Shown: piece after piece, positions 1-64,000 of the stretch
How the letters are laid out: each line of letters begins with the position of its first letter
Numbering within the stretch: the first letter of the stretch is position 1
Assembly (NCBI GenBank): GCA_963753595.1
Contig: CAVWCX010000036.1
Location: 128,001-192,000, forward strand
DNA from: Candidatus Methanoperedenaceae archaeon
GTDB taxonomy: Archaea; Halobacteriota; Methanosarcinia; Methanosarcinales; Methanoperedenaceae
Reading direction: 5' to 3'
DNA length: 64,000 nucleotides
The notes under the pieces: model-generated
The model's database searches: none
Told to the model about the DNA's origin: nothing
The model's input: only the letters and a program-made list of their open reading frames with translations
Position numbers and translations under genes: made by a program

Positions 1-11
1 CACAGGCTGCA

Positions 12-233
12 TTGATGTTATGTTACTTTGTGCTCGCTGTGCATGGTTTCTATGAGTGGAAAAAAGGAACAACGACGAGCTATATAAAAATATATGACGG
101 CAGGAATGTTATAGCAGGCGCACTCGTGCCAGTTGAGAAGGAAAAGATCGTCGGATTGACCACAGCACAAGCAGCACAACTTGGCAACGTGTTCAGTCGG
201 CATGGTGTCCTGAATGAAACGGGTGAGGAGTAA
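12..233 (+). CDS. C-terminal part of a membrane protein, possibly PnuC-like (probably starts upstream of the window)
   Basis: Hydrophobic segment ending YFVLAVHGFYEWKK resembles PnuC-type C-terminal helices; stop overlaps the PCNA start (TAATG). Confidence 0.3.
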   Translation: MMLCYFVLAVHGFYEWKKGTTTSYIKIYDGRNVIAGALVPVEKEKIVGLTTAQAAQLGNVFSRHGVLNETGEE

Positions 234-970
234 TGTTCAAGGCAAGCATCACTTCCCAGAAACTTGTTGAGTGTATTGATGCTCTCAAGGCTCTCGTAGC
301 TGAGGCAGAATTCTCCATGAAGCCCGAAGGGATCTCTGTGGCTGCAGTTGACGCATCGAATGTGGCAATGGTCACCTTAGACCTGGCCTCGAAAGCATTT
401 GAATCATATGAAGCTACGGAAATGGTGCTTGGTATTGACCTGAAGAAGATGGGGGGAGTTCTCGAAATGTCTGTTAAGGATGAGATCGTTGGGCTTGAGG
501 TTGATGAGGTGAGTCATAAGTTCATAATCAAAATGAGGGGGCTTGCATATACTATGAGCTTGCTCGATCCTGCCAGCATCCGCAAGTTATCAAAGATAGC
601 AAAACTTGATCTCCCTGGCAGTGTGACGTTTCGTGGTGAAGACTTGCGCCGCGGGATCAAGGCGGTAGATAAGGTCGGGGATTATGCCTATATTGGTATC
701 TCAGGCAAGGGTTTCTTCATCGAAGGCATAGGGGATACGGATGCTGTCAAACTTGAGCTTACCCGTGATCAGGTTATTGACATGAGATTTGCAGATGTTA
801 AGGCCATGTTCTCACTCGATTATCTCCTCAATATCAGTAAAGTATCCAGTAAAGCCGCCGAAGTTACCCTTGAGTTAGGCACGGACTTTCCCCTGCGTAT
901 TAAGCATAAAGTGGCTGATGGTAATGGGGATATGATGTACATTCTGGCACCCAGGGTTGAGAGTTCGTGA
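233..970 (+). CDS. pcn: PCNA sliding clamp
   Basis: 245 aa; MFKA..., AVDASNVAMV, LGIDL, FSLDYL, LGTDFPL and YILAPRVE are archaeal PCNA motifs. Confidence 0.95.
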   Translation: MFKASITSQKLVECIDALKALVAEAEFSMKPEGISVAAVDASNVAMVTLDLASKAFESYEATEMVLGIDLKKMGGVLEMSVKDEIVGLEVDEVSHKFIIKMRGLAYTMSLLDPASIRKLSKIAKLDLPGSVTFRGEDLRRGIKAVDKVGDYAYIGISGKGFFIEGIGDTDAVKLELTRDQVIDMRFADVKAMFSLDYLLNISKVSSKAAEVTLELGTDFPLRIKHKVADGNGDMMYILAPRVESS

Positions 971-1799
971 GATGAGATTTAAACCTGTAGATCCAGCTGA
1001 CCTGCCGGACTCTACCCCTATCACTCCCGCAGCATCCGGCTGTATTGCCAAAATAGTGGTGGATAAGCGCGAGATGCGCTGTGCGGTCTCAAAGGAAATA
1101 GACAGGATGCGGGTTGACCTGAAGGATCACAGGTTATTCTCATTGCCATATGGCCAATTCCCGGACGCAAAGACCAGTGCCGGTATTGACCTTGAGTTCA
1201 GAACGCTTTCTATCGCAGACTATGTGCTGAGTGACAGGGTCGGAGTCGAGCGAAAGACTACTGATGACTTCCTCAAAACACTTCTCGAACGGCACGAATT
1301 ATTCTCGCAGCTCATGGACTTGAAGATGGCATATAAGCGACCGCTTCTTGTTGTGGAAGGCGAGGGGGGCCAGAATGCGCTTTTTACTACCAGGATGATT
1401 GATCCTGCATCTATCTGGGGGATACTCGAAGCCATCACCATTGGCTTCCATATCCCGATCCTTTATACTAACGACTGTGCTGAAACTGCCCGGATACTTT
1501 GCCAGATTGCTGTGAGGCAGCAGACGCATGAAAGGCGACCGATATCGCTACATGGGAAGCGCAGTCATATGACTCGTAAGCAACTGCAGGAGTATGTTAT
1601 TTCATCTATACCCGATGTAGGACCCGTGGCTGCTGAACGCTTACTCAGGCAGTTTGGGAGTGTTGAAGGTGTTATTAATGCCACAAAAAAGGATTTGCTC
1701 GGAGTTGACCGGATAGGGCCGAAGATCGCTGAAAAGATGCGAATGCTGTTGAGTGCTGAGTATGTTTCAGAAGAAAGAGGCAAGCATGCACAAACCTAA
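957..1799 (+). CDS. ERCC4/XPF-family structure-specific nuclease (nuclease + HhH2, no helicase domain)
   Basis: VDKRE, ADYVLSDRVGVERKT..D, RPLLVVEG, and C-terminal IPDVGPVAA and GVDRIGPKIA HhH motifs; the real start may be a few codons later. Confidence 0.9.
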   Translation: MRVREMRFKPVDPADLPDSTPITPAASGCIAKIVVDKREMRCAVSKEIDRMRVDLKDHRLFSLPYGQFPDAKTSAGIDLEFRTLSIADYVLSDRVGVERKTTDDFLKTLLERHELFSQLMDLKMAYKRPLLVVEGEGGQNALFTTRMIDPASIWGILEAITIGFHIPILYTNDCAETARILCQIAVRQQTHERRPISLHGKRSHMTRKQLQEYVISSIPDVGPVAAERLLRQFGSVEGVINATKKDLLGVDRIGPKIAEKMRMLLSAEYVSEERGKHAQT

Positions 1800-2199
1800 G
1801 AAACTCACAACCACCATTACCCGCGCCGCCTTTGCCGAAAAGATGAAGCAGGTTGCAGAGAGCGGGCACTTTTATGAATACAAATGTATCACTGCCTTTT
1901 GGACTTGCCGTATTGAAGGGGTAAAGCTACCTGCAGAGATCGTGCTTCTTGTGGGTCAGTCGCCTTACAGATTCACTGCCGTTTCAATTGAAAGGGTTGA
2001 GATCTCCACGATTCCTGAATATGCGCGCGAGATATTGTCAAAGATTTCCAGTCCTGGTGATGGGCTGGTGTATGTGTACAGTATCAAATGCAAACCAATA
2101 ATCATACCACGGGGGCCAGCCCCTGCAAAACAGCTTCAAATCGGGTCATTCGCGCTCACACCCGTAGAACCGGACTGCGAGGAGACTGAGACATGTTAA
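1786..2199 (+). CDS. hypothetical protein with a PIP-box-like C-terminal motif
   Basis: ORF in the pcn operon, GAGG before the ATG at 1786; contains QLQIGSF. Confidence 0.6.
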   Translation: MHKPKKLTTTITRAAFAEKMKQVAESGHFYEYKCITAFWTCRIEGVKLPAEIVLLVGQSPYRFTAVSIERVEISTIPEYAREILSKISSPGDGLVYVYSIKCKPIIIPRGPAPAKQLQIGSFALTPVEPDCEETETC

Positions 2200-2552
2200 T
2201 GGTAGCTATCATCACATGGGGCGGGGACTTTGTACTACAGCAAGTGGCATCACGAGAAGAAGTAGTGCGTCTCAAGAAAGCGCTTTCGAACGTGTCAGGA
2301 CCCAAGAGAGACAGGGATTTCGTCTTCCATGAAGGTAATCTTCTGTGCCCGGTGACGCTTGACCGCACACACAGGCAGCTCTCTGAAGATGAGACAATTG
2401 AGTTCCTGAGGGGTGAAGCGTGGCCCAAGCTGGTTGAGGAAGGGAGGATTAAGATGAAAAACGGAAAACCGATCCTTATTCGTGAGGGTATAGAACAACC
2501 GCAGACGGGTGGAGTGACAGTGACCCAGGCGCTTCGAGATGCTTTTGGGTGA
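2193..2552 (+). CDS. hypothetical protein
   Basis: 119-aa ORF overlapping the previous stop; last gene of the + strand operon. Confidence 0.6.
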   Translation: MLMVAIITWGGDFVLQQVASREEVVRLKKALSNVSGPKRDRDFVFHEGNLLCPVTLDRTHRQLSEDETIEFLRGEAWPKLVEEGRIKMKNGKPILIREGIEQPQTGGVTVTQALRDAFG

Positions 2553-2681
2553 GTGAATTGTCCAATCCCGTTCCCGCAAATCCCCGTTAGCATCTTGCTA
2601 CCCCTTGACCCCACGCTCAGAAAAGTTGCTTAATGTACTCTGAAAATCCAAGCAGGGCAGGTTTCTCTGCCCTGACCCACT

Positions 2682-3068
2682 TTAAACCGTTTTTAGTTTC
2701 TTTGATGTCTTGGCTTTCTGCTTTTTGCTCGGTGCAGGCAATTCAGGTGTAGATTCGGGCGCAGGCAGCTTATCGCTGGCACATTCAGGGCACAAGCAGT
2801 CGTCGTCTTCCGGGGCTGCGTTATGCAAATCTTGGTAATCGGTGTAAACCCACAATTTCGCTAATTCAAGGGCTGCAAGAATGTCCCCGAAAGTGGAATC
2901 TTCATCAGAAATGAGGTCATAGATTTCCTCCGCGAGCGTATATTTTTCATCACATTCCGAGCAGGAGCAGGATGCATTTTCATCGCCCTCTTTTTCTACC
3001 ACTTTACCTTTGCCACGGAAAAATTCGTGGTCTATCATATTTCTGATCTCTTCGGTTTTTCCAAACAC
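2682..3068 (-). CDS. hypothetical acidic Cys-motif protein
   Basis: CSCSEC and CLCPEC motifs, Lys-rich tail. Confidence 0.55.
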   Translation of the reverse strand: MFGKTEEIRNMIDHEFFRGKGKVVEKEGDENASCSCSECDEKYTLAEEIYDLISDEDSTFGDILAALELAKLWVYTDYQDLHNAAPEDDDCLCPECASDKLPAPESTPELPAPSKKQKAKTSKKLKTV

Positions 3069-3208
3069 TTCAACGCCATCGTTTGAAAATACCGCTATGC
3101 CATACGATTCAGGGAATAGCCGTTCAATACATTCAGCGAGTTCGGTTGTTCGCTATTCGAGTGTTAATTCGGCTTTTTTCGGTTTCTGTGCTTTGGTTGT
3201 TTTCATAT

Positions 3209-4141
3209 TTATTCCTCGCTTTTGTTATTGCTTTCAGGATTAGCGGGCGCTGGTTCGAATTGTGGGACAATGGGCGGGCTTAACAATGCGGATTTGTTCG
3301 TACCACGATGTAAATTGCCTTCTTTATCCATTGTGTACTCTGAACCACAACCGCCTTGGGTCGTGTATTTACATCTATATAATTGATACTCTTCCCCGTC
3401 AATCTTATTTTTTCCCATTCGCCCCATTTTTATACCCTTCCCGCATGGGCATAATGGATTATTACTGCCCTTAGTGTTCTCGATAAAGTTGCCGTCATCA
3501 CCTACATAATATGTTTTTCCACATCCATCATGGGATAAATAGCAATGATATGACCCCCCACCCTTGTTTAACTTATAGTCCATTTTCTTCCCACATGAAG
3601 GACATTTTCGTTTTGTAGTTTGTTTTGTGATTTCAGGTATTGTCGGAGGTTCTATTTCATCCCGTCCAGAAATAACCTCTTGAAGTGTGGTTTTACCCAC
3701 CCCGCCCATGCTGGACATTATTTCAGACGCGACCTTAATACTATTACTGTCGTCCACGGCGTTTGATCTTGGTTTGAGGGCTTCAACCTCTTGCCTGAGT
3801 TGAGTCATTTCTTTTCTCAACTGTTGCATAGCCTCAGCTTTTACAAAACCCTTAGACTGCAATTCTTCCCTGAGTTGTCTTACCTGATCTTCATATGAAA
3901 GATTCCGAGTTCTAAATCTCGATACCTTGTTTGAAATCACGCTGGGGAATTTAGTTTTCAATAATTCGAGGATTTTATCGTTTGTAATCCAGAACCGTGT
4001 TTCATCTCTTTCTATATGGCATTGTATAAGGAATTCCAACTGCCCTGCAAGATTATTCCGAAACTCTGACCCCGTGAATATAAGGTACGGGAGCGATTGC
4101 TCAATTATGTAATCTAAAGCCAATTCAAATCTGCTGTCCAT
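3209..4141 (-). CDS. coiled-coil plus tandem Zn-ribbon protein, candidate ParA partner
   Basis: Heptad segment (QVRQLREELQ...QLRQEVEAL) and two repeats of CP(S)CG...Y.C.....GCG; directly downstream of parA. Confidence 0.7.
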   Translation of the reverse strand: MDSRFELALDYIIEQSLPYLIFTGSEFRNNLAGQLEFLIQCHIERDETRFWITNDKILELLKTKFPSVISNKVSRFRTRNLSYEDQVRQLREELQSKGFVKAEAMQQLRKEMTQLRQEVEALKPRSNAVDDSNSIKVASEIMSSMGGVGKTTLQEVISGRDEIEPPTIPEITKQTTKRKCPSCGKKMDYKLNKGGGSYHCYLSHDGCGKTYYVGDDGNFIENTKGSNNPLCPCGKGIKMGRMGKNKIDGEEYQLYRCKYTTQGGCGSEYTMDKEGNLHRGTNKSALLSPPIVPQFEPAPANPESNNKSEE

Positions 4142-4168
4142 TTTTTTCTCTCTCCCGTACTTCCTTAC

Positions 4169-5269
4169 TTACTCCGCGTGTTCTGGTGCTGGTTGTTCTG
4201 TGAATACAGGCGACCCGATGCTGGTTTGTATGTGTTCGGGTTCGGCAAGGGATTCGAATACGGGTGTTTTGATTCTGATCTCTTTGCTCTGTATGTCTTC
4301 TTGAAGTTTTAAAAGTTTGCCGTCCAACAGGTCAAATGTTTCCGATCGTAATATCTCGAATATAACTTTTCGGTCTGTGCTTTTGAACCGGAATAGTAAC
4401 TCATTACTTAGACTGAAATATTCGGTTTTGCTTCCTGTAAATCCAGCTACTTTCTTACGTTCTTTCGGGTTTTCTCTTACGGCGTTATCACAAACGAAAT
4501 CCCCGAAAACGTCCTTTAAAATCCGATATACTTTATTTCGGACACCATTTGAGTCTTTGACAGATAGATCGTTTTGGTACTTAACCACGGCAAGGGTTAC
4601 TTGCGGGATTTTTAGATTGTGCTGTTCGACCTGTGTGCGTATCCATGATAAGAGCGTTCGCATTCCAAGTGCCGCATCAATACTATCTATCGGGATAATA
4701 ATTTCATCGGCAACGCTACATGCCAGCGTATTTAATTTGTTTCCTTCGATTGCAGGCGCGGTATCCATGATAATTAAGTCGAAGTATTGTTTATAAAAGT
4801 CAATGTTGGTCTTAAACCAATTAAAAATATTCGTATTGGAAGCGGTCGTATAAGTTTTCTGGCTGAATTTATTGAATGTGTTTTCCGCATCCATTTCAGC
4901 TTCATGACTTCCCGGCATTAATCCAATATGTCCCGGTCTGACGATTGAGTTATTCATTCTTTTTAAACTGGAATAATGCAGCATTTTTATTAACTTGCGG
5001 TCAGGTTCTTCCCGGTAATTCATGAATAGAGAATTTAATCGATGGCCTTCAATCAAATCATCTGACATTCCCAATCTTTGACTTAAATTCGATTGCGGGT
5101 CATTATCCCAAAACAAAACTGACCCTCCGCTTCTGGCTTTTATCATGCCTAAAGCAGTTGCGGTAGATGTTTTTCCTACGCCGCCTTTATTATTTACAAC
5201 GATTACTATTTTCGATTGTGCTATTCTCTCCGGCGGGAGTCGTATAATTAATTCTTCGTTCTTCTTCAT
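4169..5269 (-). CDS. parA: ParA/Soj-family ATPase
   Basis: Deviant Walker A NNKGGVGKTS, DNDPQSNLS, and IIMDTAP. Confidence 0.9.
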   Translation of the reverse strand: MKKNEELIIRLPPERIAQSKIVIVVNNKGGVGKTSTATALGMIKARSGGSVLFWDNDPQSNLSQRLGMSDDLIEGHRLNSLFMNYREEPDRKLIKMLHYSSLKRMNNSIVRPGHIGLMPGSHEAEMDAENTFNKFSQKTYTTASNTNIFNWFKTNIDFYKQYFDLIIMDTAPAIEGNKLNTLACSVADEIIIPIDSIDAALGMRTLLSWIRTQVEQHNLKIPQVTLAVVKYQNDLSVKDSNGVRNKVYRILKDVFGDFVCDNAVRENPKERKKVAGFTGSKTEYFSLSNELLFRFKSTDRKVIFEILRSETFDLLDGKLLKLQEDIQSKEIRIKTPVFESLAEPEHIQTSIGSPVFTEQPAPEHAE

Positions 5270-5432
5270 ATTTAATTCACATCTTTGGGGTTTTTGCCAA
5301 GAGGTATATGAGATAGTGTTATTATTTATAGCTTTGCAATAAAAACGGTAAAACGGGTCGAGTTGTAAAAAATGTTAAAAATAGGGTGTTTTTCAGAAGA
5401 TAATCGTCAGAAATGACTAAAATGGTAAGGAC

Positions 5433-5753
5433 TTATCCTATATCCAAATCTTCTTTTGGGTATCCAAGGGCGACCAACGCTTTCTCAACAGCATCACGGA
5501 TTACCTTTTCTTCCTCGTCACTGATTTCCTGATTTGCCCTGTCTGCTTCTATAATGACGTTGAAATCATAAGACGTATGCGTATTTTCATATTCTTCCAA
5601 AGCCGTTTCTTCTTCCTTAGTAAGTCGCCCTGACCACCGTGCTTTTTTCTTAATCAGGGACATTCGCTCCCTGTAATAATTAGCCTCTTTTTCAGTGGGT
5701 TTCGCGCCCTTCCTGATTTTTTCTTGAATATTTAAAACGTCTTTGATATTCAT
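5433..5753 (-). CDS. hypothetical protein
   Basis: ORF with ATG at 5753 (MNIKDVL...). Confidence 0.55.
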   Translation of the reverse strand: MNIKDVLNIQEKIRKGAKPTEKEANYYRERMSLIKKKARWSGRLTKEEETALEEYENTHTSYDFNVIIEADRANQEISDEEEKVIRDAVEKALVALGYPKEDLDIG

Positions 5754-6074
5754 AATCTGCCGCCTCTTGAACAAGTCGATTTTTCCGGGCGCGTCGGCTT
5801 TTAATATTGAGGGATATCCCAATACTTATCCCTAAAATTTGTAATAAGCCCTACCCTGCGGTCAACCTCTTCTTGTGGGCAGCAGAGCTGCGGAGTATTA
5901 TGAATTAGTCATAAATTCAGTAATCGATATCCCAATTTTCTAAAAAAATTTTGGCGACGATCCAACTATAATAAAAAACTCGTTTTTCTAAAGTTTCCGA
6001 CCAACAAAAAACGCTAGGCATCACGGGCAACCAACATACAATAAACCCCAACCCACTGGCAAAAAAAATAACAA

Positions 6075-6254
6075 CTACTCCGGCTCTTCAGGGCCCAGGA
6101 ACTCATTCCAGCACTTATCAGAGCAGATGCCGGTTATCAACTGTTCACGTTCCCACGGTTTGGAGTTCGGGAACTGTTCCTGGACAGGTCTGTCATTGAA
6201 CCTATCAAGCACGGTATCGTATACCTGATGACAATTCGGACACTGTCGTCTCAT
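6075..6254 (-). CDS. 59-aa Cys4 microprotein (absent from the ORF track)
   Basis: MRRQCPNC...EREQLITGICSDKCWNEFLG; ATGA overlap with the upstream gene. Confidence 0.7.
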   Translation of the reverse strand: MRRQCPNCHQVYDTVLDRFNDRPVQEQFPNSKPWEREQLITGICSDKCWNEFLGPEEPE

Positions 6255-6388
6255 AGTTCAACCACGCTCCCGCATAGTGAACAAAGACCGACGCTTCGAT
6301 ACTCAACCTCTATTCCGTTTCTGACTGCTTCGTTATAGCTGAGCAAACGGTTATCACCGCACTCTTTACAAGTCTTCTCATTGTTCAT
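6251..6388 (-). CDS. 45-aa Zn-ribbon microprotein (absent from the ORF track)
   Basis: MNNEKTCKECG...GLCSLCGSVVEL; GGAGG RBS; directly behind the repeated promoter cassette. Confidence 0.65.
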   Translation of the reverse strand: MNNEKTCKECGDNRLLSYNEAVRNGIEVEYRSVGLCSLCGSVVEL

Positions 6389-6399
6389 ATTGATCCTCC

Positions 6400-6447
6400 G
6401 AACTATCGATACTTCGATAATTCGCCCACGATAATTTTATATAAAAA
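6400..6447 (-). promoter_or_regulatory. element-specific promoter plus 5' hairpin cassette, type A copy 1
   Basis: Minus strand TTTTTATATAAAATT...GAATTATCGA-AGTA-TCGATAGTTC followed by an RBS; repeated at 7594-7641 and 17269-17314. Confidence 0.7.
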
Positions 6448-6847
6448 CCAGACAACAAACCGCCAGCATGCAGCGCACGATCATTCCCTGGCCGGGCTTT
6501 AGCACCATTATTCCGACGTCAACATACGGCACGCCGTTCCCTGAAAGAAGATATGCTTGAAAAAGCGATGGATATAGTATGCTTTGGAAGCAATTTGGGT
6601 ATAATCTTGGAAAAATGCTATTTAAGCATATACCAATAATTGAATGCGTAGAGGATAATACATAACGCTTTACAAGATTCCCACCTATCCTATCCACAAT
6701 CTATCCAAGAATTCTTGAAATCCTCTACCTTTTCTATTCATATATTAGATTGATTCATTCTATTAACACTCATGCACTGCCATGATTCCAGTGGCAAAAA
6801 AAAAAATGCCTGAAAAAGCCTGATGGACCCTTTCTAGCCTAAATCCT

Positions 6848-7093
6848 TCATACTGGCACCCACTTGTATCCATATGACACACCGCCGGGCAGAAGATCCA
6901 GGACCACGTTATCGCAGGCTTTTGGATCGTTGAACACAAGCATGCGCCTGAAACCGTTGCAGCATTTGTCAGCGTCTTCCTTGAAAAACCATGTATGGTT
7001 GCCTGACTTGCATTTGTGGGTCATACTCTCATCTCGCGCTGGAACTCTTCGAATGGCTTTGCCTCCTCTCCTGAAAGGATGGCCTTCATGCAA
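6848..7093 (-). CDS. small hypothetical protein
   Basis: Cys/His-containing ORF; likely start at 7024 (MTHKCK). Confidence 0.5.
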   Translation of the reverse strand: MHEGHPFRRGGKAIRRVPARDESMTHKCKSGNHTWFFKEDADKCCNGFRRMLVFNDPKACDNVVLDLLPGGVSYGYKWVPV

Positions 7094-7157
7094 TAGTCAC
7101 CATACTTTTCCCTGAGCACCTGGTCTTTATACGCCAAAAGATAATTGGGCATGGAGA

Positions 7158-7583
7158 TCATACCTCCACATGCAGCTCTTTTGCGATAGTATCATAACTT
7201 GCCTTCACAAGATCTGGATGCTCGGTAACAAGCTGGTTCATCCGTCTGCATGCTTCGATGATCATGGCCCGTTTGATCATATCCACGAGCAAGAAGCGAT
7301 GGCAATTACCCACGCGCTCAAAGCATACAAGATACACATCTTTAGTCTTTGCAAGCTCTCCGATCCTTAGCATCTCGACCTTGCATTTCGGATTATCCAT
7401 CTCCCTCAAAAACCTTGAGATATATCCATCCCAGGTCATCTTTCCCGCTTTATACTCTTTCAGCATATCCCACGAAGGAGATAGCACGCTTCCAGCCCTG
7501 CGCGTTACATCAATCAATACCGCATCTGGATCCGCTCTTCTTACATTCTCAACATTTCCCAAGTATGTTTCTTTTAAACTCAT
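7158..7583 (-). CDS. DUF488-like protein
   Basis: LIDVTRR, LSPSWDML, TWDGY..RF, and VYLVCFE....CHR motifs. Confidence 0.75.
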   Translation of the reverse strand: MSLKETYLGNVENVRRADPDAVLIDVTRRAGSVLSPSWDMLKEYKAGKMTWDGYISRFLREMDNPKCKVEMLRIGELAKTKDVYLVCFERVGNCHRFLLVDMIKRAMIIEACRRMNQLVTEHPDLVKASYDTIAKELHVEV

Positions 7584-7593
7584 ATCAAATCAC

Positions 7594-7641
7594 GAACTAT
7601 CGAACCTTCGATAATTCACTCCTCACAATTTTATTTAAAAA
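7594..7641 (-). promoter_or_regulatory. promoter plus 5' hairpin cassette, type A copy 2
   Basis: TTTAAATAAAATT followed by GAATTATCGAA-GG-TTCGATAGTTC just before the ATG at 7583. Confidence 0.7.
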
Positions 7642-7714
7642 TAGAATAATATGAAAGCAGAACTCAAACTTGCGGCTTATTTTTCAACGTATATTGAATG
7701 GTTAATTATTTATC

Positions 7715-8008
7715 GTGAGAATTACAGATATATTAAAGATGTACAACGTTGAGGAATTTAAAAAGCTGTATCCAGAGATGTTTCCACGAACAACGCCAAC
7801 AGACATTATTATAGGCGTGCTTATTTTATCTCTTCTTTTTATTATCCCCTATCTTTACATCAGGTTCCTGGAGGACAGGGTGATCTCATTCCTGGGAAAC
7901 AGGCTTATCCCTTTTATAGAATTCAAGTTGAGATTGAAAAGGATCATAGATCTTGTTCATCAAATACTTGAAATGTCGGTTTTTGGAAATCCCAGGTCAA
8001 GGATATAA
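7715..8008 (+). CDS. small membrane protein
   Basis: Single hydrophobic helix IIIGVLILSLLFIIPYLYI. Confidence 0.45.
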   Translation: MRITDILKMYNVEEFKKLYPEMFPRTTPTDIIIGVLILSLLFIIPYLYIRFLEDRVISFLGNRLIPFIEFKLRLKRIIDLVHQILEMSVFGNPRSRI

Positions 8009-8036
8009 ATCATTTAAAAAAAAGAAGGGAGAGGTA

Positions 8037-8924
8037 TCATAGACCTCTCTTGAATTTATCAAACCAGAATTTCACAGACGATGCTGCGGTGTCAAACTTC
8101 CTGGCAGTCGCTCTTAAACTGAGACCGTCCTTGAAAGCGTCTCTCAGATTCTGTCGGTCAGCTTCACTGAAGGTCCTATGGTGCTTCATGGGGCTATCAT
8201 CTGTAACTTTACGAACGAAAGTAGGGGAATGCCCGGTAAGTTTCGCGACTTCAGTATTATTGAAGCCTTTTTCCTTCAACTCTCTTATACGATCTCTTTC
8301 TTCCAGTGAAACTTTTAAGAATTTTCTGGTCGATAGATTTTCGTGCGTTACCGACATGATGATATTACGGATCACGTCATGATGTCTGCCAAACTTCTTA
8401 CCGATCCTGGTTGAAGACATACCATTTCTATATAATTTCAGGATTTCTGTTTTAAGTTCATCCGTTACTGGTTTATGCCTCTCTCGTTTAATGTTGGTTT
8501 CCATGATCCTCATTGATTGATATATTTGAGAATCTGCAATGTCGTATTTTGTGACGATACTCTTGATAGACATTCCTGCAGTATAGTCAGAAATAATCTT
8601 ATTGCGTTTTTCATCTGATAGAGGGCGCCATCGTCTAATAGCGGGTCGGTCTATTCCCATGATCTTATAGGCAAGCATGTAAAGACGATATTGGATTTCG
8701 GATCCACTCTGTCGAATAATAAACGACGAAGGGTTTCCTCCTGCCAGAGTAATTCCTCTGACTCTCTTTACTTGCCACAAAGCCGGAGTTTTTGCTTCAT
8801 GCAAAGGGCTGCAGTGCTGTATATCCGACCAGGAAGCCTTGTAAACATCACCAAATTGGTCGAAAAGTTCTTCATGTGGTTCTGCGTAAGCTACGCTCGT
8901 GTAGGTTTTTACTAAGGGAAACAT
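8037..8924 (-). CDS. multi-HTH DNA-binding protein
   Basis: Four tandem HTH-like units: GMSIKSIVTKYDI, GMSSTRIGKKFGR, GFNNTEVAKLTGHS, GLSLRATARKFDT. Confidence 0.75.
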   Translation of the reverse strand: MFPLVKTYTSVAYAEPHEELFDQFGDVYKASWSDIQHCSPLHEAKTPALWQVKRVRGITLAGGNPSSFIIRQSGSEIQYRLYMLAYKIMGIDRPAIRRWRPLSDEKRNKIISDYTAGMSIKSIVTKYDIADSQIYQSMRIMETNIKRERHKPVTDELKTEILKLYRNGMSSTRIGKKFGRHHDVIRNIIMSVTHENLSTRKFLKVSLEERDRIRELKEKGFNNTEVAKLTGHSPTFVRKVTDDSPMKHHRTFSEADRQNLRDAFKDGLSLRATARKFDTAASSVKFWFDKFKRGL

Positions 8925-8940
8925 ACATGCCTCATTTGGA

Positions 8941-9017
8941 GATCGCAGGATTCCAAATCATGTGATCGCTTGCGATTTTGAGTTTTTAACTCACCAAAAT
9001 CAAATTTTATTTAAAAA
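8941..9017 (-). promoter_or_regulatory. promoter plus structured leader cassette, type B copy 1
   Basis: TTTAAATAAAATT-TGATTTTGGTGAGTTAAAA...CCTGCGATC; near-identical copy at 9588-9662. Confidence 0.65.
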
Positions 9018-9030
9018 TGAGGCGTTCACT

Positions 9031-9112
9031 GCTTCCGCCGCAACAGCGGCGCGCTACCCATCCGCAGATGGCGCAACACATGCTGATCAGGGTCTGGGTG
9101 AAACCCAGCGCT
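9031..9112. ncRNA. candidate structured RNA/ssDNA element, copy 1
   Basis: Three GC-rich hairpins; second copy at 13335-13415 has compensatory changes and an identical GGGTCTGGGTGAAACCCAGCGCT. Confidence 0.5.
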
Positions 9113-9206
9113 CATCTTGTGGAATTGCAGAAAAATCGAGACGGAACCGAAAAAAAGAAAAAGGGAATCTTGAACGCGCCTGAGGCGATACATCAAATAA
9201 ATGGGA

Positions 9207-9356
9207 TCATTTCTCCACCTCCCTGACATATTGACTGACAGCCTCAGCCACCATCGCTGTTATCGGTTTTCTGGATTTCATTTTCATCCGATACATGGCA
9301 GCCATATCTTCTTCGGATATCTTATTGCCGACCCAGGTATAACGGGGATAGCTCAT
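9207..9356 (-). CDS. 49-aa ribbon-helix-helix (CopG-like) regulator (absent from the ORF track)
   Basis: MSYPRYTWVGNKISEEDMAAMYRMKMKSRKPITAMVAEAVSQYV; beta-alpha-alpha pattern; ATGA overlap with the upstream ORF. Confidence 0.6.
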   Translation of the reverse strand: MSYPRYTWVGNKISEEDMAAMYRMKMKSRKPITAMVAEAVSQYVREVEK

Positions 9357-9550
9357 AGTCGTTCGCCTGCATCCTTCAGTTGCTGTTCGATTTCCCTCAT
9401 CTCATCGACATAATCCCACCAAGCTTCCATCGATGACGGATCCAGTGGGCTGACTAGAGGAGCTTCCCTGGCGCGTTTAATGAAATGTTCTCTAATCTTT
9501 TCCCGCTCTGTCTGAGCGAAAGTTATTTTTGATTTTGGTTCTATAGACAT
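9353..9550 (-). CDS. small hypothetical protein
   Basis: MSIEPKSK... preceded by AGGAG and the type B cassette. Confidence 0.55.
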   Translation of the reverse strand: MSIEPKSKITFAQTEREKIREHFIKRAREAPLVSPLDPSSMEAWWDYVDEMREIEQQLKDAGERL

Positions 9551-9587
9551 TCTTACAACTCCTAACAAGTTGTAGCGCACATTTGGC

Positions 9588-9662
9588 GATCGCAGGATCG
9601 AGCTCCTGCGACTGCTTGCGCTATTGAGATTTTAACTCACCAAAATCAATTTTATTTAAAAT
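9588..9662 (-). promoter_or_regulatory. promoter plus structured leader cassette, type B copy 2
   Basis: Repeat of 8941-9017. Confidence 0.65.
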
Positions 9663-10289
9663 TCACCTGTTGCATGCGGATTGCATCCTGCAAGAGCAAT
9701 TAAAATAAGAATAGACTATAAAAATAAATCAGCTTTTTCGCGTCAGGACATGAACAGGGAGACAATTCTTCATGGCGCCTGCGGCGATAACCCGGAGCAT
9801 AAAATAGTGTGGTGAGGGCAACAGCCTGAAAGCCTGCAACTGCAGGCGTCCCGCACGGAGCAAAGCGACAGATCACCAGATGGCTGCCATCCGAAAACCC
9901 GGCGAGTATAATCCATAAAACCCAGCATGCCCATAGTCCCAGAAATTCCCGCCGGAATCTTCAGCTTAATTCAGCGCGCCTGCAGTATGTAGGAAATTAA
10001 CGAAGGCATAATGAGGCATTGATGAATGAAGTCATAGACCGTGGTAGGCTTAATATCAATATCCTCCAGCTGCCAAGATATAATTCACTCCCTGCCCGGT
10101 CATATCAAGAGTTCCACGCGCGCCCATGTGTAGTGAACTGGTTCACTCTGAGAATGATAAGATTTCCGGATCGGGTGATATTTGATCTAGCACAAATGCC
10201 GGGATAGGAAACCCCAAAATTATACGTACAGGTTTTTTTTTCGATGCTTATATATATATTGGAAATATAATAACATGATGGTGATTTAG

Positions 10290-10568
10290 ATGATGAAGGT
10301 TCAAAGAAACAAAGCAATAAATATATTAATAGATAGTCTCGACCAATTTCATGAAGACAATTCCGTTAAGAAAATACAACAAAATTTAAAGACTATGCGG
10401 CCAGGTCAAGAATTAACCGAAGCTGAGGTTAACGCTATTTTCATAGGGCCATCAGGAGGCGATTGGGCAGAAAAAACACCGAGTTCGGATGATCCCAAAC
10501 ATGGTATCAAAGGAATATGTGCAATGATAAAGGAAAAAATGTTTAAGAAGGTCAGTTTAACAAAATAG
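10290..10568 (+). CDS. hypothetical protein
   Basis: 92-aa ORF after a TTATATAT box and a GGTGA RBS. Confidence 0.55.
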   Translation: MMKVQRNKAINILIDSLDQFHEDNSVKKIQQNLKTMRPGQELTEAEVNAIFIGPSGGDWAEKTPSSDDPKHGIKGICAMIKEKMFKKVSLTK

Positions 10569-10765
10569 ATTTGACATTGAGTCCAATGGTTTATTTGAGA
10601 ATGTCATTTCCTATATAATAAGCCTTTAAAAAGATACAATACTACAATTTTACCACAAAAAAGTAGTATCAAACCTATCTTAGATTTTTGAACAAATTGA
10701 AACCCGGTAGGAAAACACCAGAATCGCTCTTGTATCCCATAACACAGTTGCAAAATGAAAGATTA

Positions 10766-11332
10766 TTAAAGCAGACCTACTCCATCAAGTTCGATAACTA
10801 TTTTCTCGACTGCTGCTTCTGTCTCCTCTGGTTTCTTGCCGCCTGTTATCACAATTTTACCAGAACCGAACAATAGCAGTACCACTTTGGGACTGGACAT
10901 CCTGTAAACAAGACCTGGGAATTGCTCAGGTTCATATTCAATATTCTCAAGCCCAAGACCGATAGCAACTGCATTGAGGTTGAGCACTCTTCCAAGATTT
11001 GCGGATGCAACGATATTCTGTATCTTAATTTCAGGCTTATCCACGATCTGGGTACCCATTTCCCTTAATTTCTCAAACACTTTTGTAAGACCTACGTCTA
11101 CATCGGCAATACTTTTCGCTCCTGTACAAACGATCTTGCCACTGCTGAAAATAAGCGCTGCGATTTTCGGGGATGTTGTCCTGTAAACAACACCAGGAAA
11201 TCTTTCTTTATTATACTCTGCTCCTTCAAAAACGGTGATGACTTGATTCAGGTCAAGTTTTGCTCCAATAGCCGTAGATGCAACAACATTTTCTATTTTT
11301 ATAGTCTTCTTTGGATCCATAGTATTTACCAT
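10766..11332 (-). CDS. tbp: TATA-box binding protein, paralogue 1
   Basis: [53 protein letters not shown]; start placed at 11332 by alignment with paralogue 2. Confidence 0.97.
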   Translation of the reverse strand: MVNTMDPKKTIKIENVVASTAIGAKLDLNQVITVFEGAEYNKERFPGVVYRTTSPKIAALIFSSGKIVCTGAKSIADVDVGLTKVFEKLREMGTQIVDKPEIKIQNIVASANLGRVLNLNAVAIGLGLENIEYEPEQFPGLVYRMSSPKVVLLLFGSGKIVITGGKKPEETEAAVEKIVIELDGVGLL

Positions 11333-11679
11333 ATATTCACCTTGATAGAGGGTATTTAAAGCTTTATAGGTTGGGATTTGCACATCCGGCGGCATAAAGT
11401 CAGCAAATGAATGGGCAGATGAGAACATTATAAGCTTCTAAAAGTTCATCACAGGCATGCAGTTTTTAAAAATTAGCATAATAATAACGGTTATAGTGAG
11501 CATAAATATTTTAAGGCACCTATATATATTCTTAAATTATTAATACTATTTTATATAGGATAAATCAATAGGCAATCCCTAACATCAGCAAGGATGGCGA
11601 GGCTCCTCTCGCCACTTGCTGCAAAATAGTTTGGTGAAGTGAATATGAAAAATCTTGAAATTAAACAGCTTGGGAAACA

Positions 11680-12378
11680 ATGAGTGATTATACACTTGGC
11701 ATTAAAGAATTGGATAATGCCATAGGCGGAATAAGAAAAGGCACAAATATCATGCTTATCGGTCCGCCAATGAGCCAAAAAGAAGTTATCCTGCACTACA
11801 TAATGTATCATGGAACAGCGATAAATGATAATGCAGTAATAGCAGTAACTACTCGTGAACCTGCGACAGACATTCTGGACTGGTTTAAAGAGAACAAAAT
11901 AGTACTTCCACTGTCAAGGATCGGGATTATTGACTGCATCACAAAATCGATTGGAGGAGCTGCATTTGAGACCGAAAACATCAAATTTGCCAGCAGTCCC
12001 CAGGATTTGACCGGAATAGGAGTACGGATAAGCCAGTTTTTGGAGGATTTCCTCATGAAAAAGAAAATCCCAAAAATCCAGCTTCACATCAATTCACTTT
12101 CTGCCATATTGATGTATTCAAATATCCAGACCGTTTTCAGGTTCATGCATGTTTTTACAGGGCGCATCAAGGCAGCCGAAGCTCTGGGAATATTTGTAGT
12201 GGATAGCGGCATGCATGACGATCCTACGATAGCGACCTTAAAACAACTTTTTGATGGTATCATTGAGATCAAAGAGGAAATTGACAAGAATTACATAAGA
12301 ACTGTCGGTCTGTCATCAAAACCTACTCCCTGGCTTGAATATGAGATCGAAGGAGGAAAACTGAGGATTAACCAATGA
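11680..12378 (+). CDS. KaiC/RAD55-like RecA-superfamily protein with a degenerate Walker A
   Basis: LGIKELDNAIGGI..G, Walker A reads GPPMSQKE, SSPQDLTGIG, LKQLFDGIIE. Confidence 0.85.
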   Translation: MSDYTLGIKELDNAIGGIRKGTNIMLIGPPMSQKEVILHYIMYHGTAINDNAVIAVTTREPATDILDWFKENKIVLPLSRIGIIDCITKSIGGAAFETENIKFASSPQDLTGIGVRISQFLEDFLMKKKIPKIQLHINSLSAILMYSNIQTVFRFMHVFTGRIKAAEALGIFVVDSGMHDDPTIATLKQLFDGIIEIKEEIDKNYIRTVGLSSKPTPWLEYEIEGGKLRINQ

Positions 12379-12661
12379 ACGCTGAAGATGAATCAAGTTT
12401 GCGATGAATTCTTCCGACAGGAAAATGCTGATCCTCTCACCTGGATGGCTTACATAAGAAAACACGGCGGGTATAAGTTCACAAAACCCGGACAGCCTTT
12501 AGTTAAAGAAATTCCCACCCTCAACAAACGGCGCGGTACCCCCTGCAAGACGAAACACCCATGCCGCATTAACACCCATCGGTTCGGGGCGCGCCTGCAG
12601 TCCATTGCATGAGGGTGAGGATGATAAGAACAAAGGGAAACAAGGGAAGAAATCAAGATTA

Positions 12662-13228
12662 TTAAAGCAGACCTAATCCATCAAGTTCTATAACAACCTT
12701 CTCCACTGCCACTTCTGCATCCTCTGGCTTCTTGCCGCCTGTTATCACAATTTTGCCAGAGCTAAACAATAGTAATACCACTTTGGGGACGGCCATCCTG
12801 TAGACAAGACCGGGGAATTGCTCAGGTTCATATTCTATATTCTCAAGCCCAAGACCGATAGCAACTGCATTGAGGTTGAGTACTCTTCCAAGATTAGCGG
12901 ATGCAACGATATTCTGTACCTTAATTTCAGGATTTTCCGGGATCATGGCACCCATTTCTCTTAATTTATTAAATACCTTTGAAAGACCAGTGTTTACATC
13001 GGCAATACTTTTTGCTCCTGTACAAACGATCTTGCCGCTGCCGAAAATAAGCGATGCTGTTTTAGGGGATTTTGCCCTGTAAACAACACCAGGGAATTTT
13101 TCTTTGTTATATTCTGCTCCTTCAAAAACAGTGATGACTTGATTCAGGTCAAGTTTTGCTCCAGTAGCCGTAGATGCAACAATATTTTCTATTTTTATAG
13201 AATTTTTAGGTTCCGTAGTATTTACCAT
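12662..13228 (-). CDS. tbp: TATA-box binding protein, paralogue 2
   Basis: Same TBP repeats; highly similar to 10766-11332, including the upstream promoter. Confidence 0.97.
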
Positions 13229-13334
13229 ATTCTCCCCTTATTATAGGGTATTTAAAGCTTATATGTTGGGATGCATCTTCCGGATTGCCACACAATTCTC
13301 TCAAAGTATCTGGAACCATGAAAACAAGCCCGCT

Positions 13335-13415
13335 GCTCCCGCCGTCAGCAGACGGCGCGCCGCCCCTGCGAGGCGCAACACACGTAGACCAGGGGTCTGG
13401 GTGAAACCCAGCGCT
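13335..13415. ncRNA. candidate structured RNA/ssDNA element, copy 2
   Basis: CGCCGTC-AGCA-GACGGCG, GCGC...GCGC-AACAC, CTGGGT-GAA-ACCCAG; matches 9031-9112. Confidence 0.5.
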
Positions 13416-13862
13416 GGTATGAAGAAGATTGTATGAGTAGCGGGAATATGAACAAAAGGCGGCCCAGGTAGTCTGTGATTCAGGGTTACAATAGGAGTTA
13501 GATGAATCCTCCCGAATCGGACCGCCATTCATAAGAAGGCTACAAAGTATATTAATATTACTATTGCGTTATCTAAGAAATACTAATAAACCACATGGGG
13601 ATAGACGGCTCCACAAAAAGCACTGGTGCAAAACAGCCAACACCACAGCGCATACTACAGCCGGGAAAATTCAAATAAACCCGTGTAGAACCGTCACCTT
13701 AGTACAAGTGCACATACTATATTAATATTACTATAGTACTACATTGGTATTATATAATTTCCCGGGCGATGGGTGCGTCGCTCCGCGAGAGATGAGCTCA
13801 GCATGCCATATTCGATTGATGATGCATGCTCCTATGGGTGGGCTATAACTATTATCGACCAC

Positions 13863-14210
13863 GAACTCGATGGACTCAGGCGCGCCCTAGGGAAAGACTG
13901 AGATTATACTGCAAGGGTTTCCCCAGCCCTTGTGATATGCATGTGCTCCGCGCGCCCTGAGAAGGACTGATCTCAGATATGCAATGGTGATTTTTTCCCC
14001 GCCCCTGTGATATGCATGCCCTCAGGGGCTGTGAACTATCTTCGATCAAGAACTTGATGGACTCCTGCGCGCGCTGGGAGAGACAGAGATTATACTGCAA
14101 TGGTGATATTGCTGCCAGCTCCTATGGTATACATGGATACAGCGCGCCCAAGGAAAGACCGATATCAGGGCTGCTATGGTGAATCGACCCCGCCCCCGTG
14201 ATATACATGA
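13863..14210. repeat. degenerate ~70-bp tandem repeat, 4 units
   Basis: Units start GCGCGC(C) at about 13880, 13950, 14068 and 14142 and share GAC.GA, TGC(A/T)A/TGG and CCCC.(T)GTGATAT.CATG. Confidence 0.7.
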
Positions 14211-14453
14211 GTCCTTCGCCCCATCACGATGCTTATGTGTACGCGAATGGTTATGAACTGAAAATCATTCGCCAGGTTACGAATATCTTCAGGCGGGGGG
14301 GTTTAGGCGAGGTTGGGGCGACTTCTTTTTGATTATGGTGTTAGGTGGAATTGCAACATTTTTTGATGAACATTAAATTTTGGAAGCTTTATTTATTGAT
14401 TCCCTTATAAAGAGGCCAGTTTGATGCCACTAAGGTCGTCAGAATCAACTCTC

Positions 14454-15200
14454 GTGATATCAGGGGGCATTATGCCGACTTCTCGATACCATGTGATATC
14501 ACCATTTATCCTCGATATCACGCGATATCATACCTACCCCCTGATATCGTGTGATATCACCCTTTACACCCTGATATCACTCGATACCATGTATGTCCTC
14601 CGATATCAGGAACGTCCCCTCCCCATGTAGTGATATTTATCCTGCACTCAGCTCATCTCAGTACCCATCTCTGCTTAGTTGGAGATCCATAGAGGAAACT
14701 ACCTGTAAATTCCACCTTTGTCATATGGTTATTTGTTCGTGTAAATCCGAACAAATATGGCGGATGGGCATATAATGAAATTTGGATTTGTGATATCAGG
14801 GTAAAAGTAGTGATATCACAGTAAGGGGTGAAATTTGGCAAATATAGGGGGATAGATAGTGGTTTAAGGATTGGTGTTGTGAGGTATAGTAGCTATTTCT
14901 GTTGTTTATACAAACAAGAATTAAACGGTATCAAGAGAGAGTATTTTTGCATAAACACGTTGTTTGTGATATCACGGAGTTGGTGTGATATCAGCAAAAT
15001 TTCGTGATATCAGGGTAAATTGTGTGATATCACAGTACATATCTATTTATACTATACCAACCAATATAAAAACGTTTGAGGGGATGTTAATAGAGCATCT
15101 GAATGACCAGAGGCTATAGATAGCGTTTTTGTTTAATTCACATATCAAAAATATATATCATCTCGTGCTTGCGATATCACACCTTTTCCTGTGATATCGC
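14454..15200. repeat. phased GTGATATCAC palindrome array (candidate origin iterons or centromere)
   Basis: 16 exact GATATC in 14456-15198 plus one at 14161, with 10, 19-20 and 29-30 bp spacings, in an ORF-free region. Confidence 0.85.
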
Positions 15201-15530
15201 AATTAAAAAATAGCCATATAGCCCTTTTGGATTTTTCTCCAATGGAAATAAAGGTAAACAATAATCCACAAGAATCCTTAAATTATCAATCTTCATGGAA
15301 GGACTATTCTTCAACTTTCACCAGGAACCCATAGAAGTTCTTAGGAGTATAACCTCTATTGGACTGAAGTGAATCTGCCAGAATAAGCTCTCAATCGGGT
15401 TTTCAGCGATCCTTGTGAGATATGGCCACTATTCTTCCATGTAACTCGGACATGTTGCCCCACTCAAATCGCTCATGTCCTTGTTGGCACATTTGCCTGA
15501 CGAACTCATTAAGAATATCTTCCTGACCCA

Positions 15531-15806
15531 TTATGGAATCGCTCTGCTCAGTCTGATCTCCTCATGATGGCGCTCTACCATCATCCTGGTACACTCTTCA
15601 CCGTTAGGCTCATGGTCTGGTTTGGAACCGCAGAATGGACAACAATAATTTGTCACATCCACAAACCCATAATCCTTACTAATAGCATCTCGCATTTCAT
15701 CTATTGTTGAAAATGAGAAACCAAATCTGTCAGAGCCATCTATATCAAGATGGAGCTTCCCATCATCTTCTTTTCTGTAGTTAAGCATCGTTTGCATAGC
15801 GCTCAT
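15531..15806 (-). CDS. hypothetical protein with a CPFCG motif
   Basis: ATGA overlap with the upstream gene. Confidence 0.6.
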   Translation of the reverse strand: MSAMQTMLNYRKEDDGKLHLDIDGSDRFGFSFSTIDEMRDAISKDYGFVDVTNYCCPFCGSKPDHEPNGEECTRMMVERHHEEIRLSRAIP

Positions 15807-17254
15807 TCCTCCATGAGTCCTGAGCCAGTGCTGGTAGCTGTCATTTGCACCTGGATCATAGGCTCAGCCGCTCTCTTTGAGCGGACTGGCCATTTATGCT
15901 TTGGTTTCATGGCAATGCCTTCCTTAGCGTCCTTGAGAATCAGATAGCCTGTAAGCACCCTCTTCTGACGCTCTATTTCGCGCTTTGCACTATAGAAGTT
16001 GCGCTCACTTTTTGTGACGACAGTACTGGACTGCACTAAGATTGTATTCTTAGCGCGCAACTCTTCCACTGAATCTCCGGTTACTTTGGACATCATCTTG
16101 AGTTCTTTTTCGAACTGCTCTTCATTTCTGACGTTTATGAGTGTGGGATATTCCTCAGTCCGTATGATAGCGATATCGCGCCTTATCCTGGTTGTCACCT
16201 CACGTTCTTCGAGTGTGAAGGTGAACTTGTGGGTATCTGGATTCCAGTGCCATTTTCTGTTAAGCTCTTTGTGGGTATCATTCGTGTAATATGTTTCGAA
16301 TCCAGAGATCACGCGGCGAGTCCTGGTGACTGACACCCAGTTGGGTTTTGGCATTTCAAAGCACTGTTTCTTGATATCGCTGTGATCATTGATATCCATG
16401 AACACGGTATCATCGTTTCCGTTGGATTCTGCAAGATCCATTCGCCAATCATCGGGGAATGCACATTCATCATATCCGGAACTATCTTCTGTGCGGTCAT
16501 GACTGAACGCCACTTCTGGCACCAATCTTGGATTTGAATCCTGGTAAACCCTGACAGGTTCACCCGCTTTGTTGGTATCATAACGAAGGAACTTGCCATC
16601 ATTTCGATTGAATGTAGGCAGCGTTGATATCCTCCAGATCTTCGCAGGTCGGTTTCGTTTCTCGAACTCATCAAGTTTCTTGCGCAATGAATTCCAATAC
16701 GGGGTTTGCTTTTTATTGGCGGGAGTAACTATTAATCCACGATGCTTGTTATGCCTGGAGCACAACGAGCACATTTTCTGGACAGGGAGCTTACACGCTT
16801 TTTTTGAAGGATCTATATCCCTGCACATTATGCATGAGTGAGGCACTTCAGGACTCACAGTTTGTCTGATTGATGCAACCTCCATTTCGTGCAGTTTCTT
16901 AGCCCGTTCGTCCCATTTTGCTTTACTGAATGGGGTCTGCCAATAAGCGCGGTGAGGGGATGCTTTACCGAGATCGGGTTTATACCTCATGCCATAATTG
17001 TTTCCTTCACAAAACCCAGCGCCTGGGCACGGTTCTTTTTGTTCATATACAGGAAGAAGACACGCATCGCCGTCATGGGACTCTGAAAAAGGCAGCCGGG
17101 TATGTACGTCATGTTTTATCTGATGCTCACCAGTGACGGGTTCAGGATAGTAGTTCCAGCTCATCACGAACCTGTATGTTTCAGCAGTCATCTGCACTTG
17201 GGCATTCTCATCGGATTTGATGTCATTTGTTGTTTGTTTTTTTATATTTGACAT
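15803..17254 (-). CDS. large hypothetical protein
   Basis: Long ORF; start placed at 17254 (MSNIKKQ) after an AGGAG RBS and the type A cassette; Cys cluster CIMC...CSLC. Confidence 0.75.
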   Translation of the reverse strand: MSNIKKQTTNDIKSDENAQVQMTAETYRFVMSWNYYPEPVTGEHQIKHDVHTRLPFSESHDGDACLLPVYEQKEPCPGAGFCEGNNYGMRYKPDLGKASPHRAYWQTPFSKAKWDERAKKLHEMEVASIRQTVSPEVPHSCIMCRDIDPSKKACKLPVQKMCSLCSRHNKHRGLIVTPANKKQTPYWNSLRKKLDEFEKRNRPAKIWRISTLPTFNRNDGKFLRYDTNKAGEPVRVYQDSNPRLVPEVAFSHDRTEDSSGYDECAFPDDWRMDLAESNGNDDTVFMDINDHSDIKKQCFEMPKPNWVSVTRTRRVISGFETYYTNDTHKELNRKWHWNPDTHKFTFTLEEREVTTRIRRDIAIIRTEEYPTLINVRNEEQFEKELKMMSKVTGDSVEELRAKNTILVQSSTVVTKSERNFYSAKREIERQKRVLTGYLILKDAKEGIAMKPKHKWPVRSKRAAEPMIQVQMTATSTGSGLMEE

Positions 17255-17268
17255 AGTGTTCAACTCCT

Positions 17269-17314
17269 GAACTATCGAACTCGATAATTCACCCGTGATA
17301 ATTTTATTTAAAAT
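17269..17314 (-). promoter_or_regulatory. promoter plus 5' hairpin cassette, type A copy 3
   Basis: TTTAAATAAAATT...GAATTATCGA-GT-TCGATAGTTC-AGGAG. Confidence 0.7.
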
Positions 17315-17841
17315 CAGCACTGATGTTGCCAGCCCTGCGGCGCCTGAGCGTGTTCAGAGGGTTGTTCTCAAAAACAGTTTTATTTTGTGTGGGTAGTTAT
17401 CCTGATATAAAATATATTTATAATAAAAAATTATTAGCTTGAAATCTTTCGAAAGATTTATTCCCTATAGAAATAATAGAATTACATAACAGCTTATAAA
17501 AGTAAAAGAATTCACTTCTTTAGGCAAAAACATCATCTACAGGCCCCGTACTATTTGTCCGGGGTATACCGGTGACTGCGTGCTGCGTCCGTTTTCATGC
17601 ATCCATTTTTTGCTTACTACGGGTACGCATACGTAAAATCAAATACCAATACATTTATAACTCTAAAAAAACATTTCTTGATAAAAGGAGATGACAGTAA
17701 AAAATAAACTGAATTGTAAAGTAAAATCAATTAAGATTTTACCCTACATACAAAAGCACTAGCACTCTTTTGTATGCTTTAGAGGTAATAATCTTTTCGG
17801 ATGGGCTTAGCGAATCTAAAATATACAAAGGTGAATAATTT

Positions 17842-18291
17842 ATGGTAATTGCTGAAGGGGCCGCCCTTATCACAGGCATCAAAGGAACTATTGATATCGT
17901 CAAAGGATTAAAGTCGTCTTACGATACCAACACAATCATGCAAGCTCAAACGCAGATTCTTGAACATTTGCTTGCTCTCCAAATCGATGCATTCACACTC
18001 CAAGAGAAACATTCTGCGCTCATTCACGAGAATGAGGAATATAAGAAGAAGTTGATAGAATTTGAACAATGGGGGAAGACTGCATCCGAGTACGAACTTA
18101 AGGAAATTAACCCTGGTGTTTTTGCATATTCTCTCAAGGAATCCCAACAAACCACCGAACTTTCTCATTGGCTTTGCCCAAATTGCTGGGAAGATCACAA
18201 GAAATCTATACTCCAAAAAATTAATCGAACGCATAATGTGAGTATCTATAATACTACTCACAAATGTCCCCGATGTAATCTTAGTCTTTAA
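17842..18291 (+). CDS. coiled-coil protein with a C-terminal Zn ribbon
   Basis: HWLCPNCWE...HKCPRC; GGTGA RBS. Confidence 0.75.
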   Translation: MVIAEGAALITGIKGTIDIVKGLKSSYDTNTIMQAQTQILEHLLALQIDAFTLQEKHSALIHENEEYKKKLIEFEQWGKTASEYELKEINPGVFAYSLKESQQTTELSHWLCPNCWEDHKKSILQKINRTHNVSIYNTTHKCPRCNLSL

Positions 18292-18471
18292 ATTTAGTAT
18301 GGTTATTTTTAATTTTTTACCGTGCCCGTATTTTTCATTATATTTCATGCATCCTCCCGTGATGCCTCAGAGTTTAGCGAAGCGGAGTCCGAGGTCGGTG
18401 ATGACACAATAAAAATAGCGGAGCCAGCCTCACTGCCCCATGAGAGTCCTTGCTTGACCCCGTCGGTCGGC

Positions 18472-18651
18472 TTACTTTTTCTTATAGATATTCAGTCCGA
18501 TCTTGACATCTTCTTTTCCAGGCACAGACTTATTGCCTTCAGACGATGCAATGACAATAGACTTCCCTGATGTCGAAGGACCGAACTCTTTTGAGAGATC
18601 CACCTTGATGGTCAGGATATTGCCATCAATTGACATTTCTACATTCTTCAT
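18472..18651 (-). CDS. 59-aa beta-rich protein at the end of the RPA operon (absent from the ORF track)
   Basis: MKNVEMSIDGNILTIKVDLSKEFGPSTSGKSIVIASSEGNKSVPGKEDVKIGLNIYKKK; starts 4 nt after the upstream stop. Confidence 0.8.
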   Translation of the reverse strand: MKNVEMSIDGNILTIKVDLSKEFGPSTSGKSIVIASSEGNKSVPGKEDVKIGLNIYKKK

Positions 18652-18655
18652 GATC

Positions 18656-19558
18656 TCACGCTCCCGACGCTGTCACGAGACCAACTTTAGGCTCGTATAT
18701 TCTGCCTTCATCCATCAGTCCTTTAAGAGCTGCTTCAAGTTGCATCAAAGTCATCCCTGCACCTTTGCATGGATTACCCAGCGTCTCAAGCTTGACTCCT
18801 TTGCCTTTATTCAGCGCGATTATCTTCTGTTCGACGAAGTTCTTCATGTCCTCAAGCGACATTGGGTCGTCAGATGGCGCCTTTGCAGCAGGCTTAGTTT
18901 CAGGGGGAGGAGATGGCGGAGCTGCTGCAGGAGGAGACACTGGAGGAACCGTAGATGAGGATGCGGGAGAACCCACACCCACATCACTCTTCATAGACAA
19001 CAAGACAGTCTTAACTATCTGCTTATAATCCTCTTTGTTAGGATACGCCGTATCGACCTCTAACCCCAGGGCGGTATTGGTCTTGAGCGCTGCAAGTCTG
19101 TCAAGTGTAGCCTTCGCGGTCTCAACCAGCCAGGTATTTCGTATATTCTCATCTGCAAGCACAACCTTCTCGGCGCGAATACTTGTAAGAACCGTACCTT
19201 CTTTTGGTGTGTACAGGGACGCTTTGCCAACGACTGTGACGAATGCCGGGAGTTTCCCGATCAATTCCTGCATGAAACTTGCAGCTTCAGGCTGGTATTG
19301 GCCTGCAGTTACGAAGAACACTCCCGTAGGATCCGAAACCCGCATGCGATAGAAACTGCCGTCAGTGCCAATATCCTCTATTTCTGTCGCTGTACCCACG
19401 ATCATTACTCTCGATGCCTTGAGGCCGGTCTGTGTAAGATATAACTGGCTCTCATATTGGTCGCCACCTTTCTTTTGGACCTCGATGGCCGTAGCTTTCA
19501 ATTCGGCTGCGAAAAGCCTTCCCGCTTTCATTCTTTCAAAAGCCATATTTCCTGCCAT
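18656..19558 (-). CDS. RPA-associated OB-fold protein (RPA32/Rpap-like, C-terminal winged helix)
   Basis: RLFAAEL, RVMIVG, RVSDPTGVF.V.AGQYQPEA, Pro/Ala linker, LMDEGRIYEP. Confidence 0.85.
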   Translation of the reverse strand: MAGNMAFERMKAGRLFAAELKATAIEVQKKGGDQYESQLYLTQTGLKASRVMIVGTATEIEDIGTDGSFYRMRVSDPTGVFFVTAGQYQPEAASFMQELIGKLPAFVTVVGKASLYTPKEGTVLTSIRAEKVVLADENIRNTWLVETAKATLDRLAALKTNTALGLEVDTAYPNKEDYKQIVKTVLLSMKSDVGVGSPASSSTVPPVSPPAAAPPSPPPETKPAAKAPSDDPMSLEDMKNFVEQKIIALNKGKGVKLETLGNPCKGAGMTLMQLEAALKGLMDEGRIYEPKVGLVTASGA

Positions 19559-19560
19559 GA

Positions 19561-20508
19561 TTATGCCTCCACTGCCACAAGTAGTGCATCTACATGGCTC
19601 ATTACATCTGCCTTGAAGGGCTTGATTGAGTCAACGATCAGATTCTTTTCAATCTGGACACCGCTTACTTCAAAATAGCGGCCTATCAACATGGCTCCCA
19701 TGTTATCTGCAACTGTTCTGCTATCCATCGACTCCATTGCGATCTCTTTTGCCCCATCCAGAGTGATGCCTGTCAGTTCTTCGGTCAGTTTCCTGTTGAG
19801 AATTACATCCTGCGAAGTGACACCATCATCGATGACACCCTTGATTCTCAGGTCATAAACACCTTCGACTTTTCCATGATCACCACAGGCGCCTTTTACA
19901 AGCGACCGATTGCATTCCGGGCAGCGCTTTATCAGACCAGAGCCTTGCTGCAGGTCAACCAGTACACCGACTACGGTAACGAGTTTCTTGGCGATCGTGA
20001 TGTCTCCAGAGAACGCGGTTATCTCGGAGTTCTTATTGACCTTGATCGATACCCTTCCCTGCCATTCGGATGTCACTACATTCTTGAAGAGGTAGCAACT
20101 CCCTTCTCTGAGAACTGGTGCTCCCGATGATTTCCAGGTCGTGAACACTACTGTGCCAGTCTCATCACCGAGTATACCTGTCTGGAGTATCTTCTCATGT
20201 TTTGGTTCCCACAGGATCGAAACCCTGGCATTGAAAGAACACCACTTATTATCTTCTATCAGTTCAGCGATCTTGACTGGATTCTGATTAGCGAATCCCG
20301 CTGTGGCAAAGAACTCATCCGGATTAATATTGTGGACCTTAAGGAAGCGGCTTGTAACGTTCCTGCTTGCCTCATTCAAAGGTACTCTGAACTTGTTCAC
20401 AAGAATTGACAACTGTTCAATTATGTCTCTTTCCTGTATCTGTACATTCACTTTCGCGAATCTTTCCTTTATTTCTAAAGATGTTTGTTGTATCTTTGCA
20501 TTTTCCAT
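19561..20508 (-). CDS. rpa: replication protein A (OB folds plus Zn finger)
   Basis: QTGILGDETGTV.FT.W, GSGLIKRCPECNR...CGDHG, DLRIKGVIDDG. Confidence 0.9.
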   Translation of the reverse strand: MENAKIQQTSLEIKERFAKVNVQIQERDIIEQLSILVNKFRVPLNEASRNVTSRFLKVHNINPDEFFATAGFANQNPVKIAELIEDNKWCSFNARVSILWEPKHEKILQTGILGDETGTVVFTTWKSSGAPVLREGSCYLFKNVVTSEWQGRVSIKVNKNSEITAFSGDITIAKKLVTVVGVLVDLQQGSGLIKRCPECNRSLVKGACGDHGKVEGVYDLRIKGVIDDGVTSQDVILNRKLTEELTGITLDGAKEIAMESMDSRTVADNMGAMLIGRYFEVSGVQIEKNLIVDSIKPFKADVMSHVDALLVAVEA

Positions 20509-20603
20509 ATATATTCACCTTTTGTTTTATTTTAGGAGATAAGTCATAGGCCGACAGTGGATTTTAACCACCTGGGAATTTCCAACCCGTGACTTACATC
20601 ATT

Positions 20604-20834
20604 TCAATTTGTCCGACCAAGGGGGGTTGATGTTTCTGCACCGCAGTGCGAAACTTCACCCTCCGCAGCGTCGGCGCTGTCACGCTGTTTCTCCGGGATC
20701 GCTTGCAACACTTTCTTTGCGCACTTTGGACCGTATACCTGCGGAGCTTTGATCTTGCGGTGGCAGCGCAGGCATTTGTTATAGAGCGTAACTATGGCGC
20801 TAGCATTCTCTTTGAATTCTAATTCATCTGACAT
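20604..20834 (-). CDS. small Zn-finger protein (DUF6011-like)
   Basis: CLRCHRKI...YGPKCAKK. Confidence 0.6.
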   Translation of the reverse strand: MSDELEFKENASAIVTLYNKCLRCHRKIKAPQVYGPKCAKKVLQAIPEKQRDSADAAEGEVSHCGAETSTPLGRTN

Positions 20835-20896
20835 TTTATCACCTTATTCGTCTCGTTTCTTTACAATAGTAATGTAAATGCATTACGAGAATATAA

Positions 20897-20914
20897 GTAT
20901 TACTATTGTAATAC
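20897..20914. promoter_or_regulatory. 18-bp operator-like palindrome abutting the TATA box of the RPA operon
   Basis: GTATTAC-TATT-GTAATAC directly followed on the minus strand by TTATAT; matching copy at 54375-54392. Confidence 0.7.
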
Positions 20915-20947
20915 AAAACAAGCCGCGTTAATTGCAGCAATTGTTAA

Positions 20948-21232
20948 TTATAATCGTTTGCCATCGTACCAGATCGACGTGCATCCAGCATTTGGCATCC
21001 CGAAATCATCAAGGGGCTCAAAGCCATCATAATCCCCGATGATCTTTCCTTCATAATAGAGGTTCATGTCGTCATCAAACATCTGGAAGGGGACTCCTTT
21101 TAAAATCTCTTCCTTTGTAAAAGTGGTATCGTGACCACCCATTGTCCCGGTTTCATTTGTTTCCGCTTCACTATGATCTCCTTTTTCGAAAAGGACGTCT
21201 CTTGTTATTATCCAGCCGTACATTTCATTCAC
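20948..21232 (-). CDS. hypothetical acidic protein
   Basis: FQMFDDD..LYYEG...FEPLDDFGMPNAGCT; in the radC operon. Confidence 0.65.
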   Translation of the reverse strand: MNEMYGWIITRDVLFEKGDHSEAETNETGTMGGHDTTFTKEEILKGVPFQMFDDDMNLYYEGKIIGDYDGFEPLDDFGMPNAGCTSIWYDGKRL

Positions 21233-21620
21233 CTTCTACCCAGTTCCATATCACTGTTGTGATATTAAGTGGTATGCCTTTGATTTCAAGGACCTCACAT
21301 CTTCTTTTCAACTCGATGACACTCTCCTTTGCCTCTTTTGAATAAGCCCATGGCTGTTCATAGTGTTCTATTAAGGCACCTTTCCAGTAGACGTATCCCA
21401 CATGGTCTATGGTCATGTTCTCTATGCCGTGGAACCAGGGCTGCTTATATTCCCCGGCTGCAACTGTTTTATAAAGTTTGTTGAACGCCTCAATACCATT
21501 TGTTGTTAGAAAGCCATTGACGGCGCTCTCAACAAGACTCAGATCGACTGGTGCAAGCTTGTCCCCATCTGATGTAGCCTGCAGTATCGCTATTGCTTTA
21601 TCGCAATTATCCTCTTTCAT
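21225..21620 (-). CDS. hypothetical protein
   Basis: ATGA coupling to the radC stop (MKEDNCDKA...). Confidence 0.65.
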   Translation of the reverse strand: MKEDNCDKAIAILQATSDGDKLAPVDLSLVESAVNGFLTTNGIEAFNKLYKTVAAGEYKQPWFHGIENMTIDHVGYVYWKGALIEHYEQPWAYSKEAKESVIELKRRCEVLEIKGIPLNITTVIWNWVEGE

Positions 21621-22300
21621 ATATGTCCAGCCTCCTTCATGCTGAAGTGTCTGCAATCGCCGATTATCACATGGTCGAGAACGTCTATATCCATTATCGT
21701 CCCCGTTTCCACCAGCTTCTTTGTGATCTCGATATCTTCCCTACTCGGTGTGGGATCGCCGGATGGATGATTGTGTGCAACAATAATGTGTGCTGCCGAC
21801 TCGATCAAGGCCGTGCGAAACACTTCTCTTGGATGAACAACGTTGGCGTTGAGCGAACCAATGGATATAGTGTCTTCTCTGATAATCTGGTTCTTGGTAT
21901 CCAGGCACAGCTCCACAAAATGTTCCTTCTTTGATTCCCTCATTGCCGGATAAAGTCGCCTGTAGACATCTTCGGGTGAGTTGATCTTGAACTTTGATGA
22001 ATTGTCAAAGGTTTCCAATCTTCTTGCCAGCTCAAAACAGGCTACGATCTGGACAGCTTTTCCTGATTTGATGCCGTGAATCTTCATGAGCTGGGATGCT
22101 CCTATTGCAGAGAGTTGTTTTAAGTCGAACTGCGACAGGACTCTTTGGGACAGGTTAATTGCATTCTCAGCAACGGAGCCTGATTTGAGAATTATCGACA
22201 GGAGTTCGGCATTGCTTAAGGACGTTGCGCCGTTTGTTATCAACCGACTGCTGGGTCTATCTTCTGCGGCCATATCTTCGATTCTTAGATTATATTGCAT
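21617..22300 (-). CDS. radC: RadC/JAB-domain protein
   Basis: LSNAELLSIIL, VVHPREVF, HNHPSGDPTPSREDI, LDHVIIG. Confidence 0.95.
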   Translation of the reverse strand: MQYNLRIEDMAAEDRPSSRLITNGATSLSNAELLSIILKSGSVAENAINLSQRVLSQFDLKQLSAIGASQLMKIHGIKSGKAVQIVACFELARRLETFDNSSKFKINSPEDVYRRLYPAMRESKKEHFVELCLDTKNQIIREDTISIGSLNANVVHPREVFRTALIESAAHIIVAHNHPSGDPTPSREDIEITKKLVETGTIMDIDVLDHVIIGDCRHFSMKEAGHI

Positions 22301-22331
22301 AATACCTCATAATATTCAAAAAGAGATCTTA

Positions 22332-22374
22332 CCTGAGTCCGCCTGATTTCAGCTCCGCAGAGCGAAATCTGGCG
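22332..22374. repeat. 43-bp hairpin motif, copy 1
   Basis: CCTGAGTCCGCCT-GATTTC-A-GCTC-CGCA-GAGC-GAAATC-TGGCG; further copies at 24697, 49385, 52545 and 58262. Confidence 0.85.
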
Positions 22375-22488
22375 CCAGCCTGATGCTCTCACCGAGGCAC
22401 TGCACGAAGAGTGTAGAGAAAATATTTGATAATGTTGAGAAGTGCTACGATTTGTTTTAAATATGTTAAAATCCAATCGATAACGCAT

Positions 22489-22869
22489 ATGAAAAAAGTG
22501 GTAACAAAAGGTGAGACTATGGTTGGGGAAACGTTTGAAGGATCCTTGTGGTTCAATTCAAGCAAAGATACCATGAGACATAAGTTGGAAGAATCTGATC
22601 AGAACTCTGGGGTTGGAATAAGTTTTGGAAAAAATTTGCATTTATTTTCTTATAGCAAAGCGTATGTGGATTTGCTCTTTGACGATGATTCCAAAGGACA
22701 AGCCTTAGTGAAGAAAGATAGTTTGAAAAATTGTCCTCATTTAATTGAAGAATGCATTGGAAATTGGGCACGTAAGAATGGCCTCTGGATATTGAAATTA
22801 TCACAACGAAATGTACCTGTAAAATTAAAAGTAGTCCAAGACTATGAGATTTTTTATGTGTCAAAATAA
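22489..22869 (+). CDS. hypothetical protein
   Basis: AT-rich ORF at the start of the cargo region. Confidence 0.5.
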   Translation: MKKVVTKGETMVGETFEGSLWFNSSKDTMRHKLEESDQNSGVGISFGKNLHLFSYSKAYVDLLFDDDSKGQALVKKDSLKNCPHLIEECIGNWARKNGLWILKLSQRNVPVKLKVVQDYEIFYVSK

Positions 22870-22989
22870 GTCATATCGACCAGTGAGTAAAGAACTCTTC
22901 GCTTATTTCGTTCGCTCGCCTAACTGCCGAATATACGTTCGGGCTGATATTCAGCCGTTATATGACATATTGCTGGAAGAGTTGCCTCG

Positions 22990-23820
22990 ATGAGAGTGCT
23001 ATTTGTAACGGACTTGCATGGAAGCAAGTGGAAATATGAGCGGCTATTCAAAGTAGCAAAAGACTTTCGGGCAAATGTGGTCATCAATGGTGGTGACATG
23101 CTTCCCAAGGAATGTGAACCATTCAATCAGGGTGATTTCATTACGAACTACCTTGACGATTATTTTGCACGATTCAACTCTGCCGGAATTTATTATCTGT
23201 GTTATCCGGGAAATGATGATCTCAGGATTTTCGATGAACTGTTCGAGGAAATCTGCAATAAATATCCATTCATCGTCTACCTGGCACAACGTAAATTCGA
23301 AATAGAGGGTTACGATTTTGTAGGTATGAACTGGGTTGTTGATTATCCATTCAGGCTCAAGGACAGATGCAGGATGGACACAGAGGACTATATTTTCCAG
23401 GAGCAATTCGGAACAGGACTGTTATCCAAACCTGATGGATGGCAGGAAATTGATGACTGGTTTACCCATGCAAAAAAACTCCCAACGATAGAAGAGGAAC
23501 TGGATCGTTTGGTTCGTCCCAGGGATATGGAAAATAGTGTGTATGTAATACACATGCCTCCGTCCAGGCTGGGATTGGATAAATGTTATTACGGGGAAGA
23601 AGTAGGGTCAAAAGCGATTTACAACTTCTTGGAGAAATATCAGCCAAAGCTCTCTTTCCATGGTCATATACATGAATCTCCAGAAGTTACAGGAAAATGG
23701 AATGCAAAACTAGGCAGAACGATATGCATTCAACCCGGTCAACTTGATGAGTTCACTTATGTCACAATTGACATGTCAACGATGAAGTTTGACAGGATCA
23801 AGGAGCAATACGTCACATAA
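22990..23820 (+). CDS. calcineurin-like metallophosphoesterase
   Basis: TDLHG, GGDM, PGNDD, HMPP and HGHIHE motifs. Confidence 0.92.
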   Translation: MRVLFVTDLHGSKWKYERLFKVAKDFRANVVINGGDMLPKECEPFNQGDFITNYLDDYFARFNSAGIYYLCYPGNDDLRIFDELFEEICNKYPFIVYLAQRKFEIEGYDFVGMNWVVDYPFRLKDRCRMDTEDYIFQEQFGTGLLSKPDGWQEIDDWFTHAKKLPTIEEELDRLVRPRDMENSVYVIHMPPSRLGLDKCYYGEEVGSKAIYNFLEKYQPKLSFHGHIHESPEVTGKWNAKLGRTICIQPGQLDEFTYVTIDMSTMKFDRIKEQYVT

Positions 23821-23942
23821 CAGCATGTATGGAGTTTGCCTAGATCACCATAATGCTCGGCTTTGACTCTCACTTCGCCTAACCCTGATTCCGTCTTACA
23901 GTGGCAAAGCCTTATTAGGTAAGAAAGTAAGAAAGTAATACC

Positions 23943-24206
23943 ATGGCAACAGAAGTCGAGTTCACAAGAATGTCTACAAAAGGTCAAATAGTGATTCCTA
24001 AGAAACTCCGAGCAGGATTTGAAGACGGAACGCCATTTGCAGTAATCCGGGACAGAGATACGATTCTTCTCAAACAAATAAAACTTCCTGGTATTAAAGA
24101 ATTTGAATTTCTTGCAGATAAAGGAGAAACGATAGCAAGAGAACGGGGGATAAAAGAAACAGACATTGATGATATCGTCCATAAACACCGCAAAGTACAG
24201 GATTAA
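23943..24206 (+). CDS. AbrB/MazE-family antitoxin
   Basis: TRMSTKGQIVIPKKLR. Confidence 0.9.
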   Translation: MATEVEFTRMSTKGQIVIPKKLRAGFEDGTPFAVIRDRDTILLKQIKLPGIKEFEFLADKGETIARERGIKETDIDDIVHKHRKVQD

Positions 24207-24209
24207 AAT

Positions 24210-24620
24210 ATGGTAAAGGTAGTTGCTGATACCAATATTTACATTTCAGCTTTGTTCTGGCGCGGGAATCCATACAAGTTCATACATCTATGCTTTGAAG
24301 GAAAAGCCAAATTGGTTATCTCAAGGCAAATCATCGATGAACTCGAAAGGATACTTTTAACTGACGGGAAATTTGAAATGCCCCGAGAAGATGTGGCTTT
24401 ATATTCAGAAATAATCTTAAGCCATGCTGAATTTGTCTCTCCTGCCTTCACTTTGAATGTCATTGTTAAGGATCCTGCAGATGACAGGATATTGGAGTGC
24501 GCTGTTGAAGGTGAGGTGGATTATCTGGTTTCAGGCAACAAACATCTTCTTGATGTTAAGGAATTCCGGGGGATAAAAATCGTGACTGCAAAGCAGATAC
24601 TTGAAATCCTTGGAGTTTGA
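24210..24620 (+). CDS. PIN-domain (VapC-like) toxin
   Basis: VVADTNIYISAL, DPADDRILECAVEG..DYLVSGNKHLL. Confidence 0.9.
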   Translation: MVKVVADTNIYISALFWRGNPYKFIHLCFEGKAKLVISRQIIDELERILLTDGKFEMPREDVALYSEIILSHAEFVSPAFTLNVIVKDPADDRILECAVEGEVDYLVSGNKHLLDVKEFRGIKIVTAKQILEILGV

Positions 24621-24684
24621 TATAATAACTTCAGCTATGCACTTCCTGACTCCGGAAAATCCAGCTTATATGGGATTCAATTGC

Positions 24685-24726
24685 ACGAACCCGCCTGATT
24701 TCAGCACCGCATTGCGAAATCTGGCA
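24685..24726. repeat. 43-bp hairpin motif, copy 2
   Basis: CGCCT-GATTTC-A-GCAC-CGCA-TTGC-GAAATC-TGGCA. Confidence 0.8.
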
Positions 24727-24751
24727 CCTGATTATACCATTGGGGCACCAT

Positions 24752-24935
24752 AGAAGTGTATAGAAAATATTTGATAATGCTGTGAGAAGTGATGGGGTAA
24801 CAACAGACGTTTACATTCACAGTCTCATACATGGTTTTGCCACACATCTGTTAGAAAGTGGGGTGGATTTAAGGTTATACAGGAGCTATTGGAACCGTCA
24901 ACAACAAAGATTTGAGTCGTATACAGACCACACTT
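24752..24935 (+). pseudogene. tyrosine recombinase (XerD/IntI-like) C-terminal remnant
   Basis: Translates RSV*KIFDNAVRSDGVTTDVYIHSLIHGFATHLLESGVDLR, then after a frameshift IQELL; this is a degenerate box II (HxLRHxFATHLLExGxDLRxIQELLG). Confidence 0.8.
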
Positions 24936-25180
24936 GATCTAATCATGAAAAAGGAAGTAAGAAATGATTGAGACTGTTCAGACAAATGATGTTATAGACG
25001 AACAAGAATTCGGATATTATGCTAGAATGGAAGGATATGCGAATTTGAGTTTGGATATGAAGAAGTTATGTGAAATTAAAAAATCTACCTCAAGAAAGCA
25101 GGTTGTAAATATATGAGGTTATATGCTATAGCTATGCACGCTAAGCACGGTATAATATATATTGGGGGTTTAGAGTAGTA

Positions 25181-26209
25181 ATGAAGAAAACGTCCACATT
25201 TGAAGAACGACTTTACGTCAAGTTGAGAGAGCAGATTAAAGGGAAAAAAGTTGGTTTCCTCCTTGGTGCAGGAGCCTCCTTTCTGAGCGGTAACGGGTAT
25301 CCGCTTGCGAATGGGCTTTGGGAAGCAATCAGAACCCATATGCCGGAAGAAGAACAACGTTTAATCGACAATGAAATTATGCGAGATTCCACCACATTGG
25401 AACAAGCACTGGATAGGTTAGACGGGGGAAGAAACGAATATTCGACCCTCCGTCACTACATCACGAATGCGGTAGCCGCTTCGTTCATTAATCATACACC
25501 TCCTCTCGATTACCACAGAGAATTTGTTATCCGTCTGGGAACGCGGTCTGAGAAACGAATTCCCGTGTTTACACTGAATTACGACTCGCTTATTGAAATT
25601 GCTACTGACATAGAGAAACGGCCTCTTATAGACGGTTTCTTAGGTACGGTGGAGTGCTACTTCCAACCGTCTTGTTTTACAGATTATCGAGGAATATTAG
25701 AGTCACGACGAGGGCGGTCTGTTCCTGTACACACGAGTGGAATAATCAACCTTTACAAGCTTCACGGATCTCTTGGCTGGTTTAAAGATACCGAATCCAG
25801 ACTGAAACGCATTCGACCAGACATGCCATGCCCTCCAGGCTGCATCCATCTTATGGTACCGCCTCAGAACCGCAAAGCTGCTGACACAGGAATAACACCC
25901 TACGCGACTATTTGGTCGGAGTTCCGTGCTCACCTCGCTAATGACTCCTCACGTCTGCTCAATAGGCTGGTATGCGTCGGTTATGGATTGGGTGATGGTC
26001 ACGTTAATGCAGTTATTGAGTCTGCCTTAGCCCGTAATCATTTTACACTTGTTGTTTTGGCGAAAGACCTTTGTGATGACACATTTAAACGTTGGCAGAA
26101 ATCCCCAAAAACTATCATTGTCACCGAAGAACGATCTTCTCTCTATGGAGAGGAGGGGCCAGGTATGCATGATGCGTGGGCATTTGAGTGGCTAGCAAAG
26201 GAGGTATAA
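25181..26209 (+). CDS. SIR2-like (SIR2_2) NADase of a Sir2-HerA defence system
   Basis: FLLGAGAS, FTLNYD, LYKLHGS, VGYGLGDGHVN. Confidence 0.9.
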   Translation: MKKTSTFEERLYVKLREQIKGKKVGFLLGAGASFLSGNGYPLANGLWEAIRTHMPEEEQRLIDNEIMRDSTTLEQALDRLDGGRNEYSTLRHYITNAVAASFINHTPPLDYHREFVIRLGTRSEKRIPVFTLNYDSLIEIATDIEKRPLIDGFLGTVECYFQPSCFTDYRGILESRRGRSVPVHTSGIINLYKLHGSLGWFKDTESRLKRIRPDMPCPPGCIHLMVPPQNRKAADTGITPYATIWSEFRAHLANDSSRLLNRLVCVGYGLGDGHVNAVIESALARNHFTLVVLAKDLCDDTFKRWQKSPKTIIVTEERSSLYGEEGPGMHDAWAFEWLAKEV

Positions 26210-26211
26210 TT

Positions 26212-27876
26212 ATGTCGAATGGAAATTCGAGTTTGGTCGGTCATATACTGGATGTACAAAGTTCGATGTTCACAGCAGACCTAATCCAAAAGGAGGAAGG
26301 TGTTTCACCTACTATCACACTTGGAGACGAGGATATCTCTGTAGGGCGACTTGGGTCGTATATGAGAATCACACAAGGTGCTATCATCGTTATAGCGATG
26401 GTCAGCCGTATGACTGAGAAGGAAATTCTTTCTCCTTTCCCTTCCGATGGCACGGACGTAGCACCAACAGCGGAGGCATTTGCACAGCGAACCATTCAAT
26501 TGGTGCCAATTGGGTGCGTTGGCAGCGATGGTACTTTTGAACGGGGAATATCAGTTTATCCGACGACTGGCGCAGAGGTGCATGCGATTGCGAGTTCCGA
26601 ATTGGACAAGTTGTTCTTGAAGTTCCGGGACAAGCATTACGATGTGGGTGCCGTCTCATCTAATCCGACAACCCGAGTCTACCTTGACCCCTCGCCGCTG
26701 TTCGGGCGTCATTGCGCGATTCTGGGCCAGACTGGTTCAGGAAAGTCTTGGACGATAGCATCGCTCCTTCAGAAGGCAGTCTCACTAATGCCGCGAGCAC
26801 ATATTGTTCTTCTGGACTTACATGGGGAATATAAAAAAGCATTTGCCCCTGAGCACGCAAAGGTCATTGATGCAACGAAACTAGAGATGCCCTACTGGCT
26901 TATGACCTACTCAGAACTTACAGACCTACTCATCGACCGTACTGAACTGAGTGCACACAATCAAACGGCTTTTTTCCGCGATACCATCAACACATTAAAG
27001 CAAGAAGAAGGTGCCCGTCTTAAGTTGCCTCGAACAACAATTGATACACCGGTGTTCTTTTCATTGGAAACCCTAAAGGAAAGGATAAAGTCAAAGAACG
27101 AAGAAATGGTACAGGGCGCCACAAAGCTTATAAAAGGTCCGATGCACGGTGACTTTGACCGTTTCCTAATGCGATTGGATAGCCGTCTCAATGATGTACG
27201 CTATGACTTCCTCCTGAAACCAACGCTTCGGAACAACTCAAGCTCTCTTGAATCTCTATTGAGGGACTTCATTGGCCTAGGGTCATCTAAGGTACCAATA
27301 ACAATTATCGATCTTAGCCCAGTACCCTTCGATGTTCGTCCAACCATTACTGCACAAATTGGACGACTAACTTTCGAATTCAACTTCTGGAATCCGAAGT
27401 ACGAAGAGTTCCCGATACTACTCGTTTGTGAAGAGGCGCATGCATATGTCACGCGGGAGTCCAATTCCCAATTCGAAGGTGCACGGAAGTCGATGGAACG
27501 GATAGCCAAGGAAGGACGCAAATACGGCGTGGGCTTAGCAGTTGTCAGTCAGCGTCCACACGAAGTGTCAGAGACGGTTCTATCGCAATGCGGCACTTTT
27601 GTATGTTTAAGAATTACCAACCCGGATGACCAAGAATATATCCGGAAACTGGTTCCCGAAGCTGAACGCGATTTGGTGAACATCCTGGCAGGAATGCGAC
27701 GAGGGGAAGCGCTTGTCTTGGGAGAAGCTGTACCGATGCCTACACGCATACAGATGGACATGCCCAGCCCGACTCCTCGGAGCAATGACATCGACTTTTA
27801 TAAGTACTGGACCGAGGGACCGATAGATCTTGATGTTGCCACTATCGTTGACAGATGGAGGCGTCAAGCAAGGTAA
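26212..27876 (+). CDS. HerA/DUF87 ATPase of a Sir2-HerA defence system
   Basis: HCAILGQTGSGKS, LDLHGEY, CEEAH, RIAKEGRKYG...SQRP. Confidence 0.92.
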   Translation: MSNGNSSLVGHILDVQSSMFTADLIQKEEGVSPTITLGDEDISVGRLGSYMRITQGAIIVIAMVSRMTEKEILSPFPSDGTDVAPTAEAFAQRTIQLVPIGCVGSDGTFERGISVYPTTGAEVHAIASSELDKLFLKFRDKHYDVGAVSSNPTTRVYLDPSPLFGRHCAILGQTGSGKSWTIASLLQKAVSLMPRAHIVLLDLHGEYKKAFAPEHAKVIDATKLEMPYWLMTYSELTDLLIDRTELSAHNQTAFFRDTINTLKQEEGARLKLPRTTIDTPVFFSLETLKERIKSKNEEMVQGATKLIKGPMHGDFDRFLMRLDSRLNDVRYDFLLKPTLRNNSSSLESLLRDFIGLGSSKVPITIIDLSPVPFDVRPTITAQIGRLTFEFNFWNPKYEEFPILLVCEEAHAYVTRESNSQFEGARKSMERIAKEGRKYGVGLAVVSQRPHEVSETVLSQCGTFVCLRITNPDDQEYIRKLVPEAERDLVNILAGMRRGEALVLGEAVPMPTRIQMDMPSPTPRSNDIDFYKYWTEGPIDLDVATIVDRWRRQAR

Positions 27877-28402
27877 CCATTGATATATTTCAAGGCAATG
27901 AGGGGGGCTATGGCAAATAACAACGGAATTTACGGCAGGTTTTCGAACTCTACGGAAGCCTTCAGCTTCCTTGTCCCGTTGCACTCTCACTCCGCTTTGC
28001 TTCGTTCGGGGCACATAACAGACGGTCATGCGCTTCCGGACCTTGCTGGTCCTTCGCCGAAATTGTTCGCTTCGCTCACAACTCCCATCAGCCGCTTTGA
28101 ATGATTACATCTAATGGGAACAGATAGATTCGTCAACGTCTCAGCAATAGAATTGCGGAGCATGGAGGTTTTGTGTAAGAAGAAGAAAAAACTCCAGACT
28201 TTATACATAGACCTCCGACTTTATACACAGGAGGAACTATTTACACAAAGCCTATATGTCAGGAAAAATACGACTATAAGCAATCTCGATACTCGCTCTA
28301 ATTTTCATCAAGGAAGTTTCTGTTTTAAAAGGATTCTGCTGGTCTGCCAACAGACTCCAAAAAGAATTTTCATGATTCCAGCTGCTTTTTAGGTCTTTGT
28401 TT

Positions 28403-28973
28403 TCATCTACGATTAAAACAAATATATCCAAGTGGAAGATGACACGCATCTCGTAAAACTGAGATTAATCTAAAAGCCGGTTTTATGAATTCATTTATTT
28501 TTGTTTCACCAATGTCGCTGTCAAATATATGAACCAACGTAGCAATATCTAAACCCCACTTTAAATATTCAACTAATTGTCCGATCCACGTATGATATTT
28601 TGTATTATTTAAGTTCGAAGCATAAAAATATTTCGCTTCAACTCCCGCAAAGATTCTCGTGGGGGATTCTTCACAAAAAGGGGGGAGGCATGCCTGATTA
28701 AGATATCCCACGTAAGGAAATATAATCGACTTCAAAGGCTTTGACATAGTTCCTAATTTCAGTCTCATTCAACCCTATAGGGTCTAAGTAACTTTTACAA
28801 TATGGGATAATCTGTTTACATAGACCCACGTGTTTCAACCATTTGCCATTTAACGAGGGTTCCAATCCCACGTTTAAAAAACCCGATTTAGCTAACCACT
28901 CAACTGCCTCTAGCTCGCCATTTGGAAAAACTTTTTTCCCTTCAATATTATCTGATAGATTTTTCATAGACAT
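28403..28973 (-). pseudogene. frameshifted gene, possibly PD-(D/E)xK nuclease-like
   Basis: Two overlapping ORFs in different frames join as ...EVDYISLRG/YLNQ...FAGVEAKY. Confidence 0.4.
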
Positions 28974-29044
28974 CGTATCTACTTTTTAGTAGCTAGCTTA
29001 TATAGTTTCTCCGCGCAGAAATGCCCCGATTTAGAAATTAGAGC

Positions 29045-29230
29045 ATTTTAAGAGCTCCTATAAATTTCAGTATTAGCAGAAACAAGTACAATTTTATTAT
29101 ATTTTATATTTTTGTCATGATCGCATTTTCTGCACCTTCCATGTTCTTCATCCCATAGTGCCTTCTCATGTTGCCGCTCGTGCGCTATGCGAAGGTTCGC
29201 ACGGGTTGCCAGCAAGTGCAGGGAGCTAGG
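29045..29230 (-). pseudogene. paralogous fragment of the 47725-47937 gene
   Basis: Translates HLLATRANLRIAHERQHEKALWDEEHGRCRKCDHD, versus HLTATHANLRIAHESQQEKALCKEEYGSCRTCDYD. Confidence 0.65.
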
Positions 29231-29631
29231 AGACGAAGGCGAGGTATTACAATAGGTGAGGTATGAGGAAGCCCAAGAATCTTTTGCAAAACATCATCCT
29301 GCCTTTTTAGAAATGTGGTAAAGGAGCATATTCATAGTTCCATGAACCTCCAATTTTAGAAGTCTTATTTGTACAAAAACTCAATGTGTTTCTTTTAAGA
29401 GTGCATACATCTGGCATACAAAATTGAATTCTATTATGGTCCAAAGTTTAAACATCGTGGGAGGATATCAAAATCATAAGTTTTTCATCTTTCTTGATAA
29501 CCCCAATATATCATTAATGATAAAAGATCGAAAAATTCTCCAATTTCATAAGATGCAGAACCTGTTTTATTGGATCATGAAAGCAGTTTACCCATTAAAA
29601 TATAATCAAATAATTGCAATTCTCACTTTTG

Positions 29632-30441
29632 TCACATGGGTTCAAGTTTTTCTTTTTTCAATTTTTCCCATAAACCTGCAAACCACGTCTGAAAATAGCT
29701 TATCAAAGCTGGATCATCGATATAAAAAGCTTTGTATGTTTCAAGAGAACCAGTTGGTAGAGAGGGGTGCAGCCATACTCTTAATGACTTCCCAGCTTTT
29801 GATATTACAACAGTAAATGGAATCAAAGATCTCTCACTACCGCCCCACGATGCTATCCTAAAAAGGTTTTCACAGTCAATATTTATTCCGTCCTCTTTTA
29901 ATTCATTCTCCTTCTTTTTTTTATACATCTCAAAGTGTCGTGCATCTACACCGCTAACGATAAAACGACGAGTACATCCTTTTTTAATTGACTCTTTTAT
30001 TGCTTCATCGAATGTTTCAATATCTCTCAAAGGATTAAAAGCGTGAATAACCTGACTCTCATTGATAAGTTTAGACACATCTTCAAAAGTAATAATTCCT
30101 TTATCGCGGTAAATATGGTTGTCGAGTTTACGTAATGAATCTTCAAATTTATTGTCGAGTTTATATAATGAATCTTCAAATTTATTAATTGATGTTTCAA
30201 ATCTATTCCCAGATGCGTCAAATCTATTAATTGATGTATCAATTTCTCGGACATTGTTTTTAAGTATATCGATATTCAAAAAATATGTAAATAAATGCGA
30301 AAATACAATAACCATTGTTAAAAAAATTAATACAACAATTGTTTGAAACCTTGTTAATTCAACAATATATGCTGCTGCAATTGCTCCTACAATTAGCAGA
30401 GCATTTGCAAGAATGTCTTTCACTATATTTATAATAACCAC
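29632..30441 (-). CDS. 2TM plus coiled-coil plus soluble-domain membrane protein
   Basis: Two N-terminal hydrophobic helices; 21-bp and 33-bp internal repeats at 30119-30245; alpha/beta C-terminal domain. Confidence 0.75.
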   Translation of the reverse strand: MVIINIVKDILANALLIVGAIAAAYIVELTRFQTIVVLIFLTMVIVFSHLFTYFLNIDILKNNVREIDTSINRFDASGNRFETSINKFEDSLYKLDNKFEDSLRKLDNHIYRDKGIITFEDVSKLINESQVIHAFNPLRDIETFDEAIKESIKKGCTRRFIVSGVDARHFEMYKKKKENELKEDGINIDCENLFRIASWGGSERSLIPFTVVISKAGKSLRVWLHPSLPTGSLETYKAFYIDDPALISYFQTWFAGLWEKLKKEKLEPM

Positions 30442-30626
30442 CTTTGATTAAATTAATATATGGAATATTCTCTATTGACTAAGACTAAATAAACATATCT
30501 CAAAATTGTTTTGAATAAAAATCGATATCTTATAAATTAAATTATTTCAAAATCTCCATAGCATCAAACTGGTGGTCTCAAATAATAAGATAAAGCTAAA
30601 TAATAAAAAGTGATTATCAAAATAAA

Positions 30627-31613
30627 ATGAAATCATTTTCGGAGTTAAAAGATTGTTCATTTGGTATTAAGCCAAAAGAAATTAAAGCTTTAGTGAAGAT
30701 AGAAGGGGCAATTTTAAATTCAGCTCGAAATTATCTCTTTGAAGATGGTTTTACTGAAGTAATTGTTCCACATATAACTAAAGCAACTGGAGCATGCGAA
30801 AATCCTAACACTTTATTTGAAGTGATTTATTTTAATGAGAAATTAAAACCATATCTTTCTCAAACTGGGCAATTATATTTAGAAATCGTTGTACCATTTT
30901 TGGAAAAAGTATGGTGTTATGGACCAAGTTTTCGGAAAGAAAATAAGGTTGATTATAGGCACTTAACTGAATTTACTTTATTGGAAATTGAGTTTTGTGG
31001 TAATTTTAACCAGTTGCTTTCTAAAATAGAGGGATTGATAAAAGCAATGATAGAAGGGGCAATTCTTCAAAGAGAATATCTTGAAATATTAGGAGTTGAT
31101 TATCAAAGGCTTAAGAATATTAAAACACCCTTTAGGAGAATAACGTATGATGAAGCCATTGGCATACTAAATCTAGATTGGGGAGAAGATTTAAATAGTA
31201 CAAATGAAAAATTTTTGATTGAAAAGTTCGGGAATAGCCCCCTTTTTATCACATATTTTCCAGAACATATAAAATTTTTTAATATGAAAAGAAACTCGGA
31301 TAATCCAAAAGTAGTTAATAGTGCTGATTTATTGCTTCCTTTTAGTGGAGAAGCCGTTGGGGCAGCTGAGAGAGAGATCCTATATGAAATAGTTGAAGAA
31401 AAACTCCAAAAATCATCAATGTTTAAACAATTGTTAGATGTGGGACGAAATATTAATGATTTTGATTGGTACTTAAATTCCATAAAAGAAAATAAGAACT
31501 GTCCTCATGCAGGTTGTGGAATTGGTGTGGAAAGAGTATTGCAGTTTATATTAGCAAGGAGTGACATAAGGCAATCAACACTTTTTCCTTTAAATAAGAT
31601 TAATCTATTTTAG
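30627..31613 (+). CDS. class IIb aminoacyl-tRNA synthetase catalytic core without the anticodon-binding domain (AsnRS2/asparagine synthetase-like)
   Basis: YLSQTGQLYLE, motif 2 GPSFRKE...RHLTEF, ADLLLP..GEAVGAAERE, motif 3 HAGCGIGVERVLQF; only 328 aa. Confidence 0.85.
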   Translation: MKSFSELKDCSFGIKPKEIKALVKIEGAILNSARNYLFEDGFTEVIVPHITKATGACENPNTLFEVIYFNEKLKPYLSQTGQLYLEIVVPFLEKVWCYGPSFRKENKVDYRHLTEFTLLEIEFCGNFNQLLSKIEGLIKAMIEGAILQREYLEILGVDYQRLKNIKTPFRRITYDEAIGILNLDWGEDLNSTNEKFLIEKFGNSPLFITYFPEHIKFFNMKRNSDNPKVVNSADLLLPFSGEAVGAAEREILYEIVEEKLQKSSMFKQLLDVGRNINDFDWYLNSIKENKNCPHAGCGIGVERVLQFILARSDIRQSTLFPLNKINLF

Positions 31614-31672
31614 ATAAATATAGTGGAATGTTCTTATGAGTTTGAATTAAACCAATTTAATCAGCTATTTTT

Positions 31673-32992
31673 CTATTTTATTTTATAAATTTGTTGATCT
31701 TTTAATAGCTTCTCCATTTCTTCGATTAATTTTTCAACATATTTATTATTAGCAGTTATAATCGCTTTCATGGGCCCATGAGTAACATCATAGTTTTCAT
31801 ACATTTTCAATGTTTTTCCAATGTTATCAAGTTTTGGTGTATTAGTTCCCATAGCTTCCGGCGCTGGGATGGGTATTATTGCATATTTATGCTTTTTAGA
31901 AAGTGTAAATCCAAATATTAATTCAGACAATTTTTCATATTTAATTAAACTACTTGCCGGAATGCTAAAAAATGTATTTGATTTATGCAATTTCTTCAAA
32001 TCAAAAAAAATATCATCTTTTGGCATCAATCCTTTAGATAAAGATTCATTATAAACCATTACCCTAGTTTGGTTAATTTGTCCATCATATTTATCTGCAT
32101 TAATCTTAAGATAATTAATATATGTATTTTTCCGAGGCTGAGTCCAGAAACCGCTAGCCCTATCGTTTCTAGATATTACATAGACTGAATCGCTGGGATC
32201 GTAATTCAATTGAATGAGTACCTCTAGAACATTATGCCAGGAAACGAAACTCTTTGTATCATTTAATGCTCTCATGGAATCAAATGTTTTCGATATTACA
32301 TCGTCTAATTCAAAATCAAGGCCATGATCCATGAAATATTTAAGTATTGAACTCTTGACAAGAGGAAAATAATTATACTTCTTGTAATGGTGAGAAGGGG
32401 AATGTGGACTGTAAAAAATGCCTTTTTCACTTTCTGGGGGGTCGTAAGTAAATGTCTTCAATTCCACATTGTGTTTTGTTATCAAGGGTTCGTTTTCAAA
32501 AAAAGGATAGTCTTTCTCTAATGTCACTTTTCTTAAGTAGTCATGGAGTGATTTATTAATAATAAGTTCTCGGGGCTCACAAAAATTAATAATTCGTGTC
32601 GCAGCGCCGATTGTACCTCCGATTTGTATGTATTTTCCTTGAATCCCTTTTAACCCCTCTATTATAAGGACACGATCCTTCTCAGAATAATTGACGGCTG
32701 TCCTGATAATCAGGCCTTTCTTAAGGACGTTTAATGCAAAATCTATTACAAAATCTAAAAATAATTTAGTTGTTTGCTTATCTAACTTGCAATTTCTGCC
32801 CACTGACACAATTGCACCATCGCCAGTAGAGAAAGTGTCTGGTTTAAAATCTTGTAAGTCATTAAGTCTATTATTAAGATATTCGATGAATGATTTCACC
32901 AATATCGCTTGAGTCTCAGGATTTTCATTTGAAAAGCCTTCAATTTCAAAGATTGCAACCAAAGATTTGTCGATTTCTTCTATTTGATTCAT
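31673..32992 (-). CDS. divergent class III nucleotidyl cyclase-domain protein with an unknown C-terminal domain
   Basis: FEIEGFS (E in place of the first Asp), STGDG, IRTAVN, GGTIGAATRIINFCEPRELII, KH motif. Confidence 0.7.
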   Translation of the reverse strand: MNQIEEIDKSLVAIFEIEGFSNENPETQAILVKSFIEYLNNRLNDLQDFKPDTFSTGDGAIVSVGRNCKLDKQTTKLFLDFVIDFALNVLKKGLIIRTAVNYSEKDRVLIIEGLKGIQGKYIQIGGTIGAATRIINFCEPRELIINKSLHDYLRKVTLEKDYPFFENEPLITKHNVELKTFTYDPPESEKGIFYSPHSPSHHYKKYNYFPLVKSSILKYFMDHGLDFELDDVISKTFDSMRALNDTKSFVSWHNVLEVLIQLNYDPSDSVYVISRNDRASGFWTQPRKNTYINYLKINADKYDGQINQTRVMVYNESLSKGLMPKDDIFFDLKKLHKSNTFFSIPASSLIKYEKLSELIFGFTLSKKHKYAIIPIPAPEAMGTNTPKLDNIGKTLKMYENYDVTHGPMKAIITANNKYVEKLIEEMEKLLKDQQIYKIK

Positions 32993-33303
32993 GATTATTA
33001 CCTTTCAATGCAAGAACTTCTCACTTTTTGTACATTTGCTTTTGAATGCGAATGTTTTGGATACATGCAATTTCGTATTTAAATTTCAATCATTACTATA
33101 TCTGTATTGCGTATTATAATTGCCTTGGATTCGAATTATTATTTTTAATAATTTATATATATATATATATTTCTAGGCAAGTTAACGAGTCTCATTTGTA
33201 GGCAACACAACCACTTTGGAAAATTTAAGCTAACCGGTTTTTTATATCCAAAAGTTCCTAACGATAATGAAAACTAAGAAAAAAAACGAATGGGGCTTAA
33301 GTC

Positions 33304-36300
33304 TTAATCCCCACAATACAATCTAAATCCACACTCTCCACAGACCTTCTCATCTTTCGTCCTCTCAAACCCGTGTTCGTAATCATGTGCAATCTTCTTC
33401 ACGATCTCGATCATATCCTCAATAGCATTCCCATCGAGCCCTTCCATCCGTGAACTACCCGAACTTTCAAACTTCCCATCGATCAGCTCAAATGTCCTGG
33501 GATTGGGAAGACCAAGCTGTTCGAGTGTGAGTCTTTTCACTTTATATTGGGGATAAATATGTTCAATACCCCTTGCATAAAGGAGAAGTTGTCTTGACCT
33601 GTCATCAGGTCCGGGTTCAGATTTTCCGGTCTTATAATCGATGATCTCAATTTCATTCTTTGTGCCAGGCATCAGATCCACTCGGTCGATAAATCCTTTA
33701 AACGTAAACCCTCCAAGCGGTACAGCGAATCTTTGCTCAACCATCAGGTTGTTCGCAATTCTATTTTTGTTCCGCTCCCAGAATACATCAAGCGCCGCTG
33801 TTGCTATTTCAATATCAACACCCTTGAAATCAGGTTCTTTTGCAACCATGTCCCTGATCTCATACAGCCTCTCTTTTTTGGTTATTTTCTCACTCACCGC
33901 TATCTCAAGCACCTTATGAACAAAATTTCCCCTATTCATGGCTCCTGTAGAATCCTCAGAATCGCGTGTAGGCATCCTGAGAAGCTCTGCAAGTTCATAC
34001 TGCCTGGGGCAGTTCTCATAGGAACTTATAGAGGAATAGCTGAAAGTCATGCTTGCGGGATTGAATTTCAACCCGTTCTTATTCTCTTTGATTTTATCCA
34101 GAATATTTTCAGCGTCATGCGCAGGGTCTATTTTTTCCCAGTTGGAATTGAAAAGTTCCTTGAAATCCGGCGCCTTCCCAACCTTCAAAGCCTGATACAG
34201 CAGCGTATTTTTCATGATCTCAGCAAAATTCCCTGAATCAAGCAACTCGATGAGTAGCCTTTTTCGGACAGCCTTTTCCCGTTCAAGCGCGCTGTCCTTT
34301 ATCATTTCCCTGACTTTCGTATCAGTATCCCGGAAATAGATGAGATCACCAACTATGATATTCTCACCGGCTCTCCAGTTATCGTATCCGATATCCAAAA
34401 GGAACTCAGACGGCTCTCTTTCATCGTCAGCGTATTTGATTGCCAGCGTCAGGAAAAGATGTTCTTTTGCCCTGGTAAATGCCACATACGCAAGCCGTCT
34501 CTCTTCTTCCTTTTTGATCTCTTTCTTGCGTTCCCTGACTGCTTTTTCAGTATCTTTGATGGATTCGTCCTCAAAAATGTCCCTGTACTGTTCCATCAAT
34601 TCTGGCGGGATGAGAGGTTCTGTGCCTCCCCGATACAGAGGGAATTTATCTTTTGCAAGGTTCGTGAGAAATACAACCTTAAACTCCAGTCCTTTTGCCG
34701 AATGTATGGTCATGAGGTTTATGGCATCCTCATCCGCTATTCTTGCCGGCGCCGGATTCCCATCCATCTCGTCAAGTATCTCAAGATAATCGATGAACAA
34801 ACTCAGGTCTTTTCCGTGGAACTCTTCAAAATTACGGGCTAATTCATGAAGCTGTCTCAGATTCAAAAGCGCTTCCCTGCTGCGCTTTGTGTCAGTATGG
34901 GCGAATTGCCTTGAGAGCCCCGATTGATCATATACCTCAAGGATAAGGTCTGATACATCCAGATTCGTCTTCGAACAAAGTAAATCGATTCTCTTTTTTA
35001 CATTGTTTATGGTCTCAAGTCCGCTCTTTGAAAATCCGAGTTCTCCAATATGATGATAGATGGCTTCCTGGAACGAGACCCACTTTTTCTTAAGATATTC
35101 TCCTATCCTGATAGAATCTTCCTGGCTCAGGGCATTATTGTAATGGAATATCCTCCACCATGCCTCTGTACCGCGGGCTGTGGGATGAGAGACATTGTTG
35201 ATAATATACAGGTAAGCGAGAGCGGTCTTTATTTCGGGCTGTTTCAGGAAATCGGTATCGTCCTTGACCCGGAAGGGCAGACCTCTGTTTTCAAGAGCCA
35301 GTCTAACCTTTCTTCCCTGGGCATGTGTCCTGTATAATACTGCAATTTCTTTTGGAGGGATACCCTGTGCAAGATAGTCTTCGATCTTTTCAACTATGGC
35401 TCTTGCTTCTTCGTTATCATCTTCTGTTTCAATGATGCTGACGTTCTCCCCTTCAGTATCTTTGTGATTTTTGAGGAGCAGACATTCTTGCCTTTTCTCC
35501 GTTCCATAGTTCTTTTTGATTAGGGTATGAGCCACTCTGAGAATCTTATTGGTTGACCTGAAACTGACATCCAGTGACACGATGTCTTTATCTGAAAGAG
35601 AGAATTGCTTCTTGAACTCCTCGATATTATTGGTGTACGCTCCCCGGAATGCGTAAATGGTCTGGTTCGGATCTGCCACCACTGTTATGTTCTTATTCGC
35701 TGCTGTGAGCTTTTTTATCAGCTCGAACTGGACATAATTCGTATCCTGGAATTCATCAATGATTATGTAGCGGAATGTGTTGTTTAATCCTTGAGTGCCA
35801 TACACGTCGAGATACCAGAGGGCGATCTTATTCAGGTCGCCGTAATCCAGTGCACCTATAGCTGATTTCTTCTCTTCGTATTTCTCCCAGGCTGATATGA
35901 AGTTTGAATATTTCTGGTATTCTTCATAGAGGTCTATGAATTCGGAGTATCTTTTCTTCTCTGCCTGTTTTGCCTTCTTATCTTCTTTGTCTTTGAATTC
36001 CTGAAGATGAAAGGTATTGAGTTTGAATTTAGATTCGCGATACAGTTCCTTCCATGTGCTTTCATCTTTTTCGATCATCTGAACTTGTTTTTTAAGGGTT
36101 TCCAGAAATTCTTTGAATTTATCTGTTGAGATATTCAGGTCTTTGGCTTTTCCGATCGTGTTTGCATAAAGGCTGGCGGTCCTTGCATTGATCCTGAGTT
36201 CCCGGAATATGAAAATGGCTGAATCCATCTCCTCGAATATCTTGAAGTCGCCGGGAACTTTGCATCTTTCAGCATGATCCTTGATAAGCTCGGCGCAGAA

Positions 36301-36579
36301 TGAGTGAAAAGTCTTAACGATCACTTCCTTTCCCTGAAGGAGTTTCTCGACTTTTTCGCGCATGTTCCTTGCAGCTTCTTTGGAGAAGGTGAGAGCGAGG
36401 ATCTGGGAGGGGTCGATACCTTCCTTTTCGACCATGTATGCAATCTTTGCAGTTATGGTCGTTGTCTTGCCTGTGCCTGCACCTGCAAGGATCAGTTGGG
36501 GGGCTTGGGTGTGTTTTATGGCTTCAAGCTGGCGAGGTTTTAGGGATGAGAGGAGGGAGTTTAAGAAAATATATACCAC
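33304..36579 (-). CDS. UvrD/PcrA-like SF1 helicase fused to a C-terminal PD-(D/E)xK nuclease
   Basis: AGAGTGKT, TFHSF, IDEFQD, ADPNQTIYAFRGA, TIHSAKGLEF, EERRLAYVAFTRAK; GFIDRVD...IIDYKTG and CPR...CGECGFRLYC. Confidence 0.93.
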   Translation of the reverse strand: MVYIFLNSLLSSLKPRQLEAIKHTQAPQLILAGAGTGKTTTITAKIAYMVEKEGIDPSQILALTFSKEAARNMREKVEKLLQGKEVIVKTFHSFCAELIKDHAERCKVPGDFKIFEEMDSAIFIFRELRINARTASLYANTIGKAKDLNISTDKFKEFLETLKKQVQMIEKDESTWKELYRESKFKLNTFHLQEFKDKEDKKAKQAEKKRYSEFIDLYEEYQKYSNFISAWEKYEEKKSAIGALDYGDLNKIALWYLDVYGTQGLNNTFRYIIIDEFQDTNYVQFELIKKLTAANKNITVVADPNQTIYAFRGAYTNNIEEFKKQFSLSDKDIVSLDVSFRSTNKILRVAHTLIKKNYGTEKRQECLLLKNHKDTEGENVSIIETEDDNEEARAIVEKIEDYLAQGIPPKEIAVLYRTHAQGRKVRLALENRGLPFRVKDDTDFLKQPEIKTALAYLYIINNVSHPTARGTEAWWRIFHYNNALSQEDSIRIGEYLKKKWVSFQEAIYHHIGELGFSKSGLETINNVKKRIDLLCSKTNLDVSDLILEVYDQSGLSRQFAHTDTKRSREALLNLRQLHELARNFEEFHGKDLSLFIDYLEILDEMDGNPAPARIADEDAINLMTIHSAKGLEFKVVFLTNLAKDKFPLYRGGTEPLIPPELMEQYRDIFEDESIKDTEKAVRERKKEIKKEEERRLAYVAFTRAKEHLFLTLAIKYADDEREPSEFLLDIGYDNWRAGENIIVGDLIYFRDTDTKVREMIKDSALEREKAVRKRLLIELLDSGNFAEIMKNTLLYQALKVGKAPDFKELFNSNWEKIDPAHDAENILDKIKENKNGLKFNPASMTFSYSSISSYENCPRQYELAELLRMPTRDSEDSTGAMNRGNFVHKVLEIAVSEKITKKERLYEIRDMVAKEPDFKGVDIEIATAALDVFWERNKNRIANNLMVEQRFAVPLGGFTFKGFIDRVDLMPGTKNEIEIIDYKTGKSEPGPDDRSRQLLLYARGIEHIYPQYKVKRLTLEQLGLPNPRTFELIDGKFESSGSSRMEGLDGNAIEDMIEIVKKIAHDYEHGFERTKDEKVCGECGFRLYCGD

Positions 36580-36818
36580 CGTTTTAAGTTGGTTAAAGGA
36601 ATACCTCTGGAATAATAATACTTTGCAAGAAGCACCATGATTTCAGCATCATGGTCTTTATAAAAATGATTTTTTTTAATGCAATGTATTTTTTGATTGA
36701 ATACATGGAAAGTCGGGACAATTACCTCTGCGGTGCTGTTCTTGGGCTGGTGGTGGGGATGAGGATGACGGTCACCTGGATGAAATCTATAACTATCTGA
36801 AATATTTGAAATAATTGT

Positions 36819-37067
36819 CTACTTGTTAGAAAGTGATTTATTAAGATGGATAAGTTCTTTCTCTTGCTCAACCAAAATAGATAGGAAAACAGCATGCATT
36901 GGGTCAAGAGTCGGTACAACAGTGCAAGATGACGCATGTGCTCTCGCTTGGTTCATTAGGGTATCAAATGCAATTCTGTCCTCTCCCCTCAGTGCCCTTC
37001 GAAAATCCGATAACTCTTCAATTATCCCTTCTAGCAGGATTCGAAAGCTAGGAACAGTCCGGCCCAT
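36819..37067 (-). CDS. small conserved archaeal protein of the type found in PolB2 operons
   Basis: MGRTVPSFR...FRRALRGEDRIAFD..M..AR.H. Confidence 0.6.
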   Translation of the reverse strand: MGRTVPSFRILLEGIIEELSDFRRALRGEDRIAFDTLMNQARAHASSCTVVPTLDPMHAVFLSILVEQEKELIHLNKSLSNK

Positions 37068-37503
37068 TGTTACCCTCCATATTCAGATAGCTTCGTTTGC
37101 CCAAATGGAATTATTCTTTTAGATCTGCAGGTCTCGTTTAGACTAACCACGCTTTTTGAAATAATTACAACTCGTCCAGATTTCGCCCATTTTTCAATAC
37201 ACTTCGATAGTTGAAAAGGCATATGTCATTCACCTCTTTCCAAGTTGATTTGAGTCCTTAAAAAGCAAATGGTATCCATGGAGTGAAAGTAATAAATATA
37301 TGAATAGTCGAGATATAACATACGATGCCTATCACATTCACCGACGAAGACCTGATGCAAAAAGTCCCTAATTTTTTAATGATGTAAATACAATATAGAT
37401 ATAAATTATTAATTCATATACGACTTCTAGAATTAAACATATGCATTTATAAAAATAGATGATAGGAGAATATTTATATTTTTGAAAATAATTTTGTTAA
37501 TTC

Positions 37504-38523
37504 ATGAAGATAAATAGTGAAAATGTTCCTCAAGCCGATAATTTAGAAGACGTTATTGAATGTGTGATTGCAGTTTCAGAAGGAGAAGGAACCTATCAAG
37601 AAATTGCCAATAGGATTGGGAAAGTAGAAAGGCAAGGTAGATACTATAGAAAAGCTGCTGAAATCTTGGGGTTAATAATTAATCAAAATAATGAATCTCA
37701 TCTAACAGATCTTGGACGTCAATTTTCACAAAATCCTACTTTAGGGAATCCTATTTTATTGCAGGCTGTTTTAAATGCTCGAATATTTCAACGATTAATA
37801 CCTTTTTTTGAAATTCATTCACAAGGAATTACTAAAGTGGAGTTAATAGAATATTTAACTCAAAATATAGAAGAAGTTGGGGATACAATGTTACCAAGAA
37901 GAGCCAGCACTTTATTATCTTGGTTACAATCATTAAATATTGTTATAGAAAATAATGATGTTTTTAACTTAACCAATTCTCTTACACAAATCGTCCCCAT
38001 ATTAAAGTTTACTGATTTGGATGAACCCATTCTTCCTCATTCAAGCGATTTGAGTGAATACCAAATAGTAGAACAAAGAGCATCAAGAGCAAAAGAATCA
38101 ATTAGTTTTTCTAGAGATGAAATTAAATTTGAAAGAGCTGAAAACGCTCATCTTAGCCTTGTTAACATAACAGCTTTAAAAATAAGACAAAGAGGATTTT
38201 TACCCAGATCTAATCAAATAATTGATTTAGCTGCAAGATATGAAAACATAGATTACATATTTGAGATGAAATCAATTACTGAAAGCAACTACAGATCACA
38301 AATACGAAAGGGAATTAGTCAACTTTATGAGTATAGATATCTACAAAATCTGCCAAATGCCAAACTTGTACTCGTAATTGAAACCTATCTGCCTTCAAAT
38401 GCTTCCTGGATGCATGATTATCTTGAATCCGATAGGGAAATAATGTTAGTTTGGGATGGAAACGATGATTTATTCTCTAGTGATAATACTAAGCATGATT
38501 TGCATTTCTTATTTGACTTATAA
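37504..38523 (+). CDS. winged-helix plus PD-(D/E)xK putative restriction nuclease
   Basis: PQADNLEDV, RQGRYYRKAAEILG; C-terminal IDL...IFEMKS..QIRKGISQLYEY. Confidence 0.75.
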   Translation: MKINSENVPQADNLEDVIECVIAVSEGEGTYQEIANRIGKVERQGRYYRKAAEILGLIINQNNESHLTDLGRQFSQNPTLGNPILLQAVLNARIFQRLIPFFEIHSQGITKVELIEYLTQNIEEVGDTMLPRRASTLLSWLQSLNIVIENNDVFNLTNSLTQIVPILKFTDLDEPILPHSSDLSEYQIVEQRASRAKESISFSRDEIKFERAENAHLSLVNITALKIRQRGFLPRSNQIIDLAARYENIDYIFEMKSITESNYRSQIRKGISQLYEYRYLQNLPNAKLVLVIETYLPSNASWMHDYLESDREIMLVWDGNDDLFSSDNTKHDLHFLFDL

Positions 38524-38790
38524 AAATAGATAGTGAAGTTCAGTGCATGTTCGACATATTTCATATATTTCACGAGTTAAAGATCCAGACATTTAAATTA
38601 ACTTTACACCATTCTCTCACTTGAATACAAAATATTCTTATATATACTATGGAGCAATTAAGAGTTGCATATATTTAGAAAAAGACATGAAAAAATCACA
38701 TGGAAAAAGATTAAAGGGTCTCAGGATTTCTAAACTACTAAAGAATGACGATCGTTTGATTATGATAGGTAATCCGAAAAAGGACATATT

Positions 38791-40656
38791 ATGAAAAAAG
38801 CTCAGCCATTCTTAAAGTGGGCAGGTGGCAAGACACAGTTATTGCCCGAATTGCTTAACCATGTTCCAAATACCTATGGGCGATATATTGAGCCATTCGT
38901 AGGTGCCGGGGCGCTATTCTTCCATTTGCAGCCAAAAAGGGCATTATTGGCTGACCTGAATGGTGATTTGATCAATTGTTATGAGGTCGTAAGAGATCAA
39001 ATCCAATCTTTAATCGATGAGTTGCAGAAATACGTAAATGATGAAAAGTTATATTACAAGGTGCGTAATCGCAATCCAAACAGACTGAATCCTGTACAAC
39101 AAGCAGCTCGCACCATTTATTTGAATAAAACCTGTTATAACGGGCTTTATAGGGTGAATAAGGATGGCAAGTTTAATGTTCCGTTTGGGAAACGGGTGAA
39201 TCCAACGATTTGTGATGAATCAAAGCTTATGGCAGCTCACTTAGCACTAAAAGATGTGGATTTAGTTTGTGGAGATTATAAGGAAGTGCTTCAAAAATAC
39301 GCTGAACCTGGAGATTTTGTGTATCTAGATCCGCCGTATTATCCGGTTGGGGGGCACGCAGATTTTAAACGATACACCAAAGAATTTTTCTATGAAGAGG
39401 ACCACGGCGAGCTAAGGGATGAGTTTTGTCGATTGGTGAAAATAGGATGTCGTACACTCTTAACTAACTCTAATACAGACTTTGTTAGAAGACTATATGA
39501 TGGGTTCGATTATAAGGTTGTTGACACAAAGAGAAACATCAGCAGTAAGACGATAACACGTAGGGGACAAGATCTAATTGTCATCGCTACTCAATCACCC
39601 CAGAGAACTCCATCCCGGTTGAGTCTGAGTGGGAGCAAGTTGTTAGAACATTTTCCTGGAACTCGATATATGGGTAGCAAATATCGTGTGTTACCTTTTA
39701 TATGGCAATGTGTAGAAGATTTGCCATTTAAATCAGTACTAGATGCGTTCTCTGGGAGTGGATGTGTATCATACATGTTTAAACAGCGTGGATTCCGAGT
39801 GATCAGTAACGACTTTATGCACTTTACACATCACTTAGCTGTAGCGACAATTGAAAATTCTAGTATACAACTGAATGATAAAGATGTTGAGATGTTAATG
39901 AAACAAAATCCTAATGCAAGAACATTTATCGCGGATACATTTAAAGATTTATATTTTAGCGATGAAGAAAATACTTTTTTGGATTCATTACGTGCTAATG
40001 TTGAATTGCTAGAAAATCGGTACAAAAAATCTTTGGCTTTAGCTGCGATATCGAGGGCTTGTATGAAGAGACGGGCTCGTGGAATTTTTACGTTTATTGG
40101 GGATCGTTATGATGATGGTCGTAGAGATATGCAGATCACTCTTCAGCAGCATTTCTTGGAAAATGTTCATGCATTTAATGTTGCTGTCTTTGATAATAAA
40201 CAAGAGAATCTATCTTTAAATCAGGATGTATTCGATTTGGATGTGCATGCAGATTTGGTATATCTGGATCCTCCATATTACACTCCAAACTCAGATAATG
40301 ACTATACAAGACGGTATCACTTTGTAGAGGGTTTAGTGCGGCAGTGGCAAGGAGTAGAAATACAAGCTCATACAATTACGAAAAAATTCAAACGCTATGA
40401 AACACCATTTATTTCAAAGGATACTGTATATGATGCATTTGATCGCCTCTTCAAAAAGTTCCAAGAAAGTATCATTGTCGTTTCCTATTCTTCTAATTCT
40501 ATTCCAGAAAAGGGAGATTTGGTTGACCTTCTCAAGAAATACAAAAGTCAAGTAAGAGTGCATCAAATTGAGCATTTGTACTCATTCGGAACGCATGGAC
40601 ATAAAGTAGGGGATAATGCTAACAGAGCTATGGAATTTGTTTTTGTTGCGTATTAA
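38791..40656 (+). CDS. fused double Dam-class N6-adenine methyltransferase (FokI/AlwI-type)
   Basis: Two MTase units: KWAGGK/EPFVGAG/DPPY and RYMGSK/DAFSGSG/DPPY. Confidence 0.93.
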   Translation: MKKAQPFLKWAGGKTQLLPELLNHVPNTYGRYIEPFVGAGALFFHLQPKRALLADLNGDLINCYEVVRDQIQSLIDELQKYVNDEKLYYKVRNRNPNRLNPVQQAARTIYLNKTCYNGLYRVNKDGKFNVPFGKRVNPTICDESKLMAAHLALKDVDLVCGDYKEVLQKYAEPGDFVYLDPPYYPVGGHADFKRYTKEFFYEEDHGELRDEFCRLVKIGCRTLLTNSNTDFVRRLYDGFDYKVVDTKRNISSKTITRRGQDLIVIATQSPQRTPSRLSLSGSKLLEHFPGTRYMGSKYRVLPFIWQCVEDLPFKSVLDAFSGSGCVSYMFKQRGFRVISNDFMHFTHHLAVATIENSSIQLNDKDVEMLMKQNPNARTFIADTFKDLYFSDEENTFLDSLRANVELLENRYKKSLALAAISRACMKRRARGIFTFIGDRYDDGRRDMQITLQQHFLENVHAFNVAVFDNKQENLSLNQDVFDLDVHADLVYLDPPYYTPNSDNDYTRRYHFVEGLVRQWQGVEIQAHTITKKFKRYETPFISKDTVYDAFDRLFKKFQESIIVVSYSSNSIPEKGDLVDLLKKYKSQVRVHQIEHLYSFGTHGHKVGDNANRAMEFVFVAY

Positions 40657-40670
40657 TATGAAGGTTTAAC

Positions 40671-42410
40671 ATGCCTAATGTATGGAATCTAGGAAATACA
40701 ACCATTCGAAACCCAAATCGCATTGAGTTAGGATTACGACTTTTTTCTGAAGAGTTTCAAGGTAACGTACATGGAGCGGAGGCAGAGGAGCGATTTGCTA
40801 AGAGATTAGCCGAGGAAGAAATTGTCGAATCAGAGGGAAGTTATGGTGATTTGTTTGGTCGTAAATGGCGTTCTGTTTTAGTGAAACTAGGATTTGCTAC
40901 TGATATTAAATATATAATTGGGAAAAGAAGTTTTAAGGTAGTAGATCTGGCAAAACAGCGACCAGAATTGGGACTAAAAGGGCTTGAATATGAATTGACA
41001 CCAGCCGGTAAACATCTATTAGAAGCAGATACAACTGGTGCGATACAGGATGTCTTTTTGAGGCAGTTGGTACGTCATGAGCTCCCCTCACCGATTGAAA
41101 GTGGATTTCCACGTGGTCAAATTAAACCTTTTATTTATGTACTTCAGGTTTTAAAAAAGTTATTAGAACGAAATGAGCAGGGACTCAGCAAATTTGAAAT
41201 GGCTGCATTTTTGCAACTGTTCATTGATCACACGGATAATGCGATTGAGCAAACAGTGGAACGCGTGTTAGAATATCGTAAACAGCGCGATACATGTGAT
41301 GATCAGGCAGCGAAACGGAAATTTGACGAAACTCAAATACAGGCGTCGGCTTTGGCAGGTAATGTAAAGAGCGACACATTGGTAGATTATGCAGATACAA
41401 CTTTCCGGTATACCCAGATGACTGGAATAGTAGCTCAGCAAGGATCACGATTGATATTGCGCGAGAATAAAATGCCGATTATCGAAGCACTGCTAATAAA
41501 AGAGCCTGCGTTTTTAGCTAGAGAAGATCCGTTTGGTTATTTAGCTGACTTCTACACAGGAACATCCTTACCCACGGATAATATTACTTTTGCAAATAGT
41601 GAGATTAAGCGCTTGGTTGATGAAATAAGGAAATATGGTAAAGAGCCTGCTTTAGATATGGCAAATCTCTCAGTTACTATGAAAATTCAAGAAATAGAAA
41701 GATTGCGATATAATCTACTTGAACAATTAAGTTGGGCTCGCGAAGATCAGTTTGCCGCCGATCAAGTGAAAGACGAGTCCATCCAAGATATACTGAAATA
41801 TATAGATGCATTAGAAACGCTTGCTAAGAGCAAGAAAATGGGTATTTTAGATCGTCCAGCTTACCTGGAATGGGTAGTTTGGCGCGGTTTTCTTGCAATT
41901 GATCGTATCATCATACCTTTTCACCAAACAAGGCGTTTTCCTGTCAATGAGGATTTACATCCACGGCATCCGGCACCTGGCGGTGGCTCAGATATGATAT
42001 TCGAATTTGAAGATTACGTTTTAGTAGTGGAAGTGACATTGACTGGCTCTTCACGCCAAATAGCAGCTGAAGGAGAACCTGTACGTCGGCATGTAGCTGA
42101 TATAAAAGAGAAATATGCAAACAAAGAAGTGTACGGGATTTTTATTGCACCATCGATAGATAACAATACCGCAGAAACCTTTCGGATAGGAATTTGGTAC
42201 CGAGGGGACCTAGAGGAATTTATGAACATTGTTCCTTTTACGTTAAACCAATTCAGGCAGATGATTGAGACTTTGCTTAAACAACGATATTCACCAAAGA
42301 ATATTCAACAACTGATGGATCGGTGCTTAACATATAGAAATACAAAAGCTCCTGAATGGAAGCGAATGATTGATGTAGAGAAGAATCGATGGATAGCACG
42401 CCTCGATTAA
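40671..42410 (+). CDS. AlwI-family type IIS restriction endonuclease
   Basis: N-terminal GNTTIRNP.R, DYADTTFRY, PAYLEW..WR.FL, APGGGSDM..E...EVTL...EGEPVRRH. Confidence 0.88.
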   Translation: MPNVWNLGNTTIRNPNRIELGLRLFSEEFQGNVHGAEAEERFAKRLAEEEIVESEGSYGDLFGRKWRSVLVKLGFATDIKYIIGKRSFKVVDLAKQRPELGLKGLEYELTPAGKHLLEADTTGAIQDVFLRQLVRHELPSPIESGFPRGQIKPFIYVLQVLKKLLERNEQGLSKFEMAAFLQLFIDHTDNAIEQTVERVLEYRKQRDTCDDQAAKRKFDETQIQASALAGNVKSDTLVDYADTTFRYTQMTGIVAQQGSRLILRENKMPIIEALLIKEPAFLAREDPFGYLADFYTGTSLPTDNITFANSEIKRLVDEIRKYGKEPALDMANLSVTMKIQEIERLRYNLLEQLSWAREDQFAADQVKDESIQDILKYIDALETLAKSKKMGILDRPAYLEWVVWRGFLAIDRIIIPFHQTRRFPVNEDLHPRHPAPGGGSDMIFEFEDYVLVVEVTLTGSSRQIAAEGEPVRRHVADIKEKYANKEVYGIFIAPSIDNNTAETFRIGIWYRGDLEEFMNIVPFTLNQFRQMIETLLKQRYSPKNIQQLMDRCLTYRNTKAPEWKRMIDVEKNRWIARLD

Positions 42411-42549
42411 TGTTGCATCACGATAATGCAAGTGGCAGCAGAACCTAAAATGCAAGTCAAGAAAAGGCATTAAGAGAAGATATAAGAGGATTTTGAAACA
42501 TCCATAATCCACAGTCACCCGAATATGCCTTAGCTTAAAAAAATAAAGT

Positions 42550-43377
42550 TTAATAGTACCTGGGTAAAAGGGCAAACCATTTACAGTCTTCGCCTGAAAA
42601 ATTTTTATATTTATAATTATCTTTCCAAATTATAGGCATTGTGCTATTCGGAACAGAATAATAAAATGAAATTAAAAGTCCCCTATCAAAATCAAAACGG
42701 CTCTCATTTTTTAATAAATTATTAATTGTTTTTAAATTGGATTTTTCTTTATCATTAAAAATTTTACAAGAATTACTATAAAATTGACTTGAATTTTCTT
42801 GAAGTGTAATACCGCATAAAATTTCAAAATTGGTATTCTGTCTTAATCTATTTATTCCCTCTGGTGTAGCACATAGGCATAACAAATATGGTTTGTGGCT
42901 GGGATTTAACATTCCATTTAATTTATTATTAATATATTCTAAAGACTGATTGCCGGTGCCAATTAAATCATCAACAAATATAATTACACTTTCTTGAGGT
43001 AAACCTGGTATATCCCAAGGTTTGATGATTTTAAAATTTGAATTTTTCATAGAATGTTTTACATCATATAAAATAATGTCGCCACTTTTTGCCGGTTCCC
43101 CAAAACTTGTTATGTAACAATTTTCCTGATTAAAAAGAATATTATTCTGTTCTATAATTTCTTTAATAATAGTTCTAATCTGAATAGCATCAAAAATTTT
43201 AATGTTTTTCAATAATTTTATTGTAGTTTTCCAATCTAAATTTGTATTTTTTTTCCATTTTAATATTGAATTTGCTTTATATCCTTGATATCTTAGCAGT
43301 CTTTTTTCTATCTCAGAGCAATTATACCAATAATATATTAGTTTATCTAAGACATATACCATCTCTAACCCATTCAA
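42550..43377 (-). CDS. phosphoribosyltransferase-like (PRTase-CE type) protein
   Basis: KSGD loop, PRPP-binding IIFVDDLIGTGNQ, C-terminal SVPNSTMPIIW...WFALLPR. Confidence 0.8.
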   Translation of the reverse strand: MNGLEMVYVLDKLIYYWYNCSEIEKRLLRYQGYKANSILKWKKNTNLDWKTTIKLLKNIKIFDAIQIRTIIKEIIEQNNILFNQENCYITSFGEPAKSGDIILYDVKHSMKNSNFKIIKPWDIPGLPQESVIIFVDDLIGTGNQSLEYINNKLNGMLNPSHKPYLLCLCATPEGINRLRQNTNFEILCGITLQENSSQFYSNSCKIFNDKEKSNLKTINNLLKNESRFDFDRGLLISFYYSVPNSTMPIIWKDNYKYKNFSGEDCKWFALLPRYY

Positions 43378-44309
43378 TCAATTTTACTGATAACTTCATT
43401 TAAAACATTTTTTAGATTCGAAAGTTGATCTACAAAATAATAATCACTTATTAAATCGGAGTCTAAATCTTTCAAATTTGCACTAAGAAATCCGATATAT
43501 TTCAAAATGTTTTTTCTAGCAGTATCGTTTTCAATGTCTGGAGAAGCAAAAAGTTCAATATTTGCCGATGGACTTGAAATAAATAAATTAATTTTGGATA
43601 TAAATTCATTAAAATTATTTGATTTTTCATAGTAGGCCATTGCTTTTCTTATCTCTCTAAATTCTTTGACATCTGTCATTGAAGTACCACTCAAGAACTT
43701 TTCAATCATACCATCAACTAATCTTTTTACACCATTTGGATAATCAAAACCTTGATGATTACTTAATTTAGCAGCAATTGGATACAATTCGATAAAAAAA
43801 TCTGTTGAAATTTTATTTCCTTTTTCCATTAATATATTTCTGTAAACTTCTGGATACCATAAAAGCTGTTTACATCTCCTTATTGTTGATCGATTAACCC
43901 CAGTAAATTCAGTTATAACTGATTCTTGATCTGTTCCTAATTGCTTTATTACTACGTCAAGCTTTAATGCTGTTGGAAATAGAGCCCATTCTTTACGATA
44001 ATGGTGAATATTAAACATGAATAAAATATTCTGTGTCACATCTTTCGGTTCATCAATAACATTTGCAGGAACTACCATTAAACCTAATTCTTTTGCACAT
44101 CTCCATCTTCTTTCTCCATCAAGCAAAATATAAGGTGTCTTAGGATTATCTTTAGTATTTGTATAAACTGTTAATGGAACTAAAATTCCCACTTTAGAGA
44201 TAGATTTTTTTAATTCCAATAAATCATCGTCCTCAAAAGTTAACCTTGGATTAAAAGGATTTGGTGAAATATCATTTACCGGAATATCAAATAGTGTTTT
44301 TGCTGCCAT
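43374..44309 (-). CDS. ParB/Srx-domain protein
   Basis: PNPFNPR, LKKSI..VGILVPL.V, LLDGERRWRCAK. Confidence 0.88.
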   Translation of the reverse strand: MAAKTLFDIPVNDISPNPFNPRLTFEDDDLLELKKSISKVGILVPLTVYTNTKDNPKTPYILLDGERRWRCAKELGLMVVPANVIDEPKDVTQNILFMFNIHHYRKEWALFPTALKLDVVIKQLGTDQESVITEFTGVNRSTIRRCKQLLWYPEVYRNILMEKGNKISTDFFIELYPIAAKLSNHQGFDYPNGVKRLVDGMIEKFLSGTSMTDVKEFREIRKAMAYYEKSNNFNEFISKINLFISSPSANIELFASPDIENDTARKNILKYIGFLSANLKDLDSDLISDYYFVDQLSNLKNVLNEVISKID

Positions 44310-44574
44310 TTCAATAACCTTTTATCTAAATTAATTTCAAATTTTCAAATCGATATCTCATTTGATTTTATCAAGAGATTGTTCTTACTTTGATTGTTAA
44401 TGTATTAAATCCTCTGGAATAACCCCTCATATTGCATTTATGGAAGCTTTTATACACGATGTATGAGCGAAGGCTTTCTCCTCGTCCTTACTAGAAAAAC
44501 TCGTCTCCTCAGCGGACCTTTTCTATTTCACTAAACTTAAATATTAATAGTGATTATTAACCTGAGGTAGACTG

Positions 44575-45474
44575 ATGGCCAAATTTAAATTAGTACCTTT
44601 TATAGTTCGTGTGAAACAAAAACATACAAACGAATTTGTTCATTTGAATAACGTAGATGAACAAGGCACAGATTTTTTAGGACTTTTAAATCAATGTTTT
44701 CAAGTAACACAAAACGTTCGAGTTATGGAGAACAATCAAAAAACCATTTCAATAGAGCAAGTAAATTCTTCTGGAAGAGATATATATGGTATCGCAAAAA
44801 GTGGGGAATATGGCATTGACGCTGACTTTTTTGATATAGAAACCTCTGAAGTAATACCCCACGCAAGAAGAAGTGAACACTCAGAGACCTTTCCTTTCTT
44901 TTTTTATTTTCATCTTCCTATTGGAATGGAACGAGGAATTCTAATTATACAAACATATAAGGTTTATGGAATAAAAACTATTATAGAGAGGACAATCAAT
45001 GAATATTTTGATGATCTTGGACTTGTCATGGAACTGAACCGGTTGATTTCGCAGACAATATTAGAGCAGCTTGAACAGAGCCGTTTAGTTGAATTACAAT
45101 TAATTCGTTATGACGTCCCTCGCGATGTGGCGGATAAAGTCCATGATGGAAGCCCAGAAGAAATATTCGAAAAGCGAAGCTTTCATGTTCAATATAAAAA
45201 AGAAATTAATCTAACAAACCGGATTAGGAATCTTATTTCAGATCGAGAAACGGTATATTATGAAATTTTAGGTGCCCAGTATGATGAAATTAAAGCAATA
45301 ATTGAAAAAGATGGGAGAAAAATTACTCTCACATTTGGAGAAAAAGATATATACAGAGAATCCATGCCATTAGATGGAGATATTCCTCTTGAAAGGGGAT
45401 TTCCAACATATAATTATCTTTTAAGGATGGCTATAGAGTATATGGAGCTCTTAAGGAGCAGCCTTGGAGAGTAA
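44575..45474 (+). CDS. hypothetical soluble protein (DUF4747/KwaB-like appearance)
   Basis: GIAKSGEYG...PFFFYFHLP...GILIIQ; operonic with a 4TM gene. Confidence 0.6.
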   Translation: MAKFKLVPFIVRVKQKHTNEFVHLNNVDEQGTDFLGLLNQCFQVTQNVRVMENNQKTISIEQVNSSGRDIYGIAKSGEYGIDADFFDIETSEVIPHARRSEHSETFPFFFYFHLPIGMERGILIIQTYKVYGIKTIIERTINEYFDDLGLVMELNRLISQTILEQLEQSRLVELQLIRYDVPRDVADKVHDGSPEEIFEKRSFHVQYKKEINLTNRIRNLISDRETVYYEILGAQYDEIKAIIEKDGRKITLTFGEKDIYRESMPLDGDIPLERGFPTYNYLLRMAIEYMELLRSSLGE

Positions 45475-45479
45475 CTGTA

Positions 45480-45986
45480 ATGTTTGCTTTAATTAATGTT
45501 TCATGTATTATAAAAAAACATTTCGATACCCTTAAAGAAGATGCAAAGTTCGGTTTCATTTTTATCATTTTTGTTTTAATCCCAGTTGTTTTATCGTTCC
45601 TATTGGTGTGGATAAATAAACTTTTAACAGAAAATACCGTAAATACTCTGGTTACGGCATTTTCTATTTTTACGGGTCTTCTTCTCAATGTTATTTTCAT
45701 CCTTTTTGATATATTGGGTAAATTAGGAAAATATCCTTCTTATGCAAAAGTAAGGAAGTTACTAATAGAACATTTATACGCAAACTCATTATATGCCCTT
45801 CTTATTTCAACAATTCTTTTAATTATAATAATATTGGCTACAATTATCGAAATTTGGAATAGCGATAATCTGGTATTAACAATCTTTTCTTTTGTAGTTT
45901 ATTTTAGCGTTGGACATTTCTTAATGACTTTGATAATGATTATTAAACGCCTTTTCATATTACTTTCCACACAATTGGAGGAATAG
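45480..45986 (+). CDS. four-TM membrane protein
   Basis: Four hydrophobic helices, FSIFTGLLLN motif. Confidence 0.75.
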   Translation: MFALINVSCIIKKHFDTLKEDAKFGFIFIIFVLIPVVLSFLLVWINKLLTENTVNTLVTAFSIFTGLLLNVIFILFDILGKLGKYPSYAKVRKLLIEHLYANSLYALLISTILLIIIILATIIEIWNSDNLVLTIFSFVVYFSVGHFLMTLIMIIKRLFILLSTQLEE

Positions 45987-46124
45987 AGAAAAACAATTAA
46001 TTATATGGTAATATTGTAATATTTCTCATGTTTTCCCTGGGTATTGTAGTATTCTATAGGAAGATCCGCCGAGATCATCCGGTGAGAGTTCACTAGGAAA
46101 AAACTCCATGCCTATTCCTTCGTT

Positions 46125-47138
46125 TTATAATGTCGATACTAAGTTATCTATTGCATCTTTATACCGGCTAAATGGTTCCGGATTTACCTGAACTTTAAGG
46201 TCATGCACTTGATGAGGACCCATCTTTAATTTAGATAGTGATACCCCTTCATGCGAACAGACAACCGCCACAGTATGAGCATCTGGAACATCTAAAAATC
46301 TATTTTCTTTTTTGGAGGAAAATTCAACTCCTTCAGCTTCGAGAGCGTTTACTCTTTTTATAATTTCATCGAACATTGCTGAAAAAGCTTTTGAAGCTTT
46401 CTTGTCAAACTGTGTACTCCTATTGAGAGTAACAACGTATATCGATGGTAAAGGAAGATTATTCCTTTCAGCTTTATTTGAAAAATTTGCTTCCCCATAT
46501 ATTTTAGAGATTTTCTTTCCATACAATAATCTACCGATATTATCTATTCCTCTCGCAGAAGAACCGTCTGCTGTGCACGGCACAATTAATCTATCTGCCG
46601 CAATAACTGCTAATTCTGTGTAAGCTGAAAAACTTGGATTACAATCGATAAAAAATACGGCTTCGGATAATTTTGTTTGTATTGCATCTATGAGATCCTT
46701 TAACCAACGATGAACATTAGCCCAAGTGTCTAATGGAAGTGTTTGAGCACTAATCTGATTTATCGCTTGTGCTTGAATTTCAAGAGATGGGTCTCCAGCA
46801 ACAAGATATAAATTATCAGGGAGATTTGCATTATAGGTTTTTGTTAAATCAGATAATAGATAACTTGTTTCATTTCCAGTCTTGAATTTCGGACTATTTA
46901 TTCTTTCATCGAAGTATCCACCAATTGTTCTTCTTTTAGTTTCATTTAGTAGTTTTGACAGATTGTCTGCTCCTTTTCCATTTCCTCCAAGAATAATTTC
47001 GCTTACATTCGCTTGAGGGCATAAATCCATTATAACTACTTTTTTTTTGGGGTTTTTTACTGCATACTCACAAGCGACCACAAAGCTTAGAAATGTTTTT
47101 CCTACTCCGCCTTTATTATTCCAGATTGCATATCTCAT
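46125..47138 (-). CDS. ParA-family ATPase (stand-alone, defence-island type)
   Basis: WNNKGGVGKT, DLCPQANVS, FIDCNPS. Confidence 0.9.
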   Translation of the reverse strand: MRYAIWNNKGGVGKTFLSFVVACEYAVKNPKKKVVIMDLCPQANVSEIILGGNGKGADNLSKLLNETKRRTIGGYFDERINSPKFKTGNETSYLLSDLTKTYNANLPDNLYLVAGDPSLEIQAQAINQISAQTLPLDTWANVHRWLKDLIDAIQTKLSEAVFFIDCNPSFSAYTELAVIAADRLIVPCTADGSSARGIDNIGRLLYGKKISKIYGEANFSNKAERNNLPLPSIYVVTLNRSTQFDKKASKAFSAMFDEIIKRVNALEAEGVEFSSKKENRFLDVPDAHTVAVVCSHEGVSLSKLKMGPHQVHDLKVQVNPEPFSRYKDAIDNLVSTL

Positions 47139-47396
47139 GATACTATAGATAGTATAATGCTAATTAAATCTTTTTAGTAAAAGATGAAGTTCTTCTATTC
47201 GATGAAGGAAGAGACCATCAAACTCGTAGTTACTGAATAGAAACTTAGTTAAACGCAGCCGGATGAGAGATTGCCGTCATGCTAGGTCTCCGCGCCAGGT
47301 AACAGGTCTTCATTGCGATCTGTTTTTGCCATGGGTACAGATGGGATTATGGTCGCTGATGTGCGTATTGCCAGACTGCGAATAGATTATTAGATA

Positions 47397-47705
47397 TTAT
47401 TTAATAATCAGAGCATTTAACCAAGTTATTGTCATTCCCATTCCTGCGACAAGCCCAAGAACAGCACCGCAAAGATAATTGTCCCGCTTTTCCAGGTATT
47501 CAATCAAAAAATACAAGGCAGTAAAAAAAATCACTTTTATTAAGACCATGATGCTGAAATCATATCTTGTGATTATCCTGACAAGACCGCTTTCAAGCAT
47601 TCCATTACTTAAGGCGATGTAAGTGGTCGCCAAGTCCCCGATGAAATAAAAGATGAACCCGAAGATGAAGAGGGCTTTATTGTTTTTGTTCATTTGATGA
47701 TACAT
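47397..47705 (-). CDS. small 3TM membrane protein (DUF5658-like)
   Basis: GDLATTYIAL..G..E motif with hydrophobic helices; start uncertain. Confidence 0.55.
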   Translation of the reverse strand: MYHQMNKNNKALFIFGFIFYFIGDLATTYIALSNGMLESGLVRIITRYDFSIMVLIKVIFFTALYFLIEYLEKRDNYLCGAVLGLVAGMGMTITWLNALIIK

Positions 47706-47724
47706 CCTTGACAGTTGATGAGTT

Positions 47725-47937
47725 CTAACCTTTCTTTTGTCTTCTCTGATAATAACTGAACCTTCCGCTGCCATTGACACAGTTATTACACCGGGTCAGT
47801 GGGTTTGGAATATTGTCATAGTCACATGTTCTGCAACTACCATACTCTTCCTTACAAAGCGCCTTCTCCTGTTGGCTCTCATGTGCTATGCGAAGATTCG
47901 CATGGGTTGCCGTCAGATGCCGGGCACTAATTACCAA
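47725..47937 (-). CDS. small Cys-rich hypothetical protein
   Basis: CRTC...CNNC; paralogous fragment at about 29045-29230. Confidence 0.55.
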   Translation of the reverse strand: MVISARHLTATHANLRIAHESQQEKALCKEEYGSCRTCDYDNIPNPLTRCNNCVNGSGRFSYYQRRQKKG

Positions 47938-47964
47938 GCACCGCTCTTGGTATAGGTATCGCTT

Positions 47965-48708
47965 CTATACCTCATCCCCCTGAGAATCGAAGAGAACGGT
48001 GGCTACCCTCCTTGCCATCTCCCTACTGGCAAACTCCAGCTCAAACTTCCCATTCTTGTAGAGTCTTGAACTTACGAGGATGGGGTCGGTGATCAGGAGC
48101 TTATCCCACGGATACTTTAGATGTTTGTACAAGTTTGCTATTAAGTCGCCATGAACAACTCTTGGATCTGCATTCTGCAATTGTATTCGGATCAGTTTTT
48201 CAAGGGAAGTCACGCGTCTCCCAAAGTCCCATATCCCGTCAGGTGATCCATCGTACTTGCTCTCTGTGACTGGATGTCTTAACACGAGTGATTTACCCTT
48301 AACCAAGTCGTCTGGTGATTTTATCCTCCGATATGGCGACAATAGGTCAGCTTCTCGGGAGAACTGGGCTTTTAATTCTTCCTGCGCTGTATCGTACTTG
48401 GAACTGAATATTGCCATCACTCTATCCACGGTGAAGTAGTAAGGGGCTTGTGTATCAAGCACTTTGCTTATCTCATCCACGTTTATTTCAACATTTGAGC
48501 TCTCGAACTGTGGCCTGAGCACTGCCCATATAGCTTTATTCCGAGCGCTTTTAACTAGGTCGCCAAGTGGCTCATCAGTCGTTAATGCACTGAACTGTCC
48601 TGACTCCGACAGAAGAGCGTTTATATTCTCTACCAATCTCATTGCCTCTGACCTGCAGGCTAAGAGCTTGTTATATTCTTCCTCTAACTTCCTTTGATCT
48701 AATTCCAC
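47965..48708 (-). CDS. hypothetical protein
   Basis: 247-aa ORF with a GAGGTGA RBS. Confidence 0.7.
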   Translation of the reverse strand: MELDQRKLEEEYNKLLACRSEAMRLVENINALLSESGQFSALTTDEPLGDLVKSARNKAIWAVLRPQFESSNVEINVDEISKVLDTQAPYYFTVDRVMAIFSSKYDTAQEELKAQFSREADLLSPYRRIKSPDDLVKGKSLVLRHPVTESKYDGSPDGIWDFGRRVTSLEKLIRIQLQNADPRVVHGDLIANLYKHLKYPWDKLLITDPILVSSRLYKNGKFELEFASREMARRVATVLFDSQGDEV

Positions 48709-48740
48709 ATTATATCACCTCATTGCCACGGCGACACATC

Positions 48741-48950
48741 CTAGAGTATGTCTTTTGTGTACTGCTCAACATCCACATTCTCTTCATCAGGTGCGTAGTC
48801 CTTGTACTCCTCCAAGACACCATCCTTTTCAGTTTCACTGGACTTTATGGCATCGATGTCTATTATTCGGTACAATATTCCTGACCCTTTTGTGGCTGCA
48901 TTGGTGACAACACCACCTTCTATCGTTATTATTACCTCTGGTTCTTCCAT
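48741..48950 (-). CDS. small acidic hypothetical protein
   Basis: IITIEGGVV...IIDID. Confidence 0.6.
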   Translation of the reverse strand: MEEPEVIITIEGGVVTNAATKGSGILYRIIDIDAIKSSETEKDGVLEEYKDYAPDEENVDVEQYTKDIL

Positions 48951-48960
48951 GACTGGCCTC

Positions 48961-49326
48961 TCATATGTTCATAGTGGGATACCCCAGGCTTACTGACAGT
49001 TGTGCTTCATTACCCATCGTTGATATTGCCTTGACTGTTTCCACAAGGCGGCTGGCCTTTGCGGCGTTCCTGTCTTCCAAGAATAGCATATGTCTTATGT
49101 CGTAGTTGATCATCTCGAAAAGGTCTCTCTTAAAGCAGGCATCACACCTCTCGCACCAGTCAACGGTTTCCCCACGAAGGGCCTTTTCTATAAGGACTTC
49201 TGCATGTTTTGGCGTATGATATCCGATACTGCCCTCAACCATTGCCGCTACCAGCCAGTCCTTTCCTTTCTCCACTATCAGTTTCTGCAGTTCCGCTGCA
49301 TCGTTTATTCTCTTTGGTTCTTCCAT
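48961..49326 (-). CDS. hypothetical protein
   Basis: GAGG RBS; CERCDAC; downstream of hairpin copy 3. Confidence 0.65.
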   Translation of the reverse strand: MEEPKRINDAAELQKLIVEKGKDWLVAAMVEGSIGYHTPKHAEVLIEKALRGETVDWCERCDACFKRDLFEMINYDIRHMLFLEDRNAAKASRLVETVKAISTMGNEAQLSVSLGYPTMNI

Positions 49327-49371
49327 AACTTTATCCTCGTTTGTGTTCTATTATATATGCTCTCGTTTTTT

Positions 49372-49413
49372 CCTGAACCTGCCCGATTTCAGCGCCGCGC
49401 GCGAAATCTGGCT
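49372..49413. repeat. 43-bp hairpin motif, copy 3
   Basis: CCTGAACCTGCCC-GATTTC-A-GCGC-CGC-GCGC-GAAATC-TGGC. Confidence 0.8.
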
Positions 49414-49706
49414 CCAAGATAACCCCTCTCCCCCCGCTTCTCCTCCATTGGGTAAAACTCAACCTCGACCGGATTTATGCTTCTGGCCGGGATATTATGG
49501 ATTCTGAGAAAGGTTACGAACGAGATCCTCCGTGTGTGCTCATTATATTCCTCAGCCATGCGATTAACAACACTCTCCGGAGCATTAATATCGGCAAGGA
49601 AGTGTGAACTCCTGCCGCCTGTATCCCACCAAAAATCGTAAATCATATCAAGCTTGGTCTGCTTCCGTTCTCTTGATTGCATTCTCAATGGCTTCTTCCC
49701 AGACAA
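49389..49706 (-). CDS. hypothetical protein
   Basis: In the minus-strand gene train; true start likely MIYDFWW. Confidence 0.45.
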   Translation of the reverse strand: MSGKKPLRMQSRERKQTKLDMIYDFWWDTGGRSSHFLADINAPESVVNRMAEEYNEHTRRISFVTFLRIHNIPARSINPVEVEFYPMEEKRGERGYLGARFRARR

Positions 49707-50007
49707 AGTCGAAAGCCGCGTCGATCCCCTTCTTTGTCACACGGGCAATTTCATCAAAGTCTTTGCCAGCCAGTGAAAGTCCCTTCTCTTTCGCTACCGC
49801 TTTTATGGTTTCCTCGGTCAGGTTCCATAAAGCCCATACTCTCTCTTTATCTTCTGTGGGTTCAAGGACTAACTTACATTTTGCCAGTGCCTCCAGCATG
49901 TCAGTGTGGTCCTCGTCATCTGGAACCTCGAAACCCAGCTTTATGAGGTCGGTGTGTATTACCTCGCATACATCTGTACAACCAGGTGTGCTCATTGTTA
50001 CCCCCAT
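49648..50007 (-). CDS. hypothetical protein
   Basis: Tightly packed minus-strand operon. Confidence 0.6.
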   Translation of the reverse strand: MGVTMSTPGCTDVCEVIHTDLIKLGFEVPDDEDHTDMLEALAKCKLVLEPTEDKERVWALWNLTEETIKAVAKEKGLSLAGKDFDEIARVTKKGIDAAFDFVWEEAIENAIKRTEADQA

Positions 50008-50243
50008 GCGAAGTCTATCTCGCCTGTTTTTTCCATCTCTTCAAGTATGACTTCTATAATGCCTGCATCATCGGGACTCTTTACTGCAAAGTCCTTCATT
50101 CTCTGCACTCGATTATCATCATCCCGGCTTAGATACAATCTTGTTGGAGTGCTGTCTATAACGAGAGTATCCAGGAAATCTGCCATCTCGCAACTGATGC
50201 TGCCTATGGTGTCATATGTCACTTTACTCAATGTTATTGACAT
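49998..50243 (-). CDS. hypothetical protein
   Basis: Tightly packed minus-strand operon. Confidence 0.6.
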   Translation of the reverse strand: MSITLSKVTYDTIGSISCEMADFLDTLVIDSTPTRLYLSRDDDNRVQRMKDFAVKSPDDAGIIEVILEEMEKTGEIDFAWG

Positions 50244-50266
50244 TGGCTACCCCCCGGAACATTTAC

Positions 50267-50659
50267 CTAGGATATATTGAGTTCCTTTGCAGCATGTTCA
50301 GAGATTTGAACACCAGAACTATCAGATGGTAGGCGCTTCTGGGCAATCTCAAACCCTGACACGAAAAGATACTTTGGCAGATATGTAAAAGGAAGATCCC
50401 ACAGAGTCTTGCGCTTTTTAAAGAAATCTGAGGTCTCAAGGGAGGTTGTAAGGCCGTTGATCCATGTTGAGTATCTCTTTGCATCGAGAACGATCTCGGT
50501 CTTACTGAATAACTTCTTTACAGCCTCATCAAGAGTCTCATCCGTTGTGTCAAGTTCCCTGCCTATCAAGTCCTTCAAGTTATAGAAATCCGGATTTGTA
50601 GTGATGGCCCTCAATGTTTCATTTGCGATCCCTTGCGCTTCATCTTTAGTCATTACCAT
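50267..50659 (-). CDS. hypothetical protein
   Basis: GGAGG RBS; operonic. Confidence 0.6.
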   Translation of the reverse strand: MVMTKDEAQGIANETLRAITTNPDFYNLKDLIGRELDTTDETLDEAVKKLFSKTEIVLDAKRYSTWINGLTTSLETSDFFKKRKTLWDLPFTYLPKYLFVSGFEIAQKRLPSDSSGVQISEHAAKELNIS

Positions 50660-50661
50660 TG

Positions 50662-51315
50662 TTATCCTCCTTTGTTCTGAAGCATCATTCTTAGTGTACC
50701 TGCCGCGGGCCCTCTTGGGCTCATCTCACTTGATCCAAATATTTCTTCCAGCGTCTTCCCATTCAGGATGTTTCCGACTATGAAGAAGAAGTCCTCAGCG
50801 AAGTCCTTTGTATCAAGGTCTGTATCGAACAATGCTGTGTACATCTTCTGTATTATTTCGAGAGGCGCGCTTACCTCTGATATCTGAAGATGATCATGAT
50901 TGCCCCAAACACTTGGTGGGAGCGTATATGCAAGGTATTCTCCGTCATTGGCTAAGTCACCTTGTCCAGGATAACACGGGCTGCAGAGCATTACCCTCGA
51001 TACCCACTTCGAACGGGTTATCTGAGTTGTATTCTCATTCCCGTTCACAATGGCGCTAAACTCTGCATCCAGATCGGGAACGAAATCCCCTTTTAGATCC
51101 TTCTTGTACCCAAGGAGATAACTCATTGAAGGACCGTTTTCATAGCATTCATCATGGAACTCTCTTTTGCATTCTTTACAGTGCTCTTCAAAATCAACAT
51201 CGATCGCATGCAAGTCTATTTCTTCTAATAGGAATTCTGGCGCCGTTGTATCTATGACACCAGCGATGGGAACTTCTGAGGAAACCTCTATCCCATAATG
51301 TATTGTTGTTTTCAT
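50662..51315 (-). CDS. hypothetical protein
   Basis: ATGA-coupled start MKTTIHYG; CSPCYPGQGDL motif. Confidence 0.65.
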   Translation of the reverse strand: MKTTIHYGIEVSSEVPIAGVIDTTAPEFLLEEIDLHAIDVDFEEHCKECKREFHDECYENGPSMSYLLGYKKDLKGDFVPDLDAEFSAIVNGNENTTQITRSKWVSRVMLCSPCYPGQGDLANDGEYLAYTLPPSVWGNHDHLQISEVSAPLEIIQKMYTALFDTDLDTKDFAEDFFFIVGNILNGKTLEEIFGSSEMSPRGPAAGTLRMMLQNKGG

Positions 51316-52139
51316 GCTTTCGCCCCCGCACATTCGAGGATGGTGATTGTCCTTGGAACCATGATGGTCTTCTCGACCGCCTTGCATGAATCACACAGGG
51401 CTTTGAATACCGATATGGATTCATCCACCGTTGCATCGAACTCTTTAATGAGCTTATACCTGGCATTGAGGGAGTAATCCTCCCATTCCTCGAAATCAGC
51501 ATCCATATCTATGCCTATGCCGGGTTGTGTGAACACCTGCAAGTGTGGAGTTGAATAATTGACCCTTTCTGGTGCATTGCAACTACCACAGATATTATCT
51601 GAAATATACTCAACATTCTTTAAGTCCTTCCTGGTTTGCTGGACTATCCTCAGTATCTCTTTATTCATTAGTCCGAGTTTTGTAAGTTCTTCCTGTGTTA
51701 GATACACTTCTTCTGCCCACCCACTATGAGCGCGGACAAAGTTCTGAACAATCTCTTGCGGTGTTGATGCCATAGGAAGAACCTTCTTATAATTTCGTTG
51801 CCCGCAGGCTATGCAATGTGACTGATAACCACTTGGTTTCTGTCCACCCAGGATGAGTACAACATAACCGCCCGAACGGCCATTGAAAGCCATCTGGAAC
51901 TCGTATTTATGAGCTGTTTCAAAATCTCTCATGAGTTCGTTAATTTCATCAAAAGCGCCCTTGGCATATATTATCTCATATGCACGATCCCTCTGTTCAT
52001 GAGTCAGGTCAAGGTTGCGTATCTTGATATTCCTCGCATAACTGGTGGCGTTATTCCACGAGTTCATCGTATGATATCGGAAATGATCGCGCAAGAATGC
52101 TATCATCTCCTTGCGTGTTGGAGTTTCTTGTTCAGCCAT
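51312..52139 (-). CDS. hypothetical mobile-element protein with a Zn-ribbon insertion
   Basis: FLRDHFRYHTMNSWN..SYARNIK, FNGRSGGYVVL, CIACG...CGSC. Confidence 0.75.
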   Translation of the reverse strand: MAEQETPTRKEMIAFLRDHFRYHTMNSWNNATSYARNIKIRNLDLTHEQRDRAYEIIYAKGAFDEINELMRDFETAHKYEFQMAFNGRSGGYVVLILGGQKPSGYQSHCIACGQRNYKKVLPMASTPQEIVQNFVRAHSGWAEEVYLTQEELTKLGLMNKEILRIVQQTRKDLKNVEYISDNICGSCNAPERVNYSTPHLQVFTQPGIGIDMDADFEEWEDYSLNARYKLIKEFDATVDESISVFKALCDSCKAVEKTIMVPRTITILECAGAKA

Positions 52140-52483
52140 TATTTTTCATCCCCCAAAATTGCCTCAAGAACCTCCTCATCAGGATTCAAAGTCGAGACAA
52201 TATCAACAAGCTCTTCGCGTCCCTTGAGAAAACGCTGAACAACTTCATCGCTTCCCGGCATCGTCTGAACCTTACCCATATCCTTGAACCCTGCCGCTAT
52301 CAAGAAGCTACCAAGTTCATTCAAAACTGTATCTAAGGTAGGCTTACCGGATACCGGGTATATGGTCAAATTTGTAGCAGCTCCGATCGACTCCGCAGCT
52401 TGCCGAGCCTGCGAAATAGCATCCTCTGGGTGCATGTCATCCGGGAATGCTAAAATACACGTTATTCTTAACTCTTGTACCAT
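52139..52483 (-). CDS. hypothetical protein
   Basis: GAGGAG RBS; first gene after hairpin copy 4. Confidence 0.65.
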   Translation of the reverse strand: MVQELRITCILAFPDDMHPEDAISQARQAAESIGAATNLTIYPVSGKPTLDTVLNELGSFLIAAGFKDMGKVQTMPGSDEVVQRFLKGREELVDIVSTLNPDEEVLEAILGDEK

Positions 52484-52531
52484 TGTTATTCTCCTCTGGA
52501 CTCAGCCAGATCTTACAAGCGCCGCCATTTG

Positions 52532-52574
52532 TCTGAATCCGTCTGATTTCAGCACCGCAGTGCGAAATCAGGCA
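52532..52574. repeat. 43-bp hairpin motif, copy 4
   Basis: TCTGAATCCGTCT-GATTTC-A-GCAC-CGCA-GTGC-GAAATC-AGGCA. Confidence 0.85.
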
Positions 52575-52656
52575 TTAAGAATAATTTAAGTAATACAATA
52601 GTATTGAAATAGTAATACTACATCAGAATTATGTATGTAATAAGGCGAAAAAAAGA

Positions 52657-53289
52657 CTAACAACGGTTAATAATAGTACAGGGTCTTGCTGCATCCTTCT
52701 TTACATTTAGACTGCCCGGCAGCCTGATAAGTCTCACAATATCGGTTGTGATCGGGATATCTATCCCTACCCAATTTGGATTAATGATTTTCCTGCCATA
52801 TTTTGGTCTTATTATGTAGTGACCAAAAAAATCAGCAATCTCTCTGCGTTCCGGGGTATCCAGTTTTTGTACGCATTTGTCATATACGTGGATGTGATAC
52901 CCGCGGCTGCCTGAATCCACATAAAGGATGTCCTTGAACCCAAGCCGCTCTTCCAGTATCATCAATAACTTCTCACTCTGTTTCTTCGCTTCTCTGAGTG
53001 TCGGCTTTTCCAGATGGTCAAAATCAATATCGAAAATCAGATCTGCGCCTTCCCATCCCTTCTTCTTATCTTCCATTGGATAGGCGGCGGGGTCTTTATA
53101 CTTCGAGGACGAAAAGTAAACGTGATCCGGCGCTGTCTCAATGAGATAAGTCCTGAGTTTCTGTACTGATGAGAACGCCCTGTGTCTCACCATCTTTTCC
53201 CCATTTTTCCTGAACCCAAACTCCCTGCTTGTAAAGTCCGGCGGCTCATAGAGAGGAGCATGCCAATAATAATCAGAAATGCTGCTCAA
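52657..53289 (-). CDS. priS: DNA primase small catalytic subunit (compact PriS)
   Basis: REFGF...RHRAF, P.HVYFSS..Y..P, GADLIFDIDFDH, SGSRGYHIHV, IDIPITTD..RLIRLPGSLN. Confidence 0.93.
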   Translation of the reverse strand: MSSISDYYWHAPLYEPPDFTSREFGFRKNGEKMVRHRAFSSVQKLRTYLIETAPDHVYFSSSKYKDPAAYPMEDKKKGWEGADLIFDIDFDHLEKPTLREAKKQSEKLLMILEERLGFKDILYVDSGSRGYHIHVYDKCVQKLDTPERREIADFFGHYIIRPKYGRKIINPNWVGIDIPITTDIVRLIRLPGSLNVKKDAARPCTIINRC

Positions 53290-54344
53290 GATATCACCTT
53301 TTTAGTTTGCTTCTTGTTTTCCAACCACACCTTTCGCCTGTAGTATACCAGCGGGTGCACTATCTTCTTACACGATGCCTTTCCTGGACAATTACCATTA
53401 GTCGTCATAGTCGCGCAGGTCGGACAGGTATAAGCCGTTCCCGATGCGCCTGCGATGTGATTTATCTGATAATTGGTATCCTGTTCTTTGAAATCAGGCG
53501 ATGCCCTGAATATCTCTGTTATCTTCTCAGGCTTCATCCCTATATTCAACAGGAAGGTTGTCATTGCAAAGCGCATCGAGTGAGATAGATTAACATTTGC
53601 CTGGGCATCGGCTATTGCCGAGCTTATACACGGCGGGAAGCAACCTGAGCTCACTTCGCTGAATCCCTCTTTACTGAATCCCTGCTTATTTGTACGGATG
53701 CTGGCTGCTTCCTGCACCTCATTGATATACTGTTTCAGCGCTTCTTTTATTTCTTTCGGCACTTCATGAGGCAGTCCTAACTCCACCTTCTTCCGTACAA
53801 CCTCCTCCATCAGGCGCGCAAAGTCGCCTTTTGATATTGTCAGCATGCCCTCCTTTACTGTGCGGTTTGAAAGTTTCCACTTTGGCTCATGCAACACATG
53901 GGCATGGTGAATGTAATCTGTGAAGTGTATGGTAGCGCTCATGGTTCTGGCGTCTACTGTTGCGCTTATGCCAAAATCCGCTGCCAGTTCTCTCAGGTTA
54001 TCAGCCCTGAAATCCATAATGTGTTCGTATGACAATTTGGCCACTGCGAGGGCATATCTTTTGGTGAGATATGTATTGTTGATACTTGAAACGATTATCC
54101 TGGCGACTGGATAAGCCAGTAATTCCTTATTCGCAGCAAGTTTGTTATATCTTCGATATTTTAGTGTGCCGTTCTGCAGTGCTTCAAGGACACGCCCCTT
54201 AGCTGCCGATCGGACGCTTTCATAGGCCAGATCCGTACATACATCAGCCGAACCAACCCAAGATTCCTTCATATATTCCAGGGCGCCTGTGGTACAGGGG
54301 ATATTAGCAAAATCTATTATGTCCATTAGCCTCTCATATTTCAA
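53286..54344 (-). CDS. priL: DNA primase large subunit
   Basis: ELLAYPVARIIVS, WKLSNR.V..G, FPPCI, LSHSMRFA, PDF...T.YQI.HI.G, YTCPTC...GNC (Fe-S domain). Confidence 0.93.
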   Translation of the reverse strand: MKYERLMDIIDFANIPCTTGALEYMKESWVGSADVCTDLAYESVRSAAKGRVLEALQNGTLKYRRYNKLAANKELLAYPVARIIVSSINNTYLTKRYALAVAKLSYEHIMDFRADNLRELAADFGISATVDARTMSATIHFTDYIHHAHVLHEPKWKLSNRTVKEGMLTISKGDFARLMEEVVRKKVELGLPHEVPKEIKEALKQYINEVQEAASIRTNKQGFSKEGFSEVSSGCFPPCISSAIADAQANVNLSHSMRFAMTTFLLNIGMKPEKITEIFRASPDFKEQDTNYQINHIAGASGTAYTCPTCATMTTNGNCPGKASCKKIVHPLVYYRRKVWLENKKQTKKVIS

Positions 54345-54374
54345 CCAGAATCTACTTATCTTATTATAATATAA

Positions 54375-54392
54375 GTATTACTACTGTAATAC
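54375..54392. promoter_or_regulatory. 18-bp operator-like palindrome abutting the TATA box of the primase operon
   Basis: GTATTAC-TACT-GTAATAC followed on the minus strand by TTATAT. Confidence 0.7.
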
Positions 54393-54614
54393 AACACCTC
54401 TTATCTTCCTTGGCACGATTCCCAGTTCTCTTGCCAGGTCTGCCGTCTCTGGATCGCTCACGCGCTCCCATGTCAGATTTACAGCTAACTTCAACTTACC
54501 CTGTGGTATCAATAACTTCTTTCCATGGTACTCTATTATCTCATAGGGGAAGGCACTTTTTTCTGATGCTTTCGCCAGCGCATGTAATTTTTTCTCGTTC
54601 TCAGGTAACATCAA
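54381..54614 (-). CDS. small hypothetical protein
   Basis: Coupled to the upstream stop; GGAGG RBS. Confidence 0.55.
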   Translation of the reverse strand: MMLPENEKKLHALAKASEKSAFPYEIIEYHGKKLLIPQGKLKLAVNLTWERVSDPETADLARELGIVPRKIRGVVLQ

Positions 54615-54891
54615 TCCTCCTTCAAGAGCATGATCGTAAGAATAGGTTCTGTATTATCCCCAGGACCGCAGATAGCCTTGAGATACACAGTTTCCATCTT
54701 TGGATTCCCCGCTTTCGAAGGCATCTGGAAAATAGTCTTGAAATATAGTGTTTGCGCCGTATCCTTCTGCGACTCTGCAACGTCTATATTTAACTTTTTC
54801 ATTGCCCTGGCGCTGAAGGAAAACATCGTAAGAACATCCCATAATCTGCCCTGCACGTCCTGGAAGCCTTTGAGGCTCTCCGGCGGCTCGA
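54611..54891 (-). pseudogene. 3' part of the intron-disrupted DUF6573-like gene
   Basis: EPPESLKGFQDVQGRLWDVL...LKAICGPGD..EPILTIML; joins in frame with 56910-57714 to give WNGYIEPP. Confidence 0.85.
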
Positions 54892-56909
54892 GTGTGCCTC
54901 GAAGCACAAGAAAGAAAGTATATAACAGGACATTTGAAGAGAATGTTACAGCGTGAGCAATAACATTTGGTGTCCGCGGGTTAAAATCCCTCCATTTGGG
55001 TCTGCTCCCGAATGAAGAGAAAGGGTAGTGCGATATCGCAAGATATGGTGCGGAGTACCCAAGTATCGTCAACCACAGCCCTAAACAACATGTGAACCGA
55101 AAGTGGCCTTAGCGCGATGCGACATCCCTCGAGTAGATGGAAGCTTGAGCAGTAAGTGAACGCTGGGGTGGTTACGGTAGGGATGGTTGAGAATGCTCTC
55201 TTGTGTGACCGGGGGAGGTCTCATAACGTCCTCCTTGAAATTGGATACAAACCCTACACGTTTCTGGGTAACTGGATTCCATCGAAAGGAAACAGGTAGC
55301 ATAGGTATAACCTTATGGGAAAGCCGAAGCAATGCGTTATGAGAAGTCCGACGAACCCATAGTAGCAATGAAGGTCAGGCCGAGGACATACAGAACCTGC
55401 GCCGCAGGGTACAGGAGGCGACTGTACGAGGACAAAACCAGACCCAGCAAAGGGGTTCTAGATTTGGAAAGAGTTGAGGTGAACAGCACGATAACATCAA
55501 TCGGATTCAAAGAAAACACCAGAAAAGTAAGCACAGTCAAAATGGCAATAAAGCGCTATCTGGTAAATGTATATGAAGATAATGGAATAACTGCTGGAAA
55601 CCAAAACCGATGGAGACAAAGATGAAAAAGTGGAATCAGCAATACCATGACAAATTCAAGGAATTTGCTCTGATACATAAGGTATGGAGCGAGAAGAACC
55701 TTGTTCAGGCATGGAAAAGCGTGAAGGCAAATAAAGGAAGTGCTGGAGTAGATGGAATAACCATTGAACAATTTGAACAAAATCTGCAACAAAACCTAAA
55801 TGAAATACACAGACTACTCAAAGAAAAACGCTATGAACCCAGGCCGGTCTTAAGGGTATTAATACCAAAAGACAACGGCAAGATGAGAAAACTTGGGATA
55901 CCCACAGTCAGGGACAGAGTAGTTCAACAGGCATTAAAGAACGTACTTGAACCAATCTTTGAAGAAATATTCCTGCCACAAAGCCATGGATACAGACCTA
56001 ACACTAACGCTCATGCGGCAGTCAGGAAGGGTGAAGTATTCATTAGAAGAGGCTACCACTGGGTAGTGGATGCCGACATTGAGGGATTCTTCGACCACGT
56101 TGACCATCAAATAATGATGGATCTTGTATGCGAAAAAGTCGCAGATGGCAGAGTTCTTTCTCTCATAGAATCTTTCCTTAAAAGTGGAATAATGAATGAT
56201 GGTGTATTTGAGGAGAGTATGGAAGGTACTCCCCAGGGAGGAAATATCAGTCCACTGCTGTCGAATATTTACTTAAATCACTTCGACAGAAGAATGGGGG
56301 ACTTTGGATATTTGCTCCTCCGATACGCTGATGACATCGTTATTTTCTGCAAGTTTGTATCAGATGCACAGGATGCACTCAAACGAGCAAAGGAAATTCT
56401 GGAAGGAGAATTAAAGTTAAAACTCAGTCCAGAAAAGACCAAAATCGCTCCTGCAAGAAGTAAGGGAGTTGAATTTCTCGGCTTCCGTTTCAATGGACGT
56501 TATAGAAGCCCAAGGGATAAGGCAAAGAAGAAGTTCAAGGAAGAGATAAAACGACGGACAAGGCGTCAGCAGCCTGTGAACCTTGAAACTGTAATACGTT
56601 TCCTCAATCCTGTAATTCGAGGTTGGGGGAATTATTTCAAGGAAGGTACAGTAAAGACATTGTTCAGTGAATTGGATGGTTATATAAGGGGACGCTTGAG
56701 GAGCTTTGAGGCTAAAAAGCGTAACTGGAACACCATTTTATTCACGCTTCCTGAGTCTGAACTGAGAAAAATGGGGTTGGCTTCACTTACTTCGTTGCTG
56801 AATGAACCTATCTCCTGCAAAGGGAAAAGCCAAACGAAAGCTGCATACGGGAAATCCGTTCGTGCAGTTTGATGAGGAGTAGATGGCGAAAGCCATCCGC
56901 TTACTCTAG
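54892..56909 (+). mobile_element. complete group II intron, inserted antisense to the host gene
   Basis: 5' GTGTG; EBS1 TCGAGT (55129-55134, in a CATC/GATG loop) pairs with IBS1 GCTCGA; DV AAGCTGCATACGGGAAATCCGTTCGTGCAGTTT; DVI with bulged A at 56903; removal restores a 362-codon ORF. Confidence 0.92.
55610..56872 (+). CDS. ltrA: group II intron reverse transcriptase/maturase, no En domain
   Basis: GSAGVDG, RKLGIPTVRDRVVQQA, DADIEGFFD, GTPQGG.ISPLLSNIYL, YADD, FLGF, domain X LNPVIRGWGNYF. Confidence 0.95.
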   Translation: METKMKKWNQQYHDKFKEFALIHKVWSEKNLVQAWKSVKANKGSAGVDGITIEQFEQNLQQNLNEIHRLLKEKRYEPRPVLRVLIPKDNGKMRKLGIPTVRDRVVQQALKNVLEPIFEEIFLPQSHGYRPNTNAHAAVRKGEVFIRRGYHWVVDADIEGFFDHVDHQIMMDLVCEKVADGRVLSLIESFLKSGIMNDGVFEESMEGTPQGGNISPLLSNIYLNHFDRRMGDFGYLLLRYADDIVIFCKFVSDAQDALKRAKEILEGELKLKLSPEKTKIAPARSKGVEFLGFRFNGRYRSPRDKAKKKFKEEIKRRTRRQQPVNLETVIRFLNPVIRGWGNYFKEGTVKTLFSELDGYIRGRLRSFEAKKRNWNTILFTLPESELRKMGLASLTSLLNEPISCKGKSQTKAAYGKSVRAV

Positions 56910-57714
56910 TGTAACCATTCCATAATGCCTGTGTGACCGCTGTTGGATATACTATACCGGCTTCTTTTGCAGTTTCAGTGACGTCCACAAGCACCCCATC
57001 TTCGATTGCTTGGGCGCGGGTGTAGACATCAATCACTTCTCCGAATACACTTTTTATCGATTGATCCCCTGTTTCAGCTTCAATATCCACGAAGGATGGC
57101 AGTTCATTTTTAGGTGCATCTATGGGTGACTCGATCTTTGGCTTTATTAGCGGCTCAAATGGCTTCGAGTAATCCCCGGATACTATCCAATCGACATATG
57201 CAGCCAGATTCTCCTTCCGAATGAAAGACTCGCCGAACCCCGGTTTGTTCATATTTGTGAACATATGCTCATTATAGAGAACAATAGGGTCATCCGCACC
57301 GCAGGTATCCGTTACTATATCGAACCCTGGGACTTTACCGGTAGCACTTATCTCGCACAGCTTCTGAAGGTTATCCGGTCCGACTTCATACCTTCTTGCC
57401 CAGACATCCATTGAATGTGTAATGCCGCGGGCGTAGAGAGAAACGATCTCCCACCCGGGACAGCCTTTCTTATGGTTATGATCCTCTAATAGTAGGTACT
57501 GGCCACCATTCGATGTGCCCAGTATGTAGTGATACTTATCAGAGGGATCCTCACAGAACGGTTCCAAGTCCACGATCTTGCCTGCATAATAAGCCGCAAG
57601 AACTTTCTTGCAATGTGGACACATATATGCGGATACGCACTGGAAGTCCACGGAGATTATGTCCCGCTTGTTCATATTATAAAAGTATATTCTATGGTTC
57701 TTTACTTCGATCAT
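56910..57714 (-). pseudogene. 5' part of the intron-disrupted DUF6573-like gene
   Basis: VIDVYTRAQAIEDGVLVDV...AKEAGIVYPTAVTQALWNGY stops at the intron boundary. Confidence 0.85.
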
Positions 57715-57992
57715 TCCCTCGCTCCTTTAATCATCATTTCAACTCTTGCTGGCTCTGGAACGAGTGTCATGTCCATTTCTTCTATCTCTTCCTGGCATTC
57801 CGGGCAGAAGTATCGTGGAGCCCCGTTGTTATCCGAGTTAAGATCGTATTCAATCTCCCTGCCTATGTTCATAACACCATGTCGCTCTTCTACCACTTCA
57901 ACATGGCTAATCTGAGCGAAGCAGTGCGGACAGTGGATGCTGGGCTTCTCACATGACCCTTTGAGAATTGGTGGAATGTCTTTCTTAACCAT
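57711..57992 (-). CDS. small Zn-ribbon protein
   Basis: CPHC...YFCPEC. Confidence 0.65.
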   Translation of the reverse strand: MVKKDIPPILKGSCEKPSIHCPHCFAQISHVEVVEERHGVMNIGREIEYDLNSDNNGAPRYFCPECQEEIEEMDMTLVPEPARVEMMIKGARE

Positions 57993-58218
57993 GGAGGACG
58001 CTCCTTTTCCCTATGCCCAAGACTTCGCGTACTTTCTGTGCTTCAATTATTATTTCATCCATACTGCTGTTGACCTGGGAGCGGAACTCTTCCAGATTCT
58101 CCGCGGATTCCAAAGCATCCAGTACATCCGACTTTATCATCTGTGCATAGTGCTTCAGTTCGTCTATCTGCATCTGGATGGTTTCCGGTAATTCTACATA
58201 TTTCATAGTGTTCTCCAT
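57985..58218 (-). CDS. small helical hypothetical protein
   Basis: First gene after hairpin copy 5; start at MENT or MKYV. Confidence 0.55.
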   Translation of the reverse strand: MENTMKYVELPETIQMQIDELKHYAQMIKSDVLDALESAENLEEFRSQVNSSMDEIIIEAQKVREVLGIGKRSVLHG

Positions 58219-58249
58219 TCGGTTTCGTAATTTTACTACTCCTTGTTTC

Positions 58250-58291
58250 CTGAACACGTCAGATTTCAGCACCGCAGTGCGAAATATGGCA
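58250..58291. repeat. 43-bp hairpin motif, copy 5
   Basis: CCTGAACACGTCA-GATTTC-A-GCAC-CGCA-GTGC-GAAATA-TGGCA. Confidence 0.85.
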
Positions 58292-58406
58292 TCATCGAAA
58301 TATCATTGATACCTTTTGCCGTGTTTCAAGGAGGAGAAAAAAAAGCATTCGCAGCCATCCCTGCCTTATCACCCTATTAATCATGATTTCTAGTGAAGCT
58401 CCCAAT

Positions 58407-58427
58407 CGCAGCAGAGCTGCGGGGTAT
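58407..58427. repeat. IS200/IS605-like or REP-like palindrome
   Basis: CGCAGC-AGA-GCTGCG-GGGTAT; similar GCAGCAGAGCTGCGGAGTAT at about 5879-5898. Confidence 0.4.
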
Positions 58428-58745
58428 AGCGATTAAGATCAACCTTCCACTTAGTAACCAACCGCCGTTCTGAAGAACGAGGCATCGGCGCAGGTGCATG
58501 AAGTTTTCATTGCATTTGCTACTGTGTGTATATCAACTAAAGGGGGCATGAAATTACTGTATTCTAATAATGTGTTGGATATAATATTGCAAATGCTTAT
58601 GAAAATCAGCAAGTTATTTGGCTTTTGTGTTCATGCATCAGCCTACAACTATGAATTCAAATATAATTAATAGCTTTTAGATGCAGTTATAAGCAATTTC
58701 ATTTAGACAATCGCTGTCCAATATCATTAAAAAATACTAGGTGGG

Positions 58746-59477
58746 TTATAAATTCTGCCAATATTCATAGAGACTACGCTCAATATTATTTAGAGGGATA
58801 TCTTGACTATACTCTCCACCATTAATACCTTTATAATCTACATGAATCTTACTTTTTGATACGGCATCAGAATATTCATTTTTAAAGAAAATTAATATAT
58901 GCCAGCCATCATCTTTTTGTAAAACCTGAATGGGAATATGGCCTTCCGTTCCCATCGTATTTATAAAATATTCCCCCATAAAATTGATATAGATATCAGT
59001 AGCAATGGTATTTGTAATATTTTGGCAAAAGATATAAAGGCGTTCATTGTGTATATTACGCATCATTATTTTGAATATTAGAAATGGTCTTTCTCGTTTT
59101 TCTACATCTCCAACATGTCTTTGGACTTGAATCACTTCCATTTTCCAACTACGGAGAAGCTCTTCATGACTATTCTTCCATTCCAATAATAATTCTTTTG
59201 TATATCTTTTTGGGTCTTTGTCGACCATATCACTACAATTATGACATAGTAAGATAGCATTCTTATTACTTCCACGCTCTTTTTTTGTTTGGCTTGGGTC
59301 ATAACGTGAGCCACCTTCACTTGCGGCACTTATATGAGCAACAATTCCATCTGATAATGACTTATCTTCATCAGAATGAGGCCCAATTGTTAGATCATGA
59401 CAATCTGGATTGTTACATATATAACAAGACCTTTCTGCAACTTTTCTTCTAATGTTCAGTGTAAATTCGTCTCTCAT
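58746..59477 (-). CDS. N-terminal HNH-type Zn nuclease-domain protein
   Basis: CNNPDC, VAHISAASEGGSRYD, NAILLCHNCSDMVD. Confidence 0.8.
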   Translation of the reverse strand: MRDEFTLNIRRKVAERSCYICNNPDCHDLTIGPHSDEDKSLSDGIVAHISAASEGGSRYDPSQTKKERGSNKNAILLCHNCSDMVDKDPKRYTKELLLEWKNSHEELLRSWKMEVIQVQRHVGDVEKRERPFLIFKIMMRNIHNERLYIFCQNITNTIATDIYINFMGEYFINTMGTEGHIPIQVLQKDDGWHILIFFKNEYSDAVSKSKIHVDYKGINGGEYSQDIPLNNIERSLYEYWQNL

Positions 59478-59794
59478 CGAATGACCTCGTTAAAGACAGG
59501 CGATTTATTTATAGCCCCATAGCCTTCTTTATCGCTTCAACAGCATAAAAACTCCTTGTTTTATAGGTATTTCTACACATAGAAGTCATTATAAATAATA
59601 CGATGAACAAATTCCTTTTCCATGAATGCCTATTCTTTGCAGTTTTATCCATGCCCATTTTTAGTGCCATAATTTTTACACTGGTTCAAGATATCCTGAG
59701 GTGCACCCAACCCCCATCGTCTTCAGCCACCTATACCCCTTATTAAAGATTGAATTTCAATGGGGATAAACCTTATTAATCTACTGCTTTTATT

Positions 59795-60376
59795 TTACAA
59801 CTTGTAGATCATATAAAATCCAGATTCGTCTATATCATAACCACCTCTGAATTCGCTACTAACAGAGAACAAATTGGGATGGGGTCTTAAATTACCGGTT
59901 TCAGCCTCATCTTTATAATAATAAAGCACCAAACAAAACAGCCCTGCAATAGAATTTAAAGTGTTCTGGAGATTAGCATTCTGAAAATCTTTATCTCTCT
60001 GATGCTTAACACCGTTATAGGCATTCCACCAGATAGGAGTTTTATTTTCGTTCCAATTTAACCACGGAGTTAGGGTTAACCCATAGCGTGGAATTTGTAT
60101 CGTCATAACTCTAATTTTTGGAAAAATCGGATTCAGAATATTTCGATAGTGTTCAATATTTTCAGCTTTTATACCAGGCTTTTCTTTGGTACATAGGAGT
60201 TTGGCGACCACATCAACTTCTGAAGCTGCTGATAAAAGTAGGCGTACCAATTCTATCGAATAAGTCGTATAATTTTTTTCCGTAAACTCTATATATCTCG
60301 ATAATTTTTCAGCATCCGAATCAAAGGTTAATAAATAATTCCATTGAACAAGCTTGGGATTTTCTTCAATACCCAT
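59795..60376 (-). CDS. hypothetical protein, possibly HEPN-like
   Basis: YS.EL..LLL.A.SEVDVV.K, WWNAYNGVKHQR. Confidence 0.65.
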   Translation of the reverse strand: MGIEENPKLVQWNYLLTFDSDAEKLSRYIEFTEKNYTTYSIELVRLLLSAASEVDVVAKLLCTKEKPGIKAENIEHYRNILNPIFPKIRVMTIQIPRYGLTLTPWLNWNENKTPIWWNAYNGVKHQRDKDFQNANLQNTLNSIAGLFCLVLYYYKDEAETGNLRPHPNLFSVSSEFRGGYDIDESGFYMIYKL

Positions 60377-60783
60377 GAATATACCTCCTTTGCCTCCTTA
60401 ATATAAATCCATAGTACGTATGAAGATATGTGTCTATGGATATGTTTCAATTCGTGTTGGTGTTATTCCAATGTGCAACACATCTCAATTGATTGACCTA
60501 AAAATTATCTATATTTCGCATGGTAGGGATTCATAAGGGTATTAAACCGATAGAACCCATAAATTAAAATAAATGTTCGTTATACAAATAAAATAGCTTT
60601 ACATTGGCGTATTACTGTATCAAATAAGTTCTCAGGTTGGTATATACAAGCAAGAAGTATTTTATTTAATTTGAAATATATTACAAAAATATCGTAGATT
60701 TGTTTATAAATCATTCAAAAGAGTTTTAGATATATATAAGTCATCACAATATATATTTATGTTAAACTATTTGAGTAATTATC

Positions 60784-62097
60784 ATGAGTTATAAAAAATG
60801 TATGGTTAAAACTGAAAGATTCTGGGGGTTTGGAGTATGCGAAAGACAAATAATTAGAGATGAAAAGTGTATATTTCATTTGGCAGACAAGACAGAAGAA
60901 GAAGCCCAACAATTCAAAATAGAATTTATGAAAGAATTTGAAAATAATGAAGGGGAGCTACATTTTGAAAAAGTTATATTCCCCGATTCAATAGGATTTT
61001 TATTAAAAAAAATTGAAAAACCTATTTTTTTTAACGGAGCTCATTTCTGTAAAGAAGCACTTTTCAATGGGGCTAAATTTAAAGAAAAAGCGGATTTCTC
61101 TGGGGCTAAATTCAGTGGTCAGACAGATTTCTGTGAAGCTGAATTTAGTGGGGAAGGGATTTTCTCGGAGGCTAAATTTAAAAAGAAAGCAGATTTTTCT
61201 GAGGCTAAATTCAGTGATGAGACAAATTTCTTTAAAGCCGAATTCAGTGGGGAAGCAATTTTCTTACGAGCTAAATTCAATAATATAGTATATTTTGATA
61301 ATGCTATTTTTTGCGGTGAAGTGGATTTCGGATGGGCTAAATTCGATAAAGCAGCATATTTTCCCGACACTCAGTTCGATAAAAAAGCAGATTTTTATGA
61401 GTCTACATTTGAGAGTGAAGGTCTTTTCACAAGGATGATATTTAATAATGAATCATTTATTAAATTTAGATATAGCCAATTTCTTAAACCAAAGTATGTA
61501 CGATTTTATGACGTAAATTTAAGTTTTTTTTCCTTTTTATGCACAGATATAACCGAAGTAGAATTTTTAAAAGAAAAATGGGCAAAAAAGAATGGTAGAT
61601 GTATTGTCAGGGATGAATCGGAAATTTTGAAAGAGCTCGATACAACATATGATGCAGTAGCTCAATTGTATCGCAGGCTCAGACGGAATTATGAAGATAA
61701 TTACAGGTTCGCTGAAGCTGGCGATTTCTTCATGGGCGAGATGGAGATGCGGAGACTTGATGTAACCCCACGATTTAGGAATAAAAACATAAAAAAGATA
61801 GAATTGTTGTTTAAGAGGAACTTTTCTCTATTAGGCATATACAAACATCTAAGTCTTTATGGGGAAAGTTATTTTCGTCCTGCAATTTGTGCTTCAATTG
61901 TTATAATATTTTATCCATTGATAATTCATTGGCTATTAAATTTGCGTCTACCTGATGATTCTCTTACTTATTTGAGAACAAGCGCTTCTTCTTTTTTCCA
62001 AATGGATAACAAATATGTTGGGGAACGGCTATTAGGCATTCTAATACTTGGCTTGTTTTTCATTTCTTTAAAGAGAAAATTTGAAAGAAAAAGATGA
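60784..62097 (+). CDS. pentapeptide-repeat membrane protein
   Basis: Repeated A.F..A.F motifs; AGDFFMGEMEMRR, YGES..RP, C-terminal TM helices. Confidence 0.88.
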   Translation: MSYKKCMVKTERFWGFGVCERQIIRDEKCIFHLADKTEEEAQQFKIEFMKEFENNEGELHFEKVIFPDSIGFLLKKIEKPIFFNGAHFCKEALFNGAKFKEKADFSGAKFSGQTDFCEAEFSGEGIFSEAKFKKKADFSEAKFSDETNFFKAEFSGEAIFLRAKFNNIVYFDNAIFCGEVDFGWAKFDKAAYFPDTQFDKKADFYESTFESEGLFTRMIFNNESFIKFRYSQFLKPKYVRFYDVNLSFFSFLCTDITEVEFLKEKWAKKNGRCIVRDESEILKELDTTYDAVAQLYRRLRRNYEDNYRFAEAGDFFMGEMEMRRLDVTPRFRNKNIKKIELLFKRNFSLLGIYKHLSLYGESYFRPAICASIVIIFYPLIIHWLLNLRLPDDSLTYLRTSASSFFQMDNKYVGERLLGILILGLFFISLKRKFERKR

Positions 62098-62347
62098 AAA
62101 AAAACAATTTCAGATGTTATGTGTTTCTTAAGATATCCATTCATTTTTTTTCATAGTTCAGCACTCTTCGAGTTCGACGAGTAGACCGAGCATAAGCACG
62201 GATAATGAACGAAGATTACCCCGTAAGCTGTGCCTTCGCAGGCTTCGAACCTCACCCCAAACCCCTTAGGGGCTTCTACCCAACAATTCAAAGGGCTTTC
62301 TACCCCAACCCCATACTTGAAAGTACAGGGCGTGATAGCGTTTTTGC

Positions 62348-62640
62348 TTATAAAATTCTCTCACAGTTTTGAGAAGAAATGCACTTCTCCACTACTTCCC
62401 AGCCCTGCCCGACAGAGCCGTGGTAGCAGCCGGGAGCCCAGAGATGACCTTCACACCAATCTCTGATATGTGGGAATTCCTGTCTCAATATCCTGCTTGA
62501 TTTTCTTTTGATTTTCTTGGCAATAAAACTAATGACATATTTCGGCGGGTATTGGAAAAATATGTGGACATGGTTCATATTCACGGCAATATCTATAATT
62601 TTTATGCCCATTTCCACGCATGTTCCCTGATAATACCCTC
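62348..62640 (-). pseudogene. tnpA: IS200/IS605 TnpA (Y1 transposase) remnant
   Basis: NHVHIF..YPPKY, KSSRILRQEFPH, LWAPGCYHGSVG; catalytic Y replaced (VEKCISSQ); N-terminus missing. Confidence 0.8.
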
Positions 62641-62645
62641 CCCAT

Positions 62646-64000
62646 TTAATCCATATCATACCCTTCTTCTTTCAGCATCTTTAACGTGAAATCCCGGTAG
62701 CTCAGCCACTTTGCAGGGTCGAATTCCGATGCATCCTGGTAGTCGATTCCTTCATCTATCGCCTCTGACTTCGCATCCATCAACTGCTGCATGTATTCGT
62801 CTATCGAACCCTTCGCCCTGAGCAGATATATTCTCGGTTTCCTGGTCTGCTGAGGTCTCAGGATCCTGCTGTATGCCTGGATCTGTTTACTTGGCGTCCA
62901 GGACGTATCTGCTATGATGACCACATTAGCCTGGGGAATGTTGAGTCCCGTTTCGCCGCAAGTCGTAGTAGCGAGTAGAACGTGTGTACCATTATTCTTG
63001 AAATCATTGAGAACTACGTTTCTATTCTTGATTCCCTGCGAACCGATGAATACATGAGACTTAATTCCCCTGGTCTTGAGTTCCTGCTGCATGAGCTTCT
63101 GGAAATCAGGTCGCTCCGAGAAGACAATGATCTTCTCTTGTTTAGAGAGCGCCTCTTCTATCAGGTCGAGAGTTCGTTGTTGCTTTGTGGTGATGCCCCC
63201 CGGCCACTGTATATGCTCATTGTTCGTCTTCTTCGATTGGGGAATAGTGCTGGCGAACTGCAGTTGTGTCAGGTGTGCCAGTACAACCATCTGGTCAATC
63301 TTATGACCTTCAGGGCTTTCCTTTTCCAGCCGCAATTGTTCCTTGAACCATGCAGCGAACTCGTCCAGCCAGTGCTTGTAATGCTTCACCTGTTCAGGTG
63401 ACATCTTGATGAGTTCTGTGGATATCTCAGGCTTCGGTATCGTCACAAAGGCTGCCACCTCTGGCTCTTCCCTCTGCCGTCTGATAATCTTCGGCGACAT
63501 CATCGCCCACCACTTTGCCGTATCCTTTATCTTAGGCATCTCCCTGGACTTCATGCCTTTGTCCAGTGTCTGCTCGAACTGCGGCGTCACCCATTCGATG
63601 GAAATGAAATCTTCTTTGAACTGCCTGGTGCCTGTGGTGTAGCCGCTTTTGTACCCGCGCTCCGAGATTTGCTCGATTGGATTATGGTAACCGTAAGGAT
63701 TGAGCTCCGTGCCGTCGCCCCAGCCAAAGACAAGAAGGCTGAAGATGTTGCGCGGATAATTGGCTATCGGCGTGCCGGTGCTGAGAAGCTTGTATCTGGC
63801 TTTCAGCATCCTGACAGCCTTTGCCTGTTCACTATCCTTTGCTTTTATTTTATGGGCTTCATCCACAGCAATGAACTGGAACCTGCGCCGCATTGCCTTC
63901 GCGAAGGTCTTCCTGGTATGCTCGTTCAAAGGTTTCCAGAGTTTGTTGTATGCGATAAGATTGAACTTCTTCAGTTGTTTCAGGTCCTTCTCTGATTCAA
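62646..64000 (-). CDS. SNF2-family (SF2) helicase, C-terminal part; gene runs off the window
   Basis: VDEAHKIK, LSTGTP, KIIVFS, GETGLNIPQANVVI, WTP...QAYSRILRP.Q. Confidence 0.9.
   Translation of the reverse strand, partial: ESEKDLKQLKKFNLIAYNKLWKPLNEHTRKTFAKAMRRRFQFIAVDEAHKIKAKDSEQAKAVRMLKARYKLLSTGTPIANYPRNIFSLLVFGWGDGTELNPYGYHNPIEQISERGYKSGYTTGTRQFKEDFISIEWVTPQFEQTLDKGMKSREMPKIKDTAKWWAMMSPKIIRRQREEPEVAAFVTIPKPEISTELIKMSPEQVKHYKHWLDEFAAWFKEQLRLEKESPEGHKIDQMVVLAHLTQLQFASTIPQSKKTNNEHIQWPGGITTKQQRTLDLIEEALSKQEKIIVFSERPDFQKLMQQELKTRGIKSHVFIGSQGIKNRNVVLNDFKNNGTHVLLATTTCGETGLNIPQANVVIIADTSWTPSKQIQAYSRILRPQQTRKPRIYLLRAKGSIDEYMQQLMDAKSEAIDEGIDYQDASEFDPAKWLSYRDFTLKMLKEEGYDMD

Follow-up and report, generated by a model that had tools for sequence, protein, structure and literature searches.

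Several described systems come near to the locus discussed here. Pycsar and Pucsar, which are encoded in defence islands, employ class III nucleotidyl cyclases (PycC or PucC) and a TM or TIR effector that is gated by cyclic nucleotides (cNMPs). In type II Thoeris the signal is an amino-acid-nucleotide conjugate, His-ADPR, which is made by a TIR protein and gates a transmembrane (TM) effector. Furthermore, some relatives of aminoacyl-tRNA synthetases (aaRSs), namely the archaeal AsnRS-like asparagine synthetase (AS-AR/AsnA) and EpmA/GenX, the lysyl ligase of EF-P, activate an amino acid by adenylation and pass it on to an acceptor other than tRNA. A search of the literature found no described link of a tRNA synthetase-like protein or AsnRS with anti-phage defence or defence islands, and no description of a class II aaRS together with a cyclase in conflict systems. 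This paper discusses an archaeal locus in which these two kinds of proteins are encoded side by side, focusing primarily on what their sequences and predicted folds suggest about a common function.

The locus lies in a window of 64 kb (the whole stretch of DNA analysed, from a Candidatus Methanoperedenaceae archaeon, genome G000) and consists of three genes, P0001, P0002 and P0003 (Table 1). The initial annotation had placed three AT-rich genes between SIR2-HerA and the UvrD-nuclease and R-M genes, with the caveat that they are divergent and convergent, and both statements hold: all three reading frames are present, in the orientations -, + and -, with GC contents of 31.9, 30.7 and 32.1%, respectively. 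P0001 and P0002 are divergent with a spacing of 185 bp, and P0002 and P0003 are convergent (tail-to-tail) with a gap of 59 bp. The defence profiles of PADLOC give no meaningful match to P0001, P0002 or P0003. No tRNA gene was found in the window and no relevant Rfam match in positions 27000-38000, and a scan of the locus for promoters and terminators gave signals no better than shuffles. On viral contigs no relative of P0002 or of the P0003 family alignment was found; on plasmids P0001 and P0003 were unmatched and P0002 matched full-length asnS only. No RNA sequencing run was listed for the locus. Short, near-identical contigs of low depth from four DNA sequencing runs overlap each of the three genes in part; no contig spans two of them, and they are silent on linkage and expression.

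Table 1. Features of the three-gene locus and of the surrounding defence island (positions counted from the first letter of the window)
Feature	Position	Strand	Basis or remark
P0001, 269 aa: 2TM + helical repeat region + HKD-less PLD-like domain	29632..30441	-	translation, hydropathy, model
P0001 residues 115-265, PLD-like domain, conserved His/Lys absent	29647..30099	-	VIA, Foldseek, alignment
P0001/P0002 divergent intergenic region, AT-rich, 20.5% GC	30442..30626	.	base composition
P0002, 328 aa: stand-alone class IIb (AsnRS-type) aaRS catalytic core	30627..31613	+	Pfam, NCBIfam, motifs
P0003, 439 aa: class III cyclase-fold domain + linker + HKD-less PLD-like domain	31673..32992	-	ORF, AlphaFold model
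P0003 residues 245-439, PLD-like fold without HKD motif	31676..32260	-	VIA, invariant columns
P0003 residues 1-189, class III nucleotidyl-cyclase fold	32426..32992	-	Foldseek, VIA, column counts
SIR2 + HerA	25181-27876		defence-island flank of trio
UvrD + PD-(D/E)XK nuclease	33304-36579		defence-island flank of trio
D12 methyltransferase + AlwI endonuclease	38791-42410		R-M genes of island

P0003 gave no match in a Pfam search. Its AlphaFold model (pLDDT 90.2) bears out the cyclase fold that had been proposed for it: the N-terminal domain matches 3et6_B with a Foldseek E value of 2.6e-12 and a TM score (target) of 0.85, VIA gives Z 19.9 for the same chain (rmsd 2.4, 176 residues aligned), and solved Pycsar cyclases follow at Z 15.9 (8jsz), 14.7 (8jsf) and 13.7 (7r65). 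A profile search of the P0003 family alignment against the sequences of solved structures gave weak cyclase matches (best E 0.014) and left the C-terminal domain unmatched. An ordinary Pycsar cyclase was considered and rejected as an identity for P0003, the PADLOC PycC profile giving no match at E values up to 1 and the homologue at locus L001 none at 1e-5.

The class III catalytic motifs, two metal-binding Asp residues and the Asn/Arg transition-state pair, are present in the family and incomplete in the window copy. Among 75 sequences (the window copy and 74 homologues), E16 of P0003 stands where 67 have D, G126 where 65 have D and G129 where 67 have N, while D58 and R133 are retained as in 67 and 72 of the 75, respectively. 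EIEGFS, TGDG and the G replacing the N of N..AR, for which the catalytic residues had been called altered, are all found in P0003, but the alteration is a trait of the window copy and of one clade, not of the family. That clade has eight members (100% support), includes the copy of an Acidobacteriaceae MAG described below and has degenerate catalytic columns throughout, and the 13 clade-mates of the window copy are all catalytically canonical. P0003 deviates at only four of the 100 columns conserved to at least 85%, and three of these four belong to the catalytic motifs (D16E, D126G, N129G). Compared with the closest relative, its cyclase domain is about 9 identity points more diverged and its C-terminal domain about 2, and the latter keeps all family invariants (R275, W283, N307, R310, G361, T363 and S365). 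Because the losses are limited to the catalytic motifs and the remainder is conserved, they resemble a shift to a pseudoenzyme, not decay, and, judged from the alignment, they suggest that cyclase chemistry has probably been lost, not that the product is an unusual one.

The P0003 family comprises 86 homologous clusters, which are horizontally scattered across phyla, lie mostly among defence genes and usually retain the catalytic residues; since most members keep them, these proteins probably make a cyclic nucleotide under the control of the C-terminal domain. The neighbourhoods of 24 other loci were sampled, 16 of them with at least 1.2 kb downstream. Their defence neighbours include ThsB-like TIR (L001, L011) and Pycsar (L013, L014) genes, and further neighbours encode LmuB-like, DrmC-like PLD plus SNF2, methyltransferase, capP-like, GajB-like UvrD, NERD and dGTPase proteins. 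TIR genes, which are without a cNMP-binding domain, adjoin two of the 24 loci, with one TIR fusion besides (P0083), and PycTM adjoins another two, that of L013 having its own adjacent PycC (PycC profile E 1.9e-31). The family is very rare: it was found in none of 60 relatives of G000, none of 400 genomes of its phylum, none of 400 genomes of the phylum of the Acidobacteriaceae MAG (G455) and none of 80 genomes of the genus of that MAG.

Residues 16-323 of P0002 are a Pfam tRNA-synt_2 domain (E 2.8e-49), and its closest solved relative is the core of Pyrococcus horikoshii AsnRS (1x54, E 1.2e-55). The N-terminal anticodon OB domain is absent (no tRNA_anti-codon match in Pfam; the asnS match starts at about model position 125), whereas both class II motifs 2 and 3 have been kept (SFRKE..RHLTEF and GCGIGVER) and align with 1x54 and with the genomes' own AsnRS; Pfam and alignment thus agree with the truncated aaRS core of the initial annotation. 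That annotation had also raised the possibility that the core clusters with housekeeping asparagine synthetases. P0002 fits no AsnRS, AsnA or EpmA model: it stays below both NCBIfam asnS cut-offs (203 bits against 414 and 198.5 against 342.6), that of archaeal asparagine synthetase A (PRK06462, at best 113.9 against 368 bits, with six relatives of P0002 likewise below) and those of EpmA/GenX (28.7 against 264 and 28.3 against 286.9 bits). P0002 is a member of a large family of truncated proteins, mainly archaeal, with lengths of 325-370 aa and identities of 52-59%. Its nearest homologues are on contigs of 47.7, 7.8 and 4.2 kb, lengths found for none of the contigs of the listed P0003 homologues, which is an indirect hint that the truncated core also occurs without a cyclase-family gene.

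When the 24 loci with P0003 homologues were searched with P0002 by tblastn, one was positive (L003, in G455). There the cyclase-family gene and the aaRS core are again convergent, a full-length AsnRS is carried elsewhere in the genome, and the cyclase copy has a changed metal-binding Asp (D58N). The two cores are 37-38% identical, that of L003 on a long branch, and have the marks of the truncated family in common: a 'TGACE' insert, a 9-residue insert and the AERE motif in place of SQRE. The neighbourhood survey proposed at the outset gave a divided answer, the pair recurring once in another phylum but having no aaRS neighbour in the five closest cyclase relatives with context (L002, L004, L005, L006 and L010, all in the clade of the window copy, of which L005 has only 499 bp downstream). 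Of 11 copies that have 1.2 kb or more of downstream sequence and lack an aaRS there, 10 are canonical (Fisher p 0.038), and on these alignments active-site loss tracks the pairing with the aaRS core. Truncated cores were found in none of the 60 relatives of G000. For 400 genomes of the phylum of G455, the best 150 matches include none either, two frames aside that a contig start interrupts (another 252 matches, all weaker, lie beyond these 150, and 11 genomes have two or more matches). With this scope, the sample of about 460 genomes yielded no other truncated core. The GC content of the G455 pair is 53.0/53.4% with flanks of 57-60%, and that of the window pair 30.7/32.1%. Both genes are thus lineage-specific in each genome, where they are adjacent and GC-matched. 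Only two oxidoreductase genes are syntenic with seven relatives at the G455 locus, so that its insertion site is undefinable.

We tentatively propose that the cyclase-like protein and the aaRS core form a two-gene module, to which we give somewhat less than an even chance. In such a module P0002, the catalytically intact AsnRS-type core encoded tail-to-tail with a cyclase whose active site seems to have been selectively dismantled, would supply ATP-dependent adenylation of an amino acid, whether to signal or to do damage, and P0003 would be a nucleotide-binding sensor or regulator of P0002. We infer the joint action of the pair, its role in defence and each of these chemical steps. Only two pairs are known, the window included, and given the low identity and long branch of the second core the pairings may be independent or partly island clustering; moreover, the convergent genes are not co-transcribed, and the mostly archaeal, abundant P0002 family fits a metabolic role. 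The complex prediction for P0002 and P0003 (score 0.00, mark 0.32) counts neither way.

The three genes may also be unrelated, brought together by the clustering of genes in the island, which we consider unlikely on the whole but far from negligible. P0003 would then be a stand-alone cyclase-PLD-like defence gene with a decaying active site, P0002 an AsnRS paralogue of archaeal type, gained horizontally and engaged in metabolism, for instance in asparagine synthesis, and P0001 an independent single-gene membrane effector. This would agree with the partners of P0003 homologues, which vary by locus and at most loci include no constant neighbour (P0001 in 0/24, P0002 in 1/24), with the nesting of P0002 in its large archaeal family, and with the base composition of other island genes, which are as AT-rich as the trio (DUF7226 31.3%, PRTase 25.7%, ParB 28.6% GC). 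Against it stands that two phyla share the arrangement, equally oriented in both, of a core very rare in bacteria next to a member of a family that is itself very rare. Furthermore, decay sits poorly with losses confined to the catalytic motifs, asparagine synthesis with a score of 114 against 368 bits in the AsnA models, and a housekeeping task with the absence of P0002 from the 60 relatives. Even so read, the locus adds to the defence-island genes a rare cyclase-PLD-like family, neither domain of which is recognised by Pfam or PADLOC.

Beside the pair, P0001 was described earlier as a 2TM/coiled-coil protein. Hydropathy shows two hydrophobic stretches within residues 1-57, and these are followed by a long helix/repeat region (58-113) and a folded C-terminal domain. 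Its assignment to the trio is not supported by the neighbourhoods, since a P0001 relative is missing from each of the other 24 loci of the cyclase family, L003 included, and the family of P0001 is tiny (8 matches). No PycTM or cNMP-binding match was found in Pfam or PADLOC, and similarity to SLATT proteins stays outside that class (17.7 bits with NCBIfam SLATT_5, for which the cut-off is 60; PADLOC RTasSLATT E 0.0026). P0001 is a candidate membrane effector with a loose link to the pair.

Its C-terminal domain (model pLDDT about 85-90) has a PLD-like fold, VIA giving NucT at Z 11.8 (133 residues aligned), Zucchini at 11.7, TrmB at 10.5 and altogether 19 PLD-fold chains that reach Z 10, and Foldseek giving TrmBL2 at E 2.5e-6. 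The C-terminal domain of P0003, read from the full-length model, matches the same fold more weakly (Z 9.6-9.9 over 134-141 residues), with NucT (6ehi) at 9.9 over 139 residues and SauUSI (7clg) and TrmBL2 (5bpd) at 9.6. The HxK(x)4D motif is absent from both family alignments: that of P0001 has no invariant His or Lys, and that of P0003 has a single near-invariant one, H336, which lacks a conserved Lys at the second position after it. Between the two domains BLASTP found nothing, and hhalign gave E 0.4 for P0001 against the P0003 family alignment and E 0.11 (probability 0.5%) for the two family alignments. The P0003-type domain is fused to TIR in P0083 (TIR_2 E 1.3e-25), and the P0001-type domain occurs in P0214, the head of which resembles CAP12/Pycsar-TIR (E 0.026) and Nuc_deoxyrib_tr (E 0.0055) only weakly and below threshold. 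HKD-less PLD-like modules on cyclase, TIR or 2TM heads look like the sensor modules of conflict systems.

These domains bear on a system of all three genes, as envisaged in the initial annotation, in which an (aminoacyl-)nucleotide signal would come from the aaRS core, the cyclase-like protein or both. The PLD-like domain of the 2TM protein would read this signal, and the 2TM protein would then damage the membrane. The genes are contiguous, with 31-32% GC against flanks of 44-48% (HerA 48.1%, UvrD-nuclease 43.7%); both PLD-like ends match the same solved chains (NucT, SauUSI, TrmB/TrmBL2); each type also occurs on a TIR-type head (weakly for P0214), as expected of signal-gated effectors; and next to the L003 core, too, a membrane protein is divergently encoded, an MFS transporter. 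Such a system nevertheless has a rather small probability: the missing P0001 relatives, the contexts of its eight family members, which are uninformative, the failing sequence link between the two domains, the distant SLATT match and the sub-threshold head of P0214 all speak against it. A related scheme, in which an aaRS-derived adenylating enzyme has replaced the cyclase as signal maker of a Pycsar-like module and an aminoacyl-adenylate or aminoacylated nucleotide is read by the HKD-less PLD folds of the pseudo-cyclase and the 2TM effector, is improbable. If an aminoacyl messenger were real, it would be a new class of immune signal with a new receptor fold.

The membrane-protein gene divergent from the aaRS core in both loci suits an antibiotic logic as well. 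Extra aaRS copies confer self-immunity in producers of aaRS inhibitors, and the truncated core might make, or act as a decoy against, a toxin of the aspartyl- or asparaginyl-adenylate type, with P0001 and the MFS transporter serving in export or immunity. This is very improbable, because in neither locus was a peptide precursor, an MccB-like adenylyltransferase or another biosynthetic gene seen, P0001 is outside the transporter families, and the cyclase-family partner and its active-site loss are left unexplained.

Should the two-gene module prove real, it would for the first time connect an aaRS paralogue with a nucleotide-signalling immune family. It would also be a natural example of a defence cyclase turned pseudoenzyme on gaining a different ATP-using partner, and it would define two unannotated families of HKD-less PLD-like modules. 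Pycsar and Pucsar have in common with P0003 the class III cyclase fold (Z 13.7-15.9) and the defence-island setting, and PycTM or TIR genes adjoin 4 of the 24 P0003-family loci, whereas the window has no cNMP-binding effector and its cyclase copy no complete set of catalytic residues. Pycsar-2 cyclases, according to a preprint (10.64898/2026.08.12.744502), carry a C-terminal sensor domain, AGS-C, in the place where P0003 has a PLD-like domain that Pfam does not recognise as AGS-C. The AC-like ATP-binding protein of P. aeruginosa (6yii) shares the cyclase fold (Z 12.2) and has its catalytic residues replaced; by analogy, class III cyclase-like pseudoenzymes, P0003 among them, likely bind nucleotides without turnover, but there is no close kinship and the other members of the P0003 family look active. 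With type II Thoeris the likeness is one of concept, the amino-acid-nucleotide conjugate as immune signal, since TIR, Macro and SLOG domains are absent from the trio in Pfam and none of the three proteins offers the TIR signal synthase of a Thoeris operon. The C-terminal domain of TrmB/TrmBL2 and DUF1669 of FAM83, HKD-less PLD folds that bind ligands or partners, resemble both C-terminal domains of the window in fold; sequence kinship was undetected, the conserved HxK is absent from the window domains, and domains of these two types sit on cyclase, TIR or 2TM heads. Finally, AS-AR/AsnA and EpmA/GenX are, like P0002, catalytic cores without an anticodon-binding domain and with motifs 2 and 3 intact; unlike them, P0002 is nearer to true AsnRS cores, carries family-specific inserts and AERE for SQRE, and has a pseudo-cyclase gene next to its own in a defence island.

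Three adjacent AT-rich open reading frames, which encode a 2TM protein (P0001), a stand-alone AsnRS-type core (P0002) and a cyclase-fold protein (P0003), lie within a defence island of the window at the coordinates proposed in the initial annotation. Their G + C contents are 31.9, 30.7 and 32.1%, respectively, against 48.1% in HerA and 43.7% in the UvrD-nuclease, and they are flanked by SIR2-HerA (HerA, PADLOC E 1.2e-153) and by the UvrD-nuclease. Equal AT-richness is found elsewhere in the island, that is, in the DUF7226 (31.3% G + C), PRTase (25.7%) and ParB (28.6%) genes, and the island also holds RadC, metallophosphoesterase and PIN proteins (Pfam and PADLOC annotation of the window). The DUF7226, D12 methyltransferase and AlwI genes are probably a type IIS restriction-modification system, and the PRTase-CE/ParB_N pair is probably a further conflict system. 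The interval that separates HerA from P0001 (27877-29631, about 1.75 kb) has short ORFs only, of 92, 121, 91 and 130 amino acids; none of the four matched Pfam, and the 121- and 91-residue ORFs had no match in PADLOC.

Genes of the island and their coordinates in the window
Feature	Coordinates	Strand	Description
P0001	29632-30441	-	269-aa ORF
P0002	30627-31613	+	328-aa ORF
P0003	31673-32992	-	439-aa ORF
UvrD-nuclease	33304-36579	-	UvrD helicase fused to PD-(D/E)XK nuclease, GajB-like in PADLOC
DUF7226 protein, D12 methyltransferase, AlwI-family endonuclease	37504-42410	+	consecutive genes; methyltransferase of 621 aa
PRTase-CE and ParB_N gene pair	42550-44309	-	PADLOC PRTase_III-A, E 5e-26

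Immediately upstream of P0003, 311 bp away and on its strand, is the UvrD-nuclease gene, and a UvrD-nuclease likewise precedes the P0003 homologue at locus L017 (1584-5549, gap 433 bp). Because the two helicases are about 30% identical and the G + C contents of the window genes differ (43.7 vs. 32.1%), this adjacency may be a coincidence of the island. Within the UvrD gene (34435-34536, minus strand) there is a sub-threshold Rfam match to the sRNA n00280, "C. difficile sRNA included into helicase gene" (score 36.6 bits, gathering threshold 65.2; E 0.005).

P0003 has no match in Pfam, NCBIfam or PADLOC. Its family comprises 86 clusters of proteins of about 440 residues (word-seeded search of 5.8 billion proteins), which are 36-78% identical where aligned, and a precomputed Guanylate_cyc match is present in only one cluster. 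The named sources are Solibacter, a Jatrophihabitantaceae bacterium and Desulfatibacillum, to which the genome scan adds a Chloroflexia MAG and an Acidobacteriaceae MAG. The cyclase fold suggested for this protein is borne out by its AlphaFold model (75 homologues, pLDDT 90.2), in which a class III cyclase domain spans residues 1-189 (Foldseek, 3et6_B, E 2.6e-12; VIA, Z 19.9) and is matched by solved Pycsar cyclases at Z 13.7-15.9 (VIA). Residues 245-439, modelled within the full-length protein, are probably a PLD-like domain (VIA: NucT Z 9.9, SauUSI and TrmBL2 Z 9.6; 134-141 residues aligned). The HxK motif is absent from this domain throughout the family, and its invariant (R275, N307, R310, T363 and S365) and near-invariant (D277, Q308 and H336) residues suggest a putative binding pocket. 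In addition, the domain is a mobile module: in P0083 (406 aa), TIR_2 (E 1.3e-25) replaces the cyclase ahead of it, with 63% identity to P0003 over residues 211-439.

The altered catalytic residues pointed out in the initial annotation are a property of the window copy and not of the family. In the 75-sequence family alignment D16, D58, D126, N129 and R133 are kept in 67, 67, 65, 67 and 72 sequences, respectively, and these motif columns correspond to the metal-binding Asp residues, two in number, and to the Asn/Arg pair by which class III cyclases are known; P0003 itself carries E16, G126 and G129. Of the 100 columns conserved to 85% or more among the other 74 sequences, it departs at only four (16, 126, 129 and 236), and the catalytic columns are canonical in all 13 of its clade-mates. 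When P0003 and its nearest relative P0004 are each compared with the homologues P0008-P0011, the N-domain of P0003 is about 9 identity points more diverged than that of P0004, the C-domain difference being about 2 points, and all the C-domain invariants are retained. Judged from its residues, P0003 looks like a pseudoenzyme shift rather than gene decay.

P0002 is a synthetase core keeping motifs 2 and 3, as had been claimed: residues 16-323 match Pfam tRNA-synt_2 (E 2.8e-49), the match to AsnRS models begins at about model position 125, motif 2 (SFRKE..RHLTEF) and motif 3 (GCGIGVER) are both intact, and the closest solved relative is the P. horikoshii AsnRS core (E 1.2e-55). Neither housekeeping nor AsnA/EpmA models fit it. 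The best NCBIfam models, AsnRS, give 203 and 198 bits (cut-offs 414 and 343), AsnA models give 114 bits (cut-off 368) and EpmA gives 28 bits (cut-offs 264-287). P0002 belongs to a large group of stand-alone cores of 325-370 residues, whose listed members are 52-59% identical to it (the named ones being from Bathyarchaeia, Nitrososphaerales and Aenigmarchaeota), and, together with five more similar proteins (identity 66-77% in the alignment A3), forms a 100%-supported clade nested in this family (quick IQ-TREE). The family has in common a two-residue insert (TGACE), an insert of about nine residues and AERE in place of the AsnRS SQRE, and none of the NCBIfam equivalogs fits any of six P0002 relatives. 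Because 60 relatives of the window's genome carry full-length AsnRS only (open frames of 414-509 aa), with no truncated core among them, P0002 is no housekeeping enzyme of this lineage.

Two scans of the collection located P0003 homologues at 24 other loci; 13 of these loci extend 1.2 kb or more upstream, and 16 extend that far downstream. The co-occurrence of cyclase and aaRS core that had been anticipated is seen at one of them and is missing at the other 23 (tblastn). At that locus, L003 of the Acidobacteriaceae MAG G455, a 321-aa core (tRNA-synt_2 E 2.1e-37) is convergent with the cyclase homologue in the same layout as in the window; it bears the inserts of the P0002 family, is 37-38% identical to P0002 and has a long branch (quick IQ-TREE), and G455 also encodes a separate full-length AsnRS. 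The G455 pair has 53.0/53.4% G + C vs. 57-60% in its flanks. Beside it (contig C7, 208143-213090) are same-strand genes for an MFS transporter, a 636-aa protein without a Pfam match and a 597-aa protein with a C-terminal Ion_trans_2 channel domain. The genes for the 636- and 597-aa proteins have 52.6% G + C, near that of the pair. Truncated cores are rare in the bacteria sampled here: in 400 genomes of G455's phylum, which include the unpublished genomes G479, G504 and G607, no other open frame below 380 aa was present among the 150 best matches listed (252 weaker ones lie beyond; 11 genomes had at least two matches), save two cut by contig starts. No member of the P0003 family turned up in the 60 genomes related to that of the window or in 400 others from its phylum, nor in 400 and 80 genomes of the phylum and genus of G455, viral contigs or plasmids.

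If at most 3% of genomes, each of about 4000 genes, have such a core, chance adjacency to a given gene would be, by rough inference, about 1.5e-5 per locus and about 2e-4 for 16 loci together. The tendency of acquired genes to cluster in islands would make such adjacency commoner, perhaps by a factor of a hundred. The most telling point for the pair is the L003 cyclase itself, which has D58N and lies in an 8-member clade with 100% support and with degenerate catalytic columns in all members. Canonical columns occur at 10 of 11 aaRS-less loci (at least 1.2 kb downstream, all four columns present) vs. neither of the two aaRS-adjacent copies (one-sided Fisher p 0.038, on very small numbers). The evidence stands against the pair being obligate. 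There is no aaRS neighbour at five loci of P0003's own clade, L004, L002, L005 (499 bp downstream only), L006 and L010 (71, 67, 67, 65 and 59% identity), and the contigs that carry the closest relatives of P0002 (47.7, 7.8 and 4.2 kb) equal in size no listed contig with a P0003 homologue, an indirect check; consequently, the pairing is either ancient and often lost, or arose twice. We tentatively prefer a two-gene module of P0002 and P0003; three unrelated island genes are a somewhat less likely reading, and an antibiotic/immunity reading is very improbable. The folds, the lost residues, the recurrence of the pair and a lineage-specific presence of the two genes are observed. The two would act jointly, presumably in defence, the pseudo-cyclase/PLD-like P0003 as a sensor or regulator, and the putative chemistry, ATP-dependent amino-acid adenylation, would be supplied by P0002.

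P0001 has two hydrophobic stretches (residues 1-57), a helical repeat region modelled at low confidence and a folded domain (residues 115-265, pLDDT about 85-90). This domain clearly matches PLD-fold chains (VIA: NucT Z 11.8, Zucchini Z 11.7, 19 PLD-fold chains with Z at least 10; Foldseek: TrmBL2, E 2.5e-6); the PLD fold of the P0003 C-domain is probable (Z 9.6-9.9). The P0001-type domain has no conserved His or Lys, and SLATT matches of P0001 are far under the cut-off. In P0214 (312 aa) the TM head is replaced by a region with weak matches to Nuc_deoxyrib_tr (E 0.0055) and CAP12/Pycsar-TIR (E 0.026). Therefore, PLD-like domains without the HxK catalytic motif end both P0001 and P0003, and both types also occur with a TIR-type head in front of them; the two domains showed no similarity in sequence. 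The P0001 family has only 8 proteins (exhaustive HMMER search, 1.84 billion representatives), and none occurs at the 24 P0003-homologue loci, contrary to the signalling or defence trio put forward in the initial annotation. The tie of P0001 to the pair consists only of adjacency, common base composition and common fold, and a trio is improbable; the observation itself is confirmed and its interpretation supported in part.

The neighbours of the P0003 family are heterogeneous and mostly defence-related, with no constant partner among the 24 loci. ThsB-like or Aga-like TIR genes are immediately upstream in L001 and L011; they have no cNMP-binding domain, and the tail of the L011 protein has only weak, sub-threshold aspartyl-protease matches (E 0.005). 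PycTM adjoins the homologue in L013 and L014. In L013 (924-2421) PycTM and then PycC (E 1.9e-31) follow immediately downstream, so a complete Pycsar system merely adjoins the homologue. In L014 the P0003 homologue comes straight after PycTM, where PycC stands in L013. Other neighbours are an LmuB-like ATPase (L002), a DrmC-like PLD and an SNF2 helicase (L006), a methyltransferase (L010), a capP-like peptidase (L016), the UvrD-nuclease (L017), NERD (L019) and dGTPase (L021), and housekeeping genes flank the homologue in L005, L007 and L024. Furthermore, a diadenylate cyclase (DAC) domain protein (E 1.5e-10) lies in L004 (3-872) just upstream of the 71%-identical homologue, and DAC enzymes in anti-phage signalling are described in recent preprints.

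An archaeal AsnRS-like asparagine synthetase is known. The passages found on AsnA (PMC2330236) give general background only, full-text searches found no literature that links an aaRS paralogue with defence against phages, and the passages found in PMC13069673 and 10.64898/2025.12.03.692087 do not mention a synthetase or PLD partner. P0003 was rejected as part of Pycsar: PycC profiles do not match it, it has no cNMP-gated effector and it has lost catalytic residues. The nearest described architecture, as far as the passages found tell, is Pycsar-2, whose cyclase carries a C-terminal AGS-C sensor (10.64898/2026.08.12.744502), whereas P0003 has a PLD-like C-domain.

Follow-up and report, generated by a model that had tools for sequence, protein, structure and literature searches.

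An AG-ending group II intron of Candidatus Methanoperedenaceae in which the γ-γ′ pair is probably inverted

In the text available from reviews, the boundaries of group II introns are given as 5′ GUGYG...AY 3′, with a purine at γ, the J2/3 nucleotide that pairs with the last intron base (γ′). Canonical γ-γ′ pairs have been described for ai5γ, P.li.LSUI2 (A420), the E.r. IIC intron (A327-U638), and RmInt1 (G-C); in the portions of these papers at hand, the branch-point A lies 6 to 7 nt from the intron end, and J2/3 of P.li.LSUI2 reads γ-G-A. The accessible part of the RmInt1 paper names A-U and G-C as the frequent natural pairs and makes no mention of C-G. Our literature search found neither a natural group II intron ending in AG nor a natural C-G γ-γ′ pair, although such cases may already be recorded in article supplements or in the database of bacterial group II introns. 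Archaeal intron-encoded proteins were placed by a survey in clades bacterial-C, bacterial-D, CL1A, and CL1B, with 0 occurrences of Methanoperedens and no discussion of boundary sequences in the available part of that survey. Archaeal group II introns have been described in Methanosarcinales, and the host considered here likewise belongs to Halobacterota.

Here, we describe a 2018-nt group II intron located at positions 54892 to 56909 (plus strand) of the window, i.e., the whole 64,000-nt stretch of DNA that was analyzed. The intron starts with GUGUG and ends with CUCUAG. It shares the γ-G-A layout of J2/3 and the branch-point distance of the systems above, but whereas the excerpted papers describe a purine at γ and an AY end, its γ is C and its end is AG. 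We consider it very probable that this end derives from inversion of the γ-γ′ pair (G-C to C-G) in a retromobile group II intron, so that the AG would follow from inverting the one Watson-Crick pair responsible for placing the 3′ splice site. Since the AG is compensated at γ, we continue to classify the element as a group II intron despite its lack of an AY end.

Intron ends and the interrupted host gene

The ends of the intron were fixed by intron-less alleles. Eight loci from 5 genomes of the same genus (L003, L004, L005, L007, L008, L013, L015, and L016) correspond to the window minus 54892 to 56909; in host sense, they read ...TGGAATGG(G/T)TACA followed directly by TCGAGCC..., and their translation is W-N-G-Y-I-E-P-P. 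The placement of the intron cannot be shifted, since the flanking bases differ from the terminal bases of the insert. Both boundaries proposed in the initial annotation are thereby secured, namely the GTGTG at 54892 to 54896 and the 3′ boundary after 56909, where inspection of the sequence shows the tail ...CTTACTCTAG to finish: all 8 loci match exactly and read GYIEPP, not the 1-nt-shifted GYLEPP. A ninth close homologue (L006) contains about 30 extra bases at the insertion place and is uninformative on the boundary. The last intron nucleotide, G56909 (plus strand), which follows A56908, is thus placed as γ′ by the empty alleles. At the other end, GUGUG conforms to GUGYG; related copies start with GCGUGCC (27/32) or UCGUGCC (4/32), and the sister copies of the window intron combine a GC start with an AG end.

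The joint of 54891 to 56910 was also present in contigs from three public sequencing runs: 2 contigs came from a DNA run, and a single contig came from each of two RNA runs. These data consist entirely of contigs, and at most 0.40 of the sampled words were found in any run. Because the joint occurs in the DNA run too, the joined forms represent empty alleles and are no evidence of splicing; no splicing product was seen in the public-run contigs.

The intron lies on the plus strand and the host ORF on the minus strand, in antisense orientation. According to ORFs and a Pfam match, the N-terminal part of this DUF6573-like gene (56910 to 57714, minus strand) runs into the antisense strand of the intron and stops at 56680, and the Pfam DUF6573 match continues in the C-terminal part (54611 to 54891, minus strand; profile positions 73 to 138). 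Intact homologues in related genomes are open frames of 365 to 366 aa. Restoration of a 1086-nt host frame (3104 − 2018 = 1086 nt), as initially noted, holds true for the DNA insertion. It does not extend to splicing of the host mRNA, since an intron antisense to the gene disrupts it and cannot be spliced from that gene's mRNA.

Domain structure, maturase, and insertion site

Rfam model RF00029 matched domains V and VI at 56836 to 56910 over its full length (model positions 1 to 77), with 44.6 bits (gathering score, 40) and an E value of 3.5e-6. An RNAalifold consensus was obtained for 16 full-length copies (alignment A1). It comprises 171 pairs with 98.0% of cells paired, compared to 89.6% in shuffles and 35 to 41% in slid controls, and 71 of the 171 pairs display changes on both sides, as counted on the same alignment that yielded the structure. 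Based on this fold and the pair counts, domain I spans 54897 to 55214 (this and all following intron features are on the plus strand) and holds EBS1, domain II spans 55215 to 55348 (helix columns 330 to 344 and 457 to 471, with 13 pairs, 5 of which have both-side changes), and domain III spans 55353 to 55458, with a basal helix GAACC/GGUUC that reads GAGCCC/GGGCUC in copy L040. Between domains II and III, a 4-nt unpaired J2/3 linker reads CGAC at 55349 to 55352, with C55349 as γ and G55350-A55351 as the conserved GA; the covariation-supported alignment hence places J2/3 exactly where the CGA at 55349 to 55351 had first been recognized. Domain V (56838 to 56870) carries an AGC triad and a GAAA-type loop (Rfam alignment; 13 pairs, 4 with both-side changes). 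Domain VI (56874 to 56906), defined by both Rfam and the consensus fold, has a 3-bp basal helix and a bulged branch-point A at 56903, the 7th nucleotide from the end with six nucleotides after it, as had been read at −7 from the sequence.

The 3′ splice site used in the RNA could differ from the DNA boundary, for instance, lying after the AC at 56904 or after U56910, the match to the empty sites then being incidental. Other group II introns are known to have shifted 3′ splice sites, according to the part of a review at hand, and the Rfam alignment does extend to 56910, treating A56908 as an insertion. Against this, the insertion boundary is exact in the 8 empty loci, relatives ending in AC can be aligned to the window intron without any offset, C replacing G, and the spacing between the branch-point A and the end is identical in all copies. 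In addition, retrohoming is established to insert precisely the excised RNA. We therefore regard a shifted site as highly improbable and infer that both splicing and reverse splicing of AG copies take place precisely at the bond between 56909 and 56910.

Domain IV encodes a reverse transcriptase (RT)/maturase of 420 aa (55610 to 56872), with YADD present and without an endonuclease domain. Profile matches of this ORF included RVT_1 (1.3e-36), GIIM (4.5e-18), and TIGR04416 (419 bits; cut-off, 300). Together with the RF00029 match, these mark the element as a genuine group II intron rather than a chance resemblance. The closest solved chains were the IIC maturase 7uim (272 bits) and the GsI-IIC RT 6ar1 (262 bits), followed at a distance by LtrA (156 bits) and the 6me0 maturase (147 bits), in a comparison limited by the lack of solved structures for classes D, E, and F.

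Upstream of the intron, RNAfold predicts an imperfect stem-loop at 54857 to 54887 (plus strand; GUC-CUGGA-AGCCU / AGGCU-C-UCCGG-C-GGC), 4 nt 5′ of the insertion. The 45-nt upstream flank folds at −16.3 kcal/mol, with a z of −1.0 versus shuffles. Across the family, flanks folding at −10 kcal/mol or below were found in 21/25 cases upstream versus 1/25 downstream (RNAfold). Like class C (IIC) introns, the family inserts just downstream of stem-loops. On the intron strand, the 5′ flank finishes with the 6-nt IBS1, GCTCGA (54886 to 54891), which faces EBS1, TCGAGT, at 55129 to 55134. This pairing (UCGAGU/GCUCGA), on which the initial annotation relied, was recovered at both places, and the EBS1 loop covaries with the 5′ flank across the copies of A1; the other AG copies carry UCGAAU/AUUCGG (L017) and UAGAGAA/UUCUCUA (L018). 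No clean EBS3 column for the first 3′-exon base was found when columns 1 to 720 of A1 were scanned for complementarity. The best candidate, column 250, was rejected: it is itself helical and yields 12 Watson-Crick pairs, 3 G-U pairs, and 1 mismatch.

The family thus resembles class C introns (B.h.I1, O.i.I1, GsI-IIC, and the E.r. intron) in its RT without an endonuclease domain, its insertion within a few bases 3′ of a stem-loop, and, as far as the available parts of the papers go, its 3-bp domain VI basal helix. It differs from the same partial descriptions in its domain V (AGC triad and a distal stem of 4 bp, compared to CGC and a shortened distal stem for IIC) and in its EBS1-IBS1 pairing of 5 to 7 bp (window, L017, L018, L021, L026, L050, and L053), compared to 3 to 4 bp in class C, whose members are described as lacking EBS2. 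ORF-less derivatives of about 740 to 850 nt also exist in this family, unlike in class C, and, as a further difference, none of the Rfam D1 to D4 models matched positions 50000 to 64000, even with E values of up to 1 allowed.

Taken as a mechanism, the intron RNA would have entered the plus strand by reverse splicing, a few bases past the hairpin-forming stretch, guided by the 6-bp EBS1-IBS1 pairing, and insertion on the strand antisense to the DUF6573-like gene would have split it. Catalysis would be otherwise ordinary, with the domain V AGC triad, the GA of J2/3, and the bulged A located 6 nt upstream of the final nucleotide.

Covariation of γ and γ′ in archaeal and bacterial copies

In alignment A1, γ (column 472) and γ′ (column 2151) form a G-C pair in 13 copies and a C-G pair in 3, and are unpaired in 0. 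Among 28 complete copies, for which the 5′ end, J2/3, and the 3′ end were all found, 24 have γ G with a last C, and 3 (window, L017, and L018) have γ C with a last G; the remaining one is uninformative, as a nested intron supplies its apparent final G. AC-ending copies, which the initial annotation had counted against its proposal, hence do exist, yet they carry γ G, the covariation expected from that proposal and no contradiction of it. Copies with C at γ, in turn, end in AG, as proposed. Fragments belonging to the same subfamily as the window intron (93 to 97% identical) follow this pattern, with C at γ in 5′ fragments (L019 copy 1, L020, and L057) and UAG in 3′ fragments (L046 to L049). An exception is L022, cut off at its 5′ end by the contig end, where γ is G and the aligned 3′ end is ...CUCCAG, i.e., a G/G mismatch; its longest ORF is broken (258 aa). 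L022 may have decayed or arisen by recombination, or its true end may lie one base further on. Since all archaeal C-G copies form one clade, the covariation within the archaeal family represents a single evolutionary event and counts only once.

Introns of Paenibacillaceae, with 43% RT identity, provide a separate lineage. UAG ends were found in 115 scan matches, and among the 27 copies with 1700 nt of clean upstream sequence, γ C (bracketed in GGAGUC[C]GA, at the expected distance) was present in 16, the other 11 being without a motif match and none having another base. In one genome, unoccupied copies of the terminator repeat in which they insert fix their ends, and these relatives sit after hairpin-plus-T-run terminators. 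A divergent UAC-ending Paenibacillus copy has G at γ. The UAC-ending copies L185 and L186 looked 5′ truncated at first. Longer sequence revealed an interruption of about 1.2 kb in L191, where γ is G, and the absence of the 5′ part in L192. Non-C γ motifs in 5 Paenibacillus genomes occurred at about the frequency of a reversed-pattern control, except at the L191 place. Since the AG state is common in this bacterial lineage, it is neither specific to archaea nor rare, and the initial description of a rare natural variant was overstated, as more than 100 matches in a Paenibacillaceae lineage with its own empty sites have the C/AG state.

The last G might instead have a different partner, C55352 being one candidate, or no partner at all, position 55349 having changed for another reason. 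The linker, CGAC, indeed contains a second C three bases away. However, C-ending copies have C, A, or U at position 55352, which does not covary, whereas 55349 covaries with the last base in 27/27 informative complete copies and does so again in the bacterial lineage; moreover, the known architecture, in the papers as far as available, is γ-G-A. A different partner is consequently very unlikely, and we infer that C55349 pairs with G56909 during the second splicing step.

Over the lineage as a whole, examples of splice-site changes are the C-G inversion, which is seen once in Methanoperedens and is usual in Paenibacillaceae, a C for U at position 2, and a U1 accompanied by a UGC end in one clade.

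Polarity, spread, and significance

In an RT tree using Paenibacillus RTs as the outgroup, the window copy and L018 together are sister to the G-C copy L021 (support, 100/98), and these three lie inside a G-C clade of 8 rows (support, 100/98). As G-C copies surround the C-G clade on the tree, the swap is derived, from an ancestral G-C pair with an AC end that would have been inverted to C-G with an AG end in this subfamily. AG copies have 6 different 5′ flanks and 7 different 3′ flanks (window, L017/L119, L018/L082/L131, L046, L047/L172, L048, and L049). Being found at 7 different sites, they have moved after the swap. The lineage is abundant in this archaeal genus; named records carrying the same subfamily are titled Candidatus Methanoperedens.

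The window copy and L018 have an intact RT ORF, that of L017 is frameshifted, and no further family copies were found in the source genome. The window copy may be inactive, since it is the only one in its genome and lies antisense within a gene. The L017 frameshift and the single copy in this genome, together with the G/G combination and broken ORF of L022 and the joined forms of the public runs, which reveal no spliced RNA, would fit a dead subfamily in which C55349 and G56909 are unrelated substitutions in decaying copies that spread by means other than their own reverse splicing. We nonetheless judge this improbable: both changes are common to every subfamily copy in which the position is visible, the EBS1 loop at each of the 7 sites is fitted to its own 5′ flank, two RT ORFs remain intact, and the same C/G combination is present in 16/16 motif-bearing Paenibacillaceae copies. 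An inverted, still mobile γ-γ′ pair thus remains our preferred reading.

Introns nested in or beside one another are reportedly typical of Methanosarcina. The present family is similar in this respect, as L019, L060, and L063 include nested or adjoining family introns inserted 1 nt before or 2 nt after the 3′ end of another copy. This bears on RNA run X15, in which one contig (depth, 3.9) contains a head-to-tail intron junction. The junction could be an RNA circle or, equally plausibly given such insertions, a tandem DNA insertion. It was absent from the 49 genus genomes searched, where repeats may be unassembled.

Like spliceosomal GU-AG introns, the window copy combines a GU start, an AG end, and a bulged branch-point A. 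This resemblance is one of letters and not of recognition mechanism: the group II AG is read via a Watson-Crick pair with J2/3, which the sources, as far as available, do not report for spliceosomal introns. The relevance to 3′ splice-site evolution initially suggested is accordingly tempered, the state also being common in a bacterial lineage. On a practical note, the ends of introns from this lineage may be misplaced by intron finders that rely on AY or GUGYG.

What the locus offers is a naturally occurring lineage with a 3′ splice-site pair inverted to C-G, with the direction resolved by the tree and the inverted form having kept moving. It amounts to a natural confirmation of the γ-γ′ pair and supplies ready wild-type alleles (G-C, C-G, and UGC-ending) for studies of the second splicing step. 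A broader reading, which we offer only tentatively, joins three parts: a stem-loop-targeting lineage would tolerate and repeatedly fix splice-site nucleotide changes; the window GU...AG form would descend from a GC...AC ancestor and still be mobile; and, if the X15 junction is an excised circle, AG copies would be excised at this bond in nature. If true, this would provide a natural allelic series for testing, in an archaeal host, how the identity of a 3′ splice site can drift from AY toward AG.

Ends of the intron and its host gene

The group II intron at 54892-56909 (+) is 2018 nt long, and the Rfam domain V/VI model (RF00029) matches 56836-56910 with 44.6 bits against a gathering score of 40. 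RVT_1 and GIIM domains are found in its 420-aa ORF (55610-56872, +), which scores 419 bits against TIGR04416 (cut-off, 300); a YADD motif is present and an endonuclease domain is absent. All genes around the intron lie on the minus strand, including PriS-like and PriL-like ORFs and the interrupted DUF6573-like host gene, whose N part (56910-57714, -) and C part (54611-54891, -) are joined by a Pfam match spanning the break. Since the intron is on the plus strand, it is antisense to the host gene and cannot be removed from that mRNA, leaving the gene broken.

The N part of the host gene was searched as a protein in 61 related genomes, yielding close homologues in 6 other genomes. At 8 loci in 5 genomes, the host-sense sequence reads ...TGGAATGG(G/T)TACA|TCGAGCC..., which equals the window minus 54892-56909 exactly. 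As the terminal bases of the insert differ from the flanking bases on both sides, its placement cannot slide, and the empty alleles thus fix an intron that starts with GUGUG and ends with CUCUAG, with the bulged A at A56903, seventh from the 3′ end. These results confirm the AG end proposed in the initial annotation. The empty alleles also translate W-N-G-Y-I-E-P-P, the frame on which that annotation relied, although the antisense orientation means that this frame is not restored by splicing of the host mRNA. Three sequencing runs, one of DNA and two of RNA, likewise contain contigs with the 54891-56910 joint; given its presence in DNA, the joined contigs represent empty alleles. One further host-gene homologue (L006, G030:C49), with a shorter open frame of 308 aa, carries roughly 30 additional bases at precisely the insertion place and is uninformative on the ends.

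Next to the host gene (neighbourhood at 52657-54344, -, and 54381-58272, -) lie one PriL-like gene and one PriS-like gene, the latter short, with a product of 210 aa compared to profile lengths of 323-391. Within the genus, the DUF6573-like gene has a patchy distribution, occurring in 10 of the 36 other genomes searched, with four copies in G025, and the surrounding region may represent a mobile or viral element.

Intron family, class, and the gamma-gamma′ pair

A DNA search with the intron gave matches in 37 of the 49 genomes of the genus, and the source genome, when searched, held no further copy besides that of the window. Among the fetched loci, 28 copies including the window's were complete (both intron ends and the J2/3 motif present), comprising full-length introns and ORF-less derivatives of 736-849 nt. 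RNAalifold applied to an alignment of 16 full-length copies placed domain I at 54897-55214, domain II at 55215-55348, a J2/3 of four unpaired nucleotides (CGAC) at 55349-55352, and the start of domain III at 55353 (all +). Standard pairs filled 98.0% of the 2732 cells of this structure, compared to 89.6% in shuffles and 35-41% with slid partners, and both sides changed in 71 of 171 pairs. Deriving the structure from the same alignment favours it in these counts; nevertheless, given the low values with slid partners and the abundance of compensatory pairs, it is sound. The many ORF-less derivatives (L036-L043 and L059-L064; one of 1182 nt) retain domains I-III, V, and VI, and in all of them gamma is G and the last base is C. 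One full-length copy, L030, has an insertion of about 85 nt within domain III (alignment columns 550-633).

Gamma, the J2/3 base predicted to pair with the last intron nucleotide, formed G-C in 13 aligned copies and C-G in 3 (window, L017, and L018), and was unpaired in none. The 28 complete copies comprised 24 G/C, 3 C/G, and one uninformative copy (L019 copy 2), where an AG-subfamily intron inserted one base before the end of the older intron gives an apparent final G. Fragments of the AG subfamily (93-97% identical) agree: gamma is C in L019 copy 1, L020, and L057, and L046-L049 end in UAG. At 55352, the fourth J2/3 base, C-ending copies show free variation, so that this base is not the partner of the last base. 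The only G/G combination seen is in L022 (G035:C62), which joins a G at gamma to ...CUCCAG, has a broken ORF, lost its 5′ end at the contig end, and resembles the window at 92% in the ORF part but only 81% in the J2/3 region; this copy may have arisen by recombination or decay. Consensus fold and covariation thus support a compensating C at gamma in a CGA J2/3. P.li.LSUI2 (A420-G421-A422) and the E.r. intron (A327-G328-C329) share this gamma-G-A layout.

The family 5′ end is GCGUG rather than GUGYG, with GCGUGCC in 27 of the 32 related copies listed. GUGUG was found in the window copy alone, making it the sole GU...AG copy, with GC...AG sisters. The first and penultimate nucleotides of group II introns interact. 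One clade (L026, L052, and L053; tree support 95/90), as well as L061 and L062, ends in UGC instead of UAC, and L052, L053, and L062 have U instead of G at position 1, with EBS1 pairing to a flank ending in ...GACU. Judging from these sequences, U1 and the UGC end may covary; L026 combines G1 with UGC, and L031 combines U1 with UAC.

The closest solved proteins to the intron protein are the IIC maturases 7uim (272 bits) and GsI-IIC RT (262 bits), with LtrA at 156. Family copies follow a stem-loop 4-12 nt upstream, as IIC targets do: mean folding energies are -15.1 kcal/mol for the 45-nt upstream flanks and -5.5 for the downstream flanks, with 21/25 and 1/25, respectively, at or below -10 kcal/mol (L023 was excluded for its short flank and L060 because it is nested). 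Such a 5′ stem-loop is described as unique to IIC introns. However, domain V of the window lineage has AGC where IIC introns have CGC, and EBS1-IBS1 spans 5-7 bp instead of 3-4, and so we call the lineage IIC-like without filing it as canonical IIC.

Polarity and movement of the AG form

In a maximum-likelihood tree of RTs with those of Paenibacillus as the root (L017 and L031, with broken ORFs, were omitted), the window and L018 are sister to the G-C copy L021 (100/98), and this trio lies within a G-C clade (100/98). The C-G state is thus derived, with two substitutions on one branch. Among AG copies, 7 distinct 3′ flanks and 6 distinct 5′ flanks occur, and their EBS1 sequences match their own flanks (UCGAGU/GCUCGA, UCGAAU/AUUCGG, and UAGAGAA/UUCUCUA), indicating that the inverted form kept moving. 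We infer from these sequences that AG copies would move by splicing at exactly the intron-end bond.

Some copies adjoin the 3′ end of another, lying 1 nt ahead of its last base in L019 (1779-2620, -) and 2 nt beyond it in L060 and L063, producing tandem or nested introns; domain VI and its tail may mimic the stem-loop target. A single contig of the public RNA run X15, of depth 3.9, connects ...UUUUACUCUAG without a gap to GCGUGCC (56879 to 54894), an intron 3′ end to a 5′ end. This junction, absent from the 49 genus genomes searched, has two readings, an RNA circle formed on excision and a tandem insertion in DNA.

Distribution of AG ends beyond the archaeal family

Scanning one genome per species for domain VI motifs with a UAG end gave at least 119 loci; among the matches listed, 4 were from Methanoperedens/Methanoperedenaceae and 115 from Paenibacillus, Cohnella, Thermobacillus, and other Bacillota. 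The base following UAG varied among the matches listed (T 46, A 44, C 23, G 2). The Paenibacillaceae introns (L066-L184 and L187-L202) are about 1915 nt long, with a GCGUGCC start, a C at gamma, and a UAG end. Full-length copies begin directly after a hairpin-plus-T-run terminator. One such terminator is part of a repeat present about 10 times in one genome, at some places filled by the intron and at others empty with abutting flanks. From these empty repeats, and from the base preceding GCGUGCC, which varies among other copies, the bacterial ends are defined as GCGUG...UAG. Among the matches listed, 16 of 27 bacterial matches with 1700 clean upstream bases had GGAGUC[C]GA 1400-1560 nt from the end; the remaining 11 had no motif match, and none had another gamma base. 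Five Paenibacillus genomes held 12 UAG and 2 UAC ends; the UAC copy L191 is divergent, with an interruption of about 1.2 kb and a G at gamma. The bacterial RT is 43% identical to that of the window and sits on a very long branch of the RT tree.

A review, in the part considered, gives 5′GUGYG...AY3′ for the great majority of group II introns and lists shifted splice sites but not AG ends. In the corresponding part of the RmInt1 paper, gamma is a purine, A-U and G-C are the frequent natural pairs, and mutants retaining a Watson-Crick pair are less impaired than mismatched ones. Our literature search found no publication on a natural AG end or a C-G gamma pair, which curated intron databases or supplements may list.

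Taken together, the AG-ending intron is confirmed and its reading as a compensated gamma-gamma′ pair is supported, with three corrections: the intron is antisense, its likeness to spliceosomal introns lies only in the letters AG, and, contrary to the initial annotation, the variant is not rare, given the 115 bacterial UAG-ending loci among the matches listed. Widespread in a distant bacterial lineage, the C-G/AG state is old and common there, and it arose separately in the archaeal family.
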